A stretch of DNA of 64,000 nucleotides from an uncultured virus (IMG/VR IMGVR_UViG_3300009104_000011) (IMGVR_UViG_3300009104_000011); one strand, 5' to 3'; positions 1 through 64,000 are shown, numbered from the stretch's first letter. Made by a program: numbers and translations. The notes: generated by a model not told the origin, from the letters alone.

Positions 1-454
1 GATGGCTTAACCGGCCACACGGGTGCATATTTGAAAGCACATCGAGGTAGAACGTATTGGAGGTCTGCAAGCCTCTGCAAAAATGTCGCGAAGGCGACAC
101 CCATAGGCTGATCCAGCCATATCCATAGAGAATAGATTACAACCCGGAAAGACGGGTACTAGATGGAAGTGTTGTGGCGATAGGTGGTCCCTAGAACTAT
201 ACGATACGGAAGTCAACCGGCGGGACACAGGGTAAATTGGTCATTGACAGTGGCCTACTCTGTAGAGCGAACCGCTTCGGTTGGTAACACGGATGTTCCT
301 AGCGGAGCATCTGGTGTGGAGAACTCTTGTCCAAGAAGGCGAATATTGTTTACCAAACATAAACATTGAACTAGCCGACCATGGATACTAAGTTACAGTG
401 GTAGCGCCCGCAAAGCGCTATCAACCTTACGAGGCCCGCCAACCGCCGGTACTA
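1..454 (+). ncRNA. Structured non-coding RNA unit(s), may begin before the window
   Basis: No credible ORF; dense GC-rich hairpins with GNRA/UUCG loops (gtcgcgaaggcgac, accgcttcggttggt); long-range stem accggcgg/ccgccggt closing just before ACTA|G at 451-455. Confidence 0.55.
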
Positions 455-629
455 GAATTAGGTAGAAATGATTCCCTTTAGAGGGATGAAGTTTTATCCG
501 GAATCTTCGGATAACGCTTTTTGGTTCTGACCCCGTTTCGGGTGATGAATTAGATTGAGATAGGTCTACCAAACCTATCAGATTGAGGGGGCATTAGTTG
601 TAAAAAGACTAATGCCCTTAATTTTATTA
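455..629 (+). ncRNA. Small structured RNA unit with box D/C-like motif (CTGA...GTGATGA)
   Basis: Bounded by junction motifs; several hairpins (ttatccg/cggataa, gatagg/cctatc, gggcattagt/actaatgccc); ctga-ccc-cgtttc-ggg-tgatga at ~527-548. Confidence 0.45.
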
Positions 630-630
630 G

Positions 631-768
631 ATGGCAAAAACGAACATCAGCAGCATGGCACAGAGCATAATGGCTCTAAAGAAAGACGTGTATAAGAACA
701 AGCCCGTAGAATTTGCGGGCGGTCTTACACTAAACGTCTCCGTGCGGCAAGGAAATAAGGCAAAGTAA
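631..768 (+). CDS. Small basic hypothetical protein (45 aa, MAKTNISS...)
   Basis: ATG directly after ATTA|G junction; open frame read by hand. Confidence 0.55.
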   Translation: MAKTNISSMAQSIMALKKDVYKNKPVEFAGGLTLNVSVRQGNKAK

Positions 769-881
769 TGTGGAACAATAAGAAATGCCGGTGTAAACGA
801 ATACAATAGAATACAAAAGAATTCATTAGAATCGAATACACTAAAAGTGAAAAAGAGACCCACATATTAGGAGACAAAGAA

Positions 882-1961
882 ATGTTACAAGAAAATGATA
901 ACAAAGATGAAATTGAGGTGATGCGCGAGTTAATCGCAAAGCACCCAAAGGAAGCGAATACCTTCCTTTCACGCAAGAAGTTTTCGTTCAGGGGGAAGAA
1001 ATTCAACCTGGTCGATGTAAGCAAGGCCTTGACCTATATTGATGGGTTCAAGGATGCAATAGGAAAGCGCGGTCGAAAAGACAATCAACTAGTGAAGGCT
1101 CTACGGAGTCTAAGACTTGTTGAAGGTGGTTCGACCCCAATCTTTGTGGTTGAGGAAGGAGGACTTCCCCGCCACAGAGGAAGCAATGGTAAGAACATTA
1201 AGTTTGAACTATTCGTCCCTGACAGCAGGGTTCCTAACTGCTATGAACTAGCAAAAACTCTTGCAGCAGCACCACACTTGCTTAACGGCAAGTTCCTCGT
1301 ACGCTATTTTAGTTACGGAGGATTCGCTGCTAATCCAAGTCTAGTGATCGACTCGATGCAAATTTTAATGAGCAACGGGCTAATCGATCAAGCAGACTTT
1401 GATGCAGTTTTCAAAAACGTATATCCATTCAGACAGGCTGAGTGGGTTGAAGATGAATCATACAGAAATGATTGCATGGAAGGATTTATGGCATTTAGCG
1501 ATAAGCGTGTCCCCGGCTTCCCTAAGAAGGGAAAGAGGACCGAAAAAGACTTCGATTCTTGGTTTGCAACAAAGCCCCAACAACTCTTCGTAATGAGTTG
1601 GGAGGGCGATGTTCGTTCAAACGGGAAAACTTTCGGAGTAAACTTCTCTGTTGAGAAGTCACCGCTGAAGCCAGATGAGGACGGTAGGACTCGATATCAC
1701 GTGGGCAACAAGTCCCTCGGTGATGAGCCTATGAGATCCCAATTCATGCGTCTACCAAAGTGGAGCAATAAGCCTATCAAGCACAAGCGTGGGAGGCGGA
1801 GTAATGTCCGTCCCTTTGCTTTTGCAAAGATGGGTGCTGCACTAAGAAAGAGACTAAGTGAGGGTTCTGCTACTGAGCAGGACCTATCCAAGTCTTTGGA
1901 AGACAGGTATGGTTCCGACGTACTGGAACTGCTAAAGTCAGGCGAAACAATCACTTACTGA
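882..1961 (+). CDS. Hypothetical protein (359 aa)
   Basis: Long ORF, GGAG leader after junction motif. Confidence 0.8.
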   Translation: MLQENDNKDEIEVMRELIAKHPKEANTFLSRKKFSFRGKKFNLVDVSKALTYIDGFKDAIGKRGRKDNQLVKALRSLRLVEGGSTPIFVVEEGGLPRHRGSNGKNIKFELFVPDSRVPNCYELAKTLAAAPHLLNGKFLVRYFSYGGFAANPSLVIDSMQILMSNGLIDQADFDAVFKNVYPFRQAEWVEDESYRNDCMEGFMAFSDKRVPGFPKKGKRTEKDFDSWFATKPQQLFVMSWEGDVRSNGKTFGVNFSVEKSPLKPDEDGRTRYHVGNKSLGDEPMRSQFMRLPKWSNKPIKHKRGRRSNVRPFAFAKMGAALRKRLSEGSATEQDLSKSLEDRYGSDVLELLKSGETITY

Positions 1962-2107
1962 TTGGATCAATTGACTACATAAAGGGACGTAGGCTATAGT
2001 CTGCGTCCCCCATTAGATAAAGAAAGATTCAAAAGAGGCTCTCGGCGTATGCGATTAAACCCCGTATACACCGAGGGCCTCTATTTTTTTACTAGGTGAA
2101 ATAACTT

Positions 2108-2572
2108 ATGTCACATATGATGAAAGGAAAAACCAGTCTAACTGTTGAAAACAGTGACTGCATAGAAGAAGCGTTGAAGGAGGCTATGCCTCAAGCAACA
2201 ATTCTAAAGAACGAGATAGCACAGATTGCACGTAGACCTACGTGCGACTATGTTATCAGGCGAAGTGGACAATATGACATTGGTCTAAAAGCGAAAGAAG
2301 ATGGAACCTATGAGATCCTTGGATACAATCCAGGCTCAGGTGACCGATCGAAAATCGACAAGATCATGTCTCCAGTCTACACTGCCTACGTGAAAGGTGT
2401 AGTCAGAAAGGCTCTGAAAAAGAGCCCGCAGATGGCTGATATGAGGATGGAGGGTGAGGTAAAAGACACCCACATCGACATTAACGGAAAGAAAAAGAAG
2501 GTAAAGCACATCCGCCTAACTGGTGGATATGTTGGTGGATCCAGTGGATCGTCCAGCGGAGGCTGGGTTTGA
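2108..2572 (+). CDS. DUF1257 (Ycf35-like) family protein
   Basis: MSH..KT.L....CIEEALKE start and YDIGLK..DGTYEI motif; next to DUF2997-like gene and AAA ATPase. Confidence 0.7.
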   Translation: MSHMMKGKTSLTVENSDCIEEALKEAMPQATILKNEIAQIARRPTCDYVIRRSGQYDIGLKAKEDGTYEILGYNPGSGDRSKIDKIMSPVYTAYVKGVVRKALKKSPQMADMRMEGEVKDTHIDINGKKKKVKHIRLTGGYVGGSSGSSSGGWV

Positions 2573-2775
2573 TGGCAAAGCAAATTGATATCTATTTCGA
2601 CCCGGAGACGGGCGAGATGACGGTAAAGATTGATGGCCTACCAAACCAGCAATGTGCAGACCTCACAAAGATGCTTCAAAGCAGTCTAGGTATGGCCGAT
2701 GCAAAGGTCACCCAGACCGAAGAAGTCTTTGAGGGCGGCGGCGGAAGCCGCGGCGAATCTGTTCACAGAGGCTGA
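2569..2775 (+). CDS. DUF2997 family protein
   Basis: IDIYFDPETGEMTVKIDG....C.DLTK.LQ..LG pattern; usual partner of DUF1257. Confidence 0.7.
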   Translation: MMAKQIDIYFDPETGEMTVKIDGLPNQQCADLTKMLQSSLGMADAKVTQTEEVFEGGGGSRGESVHRG

Positions 2776-2812
2776 AAAGCCGCAAGTGGAAAGTAACCTT
2801 TCTTTCCTATTA

Positions 2813-3016
2813 GGAAGAGTAACACAAACCTTGCTTGATTTTGTAAAGGTGGTTTGATCGACCATCAAGAGAAAATTTAAGGGGTTATGTGCTTAAAGTG
2901 ATGGGTTTCACACCTCATCGCTTGCAGGCTTCTCTTGACGAATGAGAATAAGGTGCCCTTCCCACACCGGAGGGCGATGCAAAGAGAAATGCTAACTCTT
3001 TGCACGCCTTCCACCA
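2813..3016 (+). ncRNA. Structured RNA unit (~204 nt) with terminal stem and 3' ACCA
   Basis: 5' GGAAG pairs with 3' CTTCC followed by ACCA|G; internal stems tcaagagaa/ttctcttga, tgcaaagag/ctctttgca, gccctt/agggc. Confidence 0.65.
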
Positions 3017-5689
3017 GATAGACATTATGGAATAAGAAGTACTAGTGATATTTGATACCGAGGTATATAACCAATGACGTTATGTTACCATCTAGTGTCG
3101 AATAGTCCACTTTCTAATTGAATAAATTCAAAAGAAAGTGTAAACACAGTAAACACACGAGATGAGAATTAGAAATGCACGGTTACCCTTACAGGGCAAC
3201 CTAAAACACAATTCACATCTAGTAAACACGCTCGTCAATCCTATGGATTGATCGACAACTCTAACACCAGATGGTAACATCGATAAAATATACTAATTTC
3301 CCTAGGCGCCCAGCCTAAGGGAGACTATGGCAACGGTAACCAAAGTGCTGACCAATTTAGCATACTGGATACCCATGGCCAGTGTTAAATTACGATGTTC
3401 TTTTTTGGTTCTATAAGGAGAGGTCCCAAGTAATACACGAGGGGCTCTTCGCGAACCAATAAAATCTGGTTAACAAAAATTTAGAATAAAACCCTGTGTC
3501 CAACAAGACCTGGGGTTGGAATGCATTAAATCGATAAAATAATACTAATCATTTGAATGAGTTCGTGGTGTTGTCCGACTACGTGTCCGACAACTAATCA
3601 CTTCTCAATATAAGCAAAATGAATTATCTTACCCTGGTAACATCAGGGAAGGTAGAAAACATTTGAAAGAACAAATAAGTTAGTTAAAACTGGGACGGAA
3701 CTCAGAAATTACGCTAAATAACACCATATTTATGATGAATATGTTTTGACAAGGCTGTGTGACAACAGTGCTCTAGACACATTAGAAATAAATAAACAAG
3801 GTCCAGTTGGTAAGTTCTCCCTTACCTCTTTTGAGGTAAGAGGAATAACAATCTCTACACAGTGGTGTGGAAGAATACTGGATACCGGTGATGGAAAGAA
3901 ATTGAAGTGGAAAATCTAGAGATGGTGGGTTACCGCCCACAACTCTCGGACGAACCCACATTCTTTACCACGGATAAACGTGGAAAAACCTGAACTGCAG
4001 ACGGTATACCCGGAAACATATGGTTTCTGAGATTATATAAACAAAACAAGAAAACAGTATGGTCAGCCCCTGGTAAAGGGTTAGATTATTCTGATAATGT
4101 AAATAATCTAAAACATAAGATTGCGGTCCTGAGGTGAGGAATTCGTAACCTATGCGGACCCTAATTAGCCACAAATACATTTGCAAAAAGACTTGGAAGA
4201 CACATCCCAAGTGACCCAGAGCATCTGGGAAAGTTGCAACAACTAACGAAATAAAATTTTACGTAACGTGCACGTAACGTGGAGCGGAAGATAAACTAAC
4301 ATCTAATGCCAGGTAAAAGACTTTGAACTTTAACTTGGAGGCGATGTCAGGAACGTCGACCTCCTCACACTGAGTGCGCAAAGATTTGCAAAAGAACATA
4401 CTAAGTTCTTATCTAAATTATACTTTAAAGAGAAAACAAAGAATTCTCTTACCGACGCGCGTCGTAGGTAAGAGCACCAAAAAACAAGAATACTTTGTAA
4501 AAGCATGTTGCTACATTATACACAGCAACAAATAAACCGTTTACCAACCTAGTAAAACTCCTCTAACGAGTTGAGACTAAGGAAACTTACACACTAATAG
4601 TAGAATTACCACACGTGACGAACGGTGGCTAACATTACTAGAGTGGACACACACACACTAAACAAAAACCTACAACTAACAAGGCTACAATATTAAGCCA
4701 AAGTAACCTGTCCAATATTAATGGAAAAAGAGTTACTAGTGTAGTTACTATGCGAGATAAAAAGACAACACAAAGGCAAATCGAACACAAACTCATAAAA
4801 AAGAGTGGACTGCGAGGCTGCCTAGACTTTTTGAACCAGGGTTACATTGCAAACGAAAACATTTAGTTTTTCGCCAGCAGTTACAAACTAATGGAGAACC
4901 AAAAGCACTCCAGAAGTGAAGAAGAGAAAAAGCAATGACAATGACGTCGACGAGAAGTCGAACAAAAAAGAGATACACTCTCAAAGATTTGCTAAGCACG
5001 CGGCACGGCCGCGGATACCATTGCTCTTCCCACTAAAACAAAACAAGAAAGTTTGACAGCAGGACGAAGTCGTCCTCCTCCTGGATACATACTATGTTTT
5101 CCGGGGACCCCTGAAATAGACTTTAGAAAAAACAACTAAAGAAAACAATCTTGCATGCCAGAAGAAGAGTGACTTACACGTCACAAAATTTCTGACATCA
5201 TATCAAAATTAATTGATTACATCATCTAATAGATGATTTACATCATACACATTGACATTGACAACTACAAAAAATGAAGACGGCTACCAAATAGAAAATG
5301 GTAGTCATGAAGACTTTCATTAAAGAAACTACAGTTATAGAAGAATGAATACATTGCCTGGTTAATTAAAGAAGAAAAAAGTAAAAAACACAGGTAGTAT
5401 GACAGCAGATTCGAGCCAATAAGGCTAGAACCATGAGAAGACCACCCATTTGGTGGTCTAATCTATATTTACCAAAAATAAAAAAATATGGAAGTGTAAG
5501 AGACATTGCACCTCCTTACGGGTAATGTAGAACTCGTGTAAACAAATTAGTGCGATACAAGACAGTAATCACTGATTAAATCACTGGCGATAGCAGAACG
5601 AACTACCCCTTAGATCTCTCTAATCGAGAGGTTTAGTAGGGAAGACTCGCGCGCTATCTTTAACCCCACTTCCCATAATGCTGTCACCA
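3017..5689 (+). ncRNA. Very large (~2.67 kb) structured RNA, K-turn family
   Basis: No + strand ORF of 60 aa or more; 5' GATAG-A-CATTATGG pairs with 3' CCATAATG-CTGTC followed by ACCA|G; K-turn at 3058-3079; dozens of hairpins joined by A-rich linkers. Confidence 0.7.
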
Positions 5690-5702
5690 GAGAGAGAAAA
5701 TT

Positions 5703-7430
5703 ATGAAAAATAATAACGAACTTGAAAAAGAATTAAGCATGATGAGTAGAGCAAGTCTACCGTGTCTGGCGGTTTCATCGCCAGAGACTAAGGAGATTGT
5801 AAAGGACATTGTCCAATACGCAGCAACAACTGGAAGCCATGGAGAAACCAATAAAGTACCTCGTGTACTAGTTTGGAGAGTCTCTAGTGGCTTTGAGGAG
5901 TACGCTGCGCACGTGGATGATGAAGACGGAGAAGAACACGTGATAGTCGATGGAATTAGTGAAATCGACTTGACGATGGCTGACATTAGACCCGTAATTG
6001 GGTCTGACGGAAGACCAGTAACTTACGCCGCAGCAGACGAATTCCCTGGAGCAAACGTACCGTTTGCTGTAGATTATATGACCAATTACGATACAAAAGA
6101 AGAAGGCAGAAATGTCATCTTCGTTTTGAGAGATTGGCAACGCTTTATTGATGCCAATGCAGAGCATGTCGATAGGCAACTCGCATTGTTTGAAAACATA
6201 CTTTTAGGGGGAAAGAAGATTATCGTCTTACTTTGCCCTTCAAGGTGGAATGGGGATAATATCCCCGTAGAACTTAACAGCCACATTAGGCTGATTAGGT
6301 ACGATCTACCTGACAAAGAAGACCGAATGGCCTTAATTGAACTGGAGAGACTTAACTTGACCATGGCGAGTGCTATGGGCAAGGACTTCGTTCAGGCTTT
6401 CAAGAACATCACTGAACCTGACATAGAATCCTACGCAGATGCATGCGCTGGGATGACTAGACAGCAAATTCAGGATACCCTAGTAATGTGCGCTGCAACG
6501 CACTTTAATTGGGACATAGATTTCATTCTCGATGAAAAGAGAAAGGCAGTTGAGCAAGCGGGTTTCACCCTGATTCGCCCATCTGCTGGTTTTGAGGTAA
6601 TTGGTGGACTCACGCCCCTAAAGCGCTGGGTCAAACTAATTTCTCGACGGTTCACAAATGCTGCGAAAGATTACGGTTTTATCCGTTTTATTCGTGGACT
6701 TCTAATGGCCGGTGTTCCCGGCTGTGGAAAGACGGCTGTCGCTAAGGCGATGGCTAACGAGATGAACATGAACATACTGATGGTTGAAGCACAGAACCTC
6801 AAAGGCTCACTTGTTGGTGAGTCTGAGGCAAAGGTGCACAGACTATTGGAGATTGCTAAGGCAGCGGCTCCGCTTATCGTCTTCGTTGATGAGGCAGAAA
6901 AGTTGCTTGGTAAGTCAGAGGGACTCCACGATGGAGGCGCTCATGACGCTGTCCTAGGACAGTTTCTAACATTCATGCAGGAAGATGACTCAGGAGTGTT
7001 CTTCGTCTTTACGGCGAATAACATGAATAAGTTCTCGCCGGAACTCGTGGACCGATTTGAAGGTCGATTCTTTATCGACCTGCCCGAACCCGAGGAGCGT
7101 GAGGAGATCATTAAGATTCACCTGCGACTTCGTAATCAAGATGTCAATCGATTTGACATCAACGAACTAGTCAAGAGGACTGCAAAGTTCTCTGGACGAA
7201 ACATCGAGGATGGTATCGAAGAAGCAATGACCGTGTCCTTTAGCGAGGACCGGCCACTTGAAATGCAAGATCTTGTCGAAGTCTTCAAGGTACTGGTTCC
7301 GACCAGTAAAACCAAGAAGGATGAGATTGAACACATGAGATCGTTCGTAGAGAACGGAACCATGCGGAAGGCTAATAACGTGGTTGTGAGGGATAAAACC
7401 CAAAAGCAATCCCGTGTACGGAACTTTTGA
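5703..7430 (+). CDS. Ycf46/SpoVK-like AAA+ ATPase
   Basis: Walker A GVPGCGKT, Walker B IVFVDEAEK, LVGESE pore loop, FTANN sensor, degenerate N-terminal AAA domain. Confidence 0.9.
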   Translation: MKNNNELEKELSMMSRASLPCLAVSSPETKEIVKDIVQYAATTGSHGETNKVPRVLVWRVSSGFEEYAAHVDDEDGEEHVIVDGISEIDLTMADIRPVIGSDGRPVTYAAADEFPGANVPFAVDYMTNYDTKEEGRNVIFVLRDWQRFIDANAEHVDRQLALFENILLGGKKIIVLLCPSRWNGDNIPVELNSHIRLIRYDLPDKEDRMALIELERLNLTMASAMGKDFVQAFKNITEPDIESYADACAGMTRQQIQDTLVMCAATHFNWDIDFILDEKRKAVEQAGFTLIRPSAGFEVIGGLTPLKRWVKLISRRFTNAAKDYGFIRFIRGLLMAGVPGCGKTAVAKAMANEMNMNILMVEAQNLKGSLVGESEAKVHRLLEIAKAAAPLIVFVDEAEKLLGKSEGLHDGGAHDAVLGQFLTFMQEDDSGVFFVFTANNMNKFSPELVDRFEGRFFIDLPEPEEREEIIKIHLRLRNQDVNRFDINELVKRTAKFSGRNIEDGIEEAMTVSFSEDRPLEMQDLVEVFKVLVPTSKTKKDEIEHMRSFVENGTMRKANNVVVRDKTQKQSRVRNF

Positions 7431-7467
7431 AAATTGACCTATAAACGGTCATATTAGAGGAGAAATT

Positions 7468-8115
7468 ATGGCAAAAGAATTTGTAAGAGAAGGACTAAAA
7501 TTTAATGGCAAGAACGATTGGTTTTACTTAACCGATTACTTTGCTGTCCTACATTATTACAGAAGTTTGAGAGAAGAGGAAGAAGACACTGCTTTTCCTC
7601 CTCTAATCCCAAAAAATGATTTCTCAGAAATACCCCAAGACGTCGCAGAAGAAGTTGATTACATAATTGACCATTTGTTAAAGGAGATTGAAACCCTAGG
7701 CTCTAATGCCGGGGATCCAATGACTCAGATAGCACATGGTGAGGTTAATATGATGGGCTTCATGATGCACGATCCGCTATTGAAAAAGGCGATTGGTAAT
7801 GTGGCAATTGAGATATTTATGAGAGATGCAAAAATTACTGAGGATGAAGCATATGAAAAAGCAAAAGCAGAACTGCCAGAATTTATGGCAGATTTTGAAG
7901 ACTTCCTAATGGAAGTTGCTAGTTACTCAATGAGAGAAATCTCAATGAAGGCGGCTAACCACGGTATCAGGATAACTGATGTCAGAGAACTGCTGCAACC
8001 TAAAGTGGCTAGAATAGGCTGGAAGGGTATTAAATTACACTTTGAACAGCCCAGCAAGTCTAGTAAATCTACAGATAAACCTGGTAGAGATACTAGAGAT
8101 ACTATGTTTGGATAA
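7468..8115 (+). CDS. Hypothetical protein
   Basis: 215 aa ORF, GAGGAG leader after junction. Confidence 0.8.
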   Translation: MAKEFVREGLKFNGKNDWFYLTDYFAVLHYYRSLREEEEDTAFPPLIPKNDFSEIPQDVAEEVDYIIDHLLKEIETLGSNAGDPMTQIAHGEVNMMGFMMHDPLLKKAIGNVAIEIFMRDAKITEDEAYEKAKAELPEFMADFEDFLMEVASYSMREISMKAANHGIRITDVRELLQPKVARIGWKGIKLHFEQPSKSSKSTDKPGRDTRDTMFG

Positions 8116-8141
8116 TACTACTCAGTATATTAGAGAGAACA

Positions 8142-8948
8142 ATGGATAAGAAATTAAATATTGAACTAACAAAAGAGGACCTTGAAACTCTTGCTATGAT
8201 GATTCAAGACGGAAAAGTCACCTTGGAGATGTCGCTTTCAGCGAAAGCGATAGAACCAAAGGAAGACCCCGCTCTAATCAAGAGGCAAGAAGAGGAAGAG
8301 GCTCAAAAGTTAAGAGAGAAAGAAGTAGCAGCATATCTATTGCTGCCGGAGAATAAGTTTTGGATAAACTGTTCTTGGAACGAGTGCATGACGCACATGA
8401 CAGGAACCCGAAAAAGGGAAGACGACATTATACTTAGAAAGGGAAAGACTACGGTCGCCTTTGATGAGTTGAACGGCAAAAGCAAGACTAGCCATAAGGC
8501 CGGAAAGCCTTTGGGTAAGAGACAGATGAAACTGGTGAAAGCCTTTAGATCGGAATACGGAGTCTCTGAGAAAGAGATGAAGCAGACCAAGTACATCTAT
8601 GAGAAGGCTGACTTTGACAGTCAAGTCTTTACTCACTTGAAAGAAGCCGTGAATGAAGCAAAGACAAACGGACACAATTCGCTTGTCTATGATAAACTCA
8701 GCGATGCTGAGACAACTTCTGAAAAAATCGGTTCAAAATGGATTAATGCCATAGTAAATAAAATCGTGGATACTCAGGGCAAGCCCCTAGAATTCGATGA
8801 TGAACTACTATACAAAGAGGCAGACATAGTCGTACGTGACTATGTTGCCAAACAACGAGCCGGTCCAAATAAGGACTACTTTATCTCAATTGGTGAAGGA
8901 GTCATATACATCCTAAGTGATGCATATGACGAAATCATCGAAGGCTGA
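8142..8948 (+). CDS. Hypothetical protein
   Basis: 268 aa ORF after junction motif. Confidence 0.8.
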   Translation: MDKKLNIELTKEDLETLAMMIQDGKVTLEMSLSAKAIEPKEDPALIKRQEEEEAQKLREKEVAAYLLLPENKFWINCSWNECMTHMTGTRKREDDIILRKGKTTVAFDELNGKSKTSHKAGKPLGKRQMKLVKAFRSEYGVSEKEMKQTKYIYEKADFDSQVFTHLKEAVNEAKTNGHNSLVYDKLSDAETTSEKIGSKWINAIVNKIVDTQGKPLEFDDELLYKEADIVVRDYVAKQRAGPNKDYFISIGEGVIYILSDAYDEIIEG

Positions 8949-8978
8949 GTGCTTATTGCGCTCTATTAGGAGAGAAAT

Positions 8979-9893
8979 ATGAATAAAAAAGTATTTTCGA
9001 TAGCGCCTAGTTTCGACTGTAAGTTGAAATGCGAGGGATGCTATTTAACCACCGGAGTAACTCAAGATATGAGAGATCTAGTAAGATCAGATTCATACTT
9101 TACAAGGGCTATAGAAAGTGCCTCACGCGAAGGATATACCGAGTTTGCAATAACTTGGAATCCTTTTCCTGGAGCATTTCAAAAGACCAAACAATATGTA
9201 CTATATGCCAAGTCATTAGGCATGGAAACCAGTGTGACAACTGTCATGCAGTGTCTCCATGAGATGGACGAGGTCTTCATTAAGAACTTAGACATATTGA
9301 CCATATCTGTAGACGATATGCGATTCCAAAGTATGTATGAATTTCAGCAGATGAAATACGCTGCATTTCATGCACTTGAGTTAAGGTTCCACAATAACAA
9401 TGAAGAGACTGGTTTTAGTGACCACATATTCTTTAGGAGCCAATTTCCACACTTACAGATTAATTACAATCTGCTGTGGACTCCCGGTGTATTTGAGTGG
9501 CTGTACGAAGATACAGACACATTTAGAGATGCAATTGGAGAAATCCAGTATCCTGATACGATACAGCATCTCATATACAAGCCTCTTTCGATTTACGAAA
9601 GTGAAGAGTGGTTCTGGACTAATTACCAGCGAGTCTTTACTGACTTCGACTGGGTTAATATTGCAGGTAATGGACAAAAGTACATTGGCGATATCGCATT
9701 AAATAATCTCATGGGAGTGAATAACTGCCCTGGTCAAGATTATCAAATGGTTGATGTCGATCCGATGGGCTTTGCCAGACGCTGCCCAGAAAATCCAGAT
9801 GCTTACGATGTCTCTGACATTGGAAAATTATCTGGATTACTCAGAAACGGCACACCGTGCCAGAATAATGCTTGTAACTGCATCACAGGATGA
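8979..9893 (+). CDS. Radical SAM protein
   Basis: CxxxCxxC (CKLKCEGC), LTISVD motif, C-terminal Cys cluster (SPASM/twitch-like). Confidence 0.8.
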   Translation: MNKKVFSIAPSFDCKLKCEGCYLTTGVTQDMRDLVRSDSYFTRAIESASREGYTEFAITWNPFPGAFQKTKQYVLYAKSLGMETSVTTVMQCLHEMDEVFIKNLDILTISVDDMRFQSMYEFQQMKYAAFHALELRFHNNNEETGFSDHIFFRSQFPHLQINYNLLWTPGVFEWLYEDTDTFRDAIGEIQYPDTIQHLIYKPLSIYESEEWFWTNYQRVFTDFDWVNIAGNGQKYIGDIALNNLMGVNNCPGQDYQMVDVDPMGFARRCPENPDAYDVSDIGKLSGLLRNGTPCQNNACNCITG

Positions 9894-9901
9894 TGCTATT
9901 A

Positions 9902-10051
9902 GGGAGAGAGGAGTACTGTACCAAGTTTGTTGGTTTCTTGTTATATTGTCTCTTTGTTCGGCCTAACACGCCGATTTTCATCACAGAGGATCGCTTAAGT
10001 GCTAACGTATACTTGCACAGATAGCCGTCCTCCGGTACTCCCTCCCCACTA
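9902..10051 (+). ncRNA. Structured RNA unit (~150 nt)
   Basis: Terminal stem gggag..ggagtac/gtactcc.ctccc followed by ACTA|G. Confidence 0.65.
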
Positions 10052-10086
10052 GATGAGGAGAGAAGAGACAATAAAAACCAATACTA

Positions 10087-10443
10087 GGGAGAGTTAAACT
10101 GAGACGCAAGTCTATGAAATGACGGCCATCCACTTCGATTACAGTAAGTAACGATTCCGGCTCATACTTGAGCCCGAACGACGCTTGGGTCATCCGACCA
10201 CTGCGCTTTACCGCGCTGACAAGCAGCACGCCAGTAATCGCACGCCCTGGGTTCCCCAGCGCTAACACCGGAGAGCCGTCTCAGACCCATACATCGGGAC
10301 CTTGATCCTTATCATCGGTCCCTTGTCCACGCACACGGCAACAGATTAGGCTCGGCGCCTAATCGAACCTCAATACACCGTGTACTGGCGGTGGCTCGCA
10401 TTCGCGATCCACATGGGCCTGAGAAACTTAGAAACTCCCACTA
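10087..10443 (+). ncRNA. K-turn family RNA
   Basis: GGGAG/CTCCC terminal stem + ACTA; CTGA-GAC-GCAA-GTC-TAT-GA at 10099-10117; many GC-rich hairpins. Confidence 0.7.
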
Positions 10444-10903
10444 GGAAGAGAAAAACTGAGACGAAAGTCTATGACGAACCTCGGCATACATTCACGTAAT
10501 TTCCTCGGTCTATGCAGAAGTTATGGTAGCATTGATATCGTACAGCAATATCCAGGGACCCCCTTGGATATTCGTAGAAGTGCAAATCAATACTCCACAA
10601 CCATCTGTATAGCACAAGGAAGTTACTACAATGTTGCCTCGGCTCTACTCTGTGTTTTTACAATAGGTCAATAGAATCGACCACTCTAGTAACGAATAGG
10701 GCAGACTCCTTAAGGTCTGCAAAAGAGGGCTACGCCCCGACTCACTAGCGCATACGCGCAAGACAACCAAGGTTGTTTGGGGAGTCTACCCGTCTTCGAT
10801 TACTAGAGTCGGTCATTCTATGGCACCTAATGTACCACCTAGACAAACGGTGGATAACACAGCCGCGGAAACCCGCGAATCGTAGAGAACTAGTCTTCCA
10901 CTA
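10444..10903 (+). ncRNA. K-turn family RNA
   Basis: GGAAGA/TCTTCC + ACTA; CTGA-GAC-GAAA-GTC-TAT-GACG at 10456-10476; rod gaccactctagtaacgaa/ttcgattactagagtcggtc. Confidence 0.7.
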
Positions 10904-10911
10904 GATTACTA

Positions 10912-11474
10912 GGAAGAGAAAATAAAACTGAGATAACACAATGACGTTATGTCACCAAGCATCCTCGACGCAAGAAAGCCCGCGCTAGGCATACGCCCTA
11001 CGCGCTATAGGTTATTTGTGTCAACTGAGGATTATGGTGACATTATTTGATGATTACAACTGGCTACAATAATACCGCGATTGGTAAAATTTTGCGGGCT
11101 CTGAGGGCACCTTTCTAGCATGAAATTGCAAGGAAGGGATACGCGATTAGAACTTATGTAGACTGTAACACCATCAAAATCGGTTAAAGTGTCCGAACGA
11201 ACTATTGTAAATTTAATTCACAAGAAATAGATAACGACTAAGAAGACTCACACTACGTGTGATTTTCTTGTCACGAAATACATTTCGATGTTAAATTTGC
11301 AACACTTAGATTCGGACATATTCCACCGATTACGATGGTGTTACAGTAAACATAACTTTAATCACTACCATAGGAGATTACGTATTCACGAAATAACCTA
11401 TTAAAGTGAAGCAGTAGGCGTACCCACTCGGGCGGCGCCTCGCCTTGTAATTTCATGCTAAATTTCTTCCACTA
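10912..11474 (+). ncRNA. K-turn family RNA
   Basis: GGAAGA/TCTTCC + ACTA; CTGA...AATGACG at 10928-10946; long rods (ctgtaacaccatc/gatggtgttacag; tagcatgaaattgcaagg/ccttgtaatttcatgcta). Confidence 0.72.
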
Positions 11475-11818
11475 GGATGGGTTGGGAAACCGAAAACTAA
11501 ATGCGAATTTAATACCGAGATCGAAAGATCAATGACGTTCCGGTGACGTCCATCATACGGATCAGATAGATCCTCCTGATGGCTCATTGGGGAGTACTCC
11601 CCTGAGCATACATGAAGATACGAAATTCGAGCCGCCTTTGGCTAATCGAACGCAAATTGCTATTTCGTACTTCATAGACGCTCAACATTCGTCACCGGTG
11701 ACATTCTGGAACGATGCACATTCGCGCATCTACGAATCATAGATTCGATACCCTCACAACAGACTTTCTGTTGAGAGCGTCCCAGTATGTCACACCCACA
11801 TAGTTTTCCCATCCACTA
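11475..11818 (+). ncRNA. K-turn family RNA
   Basis: GGATGGG/CCCATCC + ACTA; CCGA-GATC-GAAA-GATC-AAT-GACG at 11515-11537; stem ccggtgacg/cgtcaccgg. Confidence 0.72.
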
Positions 11819-12371
11819 GAGAAGTTTTAACACTGAGGTCGAAAGACCAATGACGTTGCGTTGACAAAGATGCGCGCGTTTTCACCATAGAATATCTTCA
11901 CGCCTATAAGAGTGTGAAGCAAGTACCTTACGGTACGATAGACCTGATTACAGTCTAATAATCTATGGTAAAATCGTGCTCCTTCGTCAACGCATTGCAT
12001 GAATGAAGGTTCTAATTCATCATAATGAATAGCCTATTATCAATCTGAAAAACCTCGATTTTGAGGCCTAAACGAAGATTACATTCTGCAACGCGGCATG
12101 ATGACAGATGAGGCAAGCCATTCAGGTCTAAGGACCTTCTGACACGCCTAGGATTTCATAATTTCTATACAGAGCAATCATTCTCACTTAGAGGTGTAAG
12201 CGCATACGCGCAAAGAGAGTCACGTAAACGTTTGACTCTAGCCTTAAGAATGAAAACTCGTATAGCAAACAACGAATTCCTTCAAGACAAAACATAGAAC
12301 TTACACCTCCACGCAAGTGGATTTAAGGTGACGTTCACGTGTCATCATGCCGCAGATGTTACTTCTCAACA
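11819..12371 (+). ncRNA. K-turn family RNA
   Basis: GAGAAGT/ACTTCTC + AACA|GATG; CTGA-GGTC-GAAA-GACC-AAT-GACG at 11833-11855; stems gcgttgac/gtcaacgc, gcggcatgatgaca/tgtcatcatgccgc. Confidence 0.72.
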
Positions 12372-12372
12372 G

Positions 12373-12657
12373 ATGAGTGACAATACATCGATATTTGTAA
12401 GATACAACAAATTAAAAATGGGTTTTGAAGTCGTTCACGCATCATGGGATGCGCAAAACGATAACGAAATTTGGGAAGAAGCAGAAACATTCCAACAGGA
12501 ATGTGCTGCTTTGAAATATGCGGTACAGAAGCACCTGAGTCTTAGGACTAGTGGTGTCTCACCAGAATATGGTATAACACCGCTGTATAATCCTAAAAAC
12601 CTACTACCAAGAGAGCAAAAGACTCTCAATGATTGGTATGAGGAGAAGATACTATGA
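12373..12657 (+). CDS. Hypothetical protein (start revised to MSDNTS)
   Basis: In-frame ATG directly after AACA|G junction. Confidence 0.7.
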   Translation: MSDNTSIFVRYNKLKMGFEVVHASWDAQNDNEIWEEAETFQQECAALKYAVQKHLSLRTSGVSPEYGITPLYNPKNLLPREQKTLNDWYEEKIL

Positions 12658-12848
12658 GTACACAAGAAATTGAACTCGGCCCAAATGAACAAAGAAGAAA
12701 CCGCTTCCAAGATAATTTGTTGGAAGATAGGCACGAAGAAATCGTTGCCTTACTTAAAGAGATTAGAGACGCAATTAACGTCTTCAAAGAATTTATTCTT
12801 GAGGTTACACCTCAGGATGCTAAAGACGACATTGAAGACCTACGTTGA
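12654..12848 (+). CDS. Small acidic hypothetical protein
   Basis: ATGA overlap with upstream gene, GAGGAG SD. Confidence 0.65.
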   Translation: MSTQEIELGPNEQRRNRFQDNLLEDRHEEIVALLKEIRDAINVFKEFILEVTPQDAKDDIEDLR

Positions 12849-12865
12849 AAATAATCTCCTATTAG

Positions 12866-14413
12866 ATGAGAACAATAAATATAATTAACCATAGAAAAGA
12901 AGACACCTTAGCAGCCCGCCCTATTACTCTTGTAAGAGAAGGAAGCGGGGAAAAGGAAATTTATGGAAAAGTTATGGCTATGTTTTTGAAACAAGGTATC
13001 ATGATTGAACGCATGTATTTGCAAGTTAAAGGCAAAGACTTAGCGATTTCAATACTTGGACTAAATGGTAATGTCCTATACTTAGAACTGCACAATTTTA
13101 TTGATGACACCACAGAGTTGCCCTACAAAGGAGATTTTCTTCTTGAGGGGAAATCTGATGGTCCAGCGATTCAGCACATAACTAAAACAGTTGATGCGCT
13201 AAATACTGGAAACAATCAAACTGTGCTAACTTTAGTTAGCCCGCGTGTCCGCGGTGGAAGATATGGAAACATGACTCTAAACGGACAAGGTGTATCAAAC
13301 TACGCTACTGGAGACCTCTTTGTAAACGCAGGGATATCTAGTCTGACAATTCCAATTATTTGGAGTCCTAACAAAGGTAGTTTGATGAACATAAAGGGCT
13401 TAGTAACACATACCGGGAGCAATCAGTCAAATAGTAGCCACAGACGAACATCTGGTGCGCTAACTCAATATTTGAGAAGACTGAAAACCCCAGCAGAAAT
13501 ACCAATAATGTTTCACATAGAACAGTCTGGAAATAACTACGGAACTGGAACAGTTCCCGCAGTTAATCTGATCTGTACACATAACAAGAGTATTGTTAAA
13601 ACGAGTTTACCAAGTAACCTAGATATAGGTAACTTGGCCTTTCTATATCAACTACCAAGAGGAACTATTGGTTCTATAATTGGTAAGGGAAATAAAAAGA
13701 GGCCATTCGGTGAACTTCTTGTTTGCTATGATACTATCCGCTCTGTCGGAGGCGACAAATTAAATGTCGTTTGTAGAACAGTAAACACATCTGTTTCGGA
13801 CGGAACAAAAGAAGATACAACAGTAGAAACCAAGAACCTTGATGACCAAGGTGAGTTGATCTACGAGAATACTAATTTACAAGGTGTATCTTCAATAAGT
13901 TACTCTACTTGGTTTGACATGGTTCAGACCGCAAGAAGTGGCACGCTATCTTTCTCGACATTTACAAATGTCATGGAAGGTGATGTGACGGAGTTATTTG
14001 GCGTTACCAATAATGGAGATATAGTCTATGGTTTGAAAAACAATCAAATGACTGTAATTACAACTATTTCGACATTGGGAAGAGCAATGCAGTTTGAATC
14101 AAAACTGCTAGAGATTCTCCCAGATACCGTTAAAAGGCGAACCAAGAAGGTCGTTAAAACGTATGATGATAAGTTGGTCCAAGCATTGGAAGAAAGAGCA
14201 GAAAAGCCCAGATTACTAAAGCGGCTTAACACGCTCATCGCTAAATTAAATCAAAGTGACTATTACAAGAAATGGAAGGCAGTTTCTGACGCAGAATGCG
14301 AGAGACTAGACCAACCAAAGGAATACGAACTAGAACAAGTATTTCTAATCTACTTGAAAACCACAGAAACAGTAACAATGAAAGACATTGAAGAGTTCAA
14401 CAAACTTAAATGA
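12866..14413 (+). CDS. Hypothetical protein (515 aa)
   Basis: Long ORF starting at ATTA|GATG. Confidence 0.8.
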   Translation: MRTINIINHRKEDTLAARPITLVREGSGEKEIYGKVMAMFLKQGIMIERMYLQVKGKDLAISILGLNGNVLYLELHNFIDDTTELPYKGDFLLEGKSDGPAIQHITKTVDALNTGNNQTVLTLVSPRVRGGRYGNMTLNGQGVSNYATGDLFVNAGISSLTIPIIWSPNKGSLMNIKGLVTHTGSNQSNSSHRRTSGALTQYLRRLKTPAEIPIMFHIEQSGNNYGTGTVPAVNLICTHNKSIVKTSLPSNLDIGNLAFLYQLPRGTIGSIIGKGNKKRPFGELLVCYDTIRSVGGDKLNVVCRTVNTSVSDGTKEDTTVETKNLDDQGELIYENTNLQGVSSISYSTWFDMVQTARSGTLSFSTFTNVMEGDVTELFGVTNNGDIVYGLKNNQMTVITTISTLGRAMQFESKLLEILPDTVKRRTKKVVKTYDDKLVQALEERAEKPRLLKRLNTLIAKLNQSDYYKKWKAVSDAECERLDQPKEYELEQVFLIYLKTTETVTMKDIEEFNKLK

Positions 14414-14434
14414 GTTGAACTTCTATTAGATATA

Positions 14435-15109
14435 ATGGGAACAAGAAATTTAACCGTTGTAATATACAAGGATGAACTTAAAGTTGCTCAATATGGGCAA
14501 TGGGATGGATATCCTGATGTTACTGGTCTAGGCATTCTTGGATTTTTATTAGAGTGTGATTTAGAACATTTCAAGCAAAGATTGGATCTTTGCAGATGGA
14601 TTACACCAGAAGAATCTGAGGCTCGATTTAGAGCCATGAAAGAATGCGGTGGCGCAGAGCCATTACCAAAAGAATTTGAAGCGGAACAAAAAGGATTCAT
14701 CTCAATGCATGAATCCGAGATGTTGAAATCATTATACCCCGAGAATAATCGAGATGCAGGATTTAGAATACTGCATTTGATTGAAGGAACTGGATACGTA
14801 GATCGCGTTATTCAGCCCAGTGGGGATACAATTATGAGAACGTATAAAATTAAAGACAAAAAAGAAATTTTGCTTGAAAACTCAATAACTTTTGCAGGAG
14901 AAAAATTCTGTGAATGGGCCTGGATTATCAATTTAGATAACAATGAACTGCAAGTTTATTGTGGCCATAGTTATGCGTTTCAAGGAGAAAAGGGAATCTT
15001 TGAAGAATTTGAAAACCCCGTAAGGTTGATAACAACCTTCGACATAAGAAATTTGCCAGACGAACATGACTTCCTCGGGCAAATTAATTCAATATATCAA
15101 GAAGAATAA
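14435..15109 (+). CDS. Conserved viral hypothetical protein (MGTR...YGQWDGYP)
   Basis: MGTR/DGYP and CEWAWIINLD motifs seen in phage proteins of unknown function. Confidence 0.75.
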   Translation: MGTRNLTVVIYKDELKVAQYGQWDGYPDVTGLGILGFLLECDLEHFKQRLDLCRWITPEESEARFRAMKECGGAEPLPKEFEAEQKGFISMHESEMLKSLYPENNRDAGFRILHLIEGTGYVDRVIQPSGDTIMRTYKIKDKKEILLENSITFAGEKFCEWAWIINLDNNELQVYCGHSYAFQGEKGIFEEFENPVRLITTFDIRNLPDEHDFLGQINSIYQEE

Positions 15110-15133
15110 AACCCCGATTAGGAGAGAGATTCA

Positions 15134-15880
15134 ATGAAGATGAATACAACAAATAAAAAGATGAAAATAACTAACGAGATGATAGGTAATTTCTTAAATC
15201 AGGCAACAGCAAAGAAACTAGAAGACGGTACCGTTTCCCTCAGTATAGAGGGTGAAAACGAGATTGCTTACTTGGACTCTGTTGTTCTTGAGGCAAAAAT
15301 ACCGCACCATATTTGTAGCACACACAGCAAGCACATTAAGCACAGTGACAAGCATATTAGTGATTACTATGCTTCGTCCATTGATGGGCGCTTTGTGTTC
15401 TCATCTATTGCGGGCAAAGTCTTGAACATGGGTTACTCGGATATCGAGAACCTAACTACTCAAGAGATTGCTGAAATTTATCACCAAAATAAGTTATTCA
15501 ACTATCCAATGACCGAATACGTCACTGAACCTGCTAGAGCAAAGCACTGGGGCGCCAGACCACACTGTGAGTCAATCATAGAGTGGCGCTGGAACAACGG
15601 TGTAATGTTTGGCAGTTACCGTGACAGAGTGTTGACTTACCTTAAGTTGCATGTATTTCCTGAGATGGAGAATGAACTCACTGACTACTGTGAGAGCATA
15701 CTCAACGTTCAAAAGGTAATCAATATACTTGAGGAAGACATTGACATTCTAATGGATGCGGAGGTTTTTGTAAACCTCAACCCCATAACGAAGAAGGTCT
15801 TGAAAAGTGTAAGGCACGATCGACTAAGCCTCGATCGAAAGGCCCTACAAGAACTTGCTAAAGCAAGTAAGAAAAATTGA
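15134..15880 (+). CDS. Hypothetical protein
   Basis: 248 aa ORF after junction. Confidence 0.75.
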   Translation: MKMNTTNKKMKITNEMIGNFLNQATAKKLEDGTVSLSIEGENEIAYLDSVVLEAKIPHHICSTHSKHIKHSDKHISDYYASSIDGRFVFSSIAGKVLNMGYSDIENLTTQEIAEIYHQNKLFNYPMTEYVTEPARAKHWGARPHCESIIEWRWNNGVMFGSYRDRVLTYLKLHVFPEMENELTDYCESILNVQKVINILEEDIDILMDAEVFVNLNPITKKVLKSVRHDRLSLDRKALQELAKASKKN

Positions 15881-15899
15881 GGTACTAACCTCATATTAG

Positions 15900-16553
15900 A
15901 TGATGGAATCATCAGAAAACAATAACGAAAGCCAGAAAATGATAACCATTGATTATGGTGATCAGGCACTCTTGGAAGACTATGAAGAAATTCCAAGGGT
16001 TTCTGAGCGCCGCGCTATCAGTGGTAAAAATCGTTTTCTAACATACAACGCACCGCCAATGCACTGGTGTCCTAGGAACGCTAAAGATCCTAAGGACTAT
16101 GAAGATCTATTGAGTAACCCCAATAGAGAAGCAGAGCGAAACCTTAGGGAGCAAGCCATACATGAAATTGTGGTTAATCTCCCTAACGCTGTGCCAAATC
16201 TGACCAATGCTATAAGGAAAAGACACAATAGTTTAGGTCGTGATGCAACAGAAGAAGAGCGTAATGATCCCCATGGAATTGGGCTTCTTATGCTTCGGCA
16301 TGGTAAGACGTTGTTTAGAACCAGCAGACGACTGAGTAGAAGATTGGGTTTAATGCACCCAGATCTACCAGATGGTCGTGTTGGTTTTTATGCCCAGCAG
16401 AGATTTGGACGAGATGGAGGAGAACTACAAGATTTGTGGTACACTCTTTACGTCCTTAGAACGGAACTGGAAAACCCAGGTTTGCGAGCAATTGCACAAG
16501 CATTGCACTATGCGCACATCTGGGGACCCCATGGAAATTTAGAGGAAGATTGA
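15900..16553 (+). CDS. Hypothetical protein
   Basis: 217 aa ORF at ATTA|GATG. Confidence 0.75.
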   Translation: MMESSENNNESQKMITIDYGDQALLEDYEEIPRVSERRAISGKNRFLTYNAPPMHWCPRNAKDPKDYEDLLSNPNREAERNLREQAIHEIVVNLPNAVPNLTNAIRKRHNSLGRDATEEERNDPHGIGLLMLRHGKTLFRTSRRLSRRLGLMHPDLPDGRVGFYAQQRFGRDGGELQDLWYTLYVLRTELENPGLRAIAQALHYAHIWGPHGNLEED

Positions 16554-17029
16554 CTATGACATCGACAGACGGAACCACGAAGAAAAACTTACGTGTCCCT
16601 AGGAGTGATCCTATGGACCATGATAACCCCAACAATAGAACCCACATTCGTAGCGCCCAACTATCATATTGGGACGCCCTTGTTGGAAAGCCGTCAGAAT
16701 TTGTCACAAATCCCCCACAGAAGTTTCATTTTGAAACTCCTTACGGGATGACTATGGTAGTAAGATTGATGTTAAATTCAGAAGAATGTATATCCTGGAA
16801 TATAGAACTACAGTATACAGATACTGTTAGTATGTATTACCAACTATACTATTGGAAGAAGCCTAGCGGAGAACAGCGAGGTTTTAATGAATTACATTTA
16901 CTTAGACTTAACTCAAGGTGGTCAGATAATATGACTCACCTAAGACATAGTGACGCAATCGATACCCACAATTTCATAACCGAAATGCTACAACAAATTG
17001 GCATAAACACTTGGGAGACTATAGACTAG
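16550..17029 (+). CDS. Hypothetical protein
   Basis: 159 aa ORF coupled to upstream stop. Confidence 0.7.
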   Translation: MTMTSTDGTTKKNLRVPRSDPMDHDNPNNRTHIRSAQLSYWDALVGKPSEFVTNPPQKFHFETPYGMTMVVRLMLNSEECISWNIELQYTDTVSMYYQLYYWKKPSGEQRGFNELHLLRLNSRWSDNMTHLRHSDAIDTHNFITEMLQQIGINTWETID

Positions 17030-17043
17030 TCTCCCTTATTAGA

Positions 17044-17271
17044 ATGAGCGATAATACACGTAAATTTGAAGACATAACTGGTATGTGGAAGAGAACCAAG
17101 ACCGTTGCAGGAAGCAGCGAGGTTCACTTCTACGGTCAGATTAGGGAGCGAATTACCCTAGAGGCCGGAGATAAAATCCACATGTACGAGACCAGAAACA
17201 AAAACAGGAAGAGCAAGGACCCACAGTGGCACCTAAAAGTTCTTCGTGAGTCACCTCCCGTATCTAACTGA
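17044..17271 (+). CDS. Small hypothetical protein (start revised to MSDNTR)
   Basis: In-frame ATG just after junction motif. Confidence 0.7.
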   Translation: MSDNTRKFEDITGMWKRTKTVAGSSEVHFYGQIRERITLEAGDKIHMYETRNKNRKSKDPQWHLKVLRESPPVSN

Positions 17272-17288
17272 ACGGGATGGACTATTAG

Positions 17289-18956
17289 ATGAATAATAAT
17301 TCAAAAATGACAGAAAAGAAAATATTGAGATACACTGGAGCCGATTTGATGGACTTTGCAGACATTAGTTCTGCAATATATCAAAACGCCCGAATTAAGG
17401 CTGGTATGCTTACTAGACAAGTAGGTGACCAGACAATAACGTATCCTGATGTAATTGATTTACTGACTACACAGGAACAAGAATACCATTTAAGAAACAG
17501 TGCGGACCTTAACAGGGTTCGTAATAATTTTGTTCCAATGCACGTAGACACACTTCTACACTCGACCATAAGTCAGTATAGAAGTAACACTAATACTAAC
17601 CAAAGTAACTATGTTAACGTTGGTTATGGATTATATTTTCATAGAACACAAGTCACCATTGAAGAAGGTGACGAATATTTCTACATAAACTGTACATTCG
17701 ATCTCTATATTGATGATCGATTGACAACAGCGAGAGCAGGAGCGTTGGGACTCAATGACGATAGTTATTTGATTAATCCCCAGGTCGGTGGGAGGGCTAT
17801 TCCCTCTACATCAGAAGACGATACCCAACTTACACAGTTGGCTAGCCGATTATCGGGAAGATCAACGCCGTCGCGTAGTAGGAGAAACAATCCCTACAAC
17901 CGACATAATATACGCCAGCAACAGAACATACCTAAGTCAGAAAGCGCCAGAACTGAATTACGGCGTTTTCTAATTAGGGACCGTTTCCCTCACATAAAGG
18001 AGACGGCGATGAGAAAGAATAGAGTGCTTAATGCACTCCATTCTTGTGTAGCAATAAAGAAAACTATGAAATTGTCGAAAGAAAAGGATGATACAAGTAA
18101 AAATATAATTTTGAACCATCCTTGGTTTTATTCGACGAGACTTACTACGGCTCTTAGAAGTGCTAGATTAATGCAGTACTCTAAGGGCGTTGACTACTCA
18201 ATGCAGATAGTTGGTAATGGTGTTGCAAATAAGCGACATACGATGAGATTTGCTGGATTTATTGGTGAAGATAATCGGTACTTAGTTGCCAATATTATCT
18301 CCACAGATGAAGTACCAGATGACCTATGCTCTATATTGAAGAGAAAGGTCGCTAAGAAAAATTATCCTGATACAAAAAGTATGAGATTGTTGAGTGTGAA
18401 TGCACTATTAGCAACTTATACGAACGATGAGTTCAAAGACGATGTTATTGACATAACTAATATCCTGCCTCCAGAATCAAACCTAACTTTAGTTAGAATT
18501 GGTGAGTACGAAGCAGGTAGAACAGGCGATACTTTGAGTCAATATTGCGTTATATCAGACGGTGTGTATGAAGTAAATATACCAACACCGTCTTTTTTGC
18601 GCAGAGACAAAAAGAAAATGAAAATAGAGCCTGGTAAGTACGCAGTATGCGTACAAGAAAGTGAGACCGACCTAATCAAATATAATGATATAGTCGGAAA
18701 AGCCTTAGTTGACATAATCGTCGAACCAGTAAAAACCAGACTTTCTATAACGAAAGGACTTTCTGGTTCTGGGAAACTCAAAGTTAAATTATCAAAGCGA
18801 GCAGCCCTACAAAAGGGAAGTGCTCCAACCAAGTCTAAGGGTAAAACAAATAAGGGAATTCGTGCCACTAGTAGGGCAGGAATTATCTTTGGCAAATCAC
18901 AAAAGAAAGGTGACACGGTAGTCGTCGATGACGAAGAACGTGAAACCTTAGAATAA
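17289..18956 (+). CDS. Hypothetical protein (555 aa)
   Basis: Long ORF at ATTA|GATG. Confidence 0.8.
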   Translation: MNNNSKMTEKKILRYTGADLMDFADISSAIYQNARIKAGMLTRQVGDQTITYPDVIDLLTTQEQEYHLRNSADLNRVRNNFVPMHVDTLLHSTISQYRSNTNTNQSNYVNVGYGLYFHRTQVTIEEGDEYFYINCTFDLYIDDRLTTARAGALGLNDDSYLINPQVGGRAIPSTSEDDTQLTQLASRLSGRSTPSRSRRNNPYNRHNIRQQQNIPKSESARTELRRFLIRDRFPHIKETAMRKNRVLNALHSCVAIKKTMKLSKEKDDTSKNIILNHPWFYSTRLTTALRSARLMQYSKGVDYSMQIVGNGVANKRHTMRFAGFIGEDNRYLVANIISTDEVPDDLCSILKRKVAKKNYPDTKSMRLLSVNALLATYTNDEFKDDVIDITNILPPESNLTLVRIGEYEAGRTGDTLSQYCVISDGVYEVNIPTPSFLRRDKKKMKIEPGKYAVCVQESETDLIKYNDIVGKALVDIIVEPVKTRLSITKGLSGSGKLKVKLSKRAALQKGSAPTKSKGKTNKGIRATSRAGIIFGKSQKKGDTVVVDDEERETLE

Positions 18957-18987
18957 ATTTGGTGAAAGCCAATATTAGGGAGTAGAA

Positions 18988-19311
18988 ATGTCTGAAAAGA
19001 TTAACCAATTTACAACCATAACCCAATGTGAGTGCGTTGGGCGACCAAAGCAAGAAGGCAAAGGCGAGCGCATACAGTGCAAGAAGAAGACAGAGGTTAC
19101 CACAAAGTGGCACAACCGTGTCGAACTGCGCGAAGTACGCAAGCAATTGAATGCGCAAGGTTGGCACAATATCCGGACACTTGGAGACAAGACCGGTGAT
19201 CACCACATGGCAGAAGGTACTGCCCAGGTAGGAGGCCGTTACTGGCTTTGCCCTTCCTGTGTAAAGTACATTGCGAAGATGCGAGATCTTCAATCCTCAA
19301 TTTGGGGATGA
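18988..19311 (+). CDS. Putative Zn-binding protein
   Basis: CxC...C and CPSC motifs; GGGAG leader. Confidence 0.65.
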   Translation: MSEKINQFTTITQCECVGRPKQEGKGERIQCKKKTEVTTKWHNRVELREVRKQLNAQGWHNIRTLGDKTGDHHMAEGTAQVGGRYWLCPSCVKYIAKMRDLQSSIWG

Positions 19312-19340
19312 AATTAGACGATGAAACAAACGTCTCTTAG

Positions 19341-19856
19341 ATGAGTTACAGTTGCAAAAAATGCAAACTAGAATTTGAGACTGAGGCAGCACATAAACTG
19401 CACATCTCAGTAATTCACAAAGAAGTTCCAAAGAAAGTAAAAAAGTCTACCAAGAAGAAAAAGGAGCCACTCCTCACTATAAAGGGGGAGAAAGGATACC
19501 TTTCACCTGATGGTAGGCACGTAATCGCATATCTTCCAGATGGTAAGTCCAAGACAATAAAGGACTATGCTAAGAAGATGCGAACAGACTTTCCAGATAT
19601 CAAACTTGGAGACAAATTATCTCCGAAAGATGCAAGGGACTTATTCAAGCACAATCTTGATGTTCAAAAGAGCATCAAGGGTGCTAAATTGGAAGTAACC
19701 AAACTGATTGAAAATAAAATTGGAATCCGACGTTACATGTTGGAGAACAAAAAATTAACAATCGCTTGGGCAGAAGGGCCATGTTTCAAAGACTCCAAAA
19801 CTAAGAGTCTCCGAGGCAGGCACTACATACTTCCAGTATCAGTTCGCAAGAAGTGA
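19341..19856 (+). CDS. Basic protein with N-terminal C2H2 zinc finger
   Basis: CKKC-x12-HISVIH. Confidence 0.7.
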   Translation: MSYSCKKCKLEFETEAAHKLHISVIHKEVPKKVKKSTKKKKEPLLTIKGEKGYLSPDGRHVIAYLPDGKSKTIKDYAKKMRTDFPDIKLGDKLSPKDARDLFKHNLDVQKSIKGAKLEVTKLIENKIGIRRYMLENKKLTIAWAEGPCFKDSKTKSLRGRHYILPVSVRKK

Positions 19857-19863
19857 ACTATTA

Positions 19864-19971
19864 GGAGAGTCAGGCTTCGGCCTGAGTGAACGGCAAACTG
19901 GGTTTAAACTGCGAACAAGCATGACGGATTTATCCGTCCATCACACGCCTCAGCAATCCGGCTCTCCACTA
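19864..19971 (+). ncRNA. Small structured RNA unit (108 nt)
   Basis: GGAGAGT/GCTCTCC terminal stem + ACTA|GATG; tcagg-c(UUCG)g-cctga hairpin; gacgga/tccgtc hairpin. Confidence 0.7.
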
Positions 19972-19972
19972 G

Positions 19973-20176
19973 ATGTCTCTAAGAAAGAGAAAGAACAAAA
20001 TCCACTACGCTAAACCCAAGCGTAGTAAGAAGAACCCAAGTAAATTTTGGAAGAAATTTAGGACTGGGTTCTCTTCAAAGGCACAGGCCAAAAGGGCCTT
20101 GCATAAGATGAAACATAATCGCTTGCTGAGAAAGCAAAGTGAAGACTCCGACATAATTCTCGGAGAAGAGGAGTAA
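19973..20176 (+). CDS. Small very basic protein
   Basis: K/R-rich 67 aa ORF at ACTA|GATG. Confidence 0.65.
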   Translation: MSLRKRKNKIHYAKPKRSKKNPSKFWKKFRTGFSSKAQAKRALHKMKHNRLLRKQSEDSDIILGEEE

Positions 20177-20186
20177 TCCTCATTAG

Positions 20187-20285
20187 ATGAGTAATGAACT
20201 TGTTTTTATCGGAGTTATAATCGGACTGGCCTTCCTATGGTCACTAGACCGATATAGAAACTCTCTAAATGATGAAGAGGAATGA
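20187..20285 (+). CDS. Micro membrane protein (32 aa, MSNELVFIGVIIGLAFLW...)
   Basis: ATG at junction, one hydrophobic helix, stop inside next hairpin. Confidence 0.6.
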   Translation: MSNELVFIGVIIGLAFLWSLDRYRNSLNDEEE

Positions 20286-20302
20286 GACACTTCCTCAATT
20301 AG

Positions 20303-20389
20303 ATGAGTGATCAAAATATCCTATTAATTGTAATACTAGTGTCCACAGCGTGGGCCTACTATTCATACAAAGTTACCATTGGACGGTGA
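20303..20389 (+). CDS. Micro membrane protein (28 aa, MSDQNILLIVILV...)
   Basis: ATG at junction, one hydrophobic helix. Confidence 0.55.
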   Translation: MSDQNILLIVILVSTAWAYYSYKVTIGR

Positions 20390-20398
20390 CTTAATTAG

Positions 20399-20584
20399 AT
20401 GAGCAAAATCGAAGATGAAGTTTGTGAGAAGATACAAGCAAGAGCAAAAGTCGGACTCAAGAAGTACGGAACCACAATGGAAAGAGAAGATTTCTCTGAC
20501 CTTGACTGGATGCAGTATCTTCAAGAAGAACTGATGGATGCTGTTGTATACTTGCAACGCATGATGAATGACCAGAAGGTTTAA
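20399..20584 (+). CDS. Conserved phage protein, MazG-like helical motif
   Basis: GLKKYGTT..R.D...LQEELMDAVVYL. Confidence 0.65.
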   Translation: MSKIEDEVCEKIQARAKVGLKKYGTTMEREDFSDLDWMQYLQEELMDAVVYLQRMMNDQKV

Positions 20585-20612
20585 GTCTGACTATGTTAGA
20601 CCAACCTATTAG

Positions 20613-20741
20613 ATGACTATTACTACAACCCCAAGTTGGTGCCTATGCTGGCGCACACCTTGGGAATATGAGCATATGGCAGACGATCGTGGTAAATGCA
20701 AACATTGCGGAAAAAAGATCCAGCATTACTTTGCATCATGA
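20613..20741 (+). CDS. Micro Zn-binding protein (42 aa)
   Basis: ATG at junction; CLC and CKHCG. Confidence 0.55.
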   Translation: MTITTTPSWCLCWRTPWEYEHMADDRGKCKHCGKKIQHYFAS

Positions 20742-20750
20742 TCTCATTAG

Positions 20751-21347
20751 ATGGAAGGGATACCTAACATAAAAATTGTGAAAGTAACATCGTGGATAGC
20801 AATCCCTGCTGATATGCAGGGAGAGGATGTCATAGGAACAGAATGGGCGAACGTCCTTCATGTTACCAGCGAAGACATACTAAGCCCCACGGTAGTTACA
20901 GAAACAGCCCACTTAGACGAACCGGTCTTGGTGGAAGAAACAACAATGACTGAGAAACCGAAAAAGCGCGGACGCCCTAAGGGCAGCAAGAACCGCAAAT
21001 CCAAGACGGCAAAGAGAACCAAGAAAGCGATGAAAGACCTCAAGCAGAACAAGAGAGTCTTTACCGGCGCACTCTATGGTTGGAATGCTACAAAAGATGG
21101 TTCGCTCGTTCCTAACTGGAAAGAGCAGAACAACATCGATTGGATGAAAAAAATGATTGGCCTAGGCCATTCTGCTTCGTGGATAGCCAGAATATTGGCT
21201 AATATGAAAGTCACTGGAAAGAGAGGAGGAAAGTGGAATTCTTCTAGCGTTTTGAGAACGACTAGAAATAAATTTCACTCTACTCGTAATGAAGATGAAG
21301 CACCTAAGTGGTTCAAGAATCAGAAAACTCTCAAGTTGAAAGTATAG
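20751..21347 (+). CDS. Protein with AT-hook and recombinase-type DNA-binding domain, no catalytic domain seen
   Basis: KKRGRPKG; LYGW...IARIL....GKRGGKWNSSSV resembles the DNA-binding domain of large serine recombinases. Confidence 0.65.
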   Translation: MEGIPNIKIVKVTSWIAIPADMQGEDVIGTEWANVLHVTSEDILSPTVVTETAHLDEPVLVEETTMTEKPKKRGRPKGSKNRKSKTAKRTKKAMKDLKQNKRVFTGALYGWNATKDGSLVPNWKEQNNIDWMKKMIGLGHSASWIARILANMKVTGKRGGKWNSSSVLRTTRNKFHSTRNEDEAPKWFKNQKTLKLKV

Positions 21348-21366
21348 GCGAATACCGCCTTATTAG

Positions 21367-21705
21367 ATGAGCGAATATAGATATTTTGTTTATGCGGAAA
21401 AGAACCTTCGTGGTTTGAATTCCAATGAAATTAATGATTATATTTTGGGTGCTTGGGAAACCCGTATGCCAGACTATGCTATGGAGTATTGGTCTGGTCA
21501 CGGACAAGCATTTGGTTTTCGCAAATTAACTTGGAAGAATATCTTCAAGGGTAGAAGACATCGAAGTTACATCAAGTCATATGATGTTTCATTTGATGTT
21601 TCTACTTTAGAAGAAGGAAAAAATCTTCTTGCTAGTTTGCAACACCTAACCAAAGACGACGGCGTAACAGTACGCTTAGGAGTCTACCCCACAGAGGAAC
21701 ATTGA
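21367..21705 (+). CDS. Hypothetical protein
   Basis: ORF at ATTA|GATG. Confidence 0.7.
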   Translation: MSEYRYFVYAEKNLRGLNSNEINDYILGAWETRMPDYAMEYWSGHGQAFGFRKLTWKNIFKGRRHRSYIKSYDVSFDVSTLEEGKNLLASLQHLTKDDGVTVRLGVYPTEEH

Positions 21706-21717
21706 TTCCTCAATTAG

Positions 21718-22836
21718 ATGAGTGATAAAATATACACAACACCCACAGTTTACAAGAAAACTAGTACGGGCAAAATCCAGCAATGGACTGCCTGGGTCGA
21801 GAAAACCAAGACGGGCTTTCTATTGAAAGTCCAATCTGGTCAGACCGATGGTAAGTTGAAAGAAACGTCAGGACAAGTTATTGACGAAGGAAAGCAAAAA
21901 CGTTCAGCACAAGAGCAGGCCATATTCGTGGCTAAATCTAAGTTGAAGAAAAAGCGGGATGAAGCCTATTTCGATACAATCGAAGAGGCGCAGACCAAAA
22001 TCAAGTTGCTACCAATGCTAGCGCACCCAATTACAAAGCGCGGCCATAACATAACTTACCCTGCAATCGTTCAACGAAAATTTGACGGAGTACGGTGCCT
22101 CGCCCGAATCGAAGATAACGGCAAGGTAACTTTACTGTCAAGAAAAGGCAAAGAGTTCCCTCACCTTAAGCACATTAGACGCGAAGTTATCAACTTCAAT
22201 AAAAACCCGTCCATAGTGCTAGATGGTGAACTATACTCTGACACCTTAACATTCCAAGAATTAGTTGGACTTGTAAGAAGAGTGACACTCAAACCGGGAA
22301 ACGACACGCAGATGCTTGAAGTTTCCCTTAGAGTGTATGATTGTATTGACCTCGATAACGAGCCAGATTTCAAAGACCGATACGTAACTATCACCGATAT
22401 AACAAACGGTGCTAAGTATCTGAGTCTAGTTGAAAACGTAACCGTAACTTCTGAAAAAGAAGTTCACGCAGCGCAGGCTCGATTCGTGGCAGAAGGCTAT
22501 GAAGGTGCTATGGTTAGAAATCTAACCGGAGCATACGCCATTGGAAAAAGAAGTGCTAACCTCCAGAAAGTGAAGACTTTCTTAGACGGCGAATATGAAA
22601 TCGTCGGGTTTACGCAAGGAACAGGCGACGAGACCGGTTGCGTCATTTGGATCTGTAAGACCAAAGACGGACAGGAATTCAGAGTCAGACCTCGTGGAAC
22701 CAGAGAGGAAAGGCAAGAATATTTCAAGAACGGAAAAGACTACATCGGCAAGATGCTCACGGTAAGATACCAAGAGTTGACCGATGATGGTATTCCAAGA
22801 TTCCCAGTGGGAATCGCCATTCGTGACTACGAATGA
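21718..22836 (+). CDS. lig: ATP-dependent DNA ligase
   Basis: Motif I QRKFDGVR, LDGELY, EGYEGAMVR, LQKVK, C-terminal OB with PRFP. Confidence 0.92.
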   Translation: MSDKIYTTPTVYKKTSTGKIQQWTAWVEKTKTGFLLKVQSGQTDGKLKETSGQVIDEGKQKRSAQEQAIFVAKSKLKKKRDEAYFDTIEEAQTKIKLLPMLAHPITKRGHNITYPAIVQRKFDGVRCLARIEDNGKVTLLSRKGKEFPHLKHIRREVINFNKNPSIVLDGELYSDTLTFQELVGLVRRVTLKPGNDTQMLEVSLRVYDCIDLDNEPDFKDRYVTITDITNGAKYLSLVENVTVTSEKEVHAAQARFVAEGYEGAMVRNLTGAYAIGKRSANLQKVKTFLDGEYEIVGFTQGTGDETGCVIWICKTKDGQEFRVRPRGTREERQEYFKNGKDYIGKMLTVRYQELTDDGIPRFPVGIAIRDYE

Positions 22837-22852
22837 GGTTAATCGCCTATTA

Positions 22853-22933
22853 GGAGAGTTGTGCAATCAAGGAAAACGTACAAGTTGCACGAAAAAACTG
22901 ATATTACAAAAACATATATCAGTCTCTCTAACA
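22853..22933 (+). ncRNA. Small structured RNA unit (81 nt)
   Basis: GGAGAG/CTCTCT + AACA|GATG; internal stems gtgcaa/ttgcac, actgatat/atatcagt. Confidence 0.6.
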
Positions 22934-22934
22934 G

Positions 22935-24167
22935 ATGGACAATAAAAATGAAAATCATGGATACGCAGTTGATGGTAAATTGAAGAAATCGACTAAGGGC
23001 TACATAGTTCTTAGTTCGATAAAAGCAGGACGAATAAGTTATACACAAATAGTTAGGGTCGCTAGAGCAAACAAACTCAAGCAATCCCAGATACCTCACC
23101 TTAGATCAGCGAAGAACGCTTTTGCTAAGGCTAAGGACTCTTTGAAAGGCGTGTCACTTCCTACCCTCTTAGAATTAGAGGGCTGGGACGGACAAGTCAA
23201 ACAAAGTATTAACGTGACTCCGTTAAAGAGAGCAAATGAATACCAAGTCTCCATTGTGAGAGAAGGTAGGATGAGAGGAAAGCGCCACAAGGCAAGTGTT
23301 CCAGCATTTAGGCTGGAATTTAACCCGCCCGAAGGTGTAGACCATCGCGCATGGATCAGAGATTACATGCGTGCTTTCTGGGACGAGAAGTACAAGAAAT
23401 TGATACTGGAAGGAAAAGAAACAGTTCCCGAGTTATCAGAAATAACTAGATGCATTACAGTCGCCGGATATTGGGAAGGCGAATCTGTCGATGCTGCACT
23501 TATAGAAAATCTGAGGACAAGAATAATCCGAGCATTCCAGACCAGCGTGGTCGGAGTGGATGGAGAAATGCTTCGTCAGACGATGGAAGATGTTCTACTA
23601 AGACAACTCAACGGTGTAAAATTTCTGGCAGGAAGAGGGGCAGTTTATGTCCCACAGAAAACGAAAGATGGTAAGGATACGTCCGAAACCCTCGACCGTT
23701 TAGAGCGGCTTATTGCTGCCTTCTCTGCTGGAGTAAATGTAGTTAGTGACGAAACTAACTACTACAACGAAGAAGATGAACCCGTAAACCGTTACGGGCG
23801 AAAGACCGAATTCCGCTATCTAGGTTATCTAGATGGCGCAAGGGAATTAGAATATATCCGTCAGGATATAGGAAATACCCTTTCAGCGGAAGTGTCAGAA
23901 TACTGGGCCGAATTGGTCGAGGTTGCTGCCACTTTCAACGACGACAAGGTCGAAGACTTTGAGAAAAAGTTAAATCGATTCAAAGCCCGAAAGGCTAAGA
24001 TCGAGAAGAGGATCCAAGTTATTGGTGCTTCTGTTGGTGGAGAAATCCCCATTAGGAGGCAACTATACAGTGATTTGAATACTAAACTAAACAGCAGAAT
24101 TGCTGCAATCCCTCCAAAGAGGAATGCAGTAAGAGTTGCTCTCAAGGATCTTATCGAATTCAATTGA
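22935..24167 (+). CDS. Hypothetical protein, possibly DUF6744-like
   Basis: 410 aa; GRGAVYVP motif and C-terminal coiled coil recall proteins linked to DUF1257/DUF2997 modules (weak). Confidence 0.6.
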   Translation: MDNKNENHGYAVDGKLKKSTKGYIVLSSIKAGRISYTQIVRVARANKLKQSQIPHLRSAKNAFAKAKDSLKGVSLPTLLELEGWDGQVKQSINVTPLKRANEYQVSIVREGRMRGKRHKASVPAFRLEFNPPEGVDHRAWIRDYMRAFWDEKYKKLILEGKETVPELSEITRCITVAGYWEGESVDAALIENLRTRIIRAFQTSVVGVDGEMLRQTMEDVLLRQLNGVKFLAGRGAVYVPQKTKDGKDTSETLDRLERLIAAFSAGVNVVSDETNYYNEEDEPVNRYGRKTEFRYLGYLDGARELEYIRQDIGNTLSAEVSEYWAELVEVAATFNDDKVEDFEKKLNRFKARKAKIEKRIQVIGASVGGEIPIRRQLYSDLNTKLNSRIAAIPPKRNAVRVALKDLIEFN

Positions 24168-24185
24168 GGCTAATGCCTCATATTA

Positions 24186-24577
24186 GATACGAACTTATTC
24201 ACTACCGATTAGCCCTACCACGTGATAGGCTCTGATCCGATGTGATGTATCGCATAGGCCTCTGCATTTGGCAGCAAATTGCGCAGAACCCACCCTATGC
24301 AGCAAAACCGGATTCTTAACTAATATTCAAAAAAAAATTGAATATAGCCAGAATCAAAAACCACCCGGTAGTGTGGTATTAAAATAAAAATGAGCAGGTA
24401 AAATCACGCTAAAAAAGAGCGGAGGACCTGTTGTCTCTTGATTGTAAATATGACAGAGATGGAATACTGACTGTGCTTAGTCTAACGACGTATTCCCGCG
24501 GCCTTTCATGGCCTTCAAAATAAATTAATTTATCTTGATGGAAAAAAACATAATTCGTTGCATAAAAAGCAACATTA
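24186..24577 (+). ncRNA. Non-coding unit between two junction motifs
   Basis: No ORF; hairpins (agcccta/taggct, tatattcaa/ttgaatata, ctgttgtc/gacag); ends gttgc-ataaaaa-gcaac-ATTA|G. Confidence 0.45.
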
Positions 24578-25338
24578 GAGAGTATACAATCTGAGGTCGA
24601 AAGACCAATGACGTAAGCCGAAAATTAAGCAAACTTGTTTGCAACGATTGAGACTATGCTGCGCAAAGACGCTGCGCTTCTCAATTTGCTGCACTCGTTC
24701 ACTTAACGGCTCATCCTACGGACAAGCACTTCAGAGTCACAACTCTGAAGCATTACCCTAACATCCCTACCACCTTGCGGCTCCGCTGCGGTGCTAACGG
24801 GAGGTAACGGGCACGCAAAGAGTAGATTGCGCAGCGCGCGATCTACTCGGTGCTAATCCTACGGAACAACATCTCAAAAACGAGAACGATTAAGTTTCGC
24901 CTTTGCTGGTTAACGCTGCGCGTGTGACCTGCGGTCACAAACCAACTGCGACGAAATGCACTGCGTTACTTAATCAACGGATCGAAGATCCTCGTTCTAC
25001 GTTTTGTTGCATGTTTGAGCCTATTTATCGCCTACACAACCAGACCTACGGTCATAGACTTGGCAGCCCAAGCGCTGCAGACTCATGGTTGTGAAAGGCT
25101 TCGGCTCCTCGGAACACTGCGGCTTTTAAGTCGCAAACTGATGACCTTGCGCCAACGGACTGCGCTATTTCATACTAAAATGAAATTTGCTACGCAATCG
25201 CTAGTCCTGCGAGTCAATCAACCACGAACGCCTCTACGAGGCTTGCTCATTTCACGAGCACATTATTGATTGGCCCTCGCGGCTTGGCTCAACCGGTTCA
25301 TCGCCAAGTTCCTCGGAAACTTAATCTTACTCTCACTA
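24578..25338 (+). ncRNA. K-turn family RNA (~760 nt)
   Basis: GAGAGTA/TACTCTC + ACTA; CTGA-GGTC-GAAA-GACC-AAT-GACG at 24591-24613 (identical to 11833 copy); many hairpins (cttcagagt/actctgaag, gagtagat/atctactc). Confidence 0.72.
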
Positions 25339-25345
25339 GATTGAT

Positions 25346-25765
25346 ATGAATGCATACAATAACCAAGAAGAAGGGTTACCAGAGGATTCGTTGAAAGCGG
25401 CTGATGTAATTGATCAGCCTGAACACGAAACTGTAGTCTCTGGCCCACCAATAAAGAAAATTGTGTCCAATGAGCAATTCATTAGGGCATGGAATGGAGC
25501 AGAGTATCTATCAGAAGCAGCAGAAGCAATGGGCATACAGCCCGAATCTGCAAGAGCACGAGCAGCAAAGTTGAGAAAGACTTTTGCTAAGGCTGGAGTG
25601 AACCTTACACTAAAGGTTCACAAGAGAAAGCCAAGATCAGACCGAGCAGGTCTAGCAGATAACTCTGCTGAACTTGCCCGTCTTGCTCAGATTGCATCTG
25701 ACACATACGAAGCAGACCAGACAAATGAGTCTGAGAACATAGAGCCAGTCGAATCACAAGAGTGA
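25346..25765 (+). CDS. Putative HTH DNA-binding protein
   Basis: LSEAAEAMGIQPESARARAAKLRK HTH-like segment. Confidence 0.6.
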   Translation: MNAYNNQEEGLPEDSLKAADVIDQPEHETVVSGPPIKKIVSNEQFIRAWNGAEYLSEAAEAMGIQPESARARAAKLRKTFAKAGVNLTLKVHKRKPRSDRAGLADNSAELARLAQIASDTYEADQTNESENIEPVESQE

Positions 25766-25783
25766 TTTGTCTGTCTCTTATTA

Positions 25784-26439
25784 GAGAGTTCTTACACTGA
25801 GGCCACAAGCCTATGACGTTTAAGTAACCACGTCTAAAGAACCGCATTAGGTTCTGAGACGCTACGCTATCCGACCTACATAAACAACCGTTCTAAAGTC
25901 CATCGCGGAAATCCGCGAAAGGTATTGGCAAATGAATTACCAATACAGTTGCATTCGCAACGCCGGAGAACGACTTTTGTGGGCAATTGCCCAGTCGTCC
26001 TTGTCCGGTCGAGTGATGGAAAAGAACGATGTTCAGGTAGATAGTACTGCGCATAAAGCGCAAGCAGACGAACATTGGTCAATAAATTGACCGCCGTTCG
26101 GAAACGGCTCTGCAGAGCATTAGATTTGCAACAGCATTACGACAATGGTAGTGCCACGAGGAACAATAGGAGCAGAAAGAATTTGACAATCAAAGATTGA
26201 GCGTGATTCCACGCTTGTCTAAATCAACCGGCCTACGGCCACAGGTTGATTCTTAACGACTCAAATTAATACTGGTCCATAATGTTCCACAGGCACCCTC
26301 CTCTGTCGTAACACTTGTAACGCACGTTAGATAAAGCAGCATTAGACTGCATTATAGTGAAGCGAATCAGATGATTCCAATAGGATGGGACCAAGTTCCC
26401 ATCTTAGCAGAGAAACTTAAAAACTAGATCTCTCAACTA
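25784..26439 (+). ncRNA. K-turn family RNA (~656 nt)
   Basis: GAGAG/CTCTC + (A)ACTA; CTGA-GGC-cacaa-GCC-TAT-GACG at 25797-25818; hairpins ggtcaat/attgacc, gccgtt/aacggc. Confidence 0.68.
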
Positions 26440-26440
26440 G

Positions 26441-26584
26441 ATGGAAGTAAGCAGCATAATTATGACTGTATTTACATACACCCTTGTCGGTCTTGGTTTT
26501 GCGTGTGGATTTGAAATATTTCGCCGCATAAAAGCAAGAATGAACAAAGGAAAGAACTCACAGCGAAACCAAAGATGGCTGTGA
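26441..26584 (+). CDS. Micro membrane protein (47 aa, MEVSSIIMTVF...)
   Basis: ATG at ACTA|G; hydrophobic N-terminus, basic tail; stop within next hairpin. Confidence 0.55.
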   Translation: MEVSSIIMTVFTYTLVGLGFACGFEIFRRIKARMNKGKNSQRNQRWL

Positions 26585-26592
26585 GTCTATTA

Positions 26593-26721
26593 GATAGGAC
26601 CAAGACTATTGACCGCTAGCGTTGTGTTAGTTTTATTTCTTGGTATGATCAAGGACTAATACAACCGTGTAGGTCGGTATTGGGGGGAAACCTATCTGAC
26701 AGTCGGGAAAGACCGGCACTA
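26593..26721 (+). ncRNA. Small non-coding unit ending in CCG-GAAAGA-CGG type hairpin
   Basis: Bounded by junctions; gtcgggaaagaccggc + ACTA|G. Confidence 0.45.
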
Positions 26722-27108
26722 GGAGAGATAATTAAACCGAGGTGAAAGCCTATGACGTACTCTTGCTAAAGTACACAGACATTCACAGACGAACATAAAG
26801 TGAAACGCAGATGTGGTGCATGCGCACCTTATCGCGAGATTAGCGATTATAACCTTCTGTGCAAATCTGGGTATTTATCAAGAGGTATCCGATCGCATGC
26901 GAGTGTGACGGTATCACTTCAAAACAAAAAGAACGCATATGCGTTTGCTTCTAATTCTTATGGGAGTTTTACACACAAGCGAAGGGCAACTAATAGGCTA
27001 TGCATTTAGTAAAGCCGTAGCCCACTCGCTGGTGTAAAGCCCCATATCATATTAGTTTAACAGTGCAGTAAACTGCATTTGTTTTGAAAATTAGTTTACT
27101 CTCCACTA
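26722..27108 (+). ncRNA. K-turn family RNA (~387 nt)
   Basis: GGAGAG/CTCTCC + ACTA|GATG; CCGA-GGT-GAAA-GCC-TAT-GACG at 26737-26757; stem gcgagtg/cactcgc. Confidence 0.72.
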
Positions 27109-27109
27109 G

Positions 27110-28267
27110 ATGAGTAACAAATGGAAAACTCAAGAGACAAGATGCATTTCTAGAAATCCTAGAGATAGAAAGCAATGCAAAATTCAAGTCGTTGCAGGAA
27201 ATTATTTGTGTGAACATCACAAATTTGATCTTGCTGCGATAGCAAATGACCCCAGTTCATGTATAAAAATCATGACTGAGAGGTTTCCAAAAAGACATCA
27301 CCCTGCCTGCGACCAAAAAGGAGAGAATGATTGTGATTGCCACGATTACTCTCAAGGAGCGCACGCTGTGATGACTTTGAAGAAAGGGTTTGAGCAAAGC
27401 AAATTGCTAAGCCCTCTCTATAAGAAGCATCTAAGACTGACCATGAAGAATAAGGTAAGTAGAATTAAGAGATACTATAACTCTATCACAGAGGATAATC
27501 TCTATCTACCTCCTTATCCTAACTTTAGGCAGTATAGATTCTTCTGTTGGGACCCAAATACTCAAAGAATAGTAGTCAAAGTGTTGAAAGACACTGTTAG
27601 AAACAAGACTATTTTACTGAGTCATTTGAGAAGATTGGCACCTTTGCACGTGTATTACACGACAGGAACATGGCTGAATCCACAAGGAATCGGCCCTGAC
27701 CCTGAATCACGCAAGGGAGTAGCCAAAATGAGGAAGAAGGGTTGGTGTTCTCCGTCAAAGAAAGTAACTTTGAAGAGATACCACAATACCCTGATCAAGC
27801 GTGATTTATATTTCGATGTAGATTACGACAACAAAGATTACCATCAAGGAATACAAATGCTGATAGAACTATGGGACAGTTTAGACAAACTCAAAGCATT
27901 GGGTGAGTCAGAAGTCCAAATAGTTTTCAGTGGAGGCAAAGGCTTCCACTTGATAGCCAATGGCTATTACGACCAAGCAACAAGTTGGGGCTATGCCCCG
28001 TTAAGAGAGTATGTGAATACTCCAGATAAGAACGAGCGCATAGAAACTCACTACAAATTGTTAGTGGAACAAATAAGAAAAGCATACCCAAGTCTATTAC
28101 TAGACTGGATGGTTACTTGGGACAATCGGAGAATCATTCGATTACCAGGAACGATCCATGGTAAAACCTTGCGCGTTTGTAAAGAAATAACCCTCAACGA
28201 CGAAAGTATCATGAGGGATTCCCGCGGACGGGTGATTGGGTACAACCCAGACCCGTGCATTCCTTGA
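27110..28267 (+). CDS. Archaeo-eukaryotic primase (PriS-like) with N-terminal Cys/His-rich region
   Basis: LYFDVD (motif I), FSGGKGFH (motif II), DNRRIIRLPGTIHGKT (motif III). Confidence 0.85.
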   Translation: MSNKWKTQETRCISRNPRDRKQCKIQVVAGNYLCEHHKFDLAAIANDPSSCIKIMTERFPKRHHPACDQKGENDCDCHDYSQGAHAVMTLKKGFEQSKLLSPLYKKHLRLTMKNKVSRIKRYYNSITEDNLYLPPYPNFRQYRFFCWDPNTQRIVVKVLKDTVRNKTILLSHLRRLAPLHVYYTTGTWLNPQGIGPDPESRKGVAKMRKKGWCSPSKKVTLKRYHNTLIKRDLYFDVDYDNKDYHQGIQMLIELWDSLDKLKALGESEVQIVFSGGKGFHLIANGYYDQATSWGYAPLREYVNTPDKNERIETHYKLLVEQIRKAYPSLLLDWMVTWDNRRIIRLPGTIHGKTLRVCKEITLNDESIMRDSRGRVIGYNPDPCIP

Positions 28268-28277
28268 GGGATATTAG

Positions 28278-28877
28278 ATGACGATTGTAAAAATATACGT
28301 CGATGGCTCAGCCATAAATAACGAAAACCCGAACGTCCCTACTTTAGGAGGCGTAGGGATTGGTGTGTGGGCTGTTTCGACTCTCCCCGTTTTTGGGAAA
28401 GCAACAGAACACGAAGGAGCCCATGTTTATTGGACCGTTAAGAATCATCAAATTGATGATGAAATCGTGACGATTCCAAATGGAAACATAAGTAAACCAA
28501 TTAAATTGGATTTGGGTAAAACGACGAATAACACAACCGAACTAGCCGCTATTTACGGCGCGCTAGAGATGATAAAACTATCAAACTGGGAGAAACAGAA
28601 TGCTAGTTACATCATCTATGGCGATTCGCAATATGCTGGAAACTTAGTTTTCGGCAAATGGCGGGCAAAAGATAACAAAGAGTTGGTCGCGAAGACTAAG
28701 GCTTTACTCAAAGAAGTAAGGAACTTAGGAATTAATGTCGAATGGGAACACGTAAGAGCCCATACTAATGACAAATTCAATGACTACGCAGACTATCTCG
28801 CAAAAAGTGGCGCATATAGTGTGCCAGAAGACGAAATGCTGACCTTTAATCGGCATAGTAAACCGATCGTTGCGTGA
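28278..28877 (+). CDS. rnhA: Ribonuclease HI
   Basis: YVDGS, TNNTTEL, YGDSQY, WEHVRAH, NDYADYLAK. Confidence 0.9.
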   Translation: MTIVKIYVDGSAINNENPNVPTLGGVGIGVWAVSTLPVFGKATEHEGAHVYWTVKNHQIDDEIVTIPNGNISKPIKLDLGKTTNNTTELAAIYGALEMIKLSNWEKQNASYIIYGDSQYAGNLVFGKWRAKDNKELVAKTKALLKEVRNLGINVEWEHVRAHTNDKFNDYADYLAKSGAYSVPEDEMLTFNRHSKPIVA

Positions 28878-28888
28878 CGATCTATTAG

Positions 28889-29692
28889 ATGACAAAAGAC
28901 AATGAAAACACAACTTTCATGGGGATAGAGATCCCCACAGATCGAATATCAGACGCAATCGAACTGCGAGCAGAAGTTATTGCTTTATGCAATAAATTTC
29001 TATTTGACGCAGAAGCGTCTCAAATCGAGATTCAAAACCTAATCACTACAAATAAAACACTAAGACGTGTTGCGATGCAAGTGTTCACAGATTGGCGAGA
29101 CACCAATCAGAAAAGACTTGACATAGTGACCAAAGGAATAAATCCGGCTGTGAAAAAGAAGCAGCCACAAGTCATTGGAGTTGATGAAACAAATCAAGCC
29201 ATTGAGACTCATATAAGTCTCAAAGGAGAACACTATGATAAATCTAAGCGCCTAGATACAGGCAAATCTTGGGTTTACAAGATCTACATTGCGTGCTGCG
29301 AATTGCTCTATGAGAAAATCGCAGACGAAATATACAAACTGAGGACAGCAGGAGAAGATGCAACCGTCGAGGTTGCTCTCAACAATATCGAAATCGATAT
29401 CTATTCCTATTTATCGTATATCAAGGAAGACTTCCAAGATAGCGAAGAGGAATTGAGCGTTGATGATCTCCATGGAGCCGTTATAGCGACGTTAGTCGAA
29501 GATGATTGGCTACTCAGTGAGAATAACCTTGGTCGCCTCACGCTTTTACCGTGGGCAAAAGGTGTTCCAGGTTGGGAAGACCCAACTGGTGCTATTACAG
29601 AGCACGCAATGATAAGAGCATACAAAGAACACCCTAATGAGCCAACTGCAAGGTTGGAATACCTTAGGAATATCAACTCTAGAAAGGAGTAG
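28889..29692 (+). CDS. Hypothetical protein
   Basis: 267 aa ORF at junction. Confidence 0.75.
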   Translation: MTKDNENTTFMGIEIPTDRISDAIELRAEVIALCNKFLFDAEASQIEIQNLITTNKTLRRVAMQVFTDWRDTNQKRLDIVTKGINPAVKKKQPQVIGVDETNQAIETHISLKGEHYDKSKRLDTGKSWVYKIYIACCELLYEKIADEIYKLRTAGEDATVEVALNNIEIDIYSYLSYIKEDFQDSEEELSVDDLHGAVIATLVEDDWLLSENNLGRLTLLPWAKGVPGWEDPTGAITEHAMIRAYKEHPNEPTARLEYLRNINSRKE

Positions 29693-29769
29693 TTACGCTA
29701 CTCCCTATTAGGTAAAGCAATAACTATAAGCCTTCAATTACAGGCTTAGATTACTAGGAGATAACAAAT

Positions 29770-30198
29770 ATGTCTACGCAAACAAAACTGAGCGACTTCC
29801 TTAAAGAAGTCGGAGAAGAAGACGAATTGCACCGCACGCCCGATGTCGAAATTGAGTCCTATACGACTCTTAAGGCAGAATTTGACACAGTATATGAGAA
29901 CTATATTGTCGAAGGATTCACCTCAGACATCGCAAGCGAATTTGGTGGAACGAACACAGCAGTGAGAATGACCTCGCCGGAAGGAGAGAAGGTCACACTA
30001 TGGGTCGGCTCTTACGAGCAGGACCACTTTCTAAGGAAGGTGGCCCAGTGGAAGAAGCAGGGCCATGAACTACCTGTGAAGATTTCGTTCGCCAGGGTGA
30101 AGGTTCCATCTAAGGATGGAAAGAGAGAGTACAATAGGCTCCAAATTAAGACTATTGCAGTTGGCGACGAAGTCGCTACTGAACTCCAAACACTTTGA
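29770..30198 (+). CDS. Hypothetical protein, possible OB-fold ssDNA-binding protein
   Basis: Beta-rich pattern, GGAG leader; fold is a guess. Confidence 0.5.
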   Translation: MSTQTKLSDFLKEVGEEDELHRTPDVEIESYTTLKAEFDTVYENYIVEGFTSDIASEFGGTNTAVRMTSPEGEKVTLWVGSYEQDHFLRKVAQWKKQGHELPVKISFARVKVPSKDGKREYNRLQIKTIAVGDEVATELQTL

Positions 30199-30217
30199 GA
30201 CCCAGTCTCAATATTAG

Positions 30218-31459
30218 ATGGCTAAAGGACCTAGTCGAAAGAAAATTGGTAGGCAAATGAGTCAGACCGACTCATATTCTACCAAAATAAAGATGACCAA
30301 GTCGCAGCACGGTGCGCATCGAAAGATGCGGGCCAAATTTAATGAAATAAGAAAGCAGTTATACTCCCATAATTATTGGAGTGTACTTGCTCTTAGAGAT
30401 GCTGTACTTACTTGGACAAATTACAAAGCAGACACAGTAATTGGAACAGAATTACATCTTCAAGCACACACACGGGATGCCTATGGCGTTCCATTGGGGA
30501 CAAGTAATACTGTACGACCAATCTGGTCTATTGCTGGTAGAAAATTATCTGATACAGAGGTTTATAGAATCGCAGAGAATATCTGCGGTTACAGTCCAGG
30601 AAATGAATTATTTCCTGACCACTTAACAAGAGAAGAAGCATTGCTTTTCATAGAAGTCACTGAAATGATTCAGGAGGCTTGGGAGAGCATGAAGCATTCT
30701 TTTATGCACGCCGCTGAAAACAGAGAACAAAGAATAAATAAACACTATTCAACAAACCAAAAAGATCGCAATAAGAAGGTCGCGCGTAAAAGCGCTTATG
30801 ACCCAATTTGCTTTCAACAAGTTGGCGCGTTGGAAGGTAAAAAGGGCGAGTTAATATATAACTGGCTCTCAATATGTGACGCAAGAAAAGGCTGCTATGC
30901 TTGTTACAAAGCAGCAGAACTGCACAGATTGACTGATACTGAACGTCTAATATTTCTTACACGAAATAGAGACGAAGCAGTGACATCGTTTCAAATGATA
31001 CAAAAATTAACATCCCGCTTAAAGCAACTTCTTGAGCAGGCCGCAAAAGGTTCTAAAACAATAACCTTTGATGATGGCCATGTTTTTGACCAAGCAGCGT
31101 TTAACAAAAAGTACGCTGACTTTGAGTGGGACAAATATACAGATGTTGTGACATCGCCCGGTGCAATGTACCGGTTGGTGAGCACCTCTGTTTGTACACA
31201 CTACAATAAGAAATACGGAGAAATAGAAACTGCCAAACTAAGACGTTTAGGTTACGGACTACGGTTGGAAATAATAGAGATGCGGACTGATGTTCGTGAC
31301 TTCTACAAACCACTTTATGACGTACTGAACTATATCTTAGTTGGCTTAGATTCTAAAATTTATCCGAAACTAATATTGCCCGAAGACTGCGGTTGTGATA
31401 ACTGCGAGGGCAAAGATTTCTTGACAGATCCTAATCTGGTGTGGGATGAAACACAATGA
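30218..31459 (+). CDS. Hypothetical protein (413 aa)
   Basis: Long ORF at junction; scattered Cys motifs. Confidence 0.8.
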   Translation: MAKGPSRKKIGRQMSQTDSYSTKIKMTKSQHGAHRKMRAKFNEIRKQLYSHNYWSVLALRDAVLTWTNYKADTVIGTELHLQAHTRDAYGVPLGTSNTVRPIWSIAGRKLSDTEVYRIAENICGYSPGNELFPDHLTREEALLFIEVTEMIQEAWESMKHSFMHAAENREQRINKHYSTNQKDRNKKVARKSAYDPICFQQVGALEGKKGELIYNWLSICDARKGCYACYKAAELHRLTDTERLIFLTRNRDEAVTSFQMIQKLTSRLKQLLEQAAKGSKTITFDDGHVFDQAAFNKKYADFEWDKYTDVVTSPGAMYRLVSTSVCTHYNKKYGEIETAKLRRLGYGLRLEIIEMRTDVRDFYKPLYDVLNYILVGLDSKIYPKLILPEDCGCDNCEGKDFLTDPNLVWDETQ

Positions 31460-31465
31460 TGTTAC

Positions 31466-31496
31466 TGCCGATCACAATGATCGGCTTTATTTTTTG
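31466..31496 (+). terminator. Possible intrinsic terminator
   Basis: gccgatc-acaat-gatcggc followed by tttatttttt. Confidence 0.45.
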
Positions 31497-31508
31497 TCTA
31501 CCTATTAA

Positions 31509-32366
31509 ATGGAGAAACGAATACCAATTGGGACTAAATATCCAAGAGTGGTTGGCATAATTGAGAAGGCTTTCAAAGCCAGTAATAAAGAAATTCTAAG
31601 TTCAATCGAAATAACAAACTGGGTGAAAGACAATTACCCAAGGAGTAATCTTGGTCAGCGACGAGTTTCTTCATTTCTGAAAAGAAGGCCACAATTTGTA
31701 TACCATACTAGCGCGAGAAGGAGAAACTCCAATATTCGCGATCATTGGTATTCTCTAGGCCCATCAAATGAAACTATTTTCATTGAAATGAATTGGGTCG
31801 AAGACCAACCATATAAGATGGATAAGAGACATCACAATAAGAGAAAAAGACGCCGTCAAAGAAGACGGACAGATTTATCTAAACACAAGAAACGTGGTAG
31901 AAAAAAAGAAAAAATAAACTGCGCTTTGTGTGAGATAGAATTTACTCCACATAATGAAGGAGATAAAATATGTAGTTTGCCGGCATGTCAATCGCTTAGC
32001 GATAACGTGACAAGTGGTGAATCGTATATACCGAAAATTCACCCAGATCACTATGACAAAACTGATGACCCAGCATATCTGAGACAACCAAGTACAGATG
32101 ATGTGGCGATTACTACTGAGAAAGAGCGAGTGGCTGGTATGGAAAGGAAAGAGAAAAACCCCCAGAACTTTCTGGGTGGTTTAGAATACCATACTGGTCG
32201 TCGTTACATGAGAGATCAATGTATCGAAGATCACGACGGTAATGCTGTACGAGTGTACGCAACTGCCGAAGAAAGAACTCGCGCTTTTACAGAAGAAGCG
32301 GCAAAAACACAGGTTGTTAAATCACATTTGAATAGTGTGATTAAGAAACATACCCGCTCCGGGTGA
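31509..32366 (+). CDS. Hypothetical protein, winged-helix-like N-terminus plus Zn finger
   Basis: LSSIEITNWV...RRVSSFLKR; basic linker; CALC...CSLPAC. Confidence 0.65.
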   Translation: MEKRIPIGTKYPRVVGIIEKAFKASNKEILSSIEITNWVKDNYPRSNLGQRRVSSFLKRRPQFVYHTSARRRNSNIRDHWYSLGPSNETIFIEMNWVEDQPYKMDKRHHNKRKRRRQRRRTDLSKHKKRGRKKEKINCALCEIEFTPHNEGDKICSLPACQSLSDNVTSGESYIPKIHPDHYDKTDDPAYLRQPSTDDVAITTEKERVAGMERKEKNPQNFLGGLEYHTGRRYMRDQCIEDHDGNAVRVYATAEERTRAFTEEAAKTQVVKSHLNSVIKKHTRSG

Positions 32367-32380
32367 AAGACCGGAATTAG

Positions 32381-33331
32381 ATGCCAATATCTATTGACGA
32401 GAATATAAGAGAAAAACAAGTGTGGGTTGCACACGTAACCCCAGCAACAGTAACAATGCTAGAAGATAATCTAGAACATTGCCCAGATGTAACTAATAGT
32501 TGCAGTGGTGGACACGATTGCCCAGTGAAACGATTTTCACTGTTCAGAAACGGTCGGCCAGGGAAGCCCCATTTAGCGGGAGCGAAAGAGAACTTATTTG
32601 TACGAAGGTACAGGCTATTTTTCTCTGGAAAGACTGGTGGGTTGCTTAAAGCAATCAGGATTGGTTGTTGTAACCACGTCACACTTGAATTAGGCAGCGG
32701 AAGAAGAATTAAGAGAAAGAAGGATGTTGAAGAAGCAGTAGAAGAACTCATAGAAGTTCTCATATTGTTTGGTAACTACATGAAGAATTTTAAGCAGGTC
32801 TGGAGTCTAACGACTGATATGACCAACAAAAAGGCTTACAATGAATTCTTTTCAAAGGTCGAAGAAACTGATTGGGTTAGTCTGATTGGTTTCTTAGGCA
32901 CCCCGGATTTTAGGAAAACTATTCCTACTCCCGGTAAAAAGAAAGGAAGGAGACTACGAAGAAGCGATCGAATTGAATTTGATCAAAAACTTAAGGTAAA
33001 GCAATTGATGTGCTTGGAATATATTTACACACTGGCTAACCAGGCTTATAAAAACGAAGATCTTACTCCATACGAGTATGACGAACTTATGCAAGTCTGG
33101 AATGAAACCAGAGAGCGTGTTAACAATCAAGGTTATCCTGGTGAAACTGCGTTTCCCCCACTAAGGGCAACGCAGGAGCAAATCAACTATTTTTTGGGCG
33201 TAGAAGGCGACCCAATCAACCTTACTCAAGAATTCATAGACAAGGCTATTGAAGCCGCTAATCGCGGCTCCATGTCGCTCGGAACCATAACAATTGATGA
33301 CGAGAGGCACGACCTAAATCCGCAAAACTGA
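32381..33331 (+). CDS. Hypothetical protein
   Basis: 316 aa ORF at junction. Confidence 0.75.
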   Translation: MPISIDENIREKQVWVAHVTPATVTMLEDNLEHCPDVTNSCSGGHDCPVKRFSLFRNGRPGKPHLAGAKENLFVRRYRLFFSGKTGGLLKAIRIGCCNHVTLELGSGRRIKRKKDVEEAVEELIEVLILFGNYMKNFKQVWSLTTDMTNKKAYNEFFSKVEETDWVSLIGFLGTPDFRKTIPTPGKKKGRRLRRSDRIEFDQKLKVKQLMCLEYIYTLANQAYKNEDLTPYEYDELMQVWNETRERVNNQGYPGETAFPPLRATQEQINYFLGVEGDPINLTQEFIDKAIEAANRGSMSLGTITIDDERHDLNPQN

Positions 33332-33350
33332 GGGCTTTGACCCTCTATTA

Positions 33351-33501
33351 GAGACGGTAAATTTTTCCCTGCTATAAGCAGGTTTTTAACAAAACAATCG
33401 GTTCGTAATTAGGCAGTGTGCCTTCCCATAGTGTTGAACTTGAGATTGACAAATAGATAATCTGTTAGTAGGGGACGAACACAGTGAAATCGTTAAAACT
33501 A
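33351..33501 (+). ncRNA. Possible non-coding unit
   Basis: Bounded by junction motifs, no ORF, hairpin cctgct-ata-agcagg. Confidence 0.35.
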
Positions 33502-33502
33502 G

Positions 33503-33847
33503 ATGAGTATAACTAAATATTGTAAAGAGTGTCGTCAAATATTTGAATTGAGACACGCTGCCCAAAAATATTGTAAAAAAGAATGTTTAGAAATGGCAAG
33601 AAAGAAGTATATTCGTAATAAGGTGCAAATGCATCGTATCAATAAGAATCAATGGACTTTCTTGCATAACGAGAACACAGAGAATGAAGATGATCGGATT
33701 ATGGTGACTTATTTGAGTACACCTAACCTACTCGATAAAATTAATTCTCTAGATAAAGACTACAATATCATAGGGATACAAATTACCGAAAGCAATCCTG
33801 ATAAAATTGGGGTTGTTATCGCAGAGTCCTCCTCGGAAGAGGAGTGA
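33503..33847 (+). CDS. Zn-finger protein
   Basis: CKEC...YCKKEC. Confidence 0.7.
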   Translation: MSITKYCKECRQIFELRHAAQKYCKKECLEMARKKYIRNKVQMHRINKNQWTFLHNENTENEDDRIMVTYLSTPNLLDKINSLDKDYNIIGIQITESNPDKIGVVIAESSSEEE

Positions 33848-33855
33848 TCTATTAG

Positions 33856-33975
33856 ATGATTGAAAGAGTAATGCACTGTAGAAAGTGCGGGTTTCGCGGT
33901 ATGACAGTTCAGATGAAGTGTCCTCACTGCGGAGATCCCTATTTTGAACCACATTGTGTGGGATGCGGAGAATGA
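33856..33975 (+). CDS. Micro Zn-ribbon protein (39 aa)
   Basis: CRKCG, CPHCG, CVGCG; ATG at junction. Confidence 0.65.
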   Translation: MIERVMHCRKCGFRGMTVQMKCPHCGDPYFEPHCVGCGE

Positions 33976-33985
33976 CCGCAATTAG

Positions 33986-34351
33986 ATGAATATAGACATA
34001 CAAGAATTACCCGATGAACTGATTTGGACTGCCACGATGGCTGCGGCTATAAATAGCCCAGCAGCAGCCGCTGTTCTAGAAGGAATTGCAGAAAGACTAT
34101 TGAAAGACATTGACGATCCAGAGTTCAAAGAAAGATTTCAATCTTTACAACAACTCTTTGAGAACAATCCACCTGACGGACTTGATGAACTAGACGAAGT
34201 TGGTTCAGAAAAGATGGCAAAATGGATTGTTGGACTCTCCGGCCTAGTCGGAGCACATATGGAAATCGAAGAGGCTCTAGGTGGTGCAATCAATGATATC
34301 ATGGCGGGAGTTAGGGACAGTGTCCTTAGTTTTGCCCGCGAAAACAGATGA
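33986..34351 (+). CDS. Hypothetical helical protein
   Basis: ORF at junction. Confidence 0.7.
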   Translation: MNIDIQELPDELIWTATMAAAINSPAAAAVLEGIAERLLKDIDDPEFKERFQSLQQLFENNPPDGLDELDEVGSEKMAKWIVGLSGLVGAHMEIEEALGGAINDIMAGVRDSVLSFARENR

Positions 34352-34372
34352 GGGTAACACCTCTTCTATTAG

Positions 34373-34546
34373 ATGACCGAAGAAAAAACTGAGGTGTACA
34401 TATTTCGTCTCAGTATAACGGAGAAGAAAAAAATAAAGACTTTGGCTGAGAAGTCAAACCTGAGTGCTAGTGAATACATTCGGGCTTGTTCCTTGAAAGG
34501 AATGAAAGTCACAAAGACAACAACAACTTCCTACCAATACGAGTAG
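34373..34546 (+). CDS. Ribbon-helix-helix (MobC/CopG-like) protein, copy 1
   Basis: FRLSITEKKKIKTLAEKSNLSASEYIR. Confidence 0.7.
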   Translation: MTEEKTEVYIFRLSITEKKKIKTLAEKSNLSASEYIRACSLKGMKVTKTTTTSYQYE

Positions 34547-34555
34547 GATAATTAG

Positions 34556-34717
34556 ATGACCAAGGCAAGAACTGTGAGGCACGAATTTCGCCTCACTGTA
34601 AGGGAAAAGAAAAAACTAGAGACTTTGGCTAAGAAGTCAAACCTGAGTGTTAGTGAATACATTCGGGTTTGTTGCTTGAAAGGAACCAAAGTCACAATAA
34701 CCTATGAATACGAATAG
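34556..34717 (+). CDS. Ribbon-helix-helix (MobC/CopG-like) protein, copy 2
   Basis: FRLTVREKKKLETLAKKSNLSVSEYIR; nucleotide paralog of copy 1. Confidence 0.7.
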   Translation: MTKARTVRHEFRLTVREKKKLETLAKKSNLSVSEYIRVCCLKGTKVTITYEYE

Positions 34718-34726
34718 GTTAATTAG

Positions 34727-35020
34727 ATGGAAGAAATCGAAGATATTTGTAACAAGGTGATTTACTTTACCGACAGATGGAAAGATTACGGAAGAAGAAT
34801 GAGAGATGCAGAGCATAAACTCACTGAGGCGCTTAAAATAAATCCGCTTGAGGATTTTACTACTACAGTTGGCAAGTATACAATAAAATACGAAAATAGC
34901 CGACTAGAAGTAGACGAAAAGATTGAGCCAGCAGAACCCGTAACAATGAAAATGCTAGAAGAAGAAAACGCGCCCGAATGGGCTAAAGCGGCTTTCAAGG
35001 CTTCTAGTGGAGAGGAATGA
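34727..35020 (+). CDS. Hypothetical protein
   Basis: ORF at junction. Confidence 0.7.
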   Translation: MEEIEDICNKVIYFTDRWKDYGRRMRDAEHKLTEALKINPLEDFTTTVGKYTIKYENSRLEVDEKIEPAEPVTMKMLEEENAPEWAKAAFKASSGEE

Positions 35021-35030
35021 TCCTCTATTA

Positions 35031-35408
35031 GTGAGTAAAATAAAGAAAACCACAAAGAAAATATTCAAGATACCAATGTACTACGAATCTGGAGAAACTA
35101 AGTTGATGGTATACATCGCTGATAAACTCACAGATGTTAAGACATTCGTGGAGTGCATTGACGACCCTGATGATTACGATGGTGTAGATGCTGTCGTATT
35201 CAATTGGAACAACCACATCCGTGTAATATTTGAAAGAAAACACATCGATGCAGGAAGGATCGCACATGAAGCGATCCACATCAAGAATAGGATTTTCAAG
35301 TATAGCGGCATAGAGAACGACCCAGACAACGACGAACCAGAAGCCTATTTAGTGCAATGGATTGTCAATAAAATACACGGCGTTCTAGCCAAAGACAACG
35401 AGGAGTAA
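35031..35408 (+). CDS. Putative Zn metallopeptidase-like protein (HExxH)
   Basis: IAHEAIH...EPEAYL; GTG start at ATTA|GTG. Confidence 0.65.
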   Translation: MSKIKKTTKKIFKIPMYYESGETKLMVYIADKLTDVKTFVECIDDPDDYDGVDAVVFNWNNHIRVIFERKHIDAGRIAHEAIHIKNRIFKYSGIENDPDNDEPEAYLVQWIVNKIHGVLAKDNEE

Positions 35409-35419
35409 TCCTCTATTAG

Positions 35420-35854
35420 ATGAGTGAAATCACAGATGAACAATTGGATGAAGCATACGACAAGATACAAGAGACGACAGTCCTGATAAATACCCCAGAA
35501 GCCGAAAGGCGATTTGGGATTGAGGGAACGTTTAACCTGTATTCTGTTGGCATGAAGGATAACTACGATCTACCAGATTTGGAGATGCGTGGTGTTCCTG
35601 GAATGCTGGCTAGCGCCGCTGCTGAGACCATAAACACACTGAATGCCTACAGATTAGTTTCTGACAAGCCAGTTTTGGTTGGTCAGACGATAGAATGGAG
35701 ATTCGGTTTAATAAGAACTGAGCAGGGTGATGATTGGGATGGAAGACATGAGCACAAGGCGGAAGATATGATCCGCCTAACAAGTGCGATGACTGATATC
35801 CATCATGCCCAATGCGAATGTTGTCAATTTGACGACGCTGGAGTCACTGAGTGA
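35420..35854 (+). CDS. Hypothetical protein
   Basis: ORF at junction; YSVGM...LPDLE motif. Confidence 0.7.
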   Translation: MSEITDEQLDEAYDKIQETTVLINTPEAERRFGIEGTFNLYSVGMKDNYDLPDLEMRGVPGMLASAAAETINTLNAYRLVSDKPVLVGQTIEWRFGLIRTEQGDDWDGRHEHKAEDMIRLTSAMTDIHHAQCECCQFDDAGVTE

Positions 35855-35864
35855 TTCCTATTAG

Positions 35865-36215
35865 ATGAAGAAAAGAAAAAGAAATCATAAAGACCCCTTT
35901 ACGACGAATGTAACGATTAACCACCCTGACGTGGTTAGATGGCCATTGAAATGTCGTGGGGTGATTGATACAGGTGCAACCAGAACATCAATTGATTATG
36001 GTCTGGCTCACACTCTGAATCTTGAACCTGCTGGACAGGTTACAGTAAAAAATGCAAATGGAAAGCAGAAAAGGAAACTTGTCTGGGCACAAATAGAAGT
36101 CTTTGACGAGGTAATCGTCCTAAAGGTTTCAGTGACTGACAGATCTAAACTATCCTGTCCTATACTAATAGGTAGGGATATACTGCAATACAATGCATAT
36201 AGCGAGGAAGAATAA
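35865..36215 (+). CDS. Retropepsin-like aspartic protease
   Basis: IDTGATRTSID and ILIGRD. Confidence 0.85.
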   Translation: MKKRKRNHKDPFTTNVTINHPDVVRWPLKCRGVIDTGATRTSIDYGLAHTLNLEPAGQVTVKNANGKQKRKLVWAQIEVFDEVIVLKVSVTDRSKLSCPILIGRDILQYNAYSEEE

Positions 36216-36226
36216 TCCTCTATTAG

Positions 36227-36769
36227 ATGGAACCAATATTAACTACACTACCAGAAGAATTCTACAAGGTAGTCGATAAATGGTACAAAAAAAGAGGAAG
36301 AAGAACCTACAATTTTGCAAAGAATTTAGAAGACTTAAACGGCAAGCGCGAACGAGAGCGATTGCTACACATACTGCTGAACGCGGGTCTAAAACGACTC
36401 ATTGCTCAGGCTGGAAAGGAACAAGGTATAAGTTCTGAACTAGTTGGTAGTAATGATATAGTTCGCGGCCCACGAGGGACGATAATCAAGCAAAAACGAA
36501 TAGGAATAGAAATAACAACAAATTTCGATATACGAAAACAGTTTGGTGCGAGAATAATCTACATTACGCGAGAGACACTATTCAAACGAATAATAGATCG
36601 CGAAAAGAACTATAATCGGTTACTATACAGTAACAGTCCACTGAAACCTACAAAGAAACCTACAGCCACAATGACTGCTAGAAAATGCTCTGGTAAATTA
36701 CACCGGCATTGTAGTATCTGTGGTATGTGTTTCACGAATGCGGCAACGCATGACCGTGGACATGTCTAA
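36227..36769 (+). CDS. Hypothetical protein with C-terminal Zn motif
   Basis: HCSICGMCF...HD. Confidence 0.7.
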   Translation: MEPILTTLPEEFYKVVDKWYKKRGRRTYNFAKNLEDLNGKRERERLLHILLNAGLKRLIAQAGKEQGISSELVGSNDIVRGPRGTIIKQKRIGIEITTNFDIRKQFGARIIYITRETLFKRIIDREKNYNRLLYSNSPLKPTKKPTATMTARKCSGKLHRHCSICGMCFTNAATHDRGHV

Positions 36770-36779
36770 CCTCTATTAG

Positions 36780-36944
36780 ATGAAATGCGAATACTGTAAG
36801 AAAGAAATAGAAGAATCTTACACAATCAAGACTTACACTCATACGAGTGAAGGTCCGAAAGATAAGAGCGAGAAATATTATTGTAATATAGAATGTTGTA
36901 ATTCTGCAATACTGGCTCGCAAATACGAAAAACAAAAGTGGTGA
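36780..36944 (+). CDS. Small Zn-finger (TRASH-like) protein
   Basis: CEYCKKEI...YCNIEC; ATG at junction. Confidence 0.65.
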   Translation: MKCEYCKKEIEESYTIKTYTHTSEGPKDKSEKYYCNIECCNSAILARKYEKQKW

Positions 36945-36953
36945 CACTATTAG

Positions 36954-37268
36954 ATGACGAAGAGACAACAGATTCTCAAAAAGGAAGCAGAAAGACAAAG
37001 GGTACGATACAAAGGTCGGCCAGAGTCAATCGCTTCGACACTTAAAGGAATCATGGCTTATCTCCACAAAGAGAAAGTTACAAACAAAGATTGTTTGACT
37101 GCTTTGAATAAAGTTGGCGTGTGGCGAAAAACTACACAGCGATTTGATAAGCCCAATGAAGATTTTACCGTTGCGGAACTTAAGGCTGCGCTCCGAGAGC
37201 GCGATCTACCGCTAACAGGTAATAAAACTGTGCTAGTCGAAAGACTGGTAAAGTCAATGGATTGCTAA
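36954..37268 (+). CDS. SAP-domain protein
   Basis: FTVAELKAALRERDLPLTGNKTVLVERL. Confidence 0.8.
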   Translation: MTKRQQILKKEAERQRVRYKGRPESIASTLKGIMAYLHKEKVTNKDCLTALNKVGVWRKTTQRFDKPNEDFTVAELKAALRERDLPLTGNKTVLVERLVKSMDC

Positions 37269-37280
37269 CAATCCTATTAG

Positions 37281-37529
37281 ATGCCACATAAGGGATTCAA
37301 AAAGAATAGCAATTCAAAAGACAAGTTTCGTCTTTTGGCAGAAGAAGCGCTCCTAGAATATGGCGCTGCTAGTTCAGGTGTTATCTTCGACTATGTCAAG
37401 AACCAACACAAAACTAACCAAAGATGGATGCCGTTAAAATCATCGGTATACGCTTGGTTGGCTAGCAGCCCTAGATTCTGCAGAGGAACGGATGGAAATT
37501 GGCGACTAACTAGGTCGTCTGAGGCTTAG
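37281..37529 (+). CDS. Putative winged-helix protein
   Basis: SSVYAWLASSPRF...GNWRL. Confidence 0.55.
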   Translation: MPHKGFKKNSNSKDKFRLLAEEALLEYGAASSGVIFDYVKNQHKTNQRWMPLKSSVYAWLASSPRFCRGTDGNWRLTRSSEA

Positions 37530-37541
37530 GCCTCTAATTAG

Positions 37542-37784
37542 ATGAGTTCAAGAGAATTTTATGAAGACTTTGTTCAATTATCACCTAATGGTAACTACTT
37601 AGTTAGAAGCGAAACAAACGACTTAACAGTCTATTTTGTTTGGCGACCTACAGAAAATAGGGACTACTGGCTATGTAATTGTTGGGACTATAAACGCCGA
37701 CAAAGACACACTAGGGGTAATTGCAAACATATACTGTTAGTGCAGGAATTTTTAGAGTTCTTGGAAAACAGAAAGGAGGAGTAG
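37542..37784 (+). CDS. SWIM zinc-finger protein
   Basis: CNCWD...CKHI. Confidence 0.8.
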   Translation: MSSREFYEDFVQLSPNGNYLVRSETNDLTVYFVWRPTENRDYWLCNCWDYKRRQRHTRGNCKHILLVQEFLEFLENRKEE

Positions 37785-37911
37785 TCCTCTATTAGATGAG
37801 TGACTTACACGACGAAATTGTACCGTGGCGTTTGCACCTTGCAAGCGAACGGAAAACACTTCATTCCCAACGGAAATCTAAAATGCCCCACCTTGGGGAA
37901 TTTATTGGGGA

Positions 37912-38142
37912 GTGACATATCAGATGGAAGAAATTTATGAGAAATTGAAATATGCAGGACCTACACAGGCGGAGGCAAGGAAGATTTTGGCTACAGCCGC
38001 AATCAATGCTATCCGTGATAACGAAGACATAAAATATGTCCGTTTTTACTATGAGGACTGGGCAGATATCAAGCAGAAAAATTTTACCAAAATGCAAGAG
38101 CAGATAATTGAGCGCTTGCAAAGATGGGGAAAAGTGAAATAA
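37912..38142 (+). CDS. Hypothetical protein
   Basis: 76 aa ORF coupled to a 39 aa junction-started ORF (37796-37915). Confidence 0.55.
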   Translation: MTYQMEEIYEKLKYAGPTQAEARKILATAAINAIRDNEDIKYVRFYYEDWADIKQKNFTKMQEQIIERLQRWGKVK

Positions 38143-38160
38143 TCCCCTTCTATTAGATGA

Positions 38161-38237
38161 GGGTCCATAGTTTAGTCAGGTAGAACGTCCGGCTCTTAAC
38201 CGGAAGGTCGCAGGTTCAAACCCTGCTGGACTCGCCA
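38161..38237 (+). tRNA. tRNA-Lys(CTT), CCA encoded
   Basis: Acceptor GGGTCCA/TGGACTC, anticodon arm TCCGG-CTCTTAA-CCGGA, T arm GCAGG-TTCAAAC-CCTGC, 3' GCCA. Confidence 0.95.
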
Positions 38238-38244
38238 TCATTAG

Positions 38245-38439
38245 ATGAGTGAAGAAATTATCCGCTGCAATGAATGCGGTAAAAAAGACTTAGACGAAGT
38301 TATAGAATGTTCCGAATGTGGGATGTTCTGCATTTCGTGCTATGACAAAAATGCGAATAAATGGGTGATACTAAATCATCCTAATCACTGTCGGGACCTA
38401 TGTCCCGAACACGCGCATTTGGTAAAAGCCTCCGAGTGA
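38245..38439 (+). CDS. Small Cys-rich Zn-finger protein
   Basis: CNECG, CSECG, CISC, CPEH. Confidence 0.7.
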   Translation: MSEEIIRCNECGKKDLDEVIECSECGMFCISCYDKNANKWVILNHPNHCRDLCPEHAHLVKASE

Positions 38440-38448
38440 GGCTATTAG

Positions 38449-38733
38449 ATGAGCAATAAATGCCCACACTATGATGAGTATGATTACGATACCTTACATG
38501 ATCCTGAATTTTTGCACCACCCTGCCCATGATTGGGTTGTGGAGATGCTAGATGATGCTCCGAAGGCGTACATCAGGGGAGATACAGGTGAGAAGTATCT
38601 CAGTCTAAGCATGAGGTTAAGATGTACCAAATGTGGTGCAACTTATGACACGAGCACTTTTGTAAACAAGGAAACAGGAATGACACAGTTCTCCCTTTTC
38701 TGCAAAAGACAACTAATCAAAGCCTTTGAGTGA
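38449..38733 (+). CDS. Hypothetical protein
   Basis: ORF between repeats; CTKCG. Confidence 0.7.
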   Translation: MSNKCPHYDEYDYDTLHDPEFLHHPAHDWVVEMLDDAPKAYIRGDTGEKYLSLSMRLRCTKCGATYDTSTFVNKETGMTQFSLFCKRQLIKAFE

Positions 38734-38742
38734 GGCTATTAG

Positions 38743-38886
38743 ATGAGTAACGAAAGTGAAATTGAGGCGGCTTACAAAGCCGGAGCCCACAGAATTATCA
38801 ACTTAAATTTGATGAGCCCCAACATAAAAGACAAATTGGTTGAAGTACTTTGGCTAGAATACCGCTTTAACAAAGCCTCCGAGTGA
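38743..38886 (+). CDS. Micro protein (47 aa, MSNESEIE...KASE)
   Basis: Fills the interval between two repeats exactly. Confidence 0.6.
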   Translation: MSNESEIEAAYKAGAHRIINLNLMSPNIKDKLVEVLWLEYRFNKASE

Positions 38887-38895
38887 GGCTATTAG

Positions 38896-39003
38896 ATGGC
38901 GATAAAGAAAGACTACAAGTATTTCATGAAAAAACATTTCAGCGTGAGGGCCATCGGTCTGATTGCTTTAGTGATTTTTACACATGAACTACTACATTTG
39001 TAA
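38896..39003 (+). CDS. Micro membrane protein (35 aa)
   Basis: ATG at junction; hydrophobic segment. Confidence 0.5.
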   Translation: MAIKKDYKYFMKKHFSVRAIGLIALVIFTHELLHL

Positions 39004-39026
39004 AGCCTTCTGAGCGAGGCTATTAG

Positions 39027-39515
39027 ATGAGTAACGAAAGTGAAAATAAAAGAATTGATTTAACTCAGTTTGAAGGTAAGGGGATAGTTCCGTTAATGGT
39101 TCTACCCAATACCTACACGATAGCACAGGATAACAATAGAATCTATGAAGACTACAATTATCCCGATGACGATGAAAATCGCTACGGGTGGATTGTGGGA
39201 AACATTGATTCTCATTATGAGTCCGATGACCCCGAATACGGGGTTGTGCAAAGTGAAAGGCAGGAAGTAATGGCGAAACTTTTCGCCATGGCTCCTGACC
39301 TAATTGCTGAGTTAAACAGAATGTACAAAAGAGAAGATGAACTTATGGAGATACTGTCTGTCCTTGAAGATAGACACGATATTGACATGGGTCAATTTGA
39401 TTCCGAAGAAACACACCGGAGGTCGTTAAGACAGGACTTCGGACAAGGAACTGGAGAATTAGAATCCACCCTTGGTGACGGACAACCTGAATGGACTTCC
39501 GGACCAAATATGTGA
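39027..39515 (+). CDS. Phage hypothetical protein
   Basis: AKLFAMAPDLIAEL resembles the common phage NARLIAAAPDLL motif. Confidence 0.7.
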   Translation: MSNESENKRIDLTQFEGKGIVPLMVLPNTYTIAQDNNRIYEDYNYPDDDENRYGWIVGNIDSHYESDDPEYGVVQSERQEVMAKLFAMAPDLIAELNRMYKREDELMEILSVLEDRHDIDMGQFDSEETHRRSLRQDFGQGTGELESTLGDGQPEWTSGPNM

Positions 39516-39538
39516 ACGCCTCCTAGTGAGGCAATTAG

Positions 39539-40054
39539 ATGAGTAACGAAAGTGAAAACACAGGACTGCTTTCTACAGAGGAAGCAGTAGAGAAATACGA
39601 TGGTGAGGAAACGACATCGACCGAGAACGAAATGAGGCAAGACCTCGGAGAGTTTCGTACTGACCACCTAAAGGCGGTTATAAACGGAAGAATCGTTGAG
39701 GTTGATGGAATCCTGACCGACAAGGCATACCAAGAGTTCTTGGTGCTTTGGAACGAAAACCATGACAACAACTATGGGGAAACGTGGAACACAAAATATG
39801 CTTGTGCGGACCACATGAGAACACACGCTGCTAGATACGGCTTTAGTGATGTTGACGACGACGAAGGACACTTCGGATGGGGTCACACCACTGAAAAATC
39901 GAGTAAGCCGTTGGCAGATTTGCCTGTGCTTTTCCCTAGACTGGTTGTCCTAGTTTCTGCGTCTGACTTGTTGCACCGATGTGCAACTGATAAGCAACGC
40001 ATGGAACAATTCTACGAAAGCCGTGGGCAAACAGCCCCATGGAACGCCTCCTAG
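39539..40054 (+). CDS. Hypothetical protein
   Basis: ORF between repeats. Confidence 0.7.
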   Translation: MSNESENTGLLSTEEAVEKYDGEETTSTENEMRQDLGEFRTDHLKAVINGRIVEVDGILTDKAYQEFLVLWNENHDNNYGETWNTKYACADHMRTHAARYGFSDVDDDEGHFGWGHTTEKSSKPLADLPVLFPRLVVLVSASDLLHRCATDKQRMEQFYESRGQTAPWNAS

Positions 40055-40067
40055 TGAGGCATATTAG

Positions 40068-40199
40068 ATGAATGGAGAACAAATCGACAAATGGTCAGAA
40101 AAGCACGTTGGAAGCCTAGCATTAACGAGAACCCTAGTAGGGTTTCTTAATGTGGCCTTGAGTACCTTAGTGGTATTCAAATTATTCGACGTGATATAA
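40068..40199 (+). CDS. Micro membrane protein (43 aa)
   Basis: ATG at junction; C-terminal hydrophobic helix. Confidence 0.6.
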   Translation: MNGEQIDKWSEKHVGSLALTRTLVGFLNVALSTLVVFKLFDVI

Positions 40200-40210
40200 C
40201 GACCTATTAG

Positions 40211-40522
40211 ATGGTAAAAATATGTGTGCTTTGCGGCACAGAAATTGAAGGTCATGGCAACAACCCTGCTCCCTTAAATCAGGGACATGGTAGATGTTGT
40301 GATGGCTGTAATACCGATTTAGTGATTCCCATGCGAATATATGGGAGTCGCTTTGATGTGCAGTTAATGCAAACGCAGCAACTAGAAGTGCTTTGGACAG
40401 ATATGATGCGCAAGCGTCGGAAAGCCCAAAGTAAGACGAAGTATGTTCCGGGTATGTCCTTGGAGGACGTCCTGGAATTGCAAAGGCGGATAGAAGAGAA
40501 CAACTATTCACCGCAGAACTGA
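40211..40522 (+). CDS. Zn-finger phage protein
   Basis: CVLCG..IEGHGNNPAP...RCCDGCN. Confidence 0.7.
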   Translation: MVKICVLCGTEIEGHGNNPAPLNQGHGRCCDGCNTDLVIPMRIYGSRFDVQLMQTQQLEVLWTDMMRKRRKAQSKTKYVPGMSLEDVLELQRRIEENNYSPQN

Positions 40523-40550
40523 CGGTATATTAGAAACGGTGGCATCGAAG

Positions 40551-40586
40551 ATGAGGAGGGTTAGAAAGCCCTCCTCATTTTTTTTT
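40551..40586 (+). terminator. Terminator closing the + strand array
   Basis: atgaggaggg/ccctcctcat hairpin plus T-run at the convergence with priS. Confidence 0.75.
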
Positions 40587-41670
40587 ACCACTTTTTCTTA
40601 CACTCTGTCGTCAAGGCCACTAGTGCTTCATAGCGCTTCATTTTGTGTTGTCCTGCTGGAATTATCTTCTTTATTGGGAAGTCAATCTCAACGTCCTCGG
40701 CTAGTTCAACAGTTACTTCGTCTTCACCAGCGACTTCCATTATCTCATCTAGTATCAGTTCTGTACTATCAAGGTGATATCTTGTTAATCGGACACAAGG
40801 CAAACCACTCTTTGGATGCAAAGAACCCGGTATTCTAAACAATCTATTAGAGTCTACCGTAGGTTTTCTATCAAAGACGTCCTTGATTGTTATCCTGTGT
40901 TCCTTCATCATACCAGAAATGAGTACCTTCTTATCGAAATCCTTTAGGCTTCCTGTTTTCAACCTGGCAATTACGTCTGGGTCTGAGAATAGGGAGCCTA
41001 ATTTTTTTACATATTTTTTGGCAAAGTACTTCTCGATGTTCTCTTTAGACGGATTCGCAACCAGTTTACTGATGAAATGCATCATTTGGGAACTCCAACC
41101 ATACTTAGTTAGGTTCTCTGTAGGTAATAGACTACTCCTATCTAACTTATTGCCCATTATGTAATCGACAACCTGTCTTCTACTCGACACATCTAGGTCT
41201 CTAAACGCTTTTGATTCAAATGTCAAATGAAATCCCTTCTTGCCAGAGAAATCTATCTGCATCGATTCTAGAGGAAACCCGAGATCTACGAGAAATCTAT
41301 CGACTACAGCCTTGGTTTTCTCTCTCATAGCACCAATGAATTCTATTCTGTTCTCGTAATCGGCGTCATCTTCATCTAGATCGATAACAAAATCGAAACC
41401 AATTAAGTCTCGCTTCTTCTTGTCTATCTCGTTTGGGTCTAAATAGGTGGCTGTTCCGGCGAATAGCCCTGCTGGCGGTCTATTTTGTGTCAGTCTTTCA
41501 CGCAATTCTCCCTCGTTCTTGAACACTAGATTCCTTTTCCAGCCTTTTAGTTCGGGACTGAACACATTCAACCCCCACTCGCGTCGAGGTACGTTATCTA
41601 AATGTAAATCTGTATTCTGATAATGTTCTCGATACAGTGCAAATACACCCTCTTTTCCACGGTAAATCAC
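40585..41670 (-). CDS. priS: DNA primase small subunit
   Basis: RREWG, FDFVIDLD, FSGKKGFH, RLFRIPGSLHPKSG. Confidence 0.9.
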   Translation of the reverse strand: MIYRGKEGVFALYREHYQNTDLHLDNVPRREWGLNVFSPELKGWKRNLVFKNEGELRERLTQNRPPAGLFAGTATYLDPNEIDKKKRDLIGFDFVIDLDEDDADYENRIEFIGAMREKTKAVVDRFLVDLGFPLESMQIDFSGKKGFHLTFESKAFRDLDVSSRRQVVDYIMGNKLDRSSLLPTENLTKYGWSSQMMHFISKLVANPSKENIEKYFAKKYVKKLGSLFSDPDVIARLKTGSLKDFDKKVLISGMMKEHRITIKDVFDRKPTVDSNRLFRIPGSLHPKSGLPCVRLTRYHLDSTELILDEIMEVAGEDEVTVELAEDVEIDFPIKKIIPAGQHKMKRYEALVALTTECKKKW

Positions 41671-42071
41671 TAGAAACCACCTTCACTCTTGCCACCCATA
41701 GTCTTTAATGGTGTAATAATCGAACTGGCCATGTCAGAAGTTAATGTTTCGTCCCACGTTGAGATATCGGGAACGTCTTGCATTGGCACTTCTAACGTAT
41801 GTGCTAGAAAGTCTAACGCCATTCTCTCGTCTTCTCCAAATACTGTATTCATTAAGTCTCTAGCATATTTAATTTGAAAAGGCGTTGCTTGACCAGGGTC
41901 TACGTCAAAGTGGGTAGACTTTGGTCCAGAAGATGTTGTGATAATTGGTGTAATCGGCACTTTACTCTTCTCAACACTCATCTCAAAATCTTCAAACTTA
42001 ATCTTTACCTTCGTTATTCCACTCATGCCGTCAATCTCTTTCAAGATTTTAACTATCTCCGCTCTCTTCAT
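41670..42071 (-). CDS. Hypothetical protein (start revised to MKRAEI)
   Basis: ATG abuts MCM stop; ATPFQIKY motif. Confidence 0.7.
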   Translation of the reverse strand: MKRAEIVKILKEIDGMSGITKVKIKFEDFEMSVEKSKVPITPIITTSSGPKSTHFDVDPGQATPFQIKYARDLMNTVFGEDERMALDFLAHTLEVPMQDVPDISTWDETLTSDMASSIITPLKTMGGKSEGGF

Positions 42072-42072
42072 A

Positions 42073-44496
42073 TTACCACACCTGCCATGCTGGGTTCTTA
42101 GTTCCATCGTATGTGTAAGTTCCGTTGCGAGAACGGTGTATGTTTGTCGTCCTCTTGTCTCTAGCAAATTGCTTCATAACAATCTCTATTACATCCATAC
42201 TCGGAATATCTGACCAAGCCTTCTTCATCTCTGTGTAAATCTCCTCAAATGACCTATCGTCGAGCATGAAGTCGTCATTTATTAGGTTGCAAAACCTTTC
42301 TGCCACCATAAATCTCAATTCTCTATCACCTTTACTTAGGCCTCCCTCTATAACCCCAGGATCTTGTTCCTGTAGAGTGGAGGCCATTATTTTTTCAGCA
42401 AATTTTACGTGCTTTAGAGTGGCCGTCTTCACCCCATCAAACTTTGCAGCAGCAAGAGTTAGTCTAGAAACCGCTGCGATTTGCCTATGCGACCTCAATT
42501 CTTCATCAGTATCTGCTTGGGTTCGCTTCTTAACGTGCTGCTTAATGATATACTCTGCTGCTTTCTTGGATAGTTTTGCTTCGCGGTTCTTACAAACCTC
42601 CAATAGTTTCTTCACAAACTCCAAATCGATGGCAATATCTGCTATTTCTGCTACGTCATCTTCTTGTGCGGTTAATCCCTTCAAGACAGCATGACCTATT
42701 GCTGTGTCAATTTCTTTATTTGCTGAGTCTAGTATCACAAAGATGCAATCAAATCTAGACCAGAGAGCCAAGTCCATATCTATCTGTTCAAATAATGGCC
42801 TCATCCTGTCGAACTTCTTACGCTTAGACCCCTTACCATCCGGATTTGCACCTGCTACAATCGCACAGTGAACGGGGATTGTCGCTTTAACTACCTTGTT
42901 TACATTGACCTCTCCGGATTCTAAAGCCCTATTCAATTCACCATAGTCTCCTTTGTAAAGATTGAACTCGTCAATAGCACAAATTGCACCTTTTGGAGTG
43001 AGTGGTATCGCTCCGGGTTCTACAACCCAACGCTTCTTGTTGGAATATAGGTCTTCTTTTTGTATGCACGCGGCAGTTAAACCGGGTCCGGTCGAAATAC
43101 TAGCATCGGTTATTCTACTACCGGGTGATAGTTTTATGACAGCCTCCATAATCTTGGTCTTAGCAGTTCCAGGATCGCCTATTAGCATGACGTGAAAGTT
43201 GGGTCTAATCCCAAATTGTTTATTTTCGACAGCACCAACTGTGGCAAGAACGAGGGCTTTCTTTATCTCGTCATGACCATGGATATGCCCAGCATAAGAC
43301 TTTGTCACCAAATCCATCTTCTCTTCCAAGTCTACAGACTCCTCAAAGAGAGCAATTTGTTCCAAATCATTCTGCGTCAATGTCATTGTAGTCAAAGAGT
43401 GTGACTTTTCTTCTACGTGCGAGGCTAGAATGTAATGGTCACAAATTAAACCATTTTTGGTCGTTGGCTCCAAACGCATAGTGCCTACAACCGATATTGA
43501 CGAGCCTGCCTCTATTGACTCACAAAGTTCGCCTCTTAACTCAACCATTATCGAACGAGATTCTGCCGAAACCTCCTCTTCTTGGACAGAAATCCTTTGG
43601 ATTGCTTCATTTTTCGTCTCCTCGCTCTCTAAACGAACATACTTCTTACCTTCGCATATTTTACACGCTCCGGGTTTAGTTAATTCTCCTCGCTCTACAT
43701 CTTGCTCTACTAAATTGATGTGTCCGCACTCAACACCAAAAGCATTCGGGTGTACACATCTGAATGCAATATGGGTCATTACTGTCTTCACATCACCCTT
43801 CTCGATGACTTGACCATCGATCTTAACGACTCGACCTACGTCTCCTGCCTTCGATAGTGCCTCAAAATCTCTATTACAATACTCTGGTGGATTCATAAAC
43901 CGCCATTCGGGTTTGATTTTGTGGTACTTGGACCGTTGTTCCAATCTCGGGTCTGCTATATTCAAAAATTCCATCTCAAATCTTTGTAGCCAGAAAGTTA
44001 TACTCTTTGGTGAGGTGATTAGGTGTGTGTCTAATTTATTGTAATAGTCACGGAATTCCTTGTATGTCTTGAATTCAATACCTGCTGACATCAGTATTGG
44101 TGGTGTTTCGATACTCATGCCGTTAGGTTTCTTCTGTGGTAGGATTACCCCACTACCTATTGCTTCTATATCTATGAAACAAACTGGTACATTTGGCTTA
44201 TCACTGAGTTCAATCTGGTTTCGCATCGAAGACATGGCGTTTATTCTTTGTTGTGTTACTGGAAAACCTAGATTTTCTAGTCTACCCGCAGCCGCCTTAG
44301 CATTGTCGTCTATAATGTTGGCTCTGATTTTGGAATCAGTAGATTTATCTGAACTATACACATAACCAGATTGCCACATCAAGTATGCAACAACTGACCG
44401 CCTTCTTTCCTTATCTTCTTCATCAATCGCATGAAGTATTTGGTCTATCTCCAGTATGTCGTCTGCTTCCTCTATATCGTATTCCATCTCAATCAC
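42073..44496 (-). CDS. mcm: MCM replicative helicase
   Basis: Zn finger, OB fold, Walker A GDPGTAKT, GLTAA, Walker B IDEF, SRFD arginine finger. Confidence 0.95.
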   Translation of the reverse strand: MIEMEYDIEEADDILEIDQILHAIDEEDKERRRSVVAYLMWQSGYVYSSDKSTDSKIRANIIDDNAKAAAGRLENLGFPVTQQRINAMSSMRNQIELSDKPNVPVCFIDIEAIGSGVILPQKKPNGMSIETPPILMSAGIEFKTYKEFRDYYNKLDTHLITSPKSITFWLQRFEMEFLNIADPRLEQRSKYHKIKPEWRFMNPPEYCNRDFEALSKAGDVGRVVKIDGQVIEKGDVKTVMTHIAFRCVHPNAFGVECGHINLVEQDVERGELTKPGACKICEGKKYVRLESEETKNEAIQRISVQEEEVSAESRSIMVELRGELCESIEAGSSISVVGTMRLEPTTKNGLICDHYILASHVEEKSHSLTTMTLTQNDLEQIALFEESVDLEEKMDLVTKSYAGHIHGHDEIKKALVLATVGAVENKQFGIRPNFHVMLIGDPGTAKTKIMEAVIKLSPGSRITDASISTGPGLTAACIQKEDLYSNKKRWVVEPGAIPLTPKGAICAIDEFNLYKGDYGELNRALESGEVNVNKVVKATIPVHCAIVAGANPDGKGSKRKKFDRMRPLFEQIDMDLALWSRFDCIFVILDSANKEIDTAIGHAVLKGLTAQEDDVAEIADIAIDLEFVKKLLEVCKNREAKLSKKAAEYIIKQHVKKRTQADTDEELRSHRQIAAVSRLTLAAAKFDGVKTATLKHVKFAEKIMASTLQEQDPGVIEGGLSKGDRELRFMVAERFCNLINDDFMLDDRSFEEIYTEMKKAWSDIPSMDVIEIVMKQFARDKRTTNIHRSRNGTYTYDGTKNPAWQVW

Positions 44497-45049
44497 CTCT
44501 CACAAAATTCAACTGACTTCCAACCAATTCGTATCCCCTCTCAGCCATTGCCTTCCTAAGAAGGGGTCGTATTTTAGCCAAAGAGCCTTTCTTCCTGAGG
44601 GCGGGGTAATCCAATTGATTAATCACAGGTAATAAATCATTTCGCTTCTTTCTGAAATCAACTCTAGAGAGTATGTCTTGAACCAAAACGTCATCTATTT
44701 CGCTAAAATCTGACGGAGCGCCTAATCGAATATCGTAGAAAGCCACTCTCTTACGTCCTGCTTTGCCTAATTCTGGTAGTTTCTTCTTACCTACTTCTAT
44801 AGTAAGTTTAGATATTATGCACCTAGAGAATGTAGTAGTATCTAATAGTCTAGTTGTATAGCCTCTATCATATGCTTCTTTGTTTGTTATGTGACCATAT
44901 TTTGCGATATGGGCCTCCACACTTTTGGCTACTTCACTGTAGCCTCGATTGTAAGCACGCTTGCCATTCAAGTATCTCTTTAGTTCCTCTTTATCTTCCT
45001 CAGACATAGAGTCAACTAACTTCTTTCCTCGTTTTAGCAGGTCTGTCAT
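44489..45049 (-). CDS. Hypothetical basic protein (start revised to MTDLLK)
   Basis: GAGGT SD before this ATG; first gene of the replication operon. Confidence 0.7.
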   Translation of the reverse strand: MTDLLKRGKKLVDSMSEEDKEELKRYLNGKRAYNRGYSEVAKSVEAHIAKYGHITNKEAYDRGYTTRLLDTTTFSRCIISKLTIEVGKKKLPELGKAGRKRVAFYDIRLGAPSDFSEIDDVLVQDILSRVDFRKKRNDLLPVINQLDYPALRKKGSLAKIRPLLRKAMAERGYELVGSQLNFVRGD

Positions 45050-45103
45050 TGTTATTACCTCGGCGGGGAAGTAGTCCAGGCTGGACGGTATATAGTAGTT
45101 ACT

Positions 45104-45145
45104 AGAAAGTCTCAACTTTCCATTCAGACGTATATACTTAAATAT
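45104..45145. promoter_or_regulatory. Divergent promoter region: GAAAGT-N4-ACTTTC palindrome and TATA-like elements
   Basis: agaaagt-ctca-actttcc then tatatacttaaatat about 24 nt before the tfb ATG. Confidence 0.5.
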
Positions 45146-45168
45146 CATGGGATGAAGTGCAACGGTCG

Positions 45169-46104
45169 ATGGGAGTAGACACTAGTGTAGTGAAATGTCC
45201 TGAATGTTCTTCTAGAAATTTGGAATATGATGAAAAGAGAGGGGAGCGACATTGTGACGATTGTGGTGTCGTAGTAGAACAAGGTATTGTAGACTTAAGT
45301 CCCGAGTGGAGGGAGTTTAGCAATGAAATGAGTAATGTCGGAGGCATCAATCCTCGGTCTCGGGGCGGAGCACCGATGACTAATTTACTACACGATAAGG
45401 GCCTTTCTAGTACAATAGATTGGCAAAACAAAGATTACTCGGGTACAGCAATTGCTACGAAAAATAGGGCGCAACTATATCGTATGCGTAAGTGGCAAGC
45501 GCGTTCTAGAATCAAGGGTTCCAAGGAACGTAACCTACAACAGGCTTTATCATTGATACAAACCCTATGTTCTAAGTTACAGTTACCAAAAAGTGTACAA
45601 GAACGATCCGCGGATATCTACAGGAAAGCACTGAACGAAGATTTAGTTAGAGGTCGGAGTATAGATTCTATGGTCTGTGCTTCGATATTCATCGCCAATC
45701 AATTAATGGAGACTGCGAGAACTGTCGATGATATTGCTAAGGAAGCAAGAATCGGTCCAAAAGAGATTGGTCGGACCTATCGAGACGTTAAGCGCAAACT
45801 AAGGATACGAACCCCTCTTCCGAATCCGAAGATTTATGTTGATAGGTTTTGCAACGAATTAGGATTGAATCCAGATGTGAAACAGAGAGCAATTGATATC
45901 ATCAACAGGGCCGAGATTATGGAGATGACACATGGTAAGTCACCATGTGGTGTAGCAGCAGCGTCTATTTACATCGCTGGTCAAACTGGTGGACAAGTGA
46001 GAACGCAAAGGGAAATAGCAGAAATAACCAACGTTACAGAAGTTACAATCAGGAATCGTTACAAACAATTAGCGAAATCCCTAAACATAAAGTTAGATGT
46101 CTAA
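45169..46104 (+). CDS. tfb: Transcription initiation factor IIB (TFB)
   Basis: Zn ribbon CPEC/CDDCG, PEWREF B-reader, HDKGL, GRSIDS, GKSP, RTQREIA...VTIRNRYK. Confidence 0.95.
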   Translation: MGVDTSVVKCPECSSRNLEYDEKRGERHCDDCGVVVEQGIVDLSPEWREFSNEMSNVGGINPRSRGGAPMTNLLHDKGLSSTIDWQNKDYSGTAIATKNRAQLYRMRKWQARSRIKGSKERNLQQALSLIQTLCSKLQLPKSVQERSADIYRKALNEDLVRGRSIDSMVCASIFIANQLMETARTVDDIAKEARIGPKEIGRTYRDVKRKLRIRTPLPNPKIYVDRFCNELGLNPDVKQRAIDIINRAEIMEMTHGKSPCGVAAASIYIAGQTGGQVRTQREIAEITNVTEVTIRNRYKQLAKSLNIKLDV

Positions 46105-46108
46105 GAGT

Positions 46109-46421
46109 AAATGGAAAGTTGATACTTTTCGACTACTGAAAATAGCGCCAAAACGATGTACTGCGTCGTTACAAAAATGGAAACATCCCACATTCCATTA
46201 TAACTTTCCATTTTCAAATGATTCTGGAAAGTCGATACTTTCCTATTCATAAGAGCGCAGTGTGTCCTTTTTGGTATAGATTTTGGGTATTTTGACATTT
46301 ATGGATTCTAAAACTTTCCATTTTCAATAACCATGATTTGTAGTATGTGATTAAATACTAGAAGGAAGAATAACCGAAAAAACTAATATAGAAGAAGAGA
46401 AGAAGAAGAAAACTTTCCATT
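46109..46421. repeat. Cluster of direct and inverted ATGGAAAGT(T) repeats in an AT-rich gap; putative origin or operator array
   Basis: tggaaagttgatactttt, tggaaagtcgatactttcc, aactttccattttcaa twice, aaactttccatt. Confidence 0.6.
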
Positions 46422-46460
46422 AACTACTCTTATTACCAATAACTCCCTCGGAGAGATTAC

Positions 46461-46742
46461 ATGACTCATGTTGTAACAAGTGCTTGTGTCAAGTGCAAAT
46501 ACCAAGACTGCGTAGCAGTTTGTCCTGTCGATTGTTTTAGAGAAGCGGGAGAATACTTAGTAATAGACCCCGATGATTGTATAGATTGTAATGCCTGTGT
46601 ACCAGAATGCCCAGTGGAAGCGATATATCCAGAGGAAGAAGTCCCCGAAAGCGAAATAGAATGGATTGAGAAGAACGAGAGAGAAGCGCCAGATTTGCCA
46701 CTAGCAGAAGGTGACTCCCCAGTTCTTGCTGACATCAGTTGA
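46461..46742 (+). CDS. Ferredoxin (FdxA/7Fe-8Fe type)
   Basis: [18 protein letters not shown] and [16 protein letters not shown]. Confidence 0.92.
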
Positions 46743-47469
46743 ACGTTTCGTCGTAGAGTAATTCTGGATCTTCTACATCGGCAAGGTAGTACATACCTCG
46801 CATTTTATCCAATTTGTGCAACCTAATAGGTGAATCATCGAGTGCTACACTAGCCTTCAACAACTCCTTCACGTTCTTGGGCATAGTGTAATCTTGCGGT
46901 ATTATTGCTTTTTTCTTGAAACTAAAGTTCATTAGTACAGGGGTCCCCTGTAAATACGACTCTATTCTGGAGACAATATCTACAACAACATCCTCGTCAG
47001 TCATATCTTCAAAAGACACCACCTCAGTAGGTTTTTCTGGAACCGGAGCGGTAAAGCCACCCCCGACGATAGTAATTTCCTCCGCTATAATTGGAACATC
47101 TTCCTCTTCCTCAACTGGTCTCTCTTGGGGTTCTATATTCAAATCATCAAGCGACATGAAGGTAGAAACATTCCTCTCATCATAATCCGATGATAACACC
47201 TTTCTACTATCCAAAAGGAAGTTATTGTTCATAGTATGTACTTCTGCTTTGAGATCACCTATAGTTGTGTGAATATCTGATATAGCCGAAATCATCTCCA
47301 TTCTGAGATTTGCCATATTACTCTGTAGTTCTAATTTATTGTCGCGTATGAGAACTGGGATTGTCTCCAGTAATTGCATCACTCTACTTGGTTGTGGCGT
47401 GGTGTTTCCCACCGTAGACCACGAGAAAGGGGCTTCTTCCATGTTACTATGAGACAATTCGATAGGCAT
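46735..47469 (-). CDS. Hypothetical protein
   Basis: 244 aa ORF, coiled coil plus acidic linker. Confidence 0.7.
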
Positions 47470-47502
47470 AAAGGTTAATGTTGTCGTCTCACTCGCAACA
47501 TC

Positions 47503-47730
47503 GTGATACCGCTGCTATTGGGACTTGAGGAATCGATAGCCACTAAGAAGGCTCGACAATTACTTTCCGATGGAGGAATTAGATACAAATACAAAGATAT
47601 CCTAAGCACAGACTCCAGTATAGGTGGGATGATGGTAGCAATTACAGGTTCGACTGTTGTGCCTCAATTGTTCGTCGGGGGTGATAGTTATGTCGGTGAA
47701 GAACAAGTCCGCAGATATCTTAGGAATTAA
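47503..47730 (+). CDS. Glutaredoxin-fold protein lacking CxxC
   Basis: TGSTVVPQLFVGG cis-Pro motif; no cysteine. Confidence 0.6.
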   Translation: MIPLLLGLEESIATKKARQLLSDGGIRYKYKDILSTDSSIGGMMVAITGSTVVPQLFVGGDSYVGEEQVRRYLRN

Positions 47731-48589
47731 TTTTGAGTGTCAAGATGACCCACCTCGGAGTGATTGCCCGAATATAGTGGGAGGGCAAGAAGGTTATACT
47801 AAAATAGAATCCACTGGGGAATACCAATGCATCGCGTGCTTACGTAAGTTAGGTAATGAGAGTAGTTCCGACGATGAAGTAGCCGATGACGATGTAATAG
47901 ATGAGGAGAATATGGAGGTAGTAGAATATGCTTATACCGCGGAAGGTGACAAGATACAAGACCAGACTGCGGAAGAAGGACTTGTCATAAAACGAAAAGA
48001 TAAGATTACTGAGATGCTACCTAAAATAGCGACATCTGATTTAGAATATGCGACGTTTATGAGCACTAGAGAAGCCGAGATAATAGATTTGCTTAGGAAA
48101 ATGGAAACGGCAGGAGAGCCTAATTTCGATATTAGATCACTCGCACCGAAGATATTGGCAGTCACTTCGCACTTGATTAAACGGTATCCTACTACAAAGG
48201 CAATGAAAGCGGTAGGGGTCACACCGGTTAGTATTGAAGCAGGGAAGGCGGTACTGGATTCACTACGGTCTCCCGATATTGGCGATCCTGTTTCGATCGC
48301 TATTAATAATATTGGTAATTCTTTACAAATCCCCGAAGCAATGATTATGTCTGCCATAGAGGAATATGAGAAGGATAAGCCACCGAATACAGAGCCAAAG
48401 ACACAAGCAAGAGCGGCAGCATGGCTGTATCTTTATGCTAAGAAATCAAAATTAAAAATAAAGAAGACAGAAATATATGATATGCCCGGAGTGTCCCGTT
48501 CTGCATTCAATAAAGCACTAAAATCATACCAAGATTACTTCCGCAATATTAAAGTCACATTGAAAGAGTCGGATAATGAGGAGAAGTAA
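47690..48589 (+). CDS. Divergent TFB-like protein (Zn ribbon plus two cyclin-like repeats)
   Basis: N-terminal C..C...CIAC; RAAAWLYLYAK...KTEIY..PGVSRSAFNKALK resembles the TFB repeat end. Confidence 0.5.
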   Translation: MSVKNKSADILGINFECQDDPPRSDCPNIVGGQEGYTKIESTGEYQCIACLRKLGNESSSDDEVADDDVIDEENMEVVEYAYTAEGDKIQDQTAEEGLVIKRKDKITEMLPKIATSDLEYATFMSTREAEIIDLLRKMETAGEPNFDIRSLAPKILAVTSHLIKRYPTTKAMKAVGVTPVSIEAGKAVLDSLRSPDIGDPVSIAINNIGNSLQIPEAMIMSAIEEYEKDKPPNTEPKTQARAAAWLYLYAKKSKLKIKKTEIYDMPGVSRSAFNKALKSYQDYFRNIKVTLKESDNEEK

Positions 48590-49240
48590 ATGTCCGATAA
48601 ATTGAGTTGGCAAGAGTTTCGTTCTATCCATACTGGAATTAAGAAGGAAATCAAGTCCATAATGTGGAATTCCTACAAAGAACAAGATGCAGAAAGATAC
48701 CTAGAGGCTGTTAAAACGGCAGGGATAGAAACACCCGAAGAAGTCAAAGCGTATTTGAAGATAACAGATACCGATGGTGACGGCGATGTTGATATCGAAG
48801 ATGTAGAACGATCAGATGATACGTTAATGTACGTAGAGTATTCAAAGACAATGCAACAATTACATAGATTTCCACACGCATACACAATCGTTCAGAAGAG
48901 AGAAATGGAAGAGCGGCTTCGTGAAATAGCAGAAAAGACCAGACCAAGTAATTACAAATGCTCCCCTACAGACGGTTGGCAGATATGGTTCGGGCCTACT
49001 CAACAATGCTTACTAATTAACACAAGTAAGAATCTTGCTTTCACCTGTTCACGTGGTTGGTGGAAGCGAAGATATCTCACTGCACAGTATGTAGATAGAC
49101 AATTGGTGAATGCTGAGGATCAAATTGCTAGGCTGCGTGCGCAGTACGAGATTAGGAAGAAATTGGTGAAAAGACCACCACTACCTGATATAGAGATAAT
49201 GCTACCAACTACCGCTTCGGAATATCAGATGCGTGAGTGA
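48590..49240 (+). CDS. Hypothetical protein with DxDxDG Ca-binding-like loop
   Basis: DTDGDGDVDIED. Confidence 0.7.
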   Translation: MSDKLSWQEFRSIHTGIKKEIKSIMWNSYKEQDAERYLEAVKTAGIETPEEVKAYLKITDTDGDGDVDIEDVERSDDTLMYVEYSKTMQQLHRFPHAYTIVQKREMEERLREIAEKTRPSNYKCSPTDGWQIWFGPTQQCLLINTSKNLAFTCSRGWWKRRYLTAQYVDRQLVNAEDQIARLRAQYEIRKKLVKRPPLPDIEIMLPTTASEYQMRE

Positions 49241-49700
49241 TACTGTGGCAGATGTTATTTCGGAAGTTGCCGCACTTAAAGCGCAAGTCGCTGCACTAAT
49301 GGGAACAAATAGTGAGTTGTCGCAAGAAGTATCTTCTATTTGGGTAGTTTATGATCCATCCAAAATATCTGTATGGTGTAGTAAGACAGACTGTCCACTA
49401 TTAGGAAGAGAAGTAACATACGATGTTTTGAAAGAAGAAGAGCAAGAAGATGGAGAGTTAGAATCAATCATCACGACCGGTGTTTCAGAAGAAGAATCTG
49501 AAAGCGGAGATTATGATGCAAGAATAAAGAGAGTAAGTTCTCCGAAGATAAAACATCACGATCTTGGCGTGATTGCAGCATTCACTTCCAAAAAGAAAGC
49601 GACTGACTACATAGAGGAGTACTTTCGGCTGAATAGAGGGAATTTCACAGGTGAGAATGCCCCAGAAATTGGATTATCTGAAATAACCATAACTACCTGA
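49233..49700 (+). CDS. Hypothetical protein
   Basis: 155 aa ORF coupled to upstream gene. Confidence 0.7.
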   Translation: MSDTVADVISEVAALKAQVAALMGTNSELSQEVSSIWVVYDPSKISVWCSKTDCPLLGREVTYDVLKEEEQEDGELESIITTGVSEEESESGDYDARIKRVSSPKIKHHDLGVIAAFTSKKKATDYIEEYFRLNRGNFTGENAPEIGLSEITITT

Positions 49701-49801
49701 AAATGGAATCTTAGATGTTTCCATGGTATACTTTAAGGACCTAACCCCACTCTCCAAAGTTACCCGCGCCGTGATATTGTGGCTCGGTGGAACTGATACT
49801 G

Positions 49802-51721
49802 ATGACTCTTGATAGAACAATACTTAGTGACATAACTGTGCATATGAAATACGCACGCTTTGATGCAGAGAAACAACGCCGAGAGACTTGGGGAGAAATT
49901 GTTGAGCGCAATAAGCAAATGCACATAGATAGGTATAACTTACTATACAATAATAACGAGGAGTTTAGGAATACCCTAGACCTAACATACGATTTGGTAA
50001 AGCAAAAGAAAATACTGCCTAGCATGAGGAGTATGCAGTTTGGTGGTAAAGCAATAAAGGTCGCAAACAACCGAGTTTACAATTGTGCGTTCATGCCGAT
50101 CGATTCTTTCAATTCATTCTCCGAGGCAATGTTCTTGCTATTAGGAGGAACAGGTGTAGGCTACTCAGTTCAGAATACCAATGTGGAGAAACTTCCAGCA
50201 AAACTAGAAATGACCGATACAGAACCGATCAGATACCAGATTGCTGATAGTATTGAGGGCTGGGCTGACGCAGTTAGAGAAGCAGTGATGAGCGTAATGT
50301 ATGGTTACCCAATTGACTTTGACTACACAGCAATTCGACCAAAAGGCAGTATAATCAAAACATCGGGTGGTAAAGCACCCGGCTATGAACCGTTGAAGAT
50401 TTGCATTGATAGAATCCTTGATTTAGTAGACAGAGAAGTCGATGTTGGTTACAAAATGAAACCAATCGTGGCACACGATATCATGTGCCATCTTGCTGAT
50501 GCGGTATTGTCCGGAGGGATTCGGAGAGCAGCCATGATCAGTCTATTCGATAAGCACGATGATGAGATGATTAATGCGAAGAGTGGTTTGTTTTGGGAAA
50601 AGAATCCACAGAGAATGAGAGCAAATAATTCTGTGGTATTGGACAGAGCAGCAGTAACCAAAGAAGATTTTGAAAGAATTTGGGCGGTCGCTAGAGATCA
50701 TAATTCTGGCGAACCCGGATTTTATTTCACCAACGACGTAACATGGGGAACGAATCCTTGTTGTGAAATTGCTCTTAGACCTTTCCAATTCTGTAATCTA
50801 TCAGAGGTAAATGTGAGTGACATTACTGATGAAGTAGATTTAGTCGAAAGGGTTTCTGCCGCAACGTTCCTAGGAACGCTACAAGCAGGTTATACAGACT
50901 TCCACTACCTTAGACCAATATGGAAAGAGACCACAGAAAAAGATTCACTAGTTGGTGTCAGTATGACAGGTATTGCTTCGGGCAAAATTCTAGACTATAA
51001 TCTAAGTAAACTAGCAGAAATAGTAAAGAGTGTTAATACTGTAACAGCCGACCTAATTGGAATTAACAAAGCAGCAAGAACAACCTGTGTTAAACCAGCA
51101 GGAACAACAAGCCTCACACTTGGAACCTCATCGGGCATCCACGCTTGGCATAATGACTATTACATCCGGCGCATACGTGTGAAGAAGAATGAACCGATTT
51201 ACACATACCTTAACAACAATCACCCAACATTAGTTGAGGACGATGTAATGGATAAAGAAAACGGGGCGGTTATCTCTATACCACAACGGGCACCACCTGG
51301 TTCTATATTGAGGACAGAGCCTGCAGTAGATCTACTGCGTAGAGTAAGAAGGTTTAGTAATGAATGGATTAAGAACGGTCACAATAACGGTCACAATACA
51401 CATAATGTTTCCGCTACAGTATCAGTTAAGGATAGTGAGTGGAACTCTGTTAAGGAATGGATGTGGAGAAACAGGGATGTGTATAATGGAATAACAATAC
51501 TACCTTATAGTGGTGGCAGTTATCAACAAGCACCATTTGAAGACTGTGATGAAATAACGTACAATAAAATGCTATCCAATCTTACAGAAGTCGATTTAAC
51601 GCAAGTTTTTGAAACAGAAGACATGACACACTTAGAAGGAGAAGCCGCTTGTGCTGGTGGAATGTGTGAAATAGATTTCGTCTATGATGAAGACTTAGAC
51701 TTTGAAAATTGGGAAGACTGA
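49802..51721 (+). CDS. nrdJ: Class II (B12-dependent) ribonucleotide reductase
   Basis: YNCAF, GGIRRAAMI, TNPCCEI, FCNLSE, TCVKPAGT, C-terminal ACAGGMCE; no small subunit nearby. Confidence 0.9.
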   Translation: MTLDRTILSDITVHMKYARFDAEKQRRETWGEIVERNKQMHIDRYNLLYNNNEEFRNTLDLTYDLVKQKKILPSMRSMQFGGKAIKVANNRVYNCAFMPIDSFNSFSEAMFLLLGGTGVGYSVQNTNVEKLPAKLEMTDTEPIRYQIADSIEGWADAVREAVMSVMYGYPIDFDYTAIRPKGSIIKTSGGKAPGYEPLKICIDRILDLVDREVDVGYKMKPIVAHDIMCHLADAVLSGGIRRAAMISLFDKHDDEMINAKSGLFWEKNPQRMRANNSVVLDRAAVTKEDFERIWAVARDHNSGEPGFYFTNDVTWGTNPCCEIALRPFQFCNLSEVNVSDITDEVDLVERVSAATFLGTLQAGYTDFHYLRPIWKETTEKDSLVGVSMTGIASGKILDYNLSKLAEIVKSVNTVTADLIGINKAARTTCVKPAGTTSLTLGTSSGIHAWHNDYYIRRIRVKKNEPIYTYLNNNHPTLVEDDVMDKENGAVISIPQRAPPGSILRTEPAVDLLRRVRRFSNEWIKNGHNNGHNTHNVSATVSVKDSEWNSVKEWMWRNRDVYNGITILPYSGGSYQQAPFEDCDEITYNKMLSNLTEVDLTQVFETEDMTHLEGEAACAGGMCEIDFVYDEDLDFENWED

Positions 51722-51875
51722 TAAACAAACCCCTAACTGACTTGGTTAATGGGATGCAAATACTGCGATCAGTACCCGAACGCAAGGACCAAAGATGTTA
51801 ATGGTCAGAGAGCAGTCAGTCCAAAAAGATCAAAACTCAGAGATTTAGTTTTGTCGCAGTGCACTTGTGGTGACT

Positions 51876-52496
51876 TCAAAACTCCAGATCCTCCGAAGAA
51901 AGTCCACTGAAATCGAATTCCTCATCGTCTTCATATTCGTAGACTTTTTCAAACTCACCAGCACGTTGTACAGAATTAGTCATCCGCTTCATACCAATTT
52001 TATGAAGATCAACAGAGAGGTAATTACGAATTGCGCGACTCATATAGGGGTCTAATCCCATAAGATACAACCTCATAACCTCCAAAGACATTCTAACAAT
52101 GGCTGTAGTGTTCCATGGTCTTGACTTCGGATTACCACTAAATGCCTCCTCTGGGTCAAATGGGAGGTTGTATCTCCCTGTTCTGAAAAAGATTTCACGG
52201 ACCGAGAGAGGTAGGTATCTGAAAGACCCCAACTTGTGCATCGCTTGAATATCAGCGATGGTATCCAGCATCTCATGATCGATACCAATGCCCACTCTTT
52301 CTCCTTCAAGATGCGCGGTCCTCTCCCGAATCCATAATTTCTTGGGCGAATTAACAATCTTGCTTCCCATCAAAACATCTTTTAGTTGCATTTCTCTTTC
52401 TAATCTTCTTTTGCTTTCTGCAGGCCATGTATCTGGGTCAAAAGGATCAATGACGTTCTTAGCACCTTTCGGCCTACCACTCCCTTTTCCACCCAT
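51876..52496 (-). CDS. Hypothetical protein with N-terminal AT-hook
   Basis: MGGKGSGRPKG. Confidence 0.65.
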   Translation of the reverse strand: MGGKGSGRPKGAKNVIDPFDPDTWPAESKRRLEREMQLKDVLMGSKIVNSPKKLWIRERTAHLEGERVGIGIDHEMLDTIADIQAMHKLGSFRYLPLSVREIFFRTGRYNLPFDPEEAFSGNPKSRPWNTTAIVRMSLEVMRLYLMGLDPYMSRAIRNYLSVDLHKIGMKRMTNSVQRAGEFEKVYEYEDDEEFDFSGLSSEDLEF

Positions 52497-52613
52497 AATT
52501 ACACCAACGACTTGCACTTACACAAATAACTTCCCGTAAATAGGGTATTTTGATTGAACAGTAAAATATAAACAGCCGCATTCCTTATTACTGTTCGCAA
52601 CTGATTAACGGTT

Positions 52614-52991
52614 ATGCAACAGAAGGCAAACGAGGTTGTCTTGCTAGTGAACGGTGAGGTTGTTGCCTACACCGATGTAAAGATAATCGAAACAGAAGAC
52701 GGTCTTTACGTGAGGGACAGTTTCAAACGCGGTACAAGCGAAGAAGGTGAAGACATAATTCAGAAGCGACTCACCTATTACGGTAGGAAAGACTTGCTTA
52801 AGATAGTGTGGAGCGAAGATTCGCTTGTCGAAGCGGTCGAGGAAGTAGTTCTCTCTGAACTAATACAGGACAAGTTTGAGCATCTTATGGACATTTACGA
52901 TGAAGAAGAGGACGAAGAAATCATTGGGACACCGAAAAAGGACCGAAGAGACGATCCAAAATTCAATCCGTACAATAAGAAGGAGGACTAA
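52614..52991 (+). CDS. Hypothetical acidic protein
   Basis: ORF. Confidence 0.7.
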   Translation: MQQKANEVVLLVNGEVVAYTDVKIIETEDGLYVRDSFKRGTSEEGEDIIQKRLTYYGRKDLLKIVWSEDSLVEAVEEVVLSELIQDKFEHLMDIYDEEEDEEIIGTPKKDRRDDPKFNPYNKKED

Positions 52992-52993
52992 TT

Positions 52994-53509
52994 ATGGGAG
53001 ACCCAGTAGAAGACGCTTATGAAAAGTCTAAAAAAGAAACGGCAAATTACGTTGAGGTTGATACCGATATAGTAGATGCCAGACTAATTTCCGAACTAAA
53101 AGTCCTAAAAGACGAAGTAAATACAGTTTATTCAAAACTAATAGCAAACCCGTACATGGCACCTGATTTGGTAGAAGATGCTAGAAGTACACTGGTAAGA
53201 ACTGCCGCAGTTCTTATGGAATATGGTATTCCATTACAACACGAAGGTAAGAGGAAAACCCCCGACGATATCATACGCGAGTCAATTGCGCAGTTAGCAG
53301 GCATACTTGGAGCAAAGGGTGCCGGAGCGGCACTAAGAGCAAAAAGAAGTTTCCAAGATGCTTGGGAAGATCTTACTGCAAGTGAGGATTTCCAGATTTA
53401 TGAGGATGTAGATGAGGATGGTAACCCGAATGGAGAGTACTATTTCATAGACCCCGAAACAGGTGAAGAATACAGTTGTGACAGACTTGGCAACGAGTTG
53501 GAGGATTAA
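52994..53509 (+). CDS. Hypothetical protein
   Basis: GGAGG SD; ORF. Confidence 0.75.
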   Translation: MGDPVEDAYEKSKKETANYVEVDTDIVDARLISELKVLKDEVNTVYSKLIANPYMAPDLVEDARSTLVRTAAVLMEYGIPLQHEGKRKTPDDIIRESIAQLAGILGAKGAGAALRAKRSFQDAWEDLTASEDFQIYEDVDEDGNPNGEYYFIDPETGEEYSCDRLGNELED

Positions 53510-53511
53510 AC

Positions 53512-55107
53512 ATGGTAATAGAAGAAGACGGATACGGTTGGACCGACGAAGAAGAAGATTATGGAGAAGTGGCTGCACCAGCAGAACCAAAGTGGAGGAC
53601 ACTTTCACCAAACGAAAGAAAGGAACTAATGGCTAATGTTTTCTCTGATCCTAATTGGTATGAAGGTATGCCAGTTTTTGAGGGCGGAGATTCCAATCCT
53701 ATGTTTGAGGTAATTGCGGAAAAAGCAGAAGCACCACTTAGAGAGGTGAGAAGATACTATGCTGCGTGGTTAAAGCGACAAGGATTTAGCCCAACTAATG
53801 TGATGAAACCAAAAGACGAAACAATGGGACTGGGCGAAAGTTCTGTTGCAGCAACAACACCATCGTATGTATCATCACCATTGACTTCAAACCCACCAGA
53901 GATTTCATCTGGTCCTATGATGCCTGCACCACCTGAGAGTGCTAACTCGGAAGCAGCGTCAATGTGGGCAATGATGAATTTCTTAACTGCTCAGCAACAA
54001 ATGGCTATGCAGAACCAACAGTTCCAAATGCAAATAGCAATGGAACAAAGAAGATTAGACCAGCAGCGTGAGTCAGAACTACGAAGAGAATCAGTTGCAC
54101 GAGATCAACAATTTATGAATCAACAAATGGCTTTCATGCGAGACATGACTAAGAAGTCGGGTGACGATGGGTTCTTTGACTCAGAAATGAAGGGCATCTT
54201 CAAGGAGCGCATGGTTGACAGTATGTTTGGAGAGAAGGACGAAGGTTGGAGAGAGTCAATTAAGGATGTTCTAGGTAGTGACACAATGAAAGCCGCAGTT
54301 GGTGGACTGGGTGGAGCATTGGCCGGTGCAACAAGAAAGAATGTACCAGCAGGTTATGACCAACCAGATTACAATCCCTATGCACAGGCAGCGATGGTAG
54401 AACAACCGCCACAGGAAATACCGCAGCAAGTAATACAGCAAGTACCACCGGGGGTTCCAGTGACAACACCGCAACCACAACCTCCTACTAACTTAGATGG
54501 TGTGTTTTTTGAAGACGCCAATCAAAGTACAGAGGTAATAACGCCACCAGAGCCCGTACAACAAACTCAACCGCAACCACAAGAAATTACACAATTAACC
54601 GAGGACGAGTACAAGAAGATACTCTTTGGAGCATTTGTGGAAGCAATGGGACCAGTCGCTAACGACCAACAGGTCCTTGCCGCACTACAAGAGCAAATTG
54701 ATGTGGCGGTTTCTACAACATTAATTGAGATACCCGAAGCACTAGCACAAGTTCAACTACAGCGAATGAATGAGAAACTATTACTCATAAGAAATCTCAG
54801 AGATATCGGTATGGGTATGATGGACCTACGAGAGAGAACAACACTGGGAGAAGCACCGTCAGACATGATTGTTGCAGCCGGAGTGTCAGAATTGAGGAGC
54901 AATCCAGAGTTTTACAAAATATTCGCAGACAATACTTACGATGAGTTAATGGCCAAGATTGAGCCCTTCAAGACTACTGGCGCAGTAGAACAAGACTACC
55001 TATATCTACAGAAGCCGGAGGTTCAAGAAGTGTGTAGGTATTTGTTACAAGCAGTCAAAAATGATGCCCTACAGAATGGTATACCAGAAATGCCAACTCT
55101 AGCATAG
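53512..55107 (+). CDS. Hypothetical Q/P/M-rich coiled-coil protein
   Basis: 531 aa ORF, GGAGG SD. Confidence 0.8.
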   Translation: MVIEEDGYGWTDEEEDYGEVAAPAEPKWRTLSPNERKELMANVFSDPNWYEGMPVFEGGDSNPMFEVIAEKAEAPLREVRRYYAAWLKRQGFSPTNVMKPKDETMGLGESSVAATTPSYVSSPLTSNPPEISSGPMMPAPPESANSEAASMWAMMNFLTAQQQMAMQNQQFQMQIAMEQRRLDQQRESELRRESVARDQQFMNQQMAFMRDMTKKSGDDGFFDSEMKGIFKERMVDSMFGEKDEGWRESIKDVLGSDTMKAAVGGLGGALAGATRKNVPAGYDQPDYNPYAQAAMVEQPPQEIPQQVIQQVPPGVPVTTPQPQPPTNLDGVFFEDANQSTEVITPPEPVQQTQPQPQEITQLTEDEYKKILFGAFVEAMGPVANDQQVLAALQEQIDVAVSTTLIEIPEALAQVQLQRMNEKLLLIRNLRDIGMGMMDLRERTTLGEAPSDMIVAAGVSELRSNPEFYKIFADNTYDELMAKIEPFKTTGAVEQDYLYLQKPEVQEVCRYLLQAVKNDALQNGIPEMPTLA

Positions 55108-55118
55108 GGGTGATTTAG

Positions 55119-55850
55119 TTGATGTTTGAAGACGACGGACCTGTGACTAGATATAAGAATGATAGAATAGTTATTCCTATATGGGGATTCTTACTAATAT
55201 TCTTCGGCCCAGCCGTAGTTACTGTTACCTATCTATATCACTATTCGACAATGGAATACACAGCATCTGCGATAATAGCATTGGCTGTAATGAATGGTTC
55301 GATAAACACAGTAATTGCGTGGCTAACTATTCGTCTTGACGGACATTCTAATGACGCACTAGAACACCTTGATACGATTATGGTCGCAATGGAAGAACTA
55401 GACGAAACAATGATCGAAGCAAACGAGATGGTTGAGAGTTTCACAACGGATTTGGACAGTGCTAAAGCACTATTCGATAAGGTTGGCGTGGACTTAGGAG
55501 CATTAGATTTGGAGCCAGTTGCTGAGGTTGTCGAGAAGTTGAAAGACAACAAGGATGAACTAAACGAGATCCTAAATCACATGAAAGAGGTCGATGTAAA
55601 GCACTATATTGACCAAGCAAAGAGGATTGATTGGCAGTCATTGTTAGATTCTGTTGAGGAAATAATGGGCTTTATTCAATCTAAATCTGGCCCGATTCAA
55701 GTACCAAAACCATCTGTCTCCAATGTTGTTTTACCGAATGTCGGTGGTTCGGTGTTTGATGAAGAAGAGGATGGCGATTTCTTTTCTGACAGCCTACAAC
55801 TATCTCCACCAACAAGGGGACTGAGCCTTACGCCACCAAAGCGGCCCTAA
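55119..55850 (+). CDS. Membrane protein with coiled coil
   Basis: Two N-terminal hydrophobic helices; GGTGA SD. Confidence 0.75.
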   Translation: MMFEDDGPVTRYKNDRIVIPIWGFLLIFFGPAVVTVTYLYHYSTMEYTASAIIALAVMNGSINTVIAWLTIRLDGHSNDALEHLDTIMVAMEELDETMIEANEMVESFTTDLDSAKALFDKVGVDLGALDLEPVAEVVEKLKDNKDELNEILNHMKEVDVKHYIDQAKRIDWQSLLDSVEEIMGFIQSKSGPIQVPKPSVSNVVLPNVGGSVFDEEEDGDFFSDSLQLSPPTRGLSLTPPKRP

Positions 55851-56284
55851 CTAAGTTCTTCTAGTTCCTTGAAACGAATTTTGGTGAAAGGTGCCTCGCC
55901 TTGAGCGCACTGAATCTTTTCTGCTGACACTTTCACAATTTGATTATCGTCCAAAAAGGCCACTCCGGAACAACCATCCTTGACTAATTTGATCAAGTTA
56001 TCAAGATCTGGCTTTTTCACGCGCCAAATACGCGGGCGAGGGGTTCGCTTTCGCTCTTGGCTCTTTGGTAACTTTATACCAAACTGAATTTGCAGCATAA
56101 TTGGACCACTCAGGATATCAATATCTTGTTCCTTCATTGCTTGAGAAACGAAAAACCTAACAGACTGCTTTCCGTCTTTGCTTTTTTTGGGATCGTATGC
56201 ACGAGGAAACCCACCATGAGAACTAAATCTTGGTCTCCCTTGAGCAACCGGCTCGCCGGGTATGACGACAGTAATCTCCTTCAT
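55847..56284 (-). CDS. rusA: RusA family Holliday junction resolvase
   Basis: PGEPVAQGRPR, KKPDLDNLIK, FLDDNQIV; the + strand reads ...gtaatctccttcat at 56284, so the gene is on the minus strand despite the track label. Confidence 0.9.
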   Translation of the reverse strand: MKEITVVIPGEPVAQGRPRFSSHGGFPRAYDPKKSKDGKQSVRFFVSQAMKEQDIDILSGPIMLQIQFGIKLPKSQERKRTPRPRIWRVKKPDLDNLIKLVKDGCSGVAFLDDNQIVKVSAEKIQCAQGEAPFTKIRFKELEELS

Positions 56285-56357
56285 CGAATTGAAACCACAA
56301 TTACTGAGTAATGAAGATTGTGAAAGGCGTTAAAGTCAAGCACCCTGTCCGAAGACC

Positions 56358-57056
56358 ATGGAAGAGGGCCAAGTCCTTCACATAAAGTACAAAGACCACG
56401 TTCCTATTCAGAAGCGATTTGAGAGCATCGTTCGCATAATCGTAGACATGATTGAGGATGGGATGCGCGATCAAGTAGTTAGGCAAAAAGCAATATCTAT
56501 TGTAAATGCTGCCGGAGTTCGTGGTCACGACGAAGTTGGTGAAATACGCGCTATCACAAAGTGGGTACAGACACACATGGTTTATCGCAAAGAACCTGTA
56601 GGTGTAGAATATTTTCACACAGCCCGAAGGCTACTACGTGATATTGATAATGGCTCTTCCGCAGGGGATTGTGACGACTTTGTTATTCTCGGTGGATCGC
56701 TACTTGGTTCACTAGGTTATCCAGTAGGCGCACTAATCGTAGACTCGTCAGGTGATGGAACTTTCAATCACGTTATGTTAGTGACAAAAACTTTCACTGC
56801 AACAAGAGAGTTTGGAGATAATTGGATACCTGTCGAGTTAATCTATCCAGAATTTGAATTAGGACAAAGTGTACCGGTTTCAAAGGTCTATCCGCTAATG
56901 GCCGATGCAAAATCAATACGCTCACCTGTAACACATAAGACAATAAGTGGTTTAGGTAACGTACAAGTTACTAATTCCTTGAAGCCCGGTGTTAGAAGTA
57001 ATCGTTTTAGAGAAATGTTATCGAAACACCCTTTGGCAAAATTATTTAGAAGGTGA
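56358..57056 (+). CDS. Transglutaminase-like cysteine protease, candidate virion maturation protease
   Basis: GDCDDF catalytic Cys, FNHV His, WIPVE acid. Confidence 0.75.
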   Translation: MEEGQVLHIKYKDHVPIQKRFESIVRIIVDMIEDGMRDQVVRQKAISIVNAAGVRGHDEVGEIRAITKWVQTHMVYRKEPVGVEYFHTARRLLRDIDNGSSAGDCDDFVILGGSLLGSLGYPVGALIVDSSGDGTFNHVMLVTKTFTATREFGDNWIPVELIYPEFELGQSVPVSKVYPLMADAKSIRSPVTHKTISGLGNVQVTNSLKPGVRSNRFREMLSKHPLAKLFRR

Positions 57057-57060
57057 TTAG

Positions 57061-57219
57061 ATGCAGATTCCTAAGAATGACTCAGCCTATCGACTATTAC
57101 AGGCACCAACTTATTCTCGCGTGGGTTCCGTCTCTGTTTTAGATAGTGGATTTTGGGGAACTCTCATAAGTATAGCCGCCGTCGGACTCTTGACGGTGAC
57201 ACTCTTTAACCGACTTTGA
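57061..57219 (+). CDS. Small membrane protein (52 aa)
   Basis: GGTGA SD; C-terminal hydrophobic helix. Confidence 0.6.
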   Translation: MQIPKNDSAYRLLQAPTYSRVGSVSVLDSGFWGTLISIAAVGLLTVTLFNRL

Positions 57220-57228
57220 ATGAGATGA

Positions 57229-57672
57229 TTGACAATGCCAGCAATGAATATATCGCTACAACGCAGAATTGGAAGGCTACCTAAAAGCCCAGATTACTTG
57301 GACAATGTACCGCCTTCAATTTTTGAATACAACCACCGTGGATTCGGAATGAGAACGCCTACACCAACTTACAAAGGATTCTTCGGAATCGGTAAGCACA
57401 AGCAGGGTCATGCGGGTAACGAAAATGGGGATGGTATGTTGAGTGCAATTTATGGAAACGACGGAACTCGTTCTCTTCCAGCACCGGGAATCTACGGCAT
57501 TGGTAGCGCTCCCGGCGAAGAAACAGTTATGCCTGCAGCGACAGAGTACAAGCCGACTCATTGGAATACCCCTGGCCTCTTTGGAATTCAGGACACAATA
57601 ACTCAGAACTGGAAGCCGCTTGCGGCAGTATTGGTAATAGGATACGTCGCTAAGCAGAAGAAGTGGATCTGA
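57229..57672 (+). CDS. Putative virion membrane protein
   Basis: C-terminal TM plus basic tail; FFGIG/IYGIG motifs. Confidence 0.65.
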   Translation: MTMPAMNISLQRRIGRLPKSPDYLDNVPPSIFEYNHRGFGMRTPTPTYKGFFGIGKHKQGHAGNENGDGMLSAIYGNDGTRSLPAPGIYGIGSAPGEETVMPAATEYKPTHWNTPGLFGIQDTITQNWKPLAAVLVIGYVAKQKKWI

Positions 57673-57684
57673 GTAGTTGATGGT

Positions 57685-58575
57685 ATGCCAAGAAAGCGAT
57701 CTTTTCTAGGAGACAATAGGTACCTTGTAGGTGGCCTAGCCCTCGGAGGCTTGTATCTTCTCACAAAAGGCGGTAGCGCTCTAGGTCCTGCTGCCGAGGC
57801 AATCAGCAGAAGGGCTAATCCAGATGATGAATCAGCAGCCGCGGGTGTGACTCCCGGACTATTTTATTACATCAGCGAAGCAACAGAGTGGAATGATTAC
57901 CAAATCATGAAGCCAGCAATTTCGCCTGACACACCAGAAATCATAATTCCTTACACCCAAAATGATGCAGTAATTCATCTAATGGCTCGCGGTATGCCGG
58001 AAAACGTATCTCAGTCAGAAGCACGAAAGATAATTGCAAGAGGATATCCTAGTATAGTACATAGACTAGAGGGAATATACAATAGAAGTAATATGACTGT
58101 AGGAGATAGAAAGGAAGTATATGCTCACTTAACACCTCTATACAATGTAATGGGAACACCAAATGGACAGAGAGTCCCTGCTCCCGGAGCAACTGTTGCA
58201 ACAACCACACCTACAGCAGAGTCTGTTCAAGGTATGGCAGTTAGAAGAAACGTTGCTGGAAACTACAGTCCCGGATCAAATCTAATGGGACACCAGACAA
58301 CAAATCGTGCCGGAAATAGAAGACTGCGTGCAATTAGCGGAATGAAGTCATGGACTAAAGATCACACACGTCAGGTCTACGACCAAAGAAGAAATATTTC
58401 TGCAACAAGAGAAATGACACTCAGAAATATGAAAGCGGGTATGGATATTGATCTTTACAAACCCGTAGAAACACTTGAGATTTTCAGTGAAGCACCACAG
58501 CGCAACACGCATGAAGTAGACAATGTCGGTAACGCACTCGTTAAAACGAGGGACTCCATGCGAAGGATGCTGTGA
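57685..58575 (+). CDS. Putative virion protein, N-terminal TM
   Basis: YLVGGLALGGLYLL. Confidence 0.7.
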   Translation: MPRKRSFLGDNRYLVGGLALGGLYLLTKGGSALGPAAEAISRRANPDDESAAAGVTPGLFYYISEATEWNDYQIMKPAISPDTPEIIIPYTQNDAVIHLMARGMPENVSQSEARKIIARGYPSIVHRLEGIYNRSNMTVGDRKEVYAHLTPLYNVMGTPNGQRVPAPGATVATTTPTAESVQGMAVRRNVAGNYSPGSNLMGHQTTNRAGNRRLRAISGMKSWTKDHTRQVYDQRRNISATREMTLRNMKAGMDIDLYKPVETLEIFSEAPQRNTHEVDNVGNALVKTRDSMRRML

Positions 58576-58579
58576 TTGA

Positions 58580-61500
58580 ATGACTTTGCAAAGAAGACGC
58601 CGCCGCAATGCGGATATCTTTGACACTGGGCCTTTTGGTGCATACAATAACTTTGGATTCATTGATGATGGCGGTGACAGCGGCGGTGGCGGCGGCAGCG
58701 ACGGTGGCGGTAGTTCAAACTCAGAACAAATCAGATACCATAGCACCTACTGGTATTATGTTTTACCAGTTTACTCCACTGGAAGTCGACCATCCATTCT
58801 TCATTATGCGTGGACCGTATATGATGATGTCAATGATGTAGGGACTACAGACCCGCTTGCTAGTGGAACAGGAGTCACCGATGAGATGGCAGATGCGGCA
58901 GCAAAGTCAGCAATTGATACATTAAAAATCGAAGCAGAAGCAGCCGCAGCCGCTGCGGAAGGCTATATTATTTACTTAACATGGGCGGACGTCTATTACC
59001 ATCACATGATTATGGGACAACTTACAACAGAGCAAGCAAAAGATATCCTAGCAAATCAATTTAATATTAGCGGTGAGGGGCTTGCGCGATACCCTGGACA
59101 GTGGGGCTCAGGTATGGCGTATTACGACGAATCAACTTTCTTAGAGCAGTTTGAGGTCCATGATAGGCAAGAAGAAGGAGAAATAGAAGAGTATGCTCCA
59201 CAGATACCAGTTATTGATTACGAAGCAGGATCGTACCTATTACCAAATGTAGGTAATGCTACGATGGCGGATCAGCCCATACCAACAAACACCGCATACA
59301 AGTATTGGGACGGCAATCTAAAGTCACACAATTGGGCAGACCACGGTATGTCTACGCCCGAAATGGGCGATGTAAAAGACGGTGGAAGGTATCCTAAACC
59401 AATAGTGGATTCGTACGGTGGATATGCTGTTTCATTGAGTCATTATATTGCATCTTATGACCCCAATGGGGCGTTTTTAGGATTCAGGGTGCTGACCGCG
59501 TCAGAACTTGAGGGAGGAATACCGGCAGGAATCCCCATTGCGACAGTTATGCAAATGTTCACCAAGTGCGCCAAGTCTAGAAATGGGCACGATTTCAAAA
59601 ACAATGGTAGAAACTTCATGTTGGATACCGAAAAGGAACCAGTATGGAGAAAGGCATTAGATATGCCTATGCAGCCAAAAAGTTTCTTCCTTTGCGAAAC
59701 AGCATTTGCAAGAGGACGACCGATACCAAAACCAACAGGCGGTCGTGACAATCAGGTGATCATTGAAGGTACACACGGGTTCAATAATGATGATTTGACC
59801 ATAGCCTATGATACAGGGTATAATGACGTAAAATCTGTATTCGGTAATCTTGGTAGAGAAGACACTCTTAACAGAGAAGTATACGAAAAGGCAGGCGATG
59901 AAGCCACAGCAGAAGCAGGATTTAGTGGATTGGGCTTCAAGATGACCTGGTCACCTCCGTCCAAGGCTTCTGGATGGCGCAGTAAAGTATACTATGCTGC
60001 AAAGGTTGAGTGGCTCGGAGAAAATGGACAGTTTGGTGCTTATTCGACGCACCCAGAAAGTATACCCGACTGTGACTCAGAACAAGGGAAAACCATGGTT
60101 ATCTACAGATTTCCAAGACAATTAGACCCTGTAGTAGATAAAAATCTACTAGACTTTTACGCAGCAAATGGAATGCCAAACTATGATATAACTCATACTG
60201 GAAAGTGTTATCCATTCCCCGAAGTTCATACAATGTCCTCTGGAGATGTTTCCTCATACACAGATGCTCGTGACACCAAATATGGGTTAATTGGAAGACT
60301 AATGCCAACTAATTCAGATGCAATAGATGCAGAAAAATATGAAGCAGAATACAATGGAGAAGTATATGCTGGCCGTAGAGTAATTAGTTTCTTACCAATG
60401 ATATCACCGAGTCTACCACCATCAAATAGACACCGACCGTACATCTTGAATGGAGAAGATCTTTGGCCACTTTATTCGGCTTCTATGCATTACAAGAAAA
60501 CTGATTGGTTTTGTTTTGACACGGGTTTAATTACTGGGGCTGCAATATCTATTACAGACCCATATAAGAAAGCGTATCTCGGTAGTGGCAGAGTAACCAA
60601 CGCTTACTTCCCAAAGGCTAATTTAGACGTTGGAAGTACTGCTTTCGCAGTCGGCCAATGTATGCTTGCTTACGACATGGAAAGCCCGTCTGTTGATGCT
60701 AGGTTAGGAGAAAACTTTCCTACTGTCAATTTGCCTCACTCGTCTGAGAGAATAATAATTACTACAGAACCTGGGAAAATGGATAGTGCTGGAATGCCTT
60801 TCAGATCCAAAGAACTAGACCCGATCGGAAGAGTAGACGATGGTTCTATGGCTGGAAGTTCCAAGTCAGATTATCTATCACCTATTCAAGTAATCACTAC
60901 ACAGGATTTAGTCAATATGGAGGCTACGCCACCAATGCCTGAGCCGGTAGGAATGGCTGCAATTAGAGATGCATGGAAAAATACAATGGGAACAGAACTT
61001 ACAGCAGCGTCATTTGCGGCACTTCCAAATATAGGCGCATTCGACAATCCAACAAAATACGGTGTTAGAGACCCCAACAATCCATTAAATTACATCATAA
61101 ATACAAACTATGGTACGTTTAGTTTTCCCTTCACAATAGCCATATTCCAAGTACCTTTGCACCATAGAGGACCAGTTCTAAAATATAGCGACGAAGTTGA
61201 TACGAATGGTAATCTTAAACCACTTGAGTCAAGTTCGGAAAAACCAGGATATATCGGAACAAAGGATGTAAGGCTGGTCTATCAAAGTCCTTTCGGAGAA
61301 GTAAACAGTTCCATAATCAATCTCGATAGAAAAATACAGAGACAACTAGACACAGTAGAATTAGATGAACATGGTAATCCGATAGAGGGCGAAGTTAGCG
61401 ACTTGTTTGAAGAACAAACTCAAGAAGGTGGCATCGATGAAGGACAGTATACAGAAGACGAGCAAGAAATATTCACCGAAAGGCAGTTCAAGAACTGGAT

Positions 61501-62149
61501 GTATGATAAACTCATGGAAGACTATGGCGATGTTAAATGGACAAGCACACCATTTAAGCAACACTTCCATCTTTGGAATAAAGACTACGTTACAGGTAAG
61601 ATGCTGTTAGAAAAATTCGGAACTGACCCCGATTTCAAACTACCCGGAGTAGATTACTCAGTATACGAAGCAAGAGCCTCGGAGTTAGGAATTCAAATGG
61701 TTTCACAAGTTACAGACGACGAGGCTCAAGATGACCAAGCGGCAAACATGTTAGGTCTTGGAGCGTTCACAAATTCACAAGGATTTACCGTAACAGACGT
61801 TACTGCAAAGTGGGGAACAATGGAAGCCGCTAATGCAAGATACACCGGAGATGTCGGGATGTCCATGGTGCCTTATGAGGCAAATGTCAAAAACGAGCAA
61901 CTCGGATATATGGCAATGAGCAACCTCAGCGGGCTTGGATATCCGGGTGAAGGCGTCATAGATGACGCTAAAGGATTCGCAGCAGATGTCACAATGGAAG
62001 CCGCAAAATGGTCTGGACTTGGAGTGGGACTTGGGCTTGGTGGAGCAGTTATGATTCTGGCTGGTGGTGTAGCAGTTGGTATAGCAGCAAAAGAAAGTGG
62101 AAAAGCCGTGTGGACAATACTTAACAAGAAGAGTCCAAACTCGATTTAA
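58580..62149 (+). CDS. Large putative virion protein with C-terminal TM (1189 aa)
   Basis: Long ORF; Gly linker; C-terminal hydrophobic Gly-rich helix. Confidence 0.8.
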   Translation: MTLQRRRRRNADIFDTGPFGAYNNFGFIDDGGDSGGGGGSDGGGSSNSEQIRYHSTYWYYVLPVYSTGSRPSILHYAWTVYDDVNDVGTTDPLASGTGVTDEMADAAAKSAIDTLKIEAEAAAAAAEGYIIYLTWADVYYHHMIMGQLTTEQAKDILANQFNISGEGLARYPGQWGSGMAYYDESTFLEQFEVHDRQEEGEIEEYAPQIPVIDYEAGSYLLPNVGNATMADQPIPTNTAYKYWDGNLKSHNWADHGMSTPEMGDVKDGGRYPKPIVDSYGGYAVSLSHYIASYDPNGAFLGFRVLTASELEGGIPAGIPIATVMQMFTKCAKSRNGHDFKNNGRNFMLDTEKEPVWRKALDMPMQPKSFFLCETAFARGRPIPKPTGGRDNQVIIEGTHGFNNDDLTIAYDTGYNDVKSVFGNLGREDTLNREVYEKAGDEATAEAGFSGLGFKMTWSPPSKASGWRSKVYYAAKVEWLGENGQFGAYSTHPESIPDCDSEQGKTMVIYRFPRQLDPVVDKNLLDFYAANGMPNYDITHTGKCYPFPEVHTMSSGDVSSYTDARDTKYGLIGRLMPTNSDAIDAEKYEAEYNGEVYAGRRVISFLPMISPSLPPSNRHRPYILNGEDLWPLYSASMHYKKTDWFCFDTGLITGAAISITDPYKKAYLGSGRVTNAYFPKANLDVGSTAFAVGQCMLAYDMESPSVDARLGENFPTVNLPHSSERIIITTEPGKMDSAGMPFRSKELDPIGRVDDGSMAGSSKSDYLSPIQVITTQDLVNMEATPPMPEPVGMAAIRDAWKNTMGTELTAASFAALPNIGAFDNPTKYGVRDPNNPLNYIINTNYGTFSFPFTIAIFQVPLHHRGPVLKYSDEVDTNGNLKPLESSSEKPGYIGTKDVRLVYQSPFGEVNSSIINLDRKIQRQLDTVELDEHGNPIEGEVSDLFEEQTQEGGIDEGQYTEDEQEIFTERQFKNWMYDKLMEDYGDVKWTSTPFKQHFHLWNKDYVTGKMLLEKFGTDPDFKLPGVDYSVYEARASELGIQMVSQVTDDEAQDDQAANMLGLGAFTNSQGFTVTDVTAKWGTMEAANARYTGDVGMSMVPYEANVKNEQLGYMAMSNLSGLGYPGEGVIDDAKGFAADVTMEAAKWSGLGVGLGLGGAVMILAGGVAVGIAAKESGKAVWTILNKKSPNSI

Positions 62150-62188
62150 GCAACACCCTCTTAACAACCCACCTAGTGCGCATAACTG

Positions 62189-63460
62189 ATGGCAGTCAGT
62201 CCTGACTTTGCAAATCGTTTGGTTTTTGAGTTCAAAGAGAAATCAGCCGAAATTATTGATAGGTATAATCTGAGTCATCTTAGAGGAACAGAAAAGATGG
62301 ATCCAGCCACAAAATTGGCTGCAGAGTTCATTAATCTTGCAAATCAAAGCACAACCAATCCAAGTGTGACAGAATCAATGCTCGCATCTGAGCAGAGAAT
62401 GTATCTTAAGACACTTGAGCAAAAAGTCTTAGGAATTACCAAGAACCAAGCCAAGAGTCTAGATGGACTGCACGCACAGGCATTTGGGACTACTGTAGTT
62501 AGTGACGCAAATTGGGACAGGACTGTTTCATCCGTTGCAAAAGAAGTAGACCGAATTGCTGTCAAGAATAGCAGTTTGATTAACGCATTGACTAAGGAAG
62601 AGCAAAAGTACATGGATAACATGTTTGCAACTGTTGTAGAAACCGTCCGAGTAAAGCACGAAAGAGATCCTTCTGCGCAGAGTTCTATGGATGCAGAAAA
62701 GGCAGCATCTCAAGATCTTAGGACTGTGGAAAAGCAGTTAGAAAAGATGGCAACTGACTCGATTAAGAGAAGACAACACGAGATATACAGTGATTTTGAT
62801 GAGCAGTTGAATAGGTATTTGCAATCGTTTAACGAGATGCGAAAAGCAATGAAGCCCGTGGAAGTTAAGAAAGCCAACAATCAAGTTGGTTTGATAAAGA
62901 AAATGATGCGAGAACTAAAGACAAATAAGCGACTAATGAGAGATCGAAATCTGCTACAGTCGCATATTGCAGCAATTCAAAATCAATTCAAAGTGCTAAA
63001 CGAGATGGAAGGAGACATGTCAGAGACTGTATCCGCAGTTGCTGGTATATTCGGTTCAACTGCCAGGCCAAGTAACAGAAGACACTTTTCTTTTGATGGA
63101 TTTGGTGCAATGATAACCGCTGCGGAGATTGAAAGCAATCACCCAGAAACAAAGAATCCAGCGCACATTCGTTCTATGCAGTATTTCATGAATCAAGGTC
63201 TCACTTTTGACCAAGCACATGAAGCCTCAAAAGCCTATGGTTATGAGATGAATGATGGTGTGAGAAGCATGGACCTTGATTATAGAGTTAATTATTTGGG
63301 TCAAGCCACAGACTATACAGAAGACTCTCATACACTTAGAGAGTCTTCTTTTGGTAGAAAACTGTTAAACGTGGGTGCGGGGACAGTAGGTGGAGGGATA
63401 CTGTTGCTCGGAGGGGGTTTACTCGTTTTAATAGGTATATCAAGGGTGGGAAGTAAATGA
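62189..63460 (+). CDS. Coiled-coil protein with C-terminal TM
   Basis: 423 aa ORF. Confidence 0.8.
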   Translation: MAVSPDFANRLVFEFKEKSAEIIDRYNLSHLRGTEKMDPATKLAAEFINLANQSTTNPSVTESMLASEQRMYLKTLEQKVLGITKNQAKSLDGLHAQAFGTTVVSDANWDRTVSSVAKEVDRIAVKNSSLINALTKEEQKYMDNMFATVVETVRVKHERDPSAQSSMDAEKAASQDLRTVEKQLEKMATDSIKRRQHEIYSDFDEQLNRYLQSFNEMRKAMKPVEVKKANNQVGLIKKMMRELKTNKRLMRDRNLLQSHIAAIQNQFKVLNEMEGDMSETVSAVAGIFGSTARPSNRRHFSFDGFGAMITAAEIESNHPETKNPAHIRSMQYFMNQGLTFDQAHEASKAYGYEMNDGVRSMDLDYRVNYLGQATDYTEDSHTLRESSFGRKLLNVGAGTVGGGILLLGGGLLVLIGISRVGSK

Positions 63461-64000
63461 ATTTCATCAGAACTAATGGAGAAGTCGTTCAAGTGAATGA
63501 CAAGGACGTCAATACCCTTGAGAAGAACAAAGATTACACGCTCTACGGAGCAAGACACAACCCAAGTGGTGAACAAATGGTATCAGTAGTTTACAATAAC
63601 GACGCAGCGGCAGAGTATGCCGACAATGATGTGGGAGATTCGATAGCAGATCATCCCGAAGACCGAAGCATAAGAGGCAATCCAGGTAAGAAATTAACTT
63701 GGAGAAATCTGAGACTGCAATCAGCAATAGATGGTGAAGCAACTGTAAAGGGACGAGTAGGTACGGCAGTTGGTGCGCCTGAGAAACTACTACGATTTGC
63801 AGGGAGTGCAATCCTGTCTGGGGTAATAGCAAGCGATCAATCACTAAGAGACGACCCAATGTTGGTTATTTCTACAGCAAAAGATTGGTACGCATACATC
63901 CAAAAAATGAATACCGTAGACATTGGTGCAGAATTTGCTGCCGGTGTTTCACACGCACAACGTGCCTCTAACGCAATGTTCGCTCACGAGTGGGAGAACG
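63457..64000 (+). CDS. Partial hypothetical protein (MNFIRTNG..., runs off the window)
   Basis: ATGA overlap; frame open to the window end. Confidence 0.7.
   Translation, partial: MNFIRTNGEVVQVNDKDVNTLEKNKDYTLYGARHNPSGEQMVSVVYNNDAAAEYADNDVGDSIADHPEDRSIRGNPGKKLTWRNLRLQSAIDGEATVKGRVGTAVGAPEKLLRFAGSAILSGVIASDQSLRDDPMLVISTAKDWYAYIQKMNTVDIGAEFAAGVSHAQRASNAMFAHEWEN

Follow-up and report, generated by a model that had tools for sequence, protein, structure and literature searches.

An array of abutting, stem-closed RNAs and a region-wide junction signal in a probable virus of marine Thermoplasmatota

Structured RNAs of phages, such as T4 species 1 and 2, P4 CI and P1 c4, are encoded in tRNA clusters or processed by RNase P. 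Long transcripts can also be divided at structures that lie between genes, as in mitochondrial tRNA punctuation and in the processing of T7 early RNA by RNase III. To our knowledge, archaeal viruses have provided hardly any examples of large structured RNAs. Two reports describe stem-loop TIGR arrays in archaeal viruses, made of abutting stem-closed units that contain two 8-12 nt spacers each and have a Tas gene adjacent (PMC12045711; bioRxiv 10.64898/2026.09.09.750476). The latter leaves it undecided whether such units are processed or have separate promoters (bioRxiv 10.64898/2026.09.09.750476).

Here we analysed an array of abutting RNAs in 64 kb of DNA from an uncultured virus (IMGVR_UViG_3300009104_000011; this whole stretch is called the window). 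The window encodes MCM, TFIIB, two PriS primases, ligase, RNase H, ribonucleotide reductase and a Ycf46-like AAA ATPase, and its proteins gave no capsid or terminase match. The TFIIB shares 51% identity with copies from four marine euryarchaeal genomes, of which two are labelled Poseidoniales, and 44% with a Woesearchaeota copy; relatives of the AAA protein are numerous on marine contigs of up to 234 kb. A complete virus record of 140,336 bp with terminal repeats, G007, is matched by 19 window ORF queries in similar order. Based on this gene content, the relatives of TFIIB and of the AAA protein, and the synteny with G007, the element is most probably a large virus infecting marine Thermoplasmatota, both its host and its viral nature being deduced from sequence. 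Single-protein scans of the viral contig collection found no close relative of the window. DNA-pattern searches for the array returned either no match or 27 matches in coding DNA that were judged to be chance, and blastn against annotated phages gave nothing meaningful. For comparison within the clade, 80 loci were chosen by their AAA protein (46-93% identity). The region 52614-63460 of the window encodes transglutaminase-like and membrane-anchored proteins in common with G007, again with no capsid match.

The array closes a module of conserved order: DUF1257-like gene, DUF2997-like gene, RNA, AAA gene, 7468-like gene, RNA, radical SAM gene, RNA array, with the RNAs in fixed slots. The names DUF1257-like and DUF2997-like are presumptive, in part taken from the G007 homologue. 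The conserved 7468 protein, considered as a candidate TasA, gave a model of pLDDT 84.7 with no Foldseek match (best Z 4.4). The radical SAM-type gene, which has its own TATTA/G junction at 8969 (the slash marks the junction), is the conserved upstream neighbour of the array and is present in 58 of the 80 related loci.

We found that the array consists of six large stem-closed RNAs (U1 to U6) and two mini-units, without spacers (Table 1). A sequence-only reading had proposed six stem-closed units of about 150, 357, 460, 563, 344 and 553 nt with only a 35-nt and an 8-nt mini-unit in between, and these coordinates proved exact. In the MFE fold of each large unit the 5' end pairs with its own 3' end and a 4-nt tail is left over; the z-scores range from -5.6 to -14.0 (25 dinucleotide shuffles per unit). 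The seven internal junctions all read ACTA/G, as had been stated for the array, and the outer two read ATTA/G (first) and AACA/G (last). The array makes up 3.9% of the window and holds 10 of its 77 copies of ACTAG and five of its 10 copies of CCACTAG. The ACTAG copies at 10744, 10802 and 10889 lie inside units, not at junctions.

Table 1. Features of the window and of the distant relative G007.
Feature	Coordinates	Strand	Details
Additional family member (5' end with K-turn)	3045..3080	+	in 2.9-kb non-coding stretch preceding the AAA ATPase gene; K-turn at 3058
Radical SAM-type protein gene (CxxxCxxC)	8979..9893	+	ESM Atlas score 0.97 to Radical_SAM clusters
U1, 150 nt, stem-closed	9902..10051	+	long terminal stem; ACUA tail; no K-turn; z -6.2
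U1 loop, U/G-rich	9922..9956	+	near-invariant among relatives while other parts of U1 diverge
Mini-unit, 35 nt, purine-rich	10052..10086	+	complementary to U1 loop
U2, 357 nt, K-turn RNA	10087..10443	+	K-turn 10099-10119; arms ~10121-10280 and ~10281-10422; AUUC hairpin 10396-10407; z -5.6
U3, 460 nt, K-turn RNA	10444..10903	+	K-turn 10456-10476; AUAC hairpin 10748-10759; z -10.2
Mini-unit, 8 nt	10904..10911	+	flanked by two junction signals; retained with substitutions in L047 and L125
U4, 563 nt	10912..11474	+	K-loop-like motif 10928-10946; AUAC hairpin 10988-10997; z -11.4
U5, 344 nt, K-turn RNA	11475..11818	+	K-turn 11515-11537; z -10.6
U6, 553 nt, K-turn RNA	11819..12371	+	K-turn 11833-11855; AUAC hairpin 12200-12211; AACA tail; z -14.0
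Last junction, AACA/G-ATG	12368..12375	+	start of a 94-aa gene with almost no leader; its place behind the array is conserved (synteny)
Further K-turn RNA of the family, 761 nt	24578..25338	+
Further K-turn RNA of the family, 656 nt	25784..26439	+
Further K-turn RNA of the family, 387 nt	26722..27108	+
Host-like TFIIB	45157-46104
Divergent cyclin-fold protein beside TFIIB	47657-48589		weak ORC6 match
Nop/IS110-C-terminal-like protein, 345 aa (G007)	L136:12046-13080		PDB 9MTY at E 1e-4
Fused Rpo1/Rpb1-type RNA polymerase large subunit (G007)	G007:C1 about 38532-43544 (L135-L136)	-	~1,650 residues; catalytic aspartates intact
28-nt repeat ending TATAAT, three copies (G007)	G007:C1 46463, 47800, 55553		before purine-rich stem-closed RNA

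Five units carry the K-turn that had been claimed for them, in the form CYGA-hairpin-NRU-GA(C/A)(G/A), with a C-stem, a 3-nt bulge, tandem G.A/A.G pairs and an NC-stem pair; in U4 the C-stem is a single pair, giving a K-loop-like motif. By established rules these K-turns are putative L7Ae sites. L7Ae-family proteins are encoded by four candidate host genomes, and G007 gave no L7Ae match. A recurring hairpin with a UACG loop had also been placed at about 10748, 10987 and 12199. Its stems are real (10748, 10988 and 12200, with a variant at 10396), but the C-G-closed loop is AUAC or AUUC instead of UACG. U3 was rejected as a coding sequence, as its 67-codon ORF shrinks to 46 and 20 codons in orthologues.

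U1, with orthologues in 11 related loci, is an RNA of a different kind from the K-turn units. The duplex between its loop and the 35-nt mini-unit has a predicted energy of -18 to -29 kcal/mol in 12 of the 12 loci carrying the motif, and this pairing ends a helix 3-4 nt upstream of the 10087 junction.

The folds are supported by covariation. Orthologues of all six units occur in the related locus L047 (79-94% identity) and of five units in L125. In MFE-paired columns compared with these orthologues, two-sided changes kept the pair in 94 cases and broke it in 31, one-sided changes kept it in 46 and broke it in 134, and 1044 pairs were unchanged. For U5, nine orthologues were aligned, and 19 of the 40 consensus pairs were changed on both sides, a number reached by none of 500 shuffles, the consensus structure being derived from the same alignment as used for this test. 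In this consensus 93.5% of cells are paired, compared with 34-47% in slid controls, and the K-turn boxes are fixed while the C-stem pairs covary.

Furthermore, the units belong to a clade-wide family of 58 non-redundant RNAs of 174-1019 nt, each with an acceptor-like stem, a K-turn arm and usually two large arms (two in 34 RNAs, three in 12 and one in 12, when folded with the terminal stem and K-turn constrained). The K-turn module has seven strict sites in the window besides the U2 and U4 variants, occurs in most related loci and nearly always lies 9-25 nt 3' of a junction G. In the near clade the first arm begins 2-5 nt past the K-turn and abuts the second, and it measures about 155-165 nt in the U2, U3 and U5 types. 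The strict form of the recurring hairpin folds as a hairpin in 15 of the 58 members. Because these 58 RNAs were pre-filtered on five A-starting tails and terminal pairing, discriminator and acceptor-pair counts from them are circular, and tail frequencies were taken from 86 automatically delimited units instead (ACCA in 34, ACTA in 24). U6, which ends in AACA in the window, has an ACCA or AUCA tail in more distant relatives. The number and order of K-turn units vary among relatives, with three to five behind the radical SAM gene, and a U3-like RNA precedes that gene in L048, L115 and L059. The family is real, conserved and unclassified.

Other structured RNAs were seen outside the array. The 2.9-kb non-coding stretch in the DUF2997-like/AAA module (2776-5700), conserved only partly in L047, contains a 203-nt unit (2813-3016) ending in a stem and ACCA, as well as A-rich segments. 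A stem-closed RNA of about 115 nt lies at 456-575 and is present in two or three copies in several relatives (L048:1326 and 1883; L063, L069, L055). Short stem-closed RNAs of 50-120 nt with the same ends and no K-turn occur at 19864-19971 and 22853-22933 of the window, and before the radical SAM gene in L077-L105.

To place the family, we compared it with known classes. Rfam release 15 at the gathering score found only tRNA in the window and five related loci, and its E-value mode added only long-hairpin miRNA noise far below the cut-off. Box C/D sRNAs were rejected, as neither a 5' box C (RUGAUGA) nor a 3' box D (CUGA) was found in any of the 58 RNAs. In none of them does the putative guide stretch upstream of D or D' match any of four marine euryarchaeal rRNAs over 10 nt or more (the host itself being uncertain), and the mean equals that of shuffles; the U1 loop likewise is no more complementary to rRNA than shuffles are. 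H/ACA RNAs do not fit, since the K-turn branches off a multiloop as a side arm, the tails are ACCA or ACUA, and the best H/ACA Rfam match has an E-value of 6.6. The family has a tRNA-like acceptor stem and an NCCA-type tail, although the window's own units end in ACUA or AACA, not CCA. tRNA and tmRNA were rejected because a T-loop motif occurs in 2/58 and a G3.U70 pair in 1/58, and ARAGORN found none in the array. A CRISPR array was dismissed because its longest repeats (40-46 nt at 80-85%) are confined to the surroundings of the K-turn. MITE/IS5 elements were rejected, since exact inverted repeats are absent from the ends and the signal occurs genome-wide; as integron attC sites the hairpins are too short and an inverse core is absent. 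N4-type DNA hairpin promoters were rejected for the array because its stems span 150-560 nt.

The junction is not specific to the array: a helix followed by a short ...YA/G tail is region-wide punctuation. By manual reading, the junction lies on the ATG or within about 20 nt of it at 37 of the 40 plus-strand ORFs listed between 882 and 40211, and clearly at none of the 22 ORFs beyond 40.6 kb. Across the clade, AG directly precedes 303 of 897 first ATGs, with the logo A-4 Y-3 T-2 A-1 G+1. The helix usually stops 4-5 nt short of the junction G. Among 15 tRNAs, four end in ACCA or AUCA directly on the signal. Pairing probability peaks at -9 to -6 (0.63-0.70 for 67 near-clade starts, 0.49-0.56 for 207 distant ones, 0.32-0.39 when shuffled) and drops at -5/-4. 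Strict hairpins precede 21% of the 303 AG/ATG starts (16/31 in the window) and 4.5% of 1500 internal controls. ACTAG is not depleted in coding DNA (22 observed, 21 expected), nor are the junction pentamers on either strand, and the clade start logo has no TATA signal at -25 to -30; therefore the motif alone cannot specify a start. In the window, 38430-39560 contains a hairpin-junction-start cassette in five near-identical repeats, three genes sharing their first six codons, which is a sign of gene shuffling through the junction sequence. We found no description of the junction signal or of these RNAs in the literature searched, most subscription papers lying outside the search, and the accessible text of PMC11706807 mentions neither non-coding RNA nor promoters.

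To look for RNA ends, we compared metatranscriptome contigs (four runs, three samples, two studies; contigs only) with positions 8500-13600. The left ends of 4 of the 24 listed internal pieces fall on junction Gs, where chance placement on 11 junction Gs in 5101 nt gives p of about 2e-7. These starts are at 8969 and 10087 (run X6), 11819 (runs X9 and X6) and 12372 (X9). Three of the four begin with three unmatched letters, as would be expected from template switching. All four come from one sample, which X6 and X9 share, and none of eight starts from the second study lies on a junction. None of the 25 listed of 39 pieces bridges a junction, and contigs say nothing on precursors or levels. Cover is thin or missing for U1 and most of U3 and U4, and expression of the array only, suggested by the X6 share, was rejected because protein genes are covered too. 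The contigs thus hint that discrete RNAs begin at junction Gs; by their nature they neither formally show ends nor tell a cut from a start. In one X6 contig the match stops at 12371, where U6 ends, and 88 unlike letters follow, the start of which matches none of 125 loci; a chimera, a ligation or a strain variant are candidate explanations.

We propose that the early region of the element would be transcribed as long RNAs and cut at a helix followed by a short single-stranded ...YA tail and a G, which would free leaderless or short-leader mRNAs, tRNAs and large RNAs alike. In the array the helix would be the terminal 5'-3' stem of each unit, and a single cut would generate both the 3' terminus of a unit and the 5' terminus of its successor; the 35-nt mini-unit may provide the missing helix through its pairing with the U1 loop. 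We lean slightly towards such processing of a long precursor as the origin of the RNAs. Cutting is favoured because the spacing from helix to G is fixed over stems of very different reach: the geometry is alike for local hairpins, cassettes with 36-nt loops, terminal stems of 150-1000 nt and a real tRNA (L113:4525-4601) with both ends on the junction signal. It is also favoured by the CCA-like tails after large RNAs and by strand-specific wobble in G007, where the junction stems have 17 G-U on the sense strand and 5 on the template strand. In G007, 30 of 37 starts, compared with 33% of controls, have a stem of at least 4 pairs that stops exactly 3 nt short of the G; the tail is a strict 3 nt there and 4-5 nt in the window clade. 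Promoter information is lacking at the junctions, and cutting is further supported because G007 has a separate promoter-like repeat of 28 nt in only three copies (Table 1), a candidate for a true early promoter apart from the junction signal. RNase P could account for the 5' ends of units that begin with a stem, but not for a G-AUG start like the one at 12372.

The sequence-only reading had also favoured one precursor, arguing that abutting units leave no room for promoters. This argument is insufficient, because a signal of a few nucleotides precedes most protein genes and follows terminators, and G007 encodes an Rpb1-type subunit. What stands is the separate release of the units, for which processing is the likelier route, and initiation at a minimal element is compatible with the data. 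The chief alternative to cutting, less probable and still a serious contender, is separate transcription, with W-Y-Y-A/G as a minimal initiator for a polymerase with viral subunits (Rpb1-type, TFB), possibly re-initiating after a stop at the upstream helix; 3' ends would be trimmed to the stem and the RNAs would otherwise be the same. Junctions directly follow conserved terminator-like elements of a hairpin and U6-10, without an adjacent stem, in about 14 loci (hairpins judged by eye), which speaks against cutting, as do stem-less junctions: no stem belongs to the second of the two junctions flanking the 8-nt mini-unit, tRNAs that lack an A discriminator (G73) carry the signal 4-9 nt past CCA, and 83 junctions of the window clade lack a 5-bp local stem at the fixed place. 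The G starts are purine-rich, and at 12927 an RNA contig begins behind CTATTA, where there is neither a stem nor a G. The wobble test is flat in the window clade (30 vs 28), which together with the single-sample origin of the junction starts also weakens the case for cutting. Terminator-like elements in the window lie at 2035-2095, the head of the DUF1257-like module (kept in about 14 loci), and at 40555-40586, the end of the 40-kb plus-strand run.

A polymerase of this kind has candidate parts. The Rpb1-type subunit of G007 retains the catalytic motif, and its relatives (1560-1690 aa) form a family on marine contigs of up to 143 kb; no Rpb2 match was found in the G007 genome. The TFB and the cyclin-fold protein of the window are possible viral transcription factors. 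The evidence for the polymerase gene, however, comes from the distant relative G007, and separate transcription leaves several observations aside: an upstream sequence signal is absent, the motif is not avoided inside genes, AACA/G, ACCA/G and TATTA/G have little in common beyond A..AG, and the stem distance is fixed even for very long-range stems.

Returning to cutting, the released RNAs would be giant cloverleaves, with a tRNA-acceptor-like stem, an A-C-Y-A tail, two or three large arms and a K-turn arm that would bind the L7Ae of the host. They may act as stable decoy or scaffold RNPs while the host is taken over, by engaging L7Ae together with proteins that recognise tRNA ends. Such a role is favoured because only shape elements are conserved, the paralogues expand and diverge fast, and they are located among early genes; taken alone, the decoy role is a tentative suggestion that may well be wrong. 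The whole explanation, from cut punctuation to tRNA-ended, L7Ae-bound decoy or scaffold RNAs, has in our view an even chance of being correct.

G007 also contains a dispersed TIGR-like system. By a strict pattern we found at least 25 cassettes of 45-52 nt (e.g., L138:9342-9434, L137:7423-7514, L136:13471-13609), in each of which a covarying 5-bp stem encloses two random segments of 8-9 nt. They are located ahead of early genes and have the helix and YA/G junction. A search for paired targets of the spacers in G007, the window and eight host loci found none. The four supplement text files of PMC12045711 do not mention the G007 record, and the bioRxiv TIGRFinder tables may list its cassettes. 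We consider it unlikely that one undescribed punctuation, served by a viral nuclease or polymerase subunit, mints mRNAs, tRNAs, TIGR-type guides and L7Ae-binding, tRNA-ended RNAs, with the large RNAs being K-turn descendants of viral guides and thus intermediates between TIGR guides and box C/D RNPs.

It is also improbable that the large RNAs serve a Nop-domain RNP as guides or scaffolds and are elaborated relatives of the TIGR-like guides of G007, with the same punctuation and the K-turn as a D'/C'-like box. The order CUGA-hairpin-NRUGA does equal the internal D'/C' motif, and the syntenic region of G007 joins the Nop/IS110-C-terminal-like protein to the two-spacer cassettes. Yet box C or a terminal box D is present in 0/58, the boxes are fixed without a variable spacer between them, and the stretch before CYGA matches rRNA at shuffle level (6.9 vs 7.1 nt). 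A homologue of the G007 protein, or another Nop-domain Tas gene, was found in neither the 64 kb of the window nor the 80 clade loci, and none of the best 120 of its 2523 homologues lies on a contig of a size known from the near clade (a weak test). The analogy with guide-RNA arrays drawn in the sequence-only reading fails on similar grounds: the units are divergent paralogues of 150-560 nt without a repeat-spacer pattern, and TIGR-Tas units were rejected as the clade loci have no regular short two-spacer cassettes. That the RNAs are junction-cutting ribozymes or selfish cassettes spreading between junctions is very improbable, for although unit number and order vary and the RNAs interrupt a conserved gene module, the same junction occurs without an adjacent large RNA, known ribozyme models are all without match, no reverse transcriptase or transposase is present among the 55 window proteins scanned, and the divergence is too great for recent copying.

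The array thus represents a family of at least 58 divergent RNAs with a common architecture in a widespread marine clade, which appears to borrow two recognition codes of the host, the K-turn and the tRNA end. The junction rule would point either to a new RNA-processing activity or to a TATA-less mode of archaeal viral transcription.

Compared with T4 species 1 and 2, P4 CI and P1 c4, the RNAs are likewise virus-encoded, with paired ends and CCA-like tails, and would likewise be cut from polycistronic precursors. They differ in their size (150-1000 nt), K-turns, many divergent paralogues and archaeal host, and in a signal that also opens leaderless mRNAs. The use of structure between genes as a division mark resembles mitochondrial tRNA punctuation and the T7 RNase III sites, whereas the junction has neither a T-arm nor a long RNase III-type duplex, and the proposed cut would fall after a 3-6 nt ...YA tail instead of at the discriminator. 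With the internal D'/C' K-turn or K-loop of archaeal box C/D sRNAs the array shares CUGA, a short hairpin, a 3-nt bulge and tandem GA; it lacks terminal C/D boxes and rRNA guides, has C instead of U at 3b, and its RNAs are 3-20 times longer. ROOL, GOLLD and OLE-like classes are similar in being several hundred nt long, highly structured and virus-borne, while the array RNAs match no Rfam family at any threshold and have other ends and the K-turn module. The window units resemble those of stem-loop TIGR arrays in abutting and being stem-closed, and differ in having neither two spacers nor a Tas gene alongside; the G007 cassettes do have two spacers. G007 links the junction rule to TIGR-like guides, for which the current literature has yet to settle how stem-loop arrays mature.
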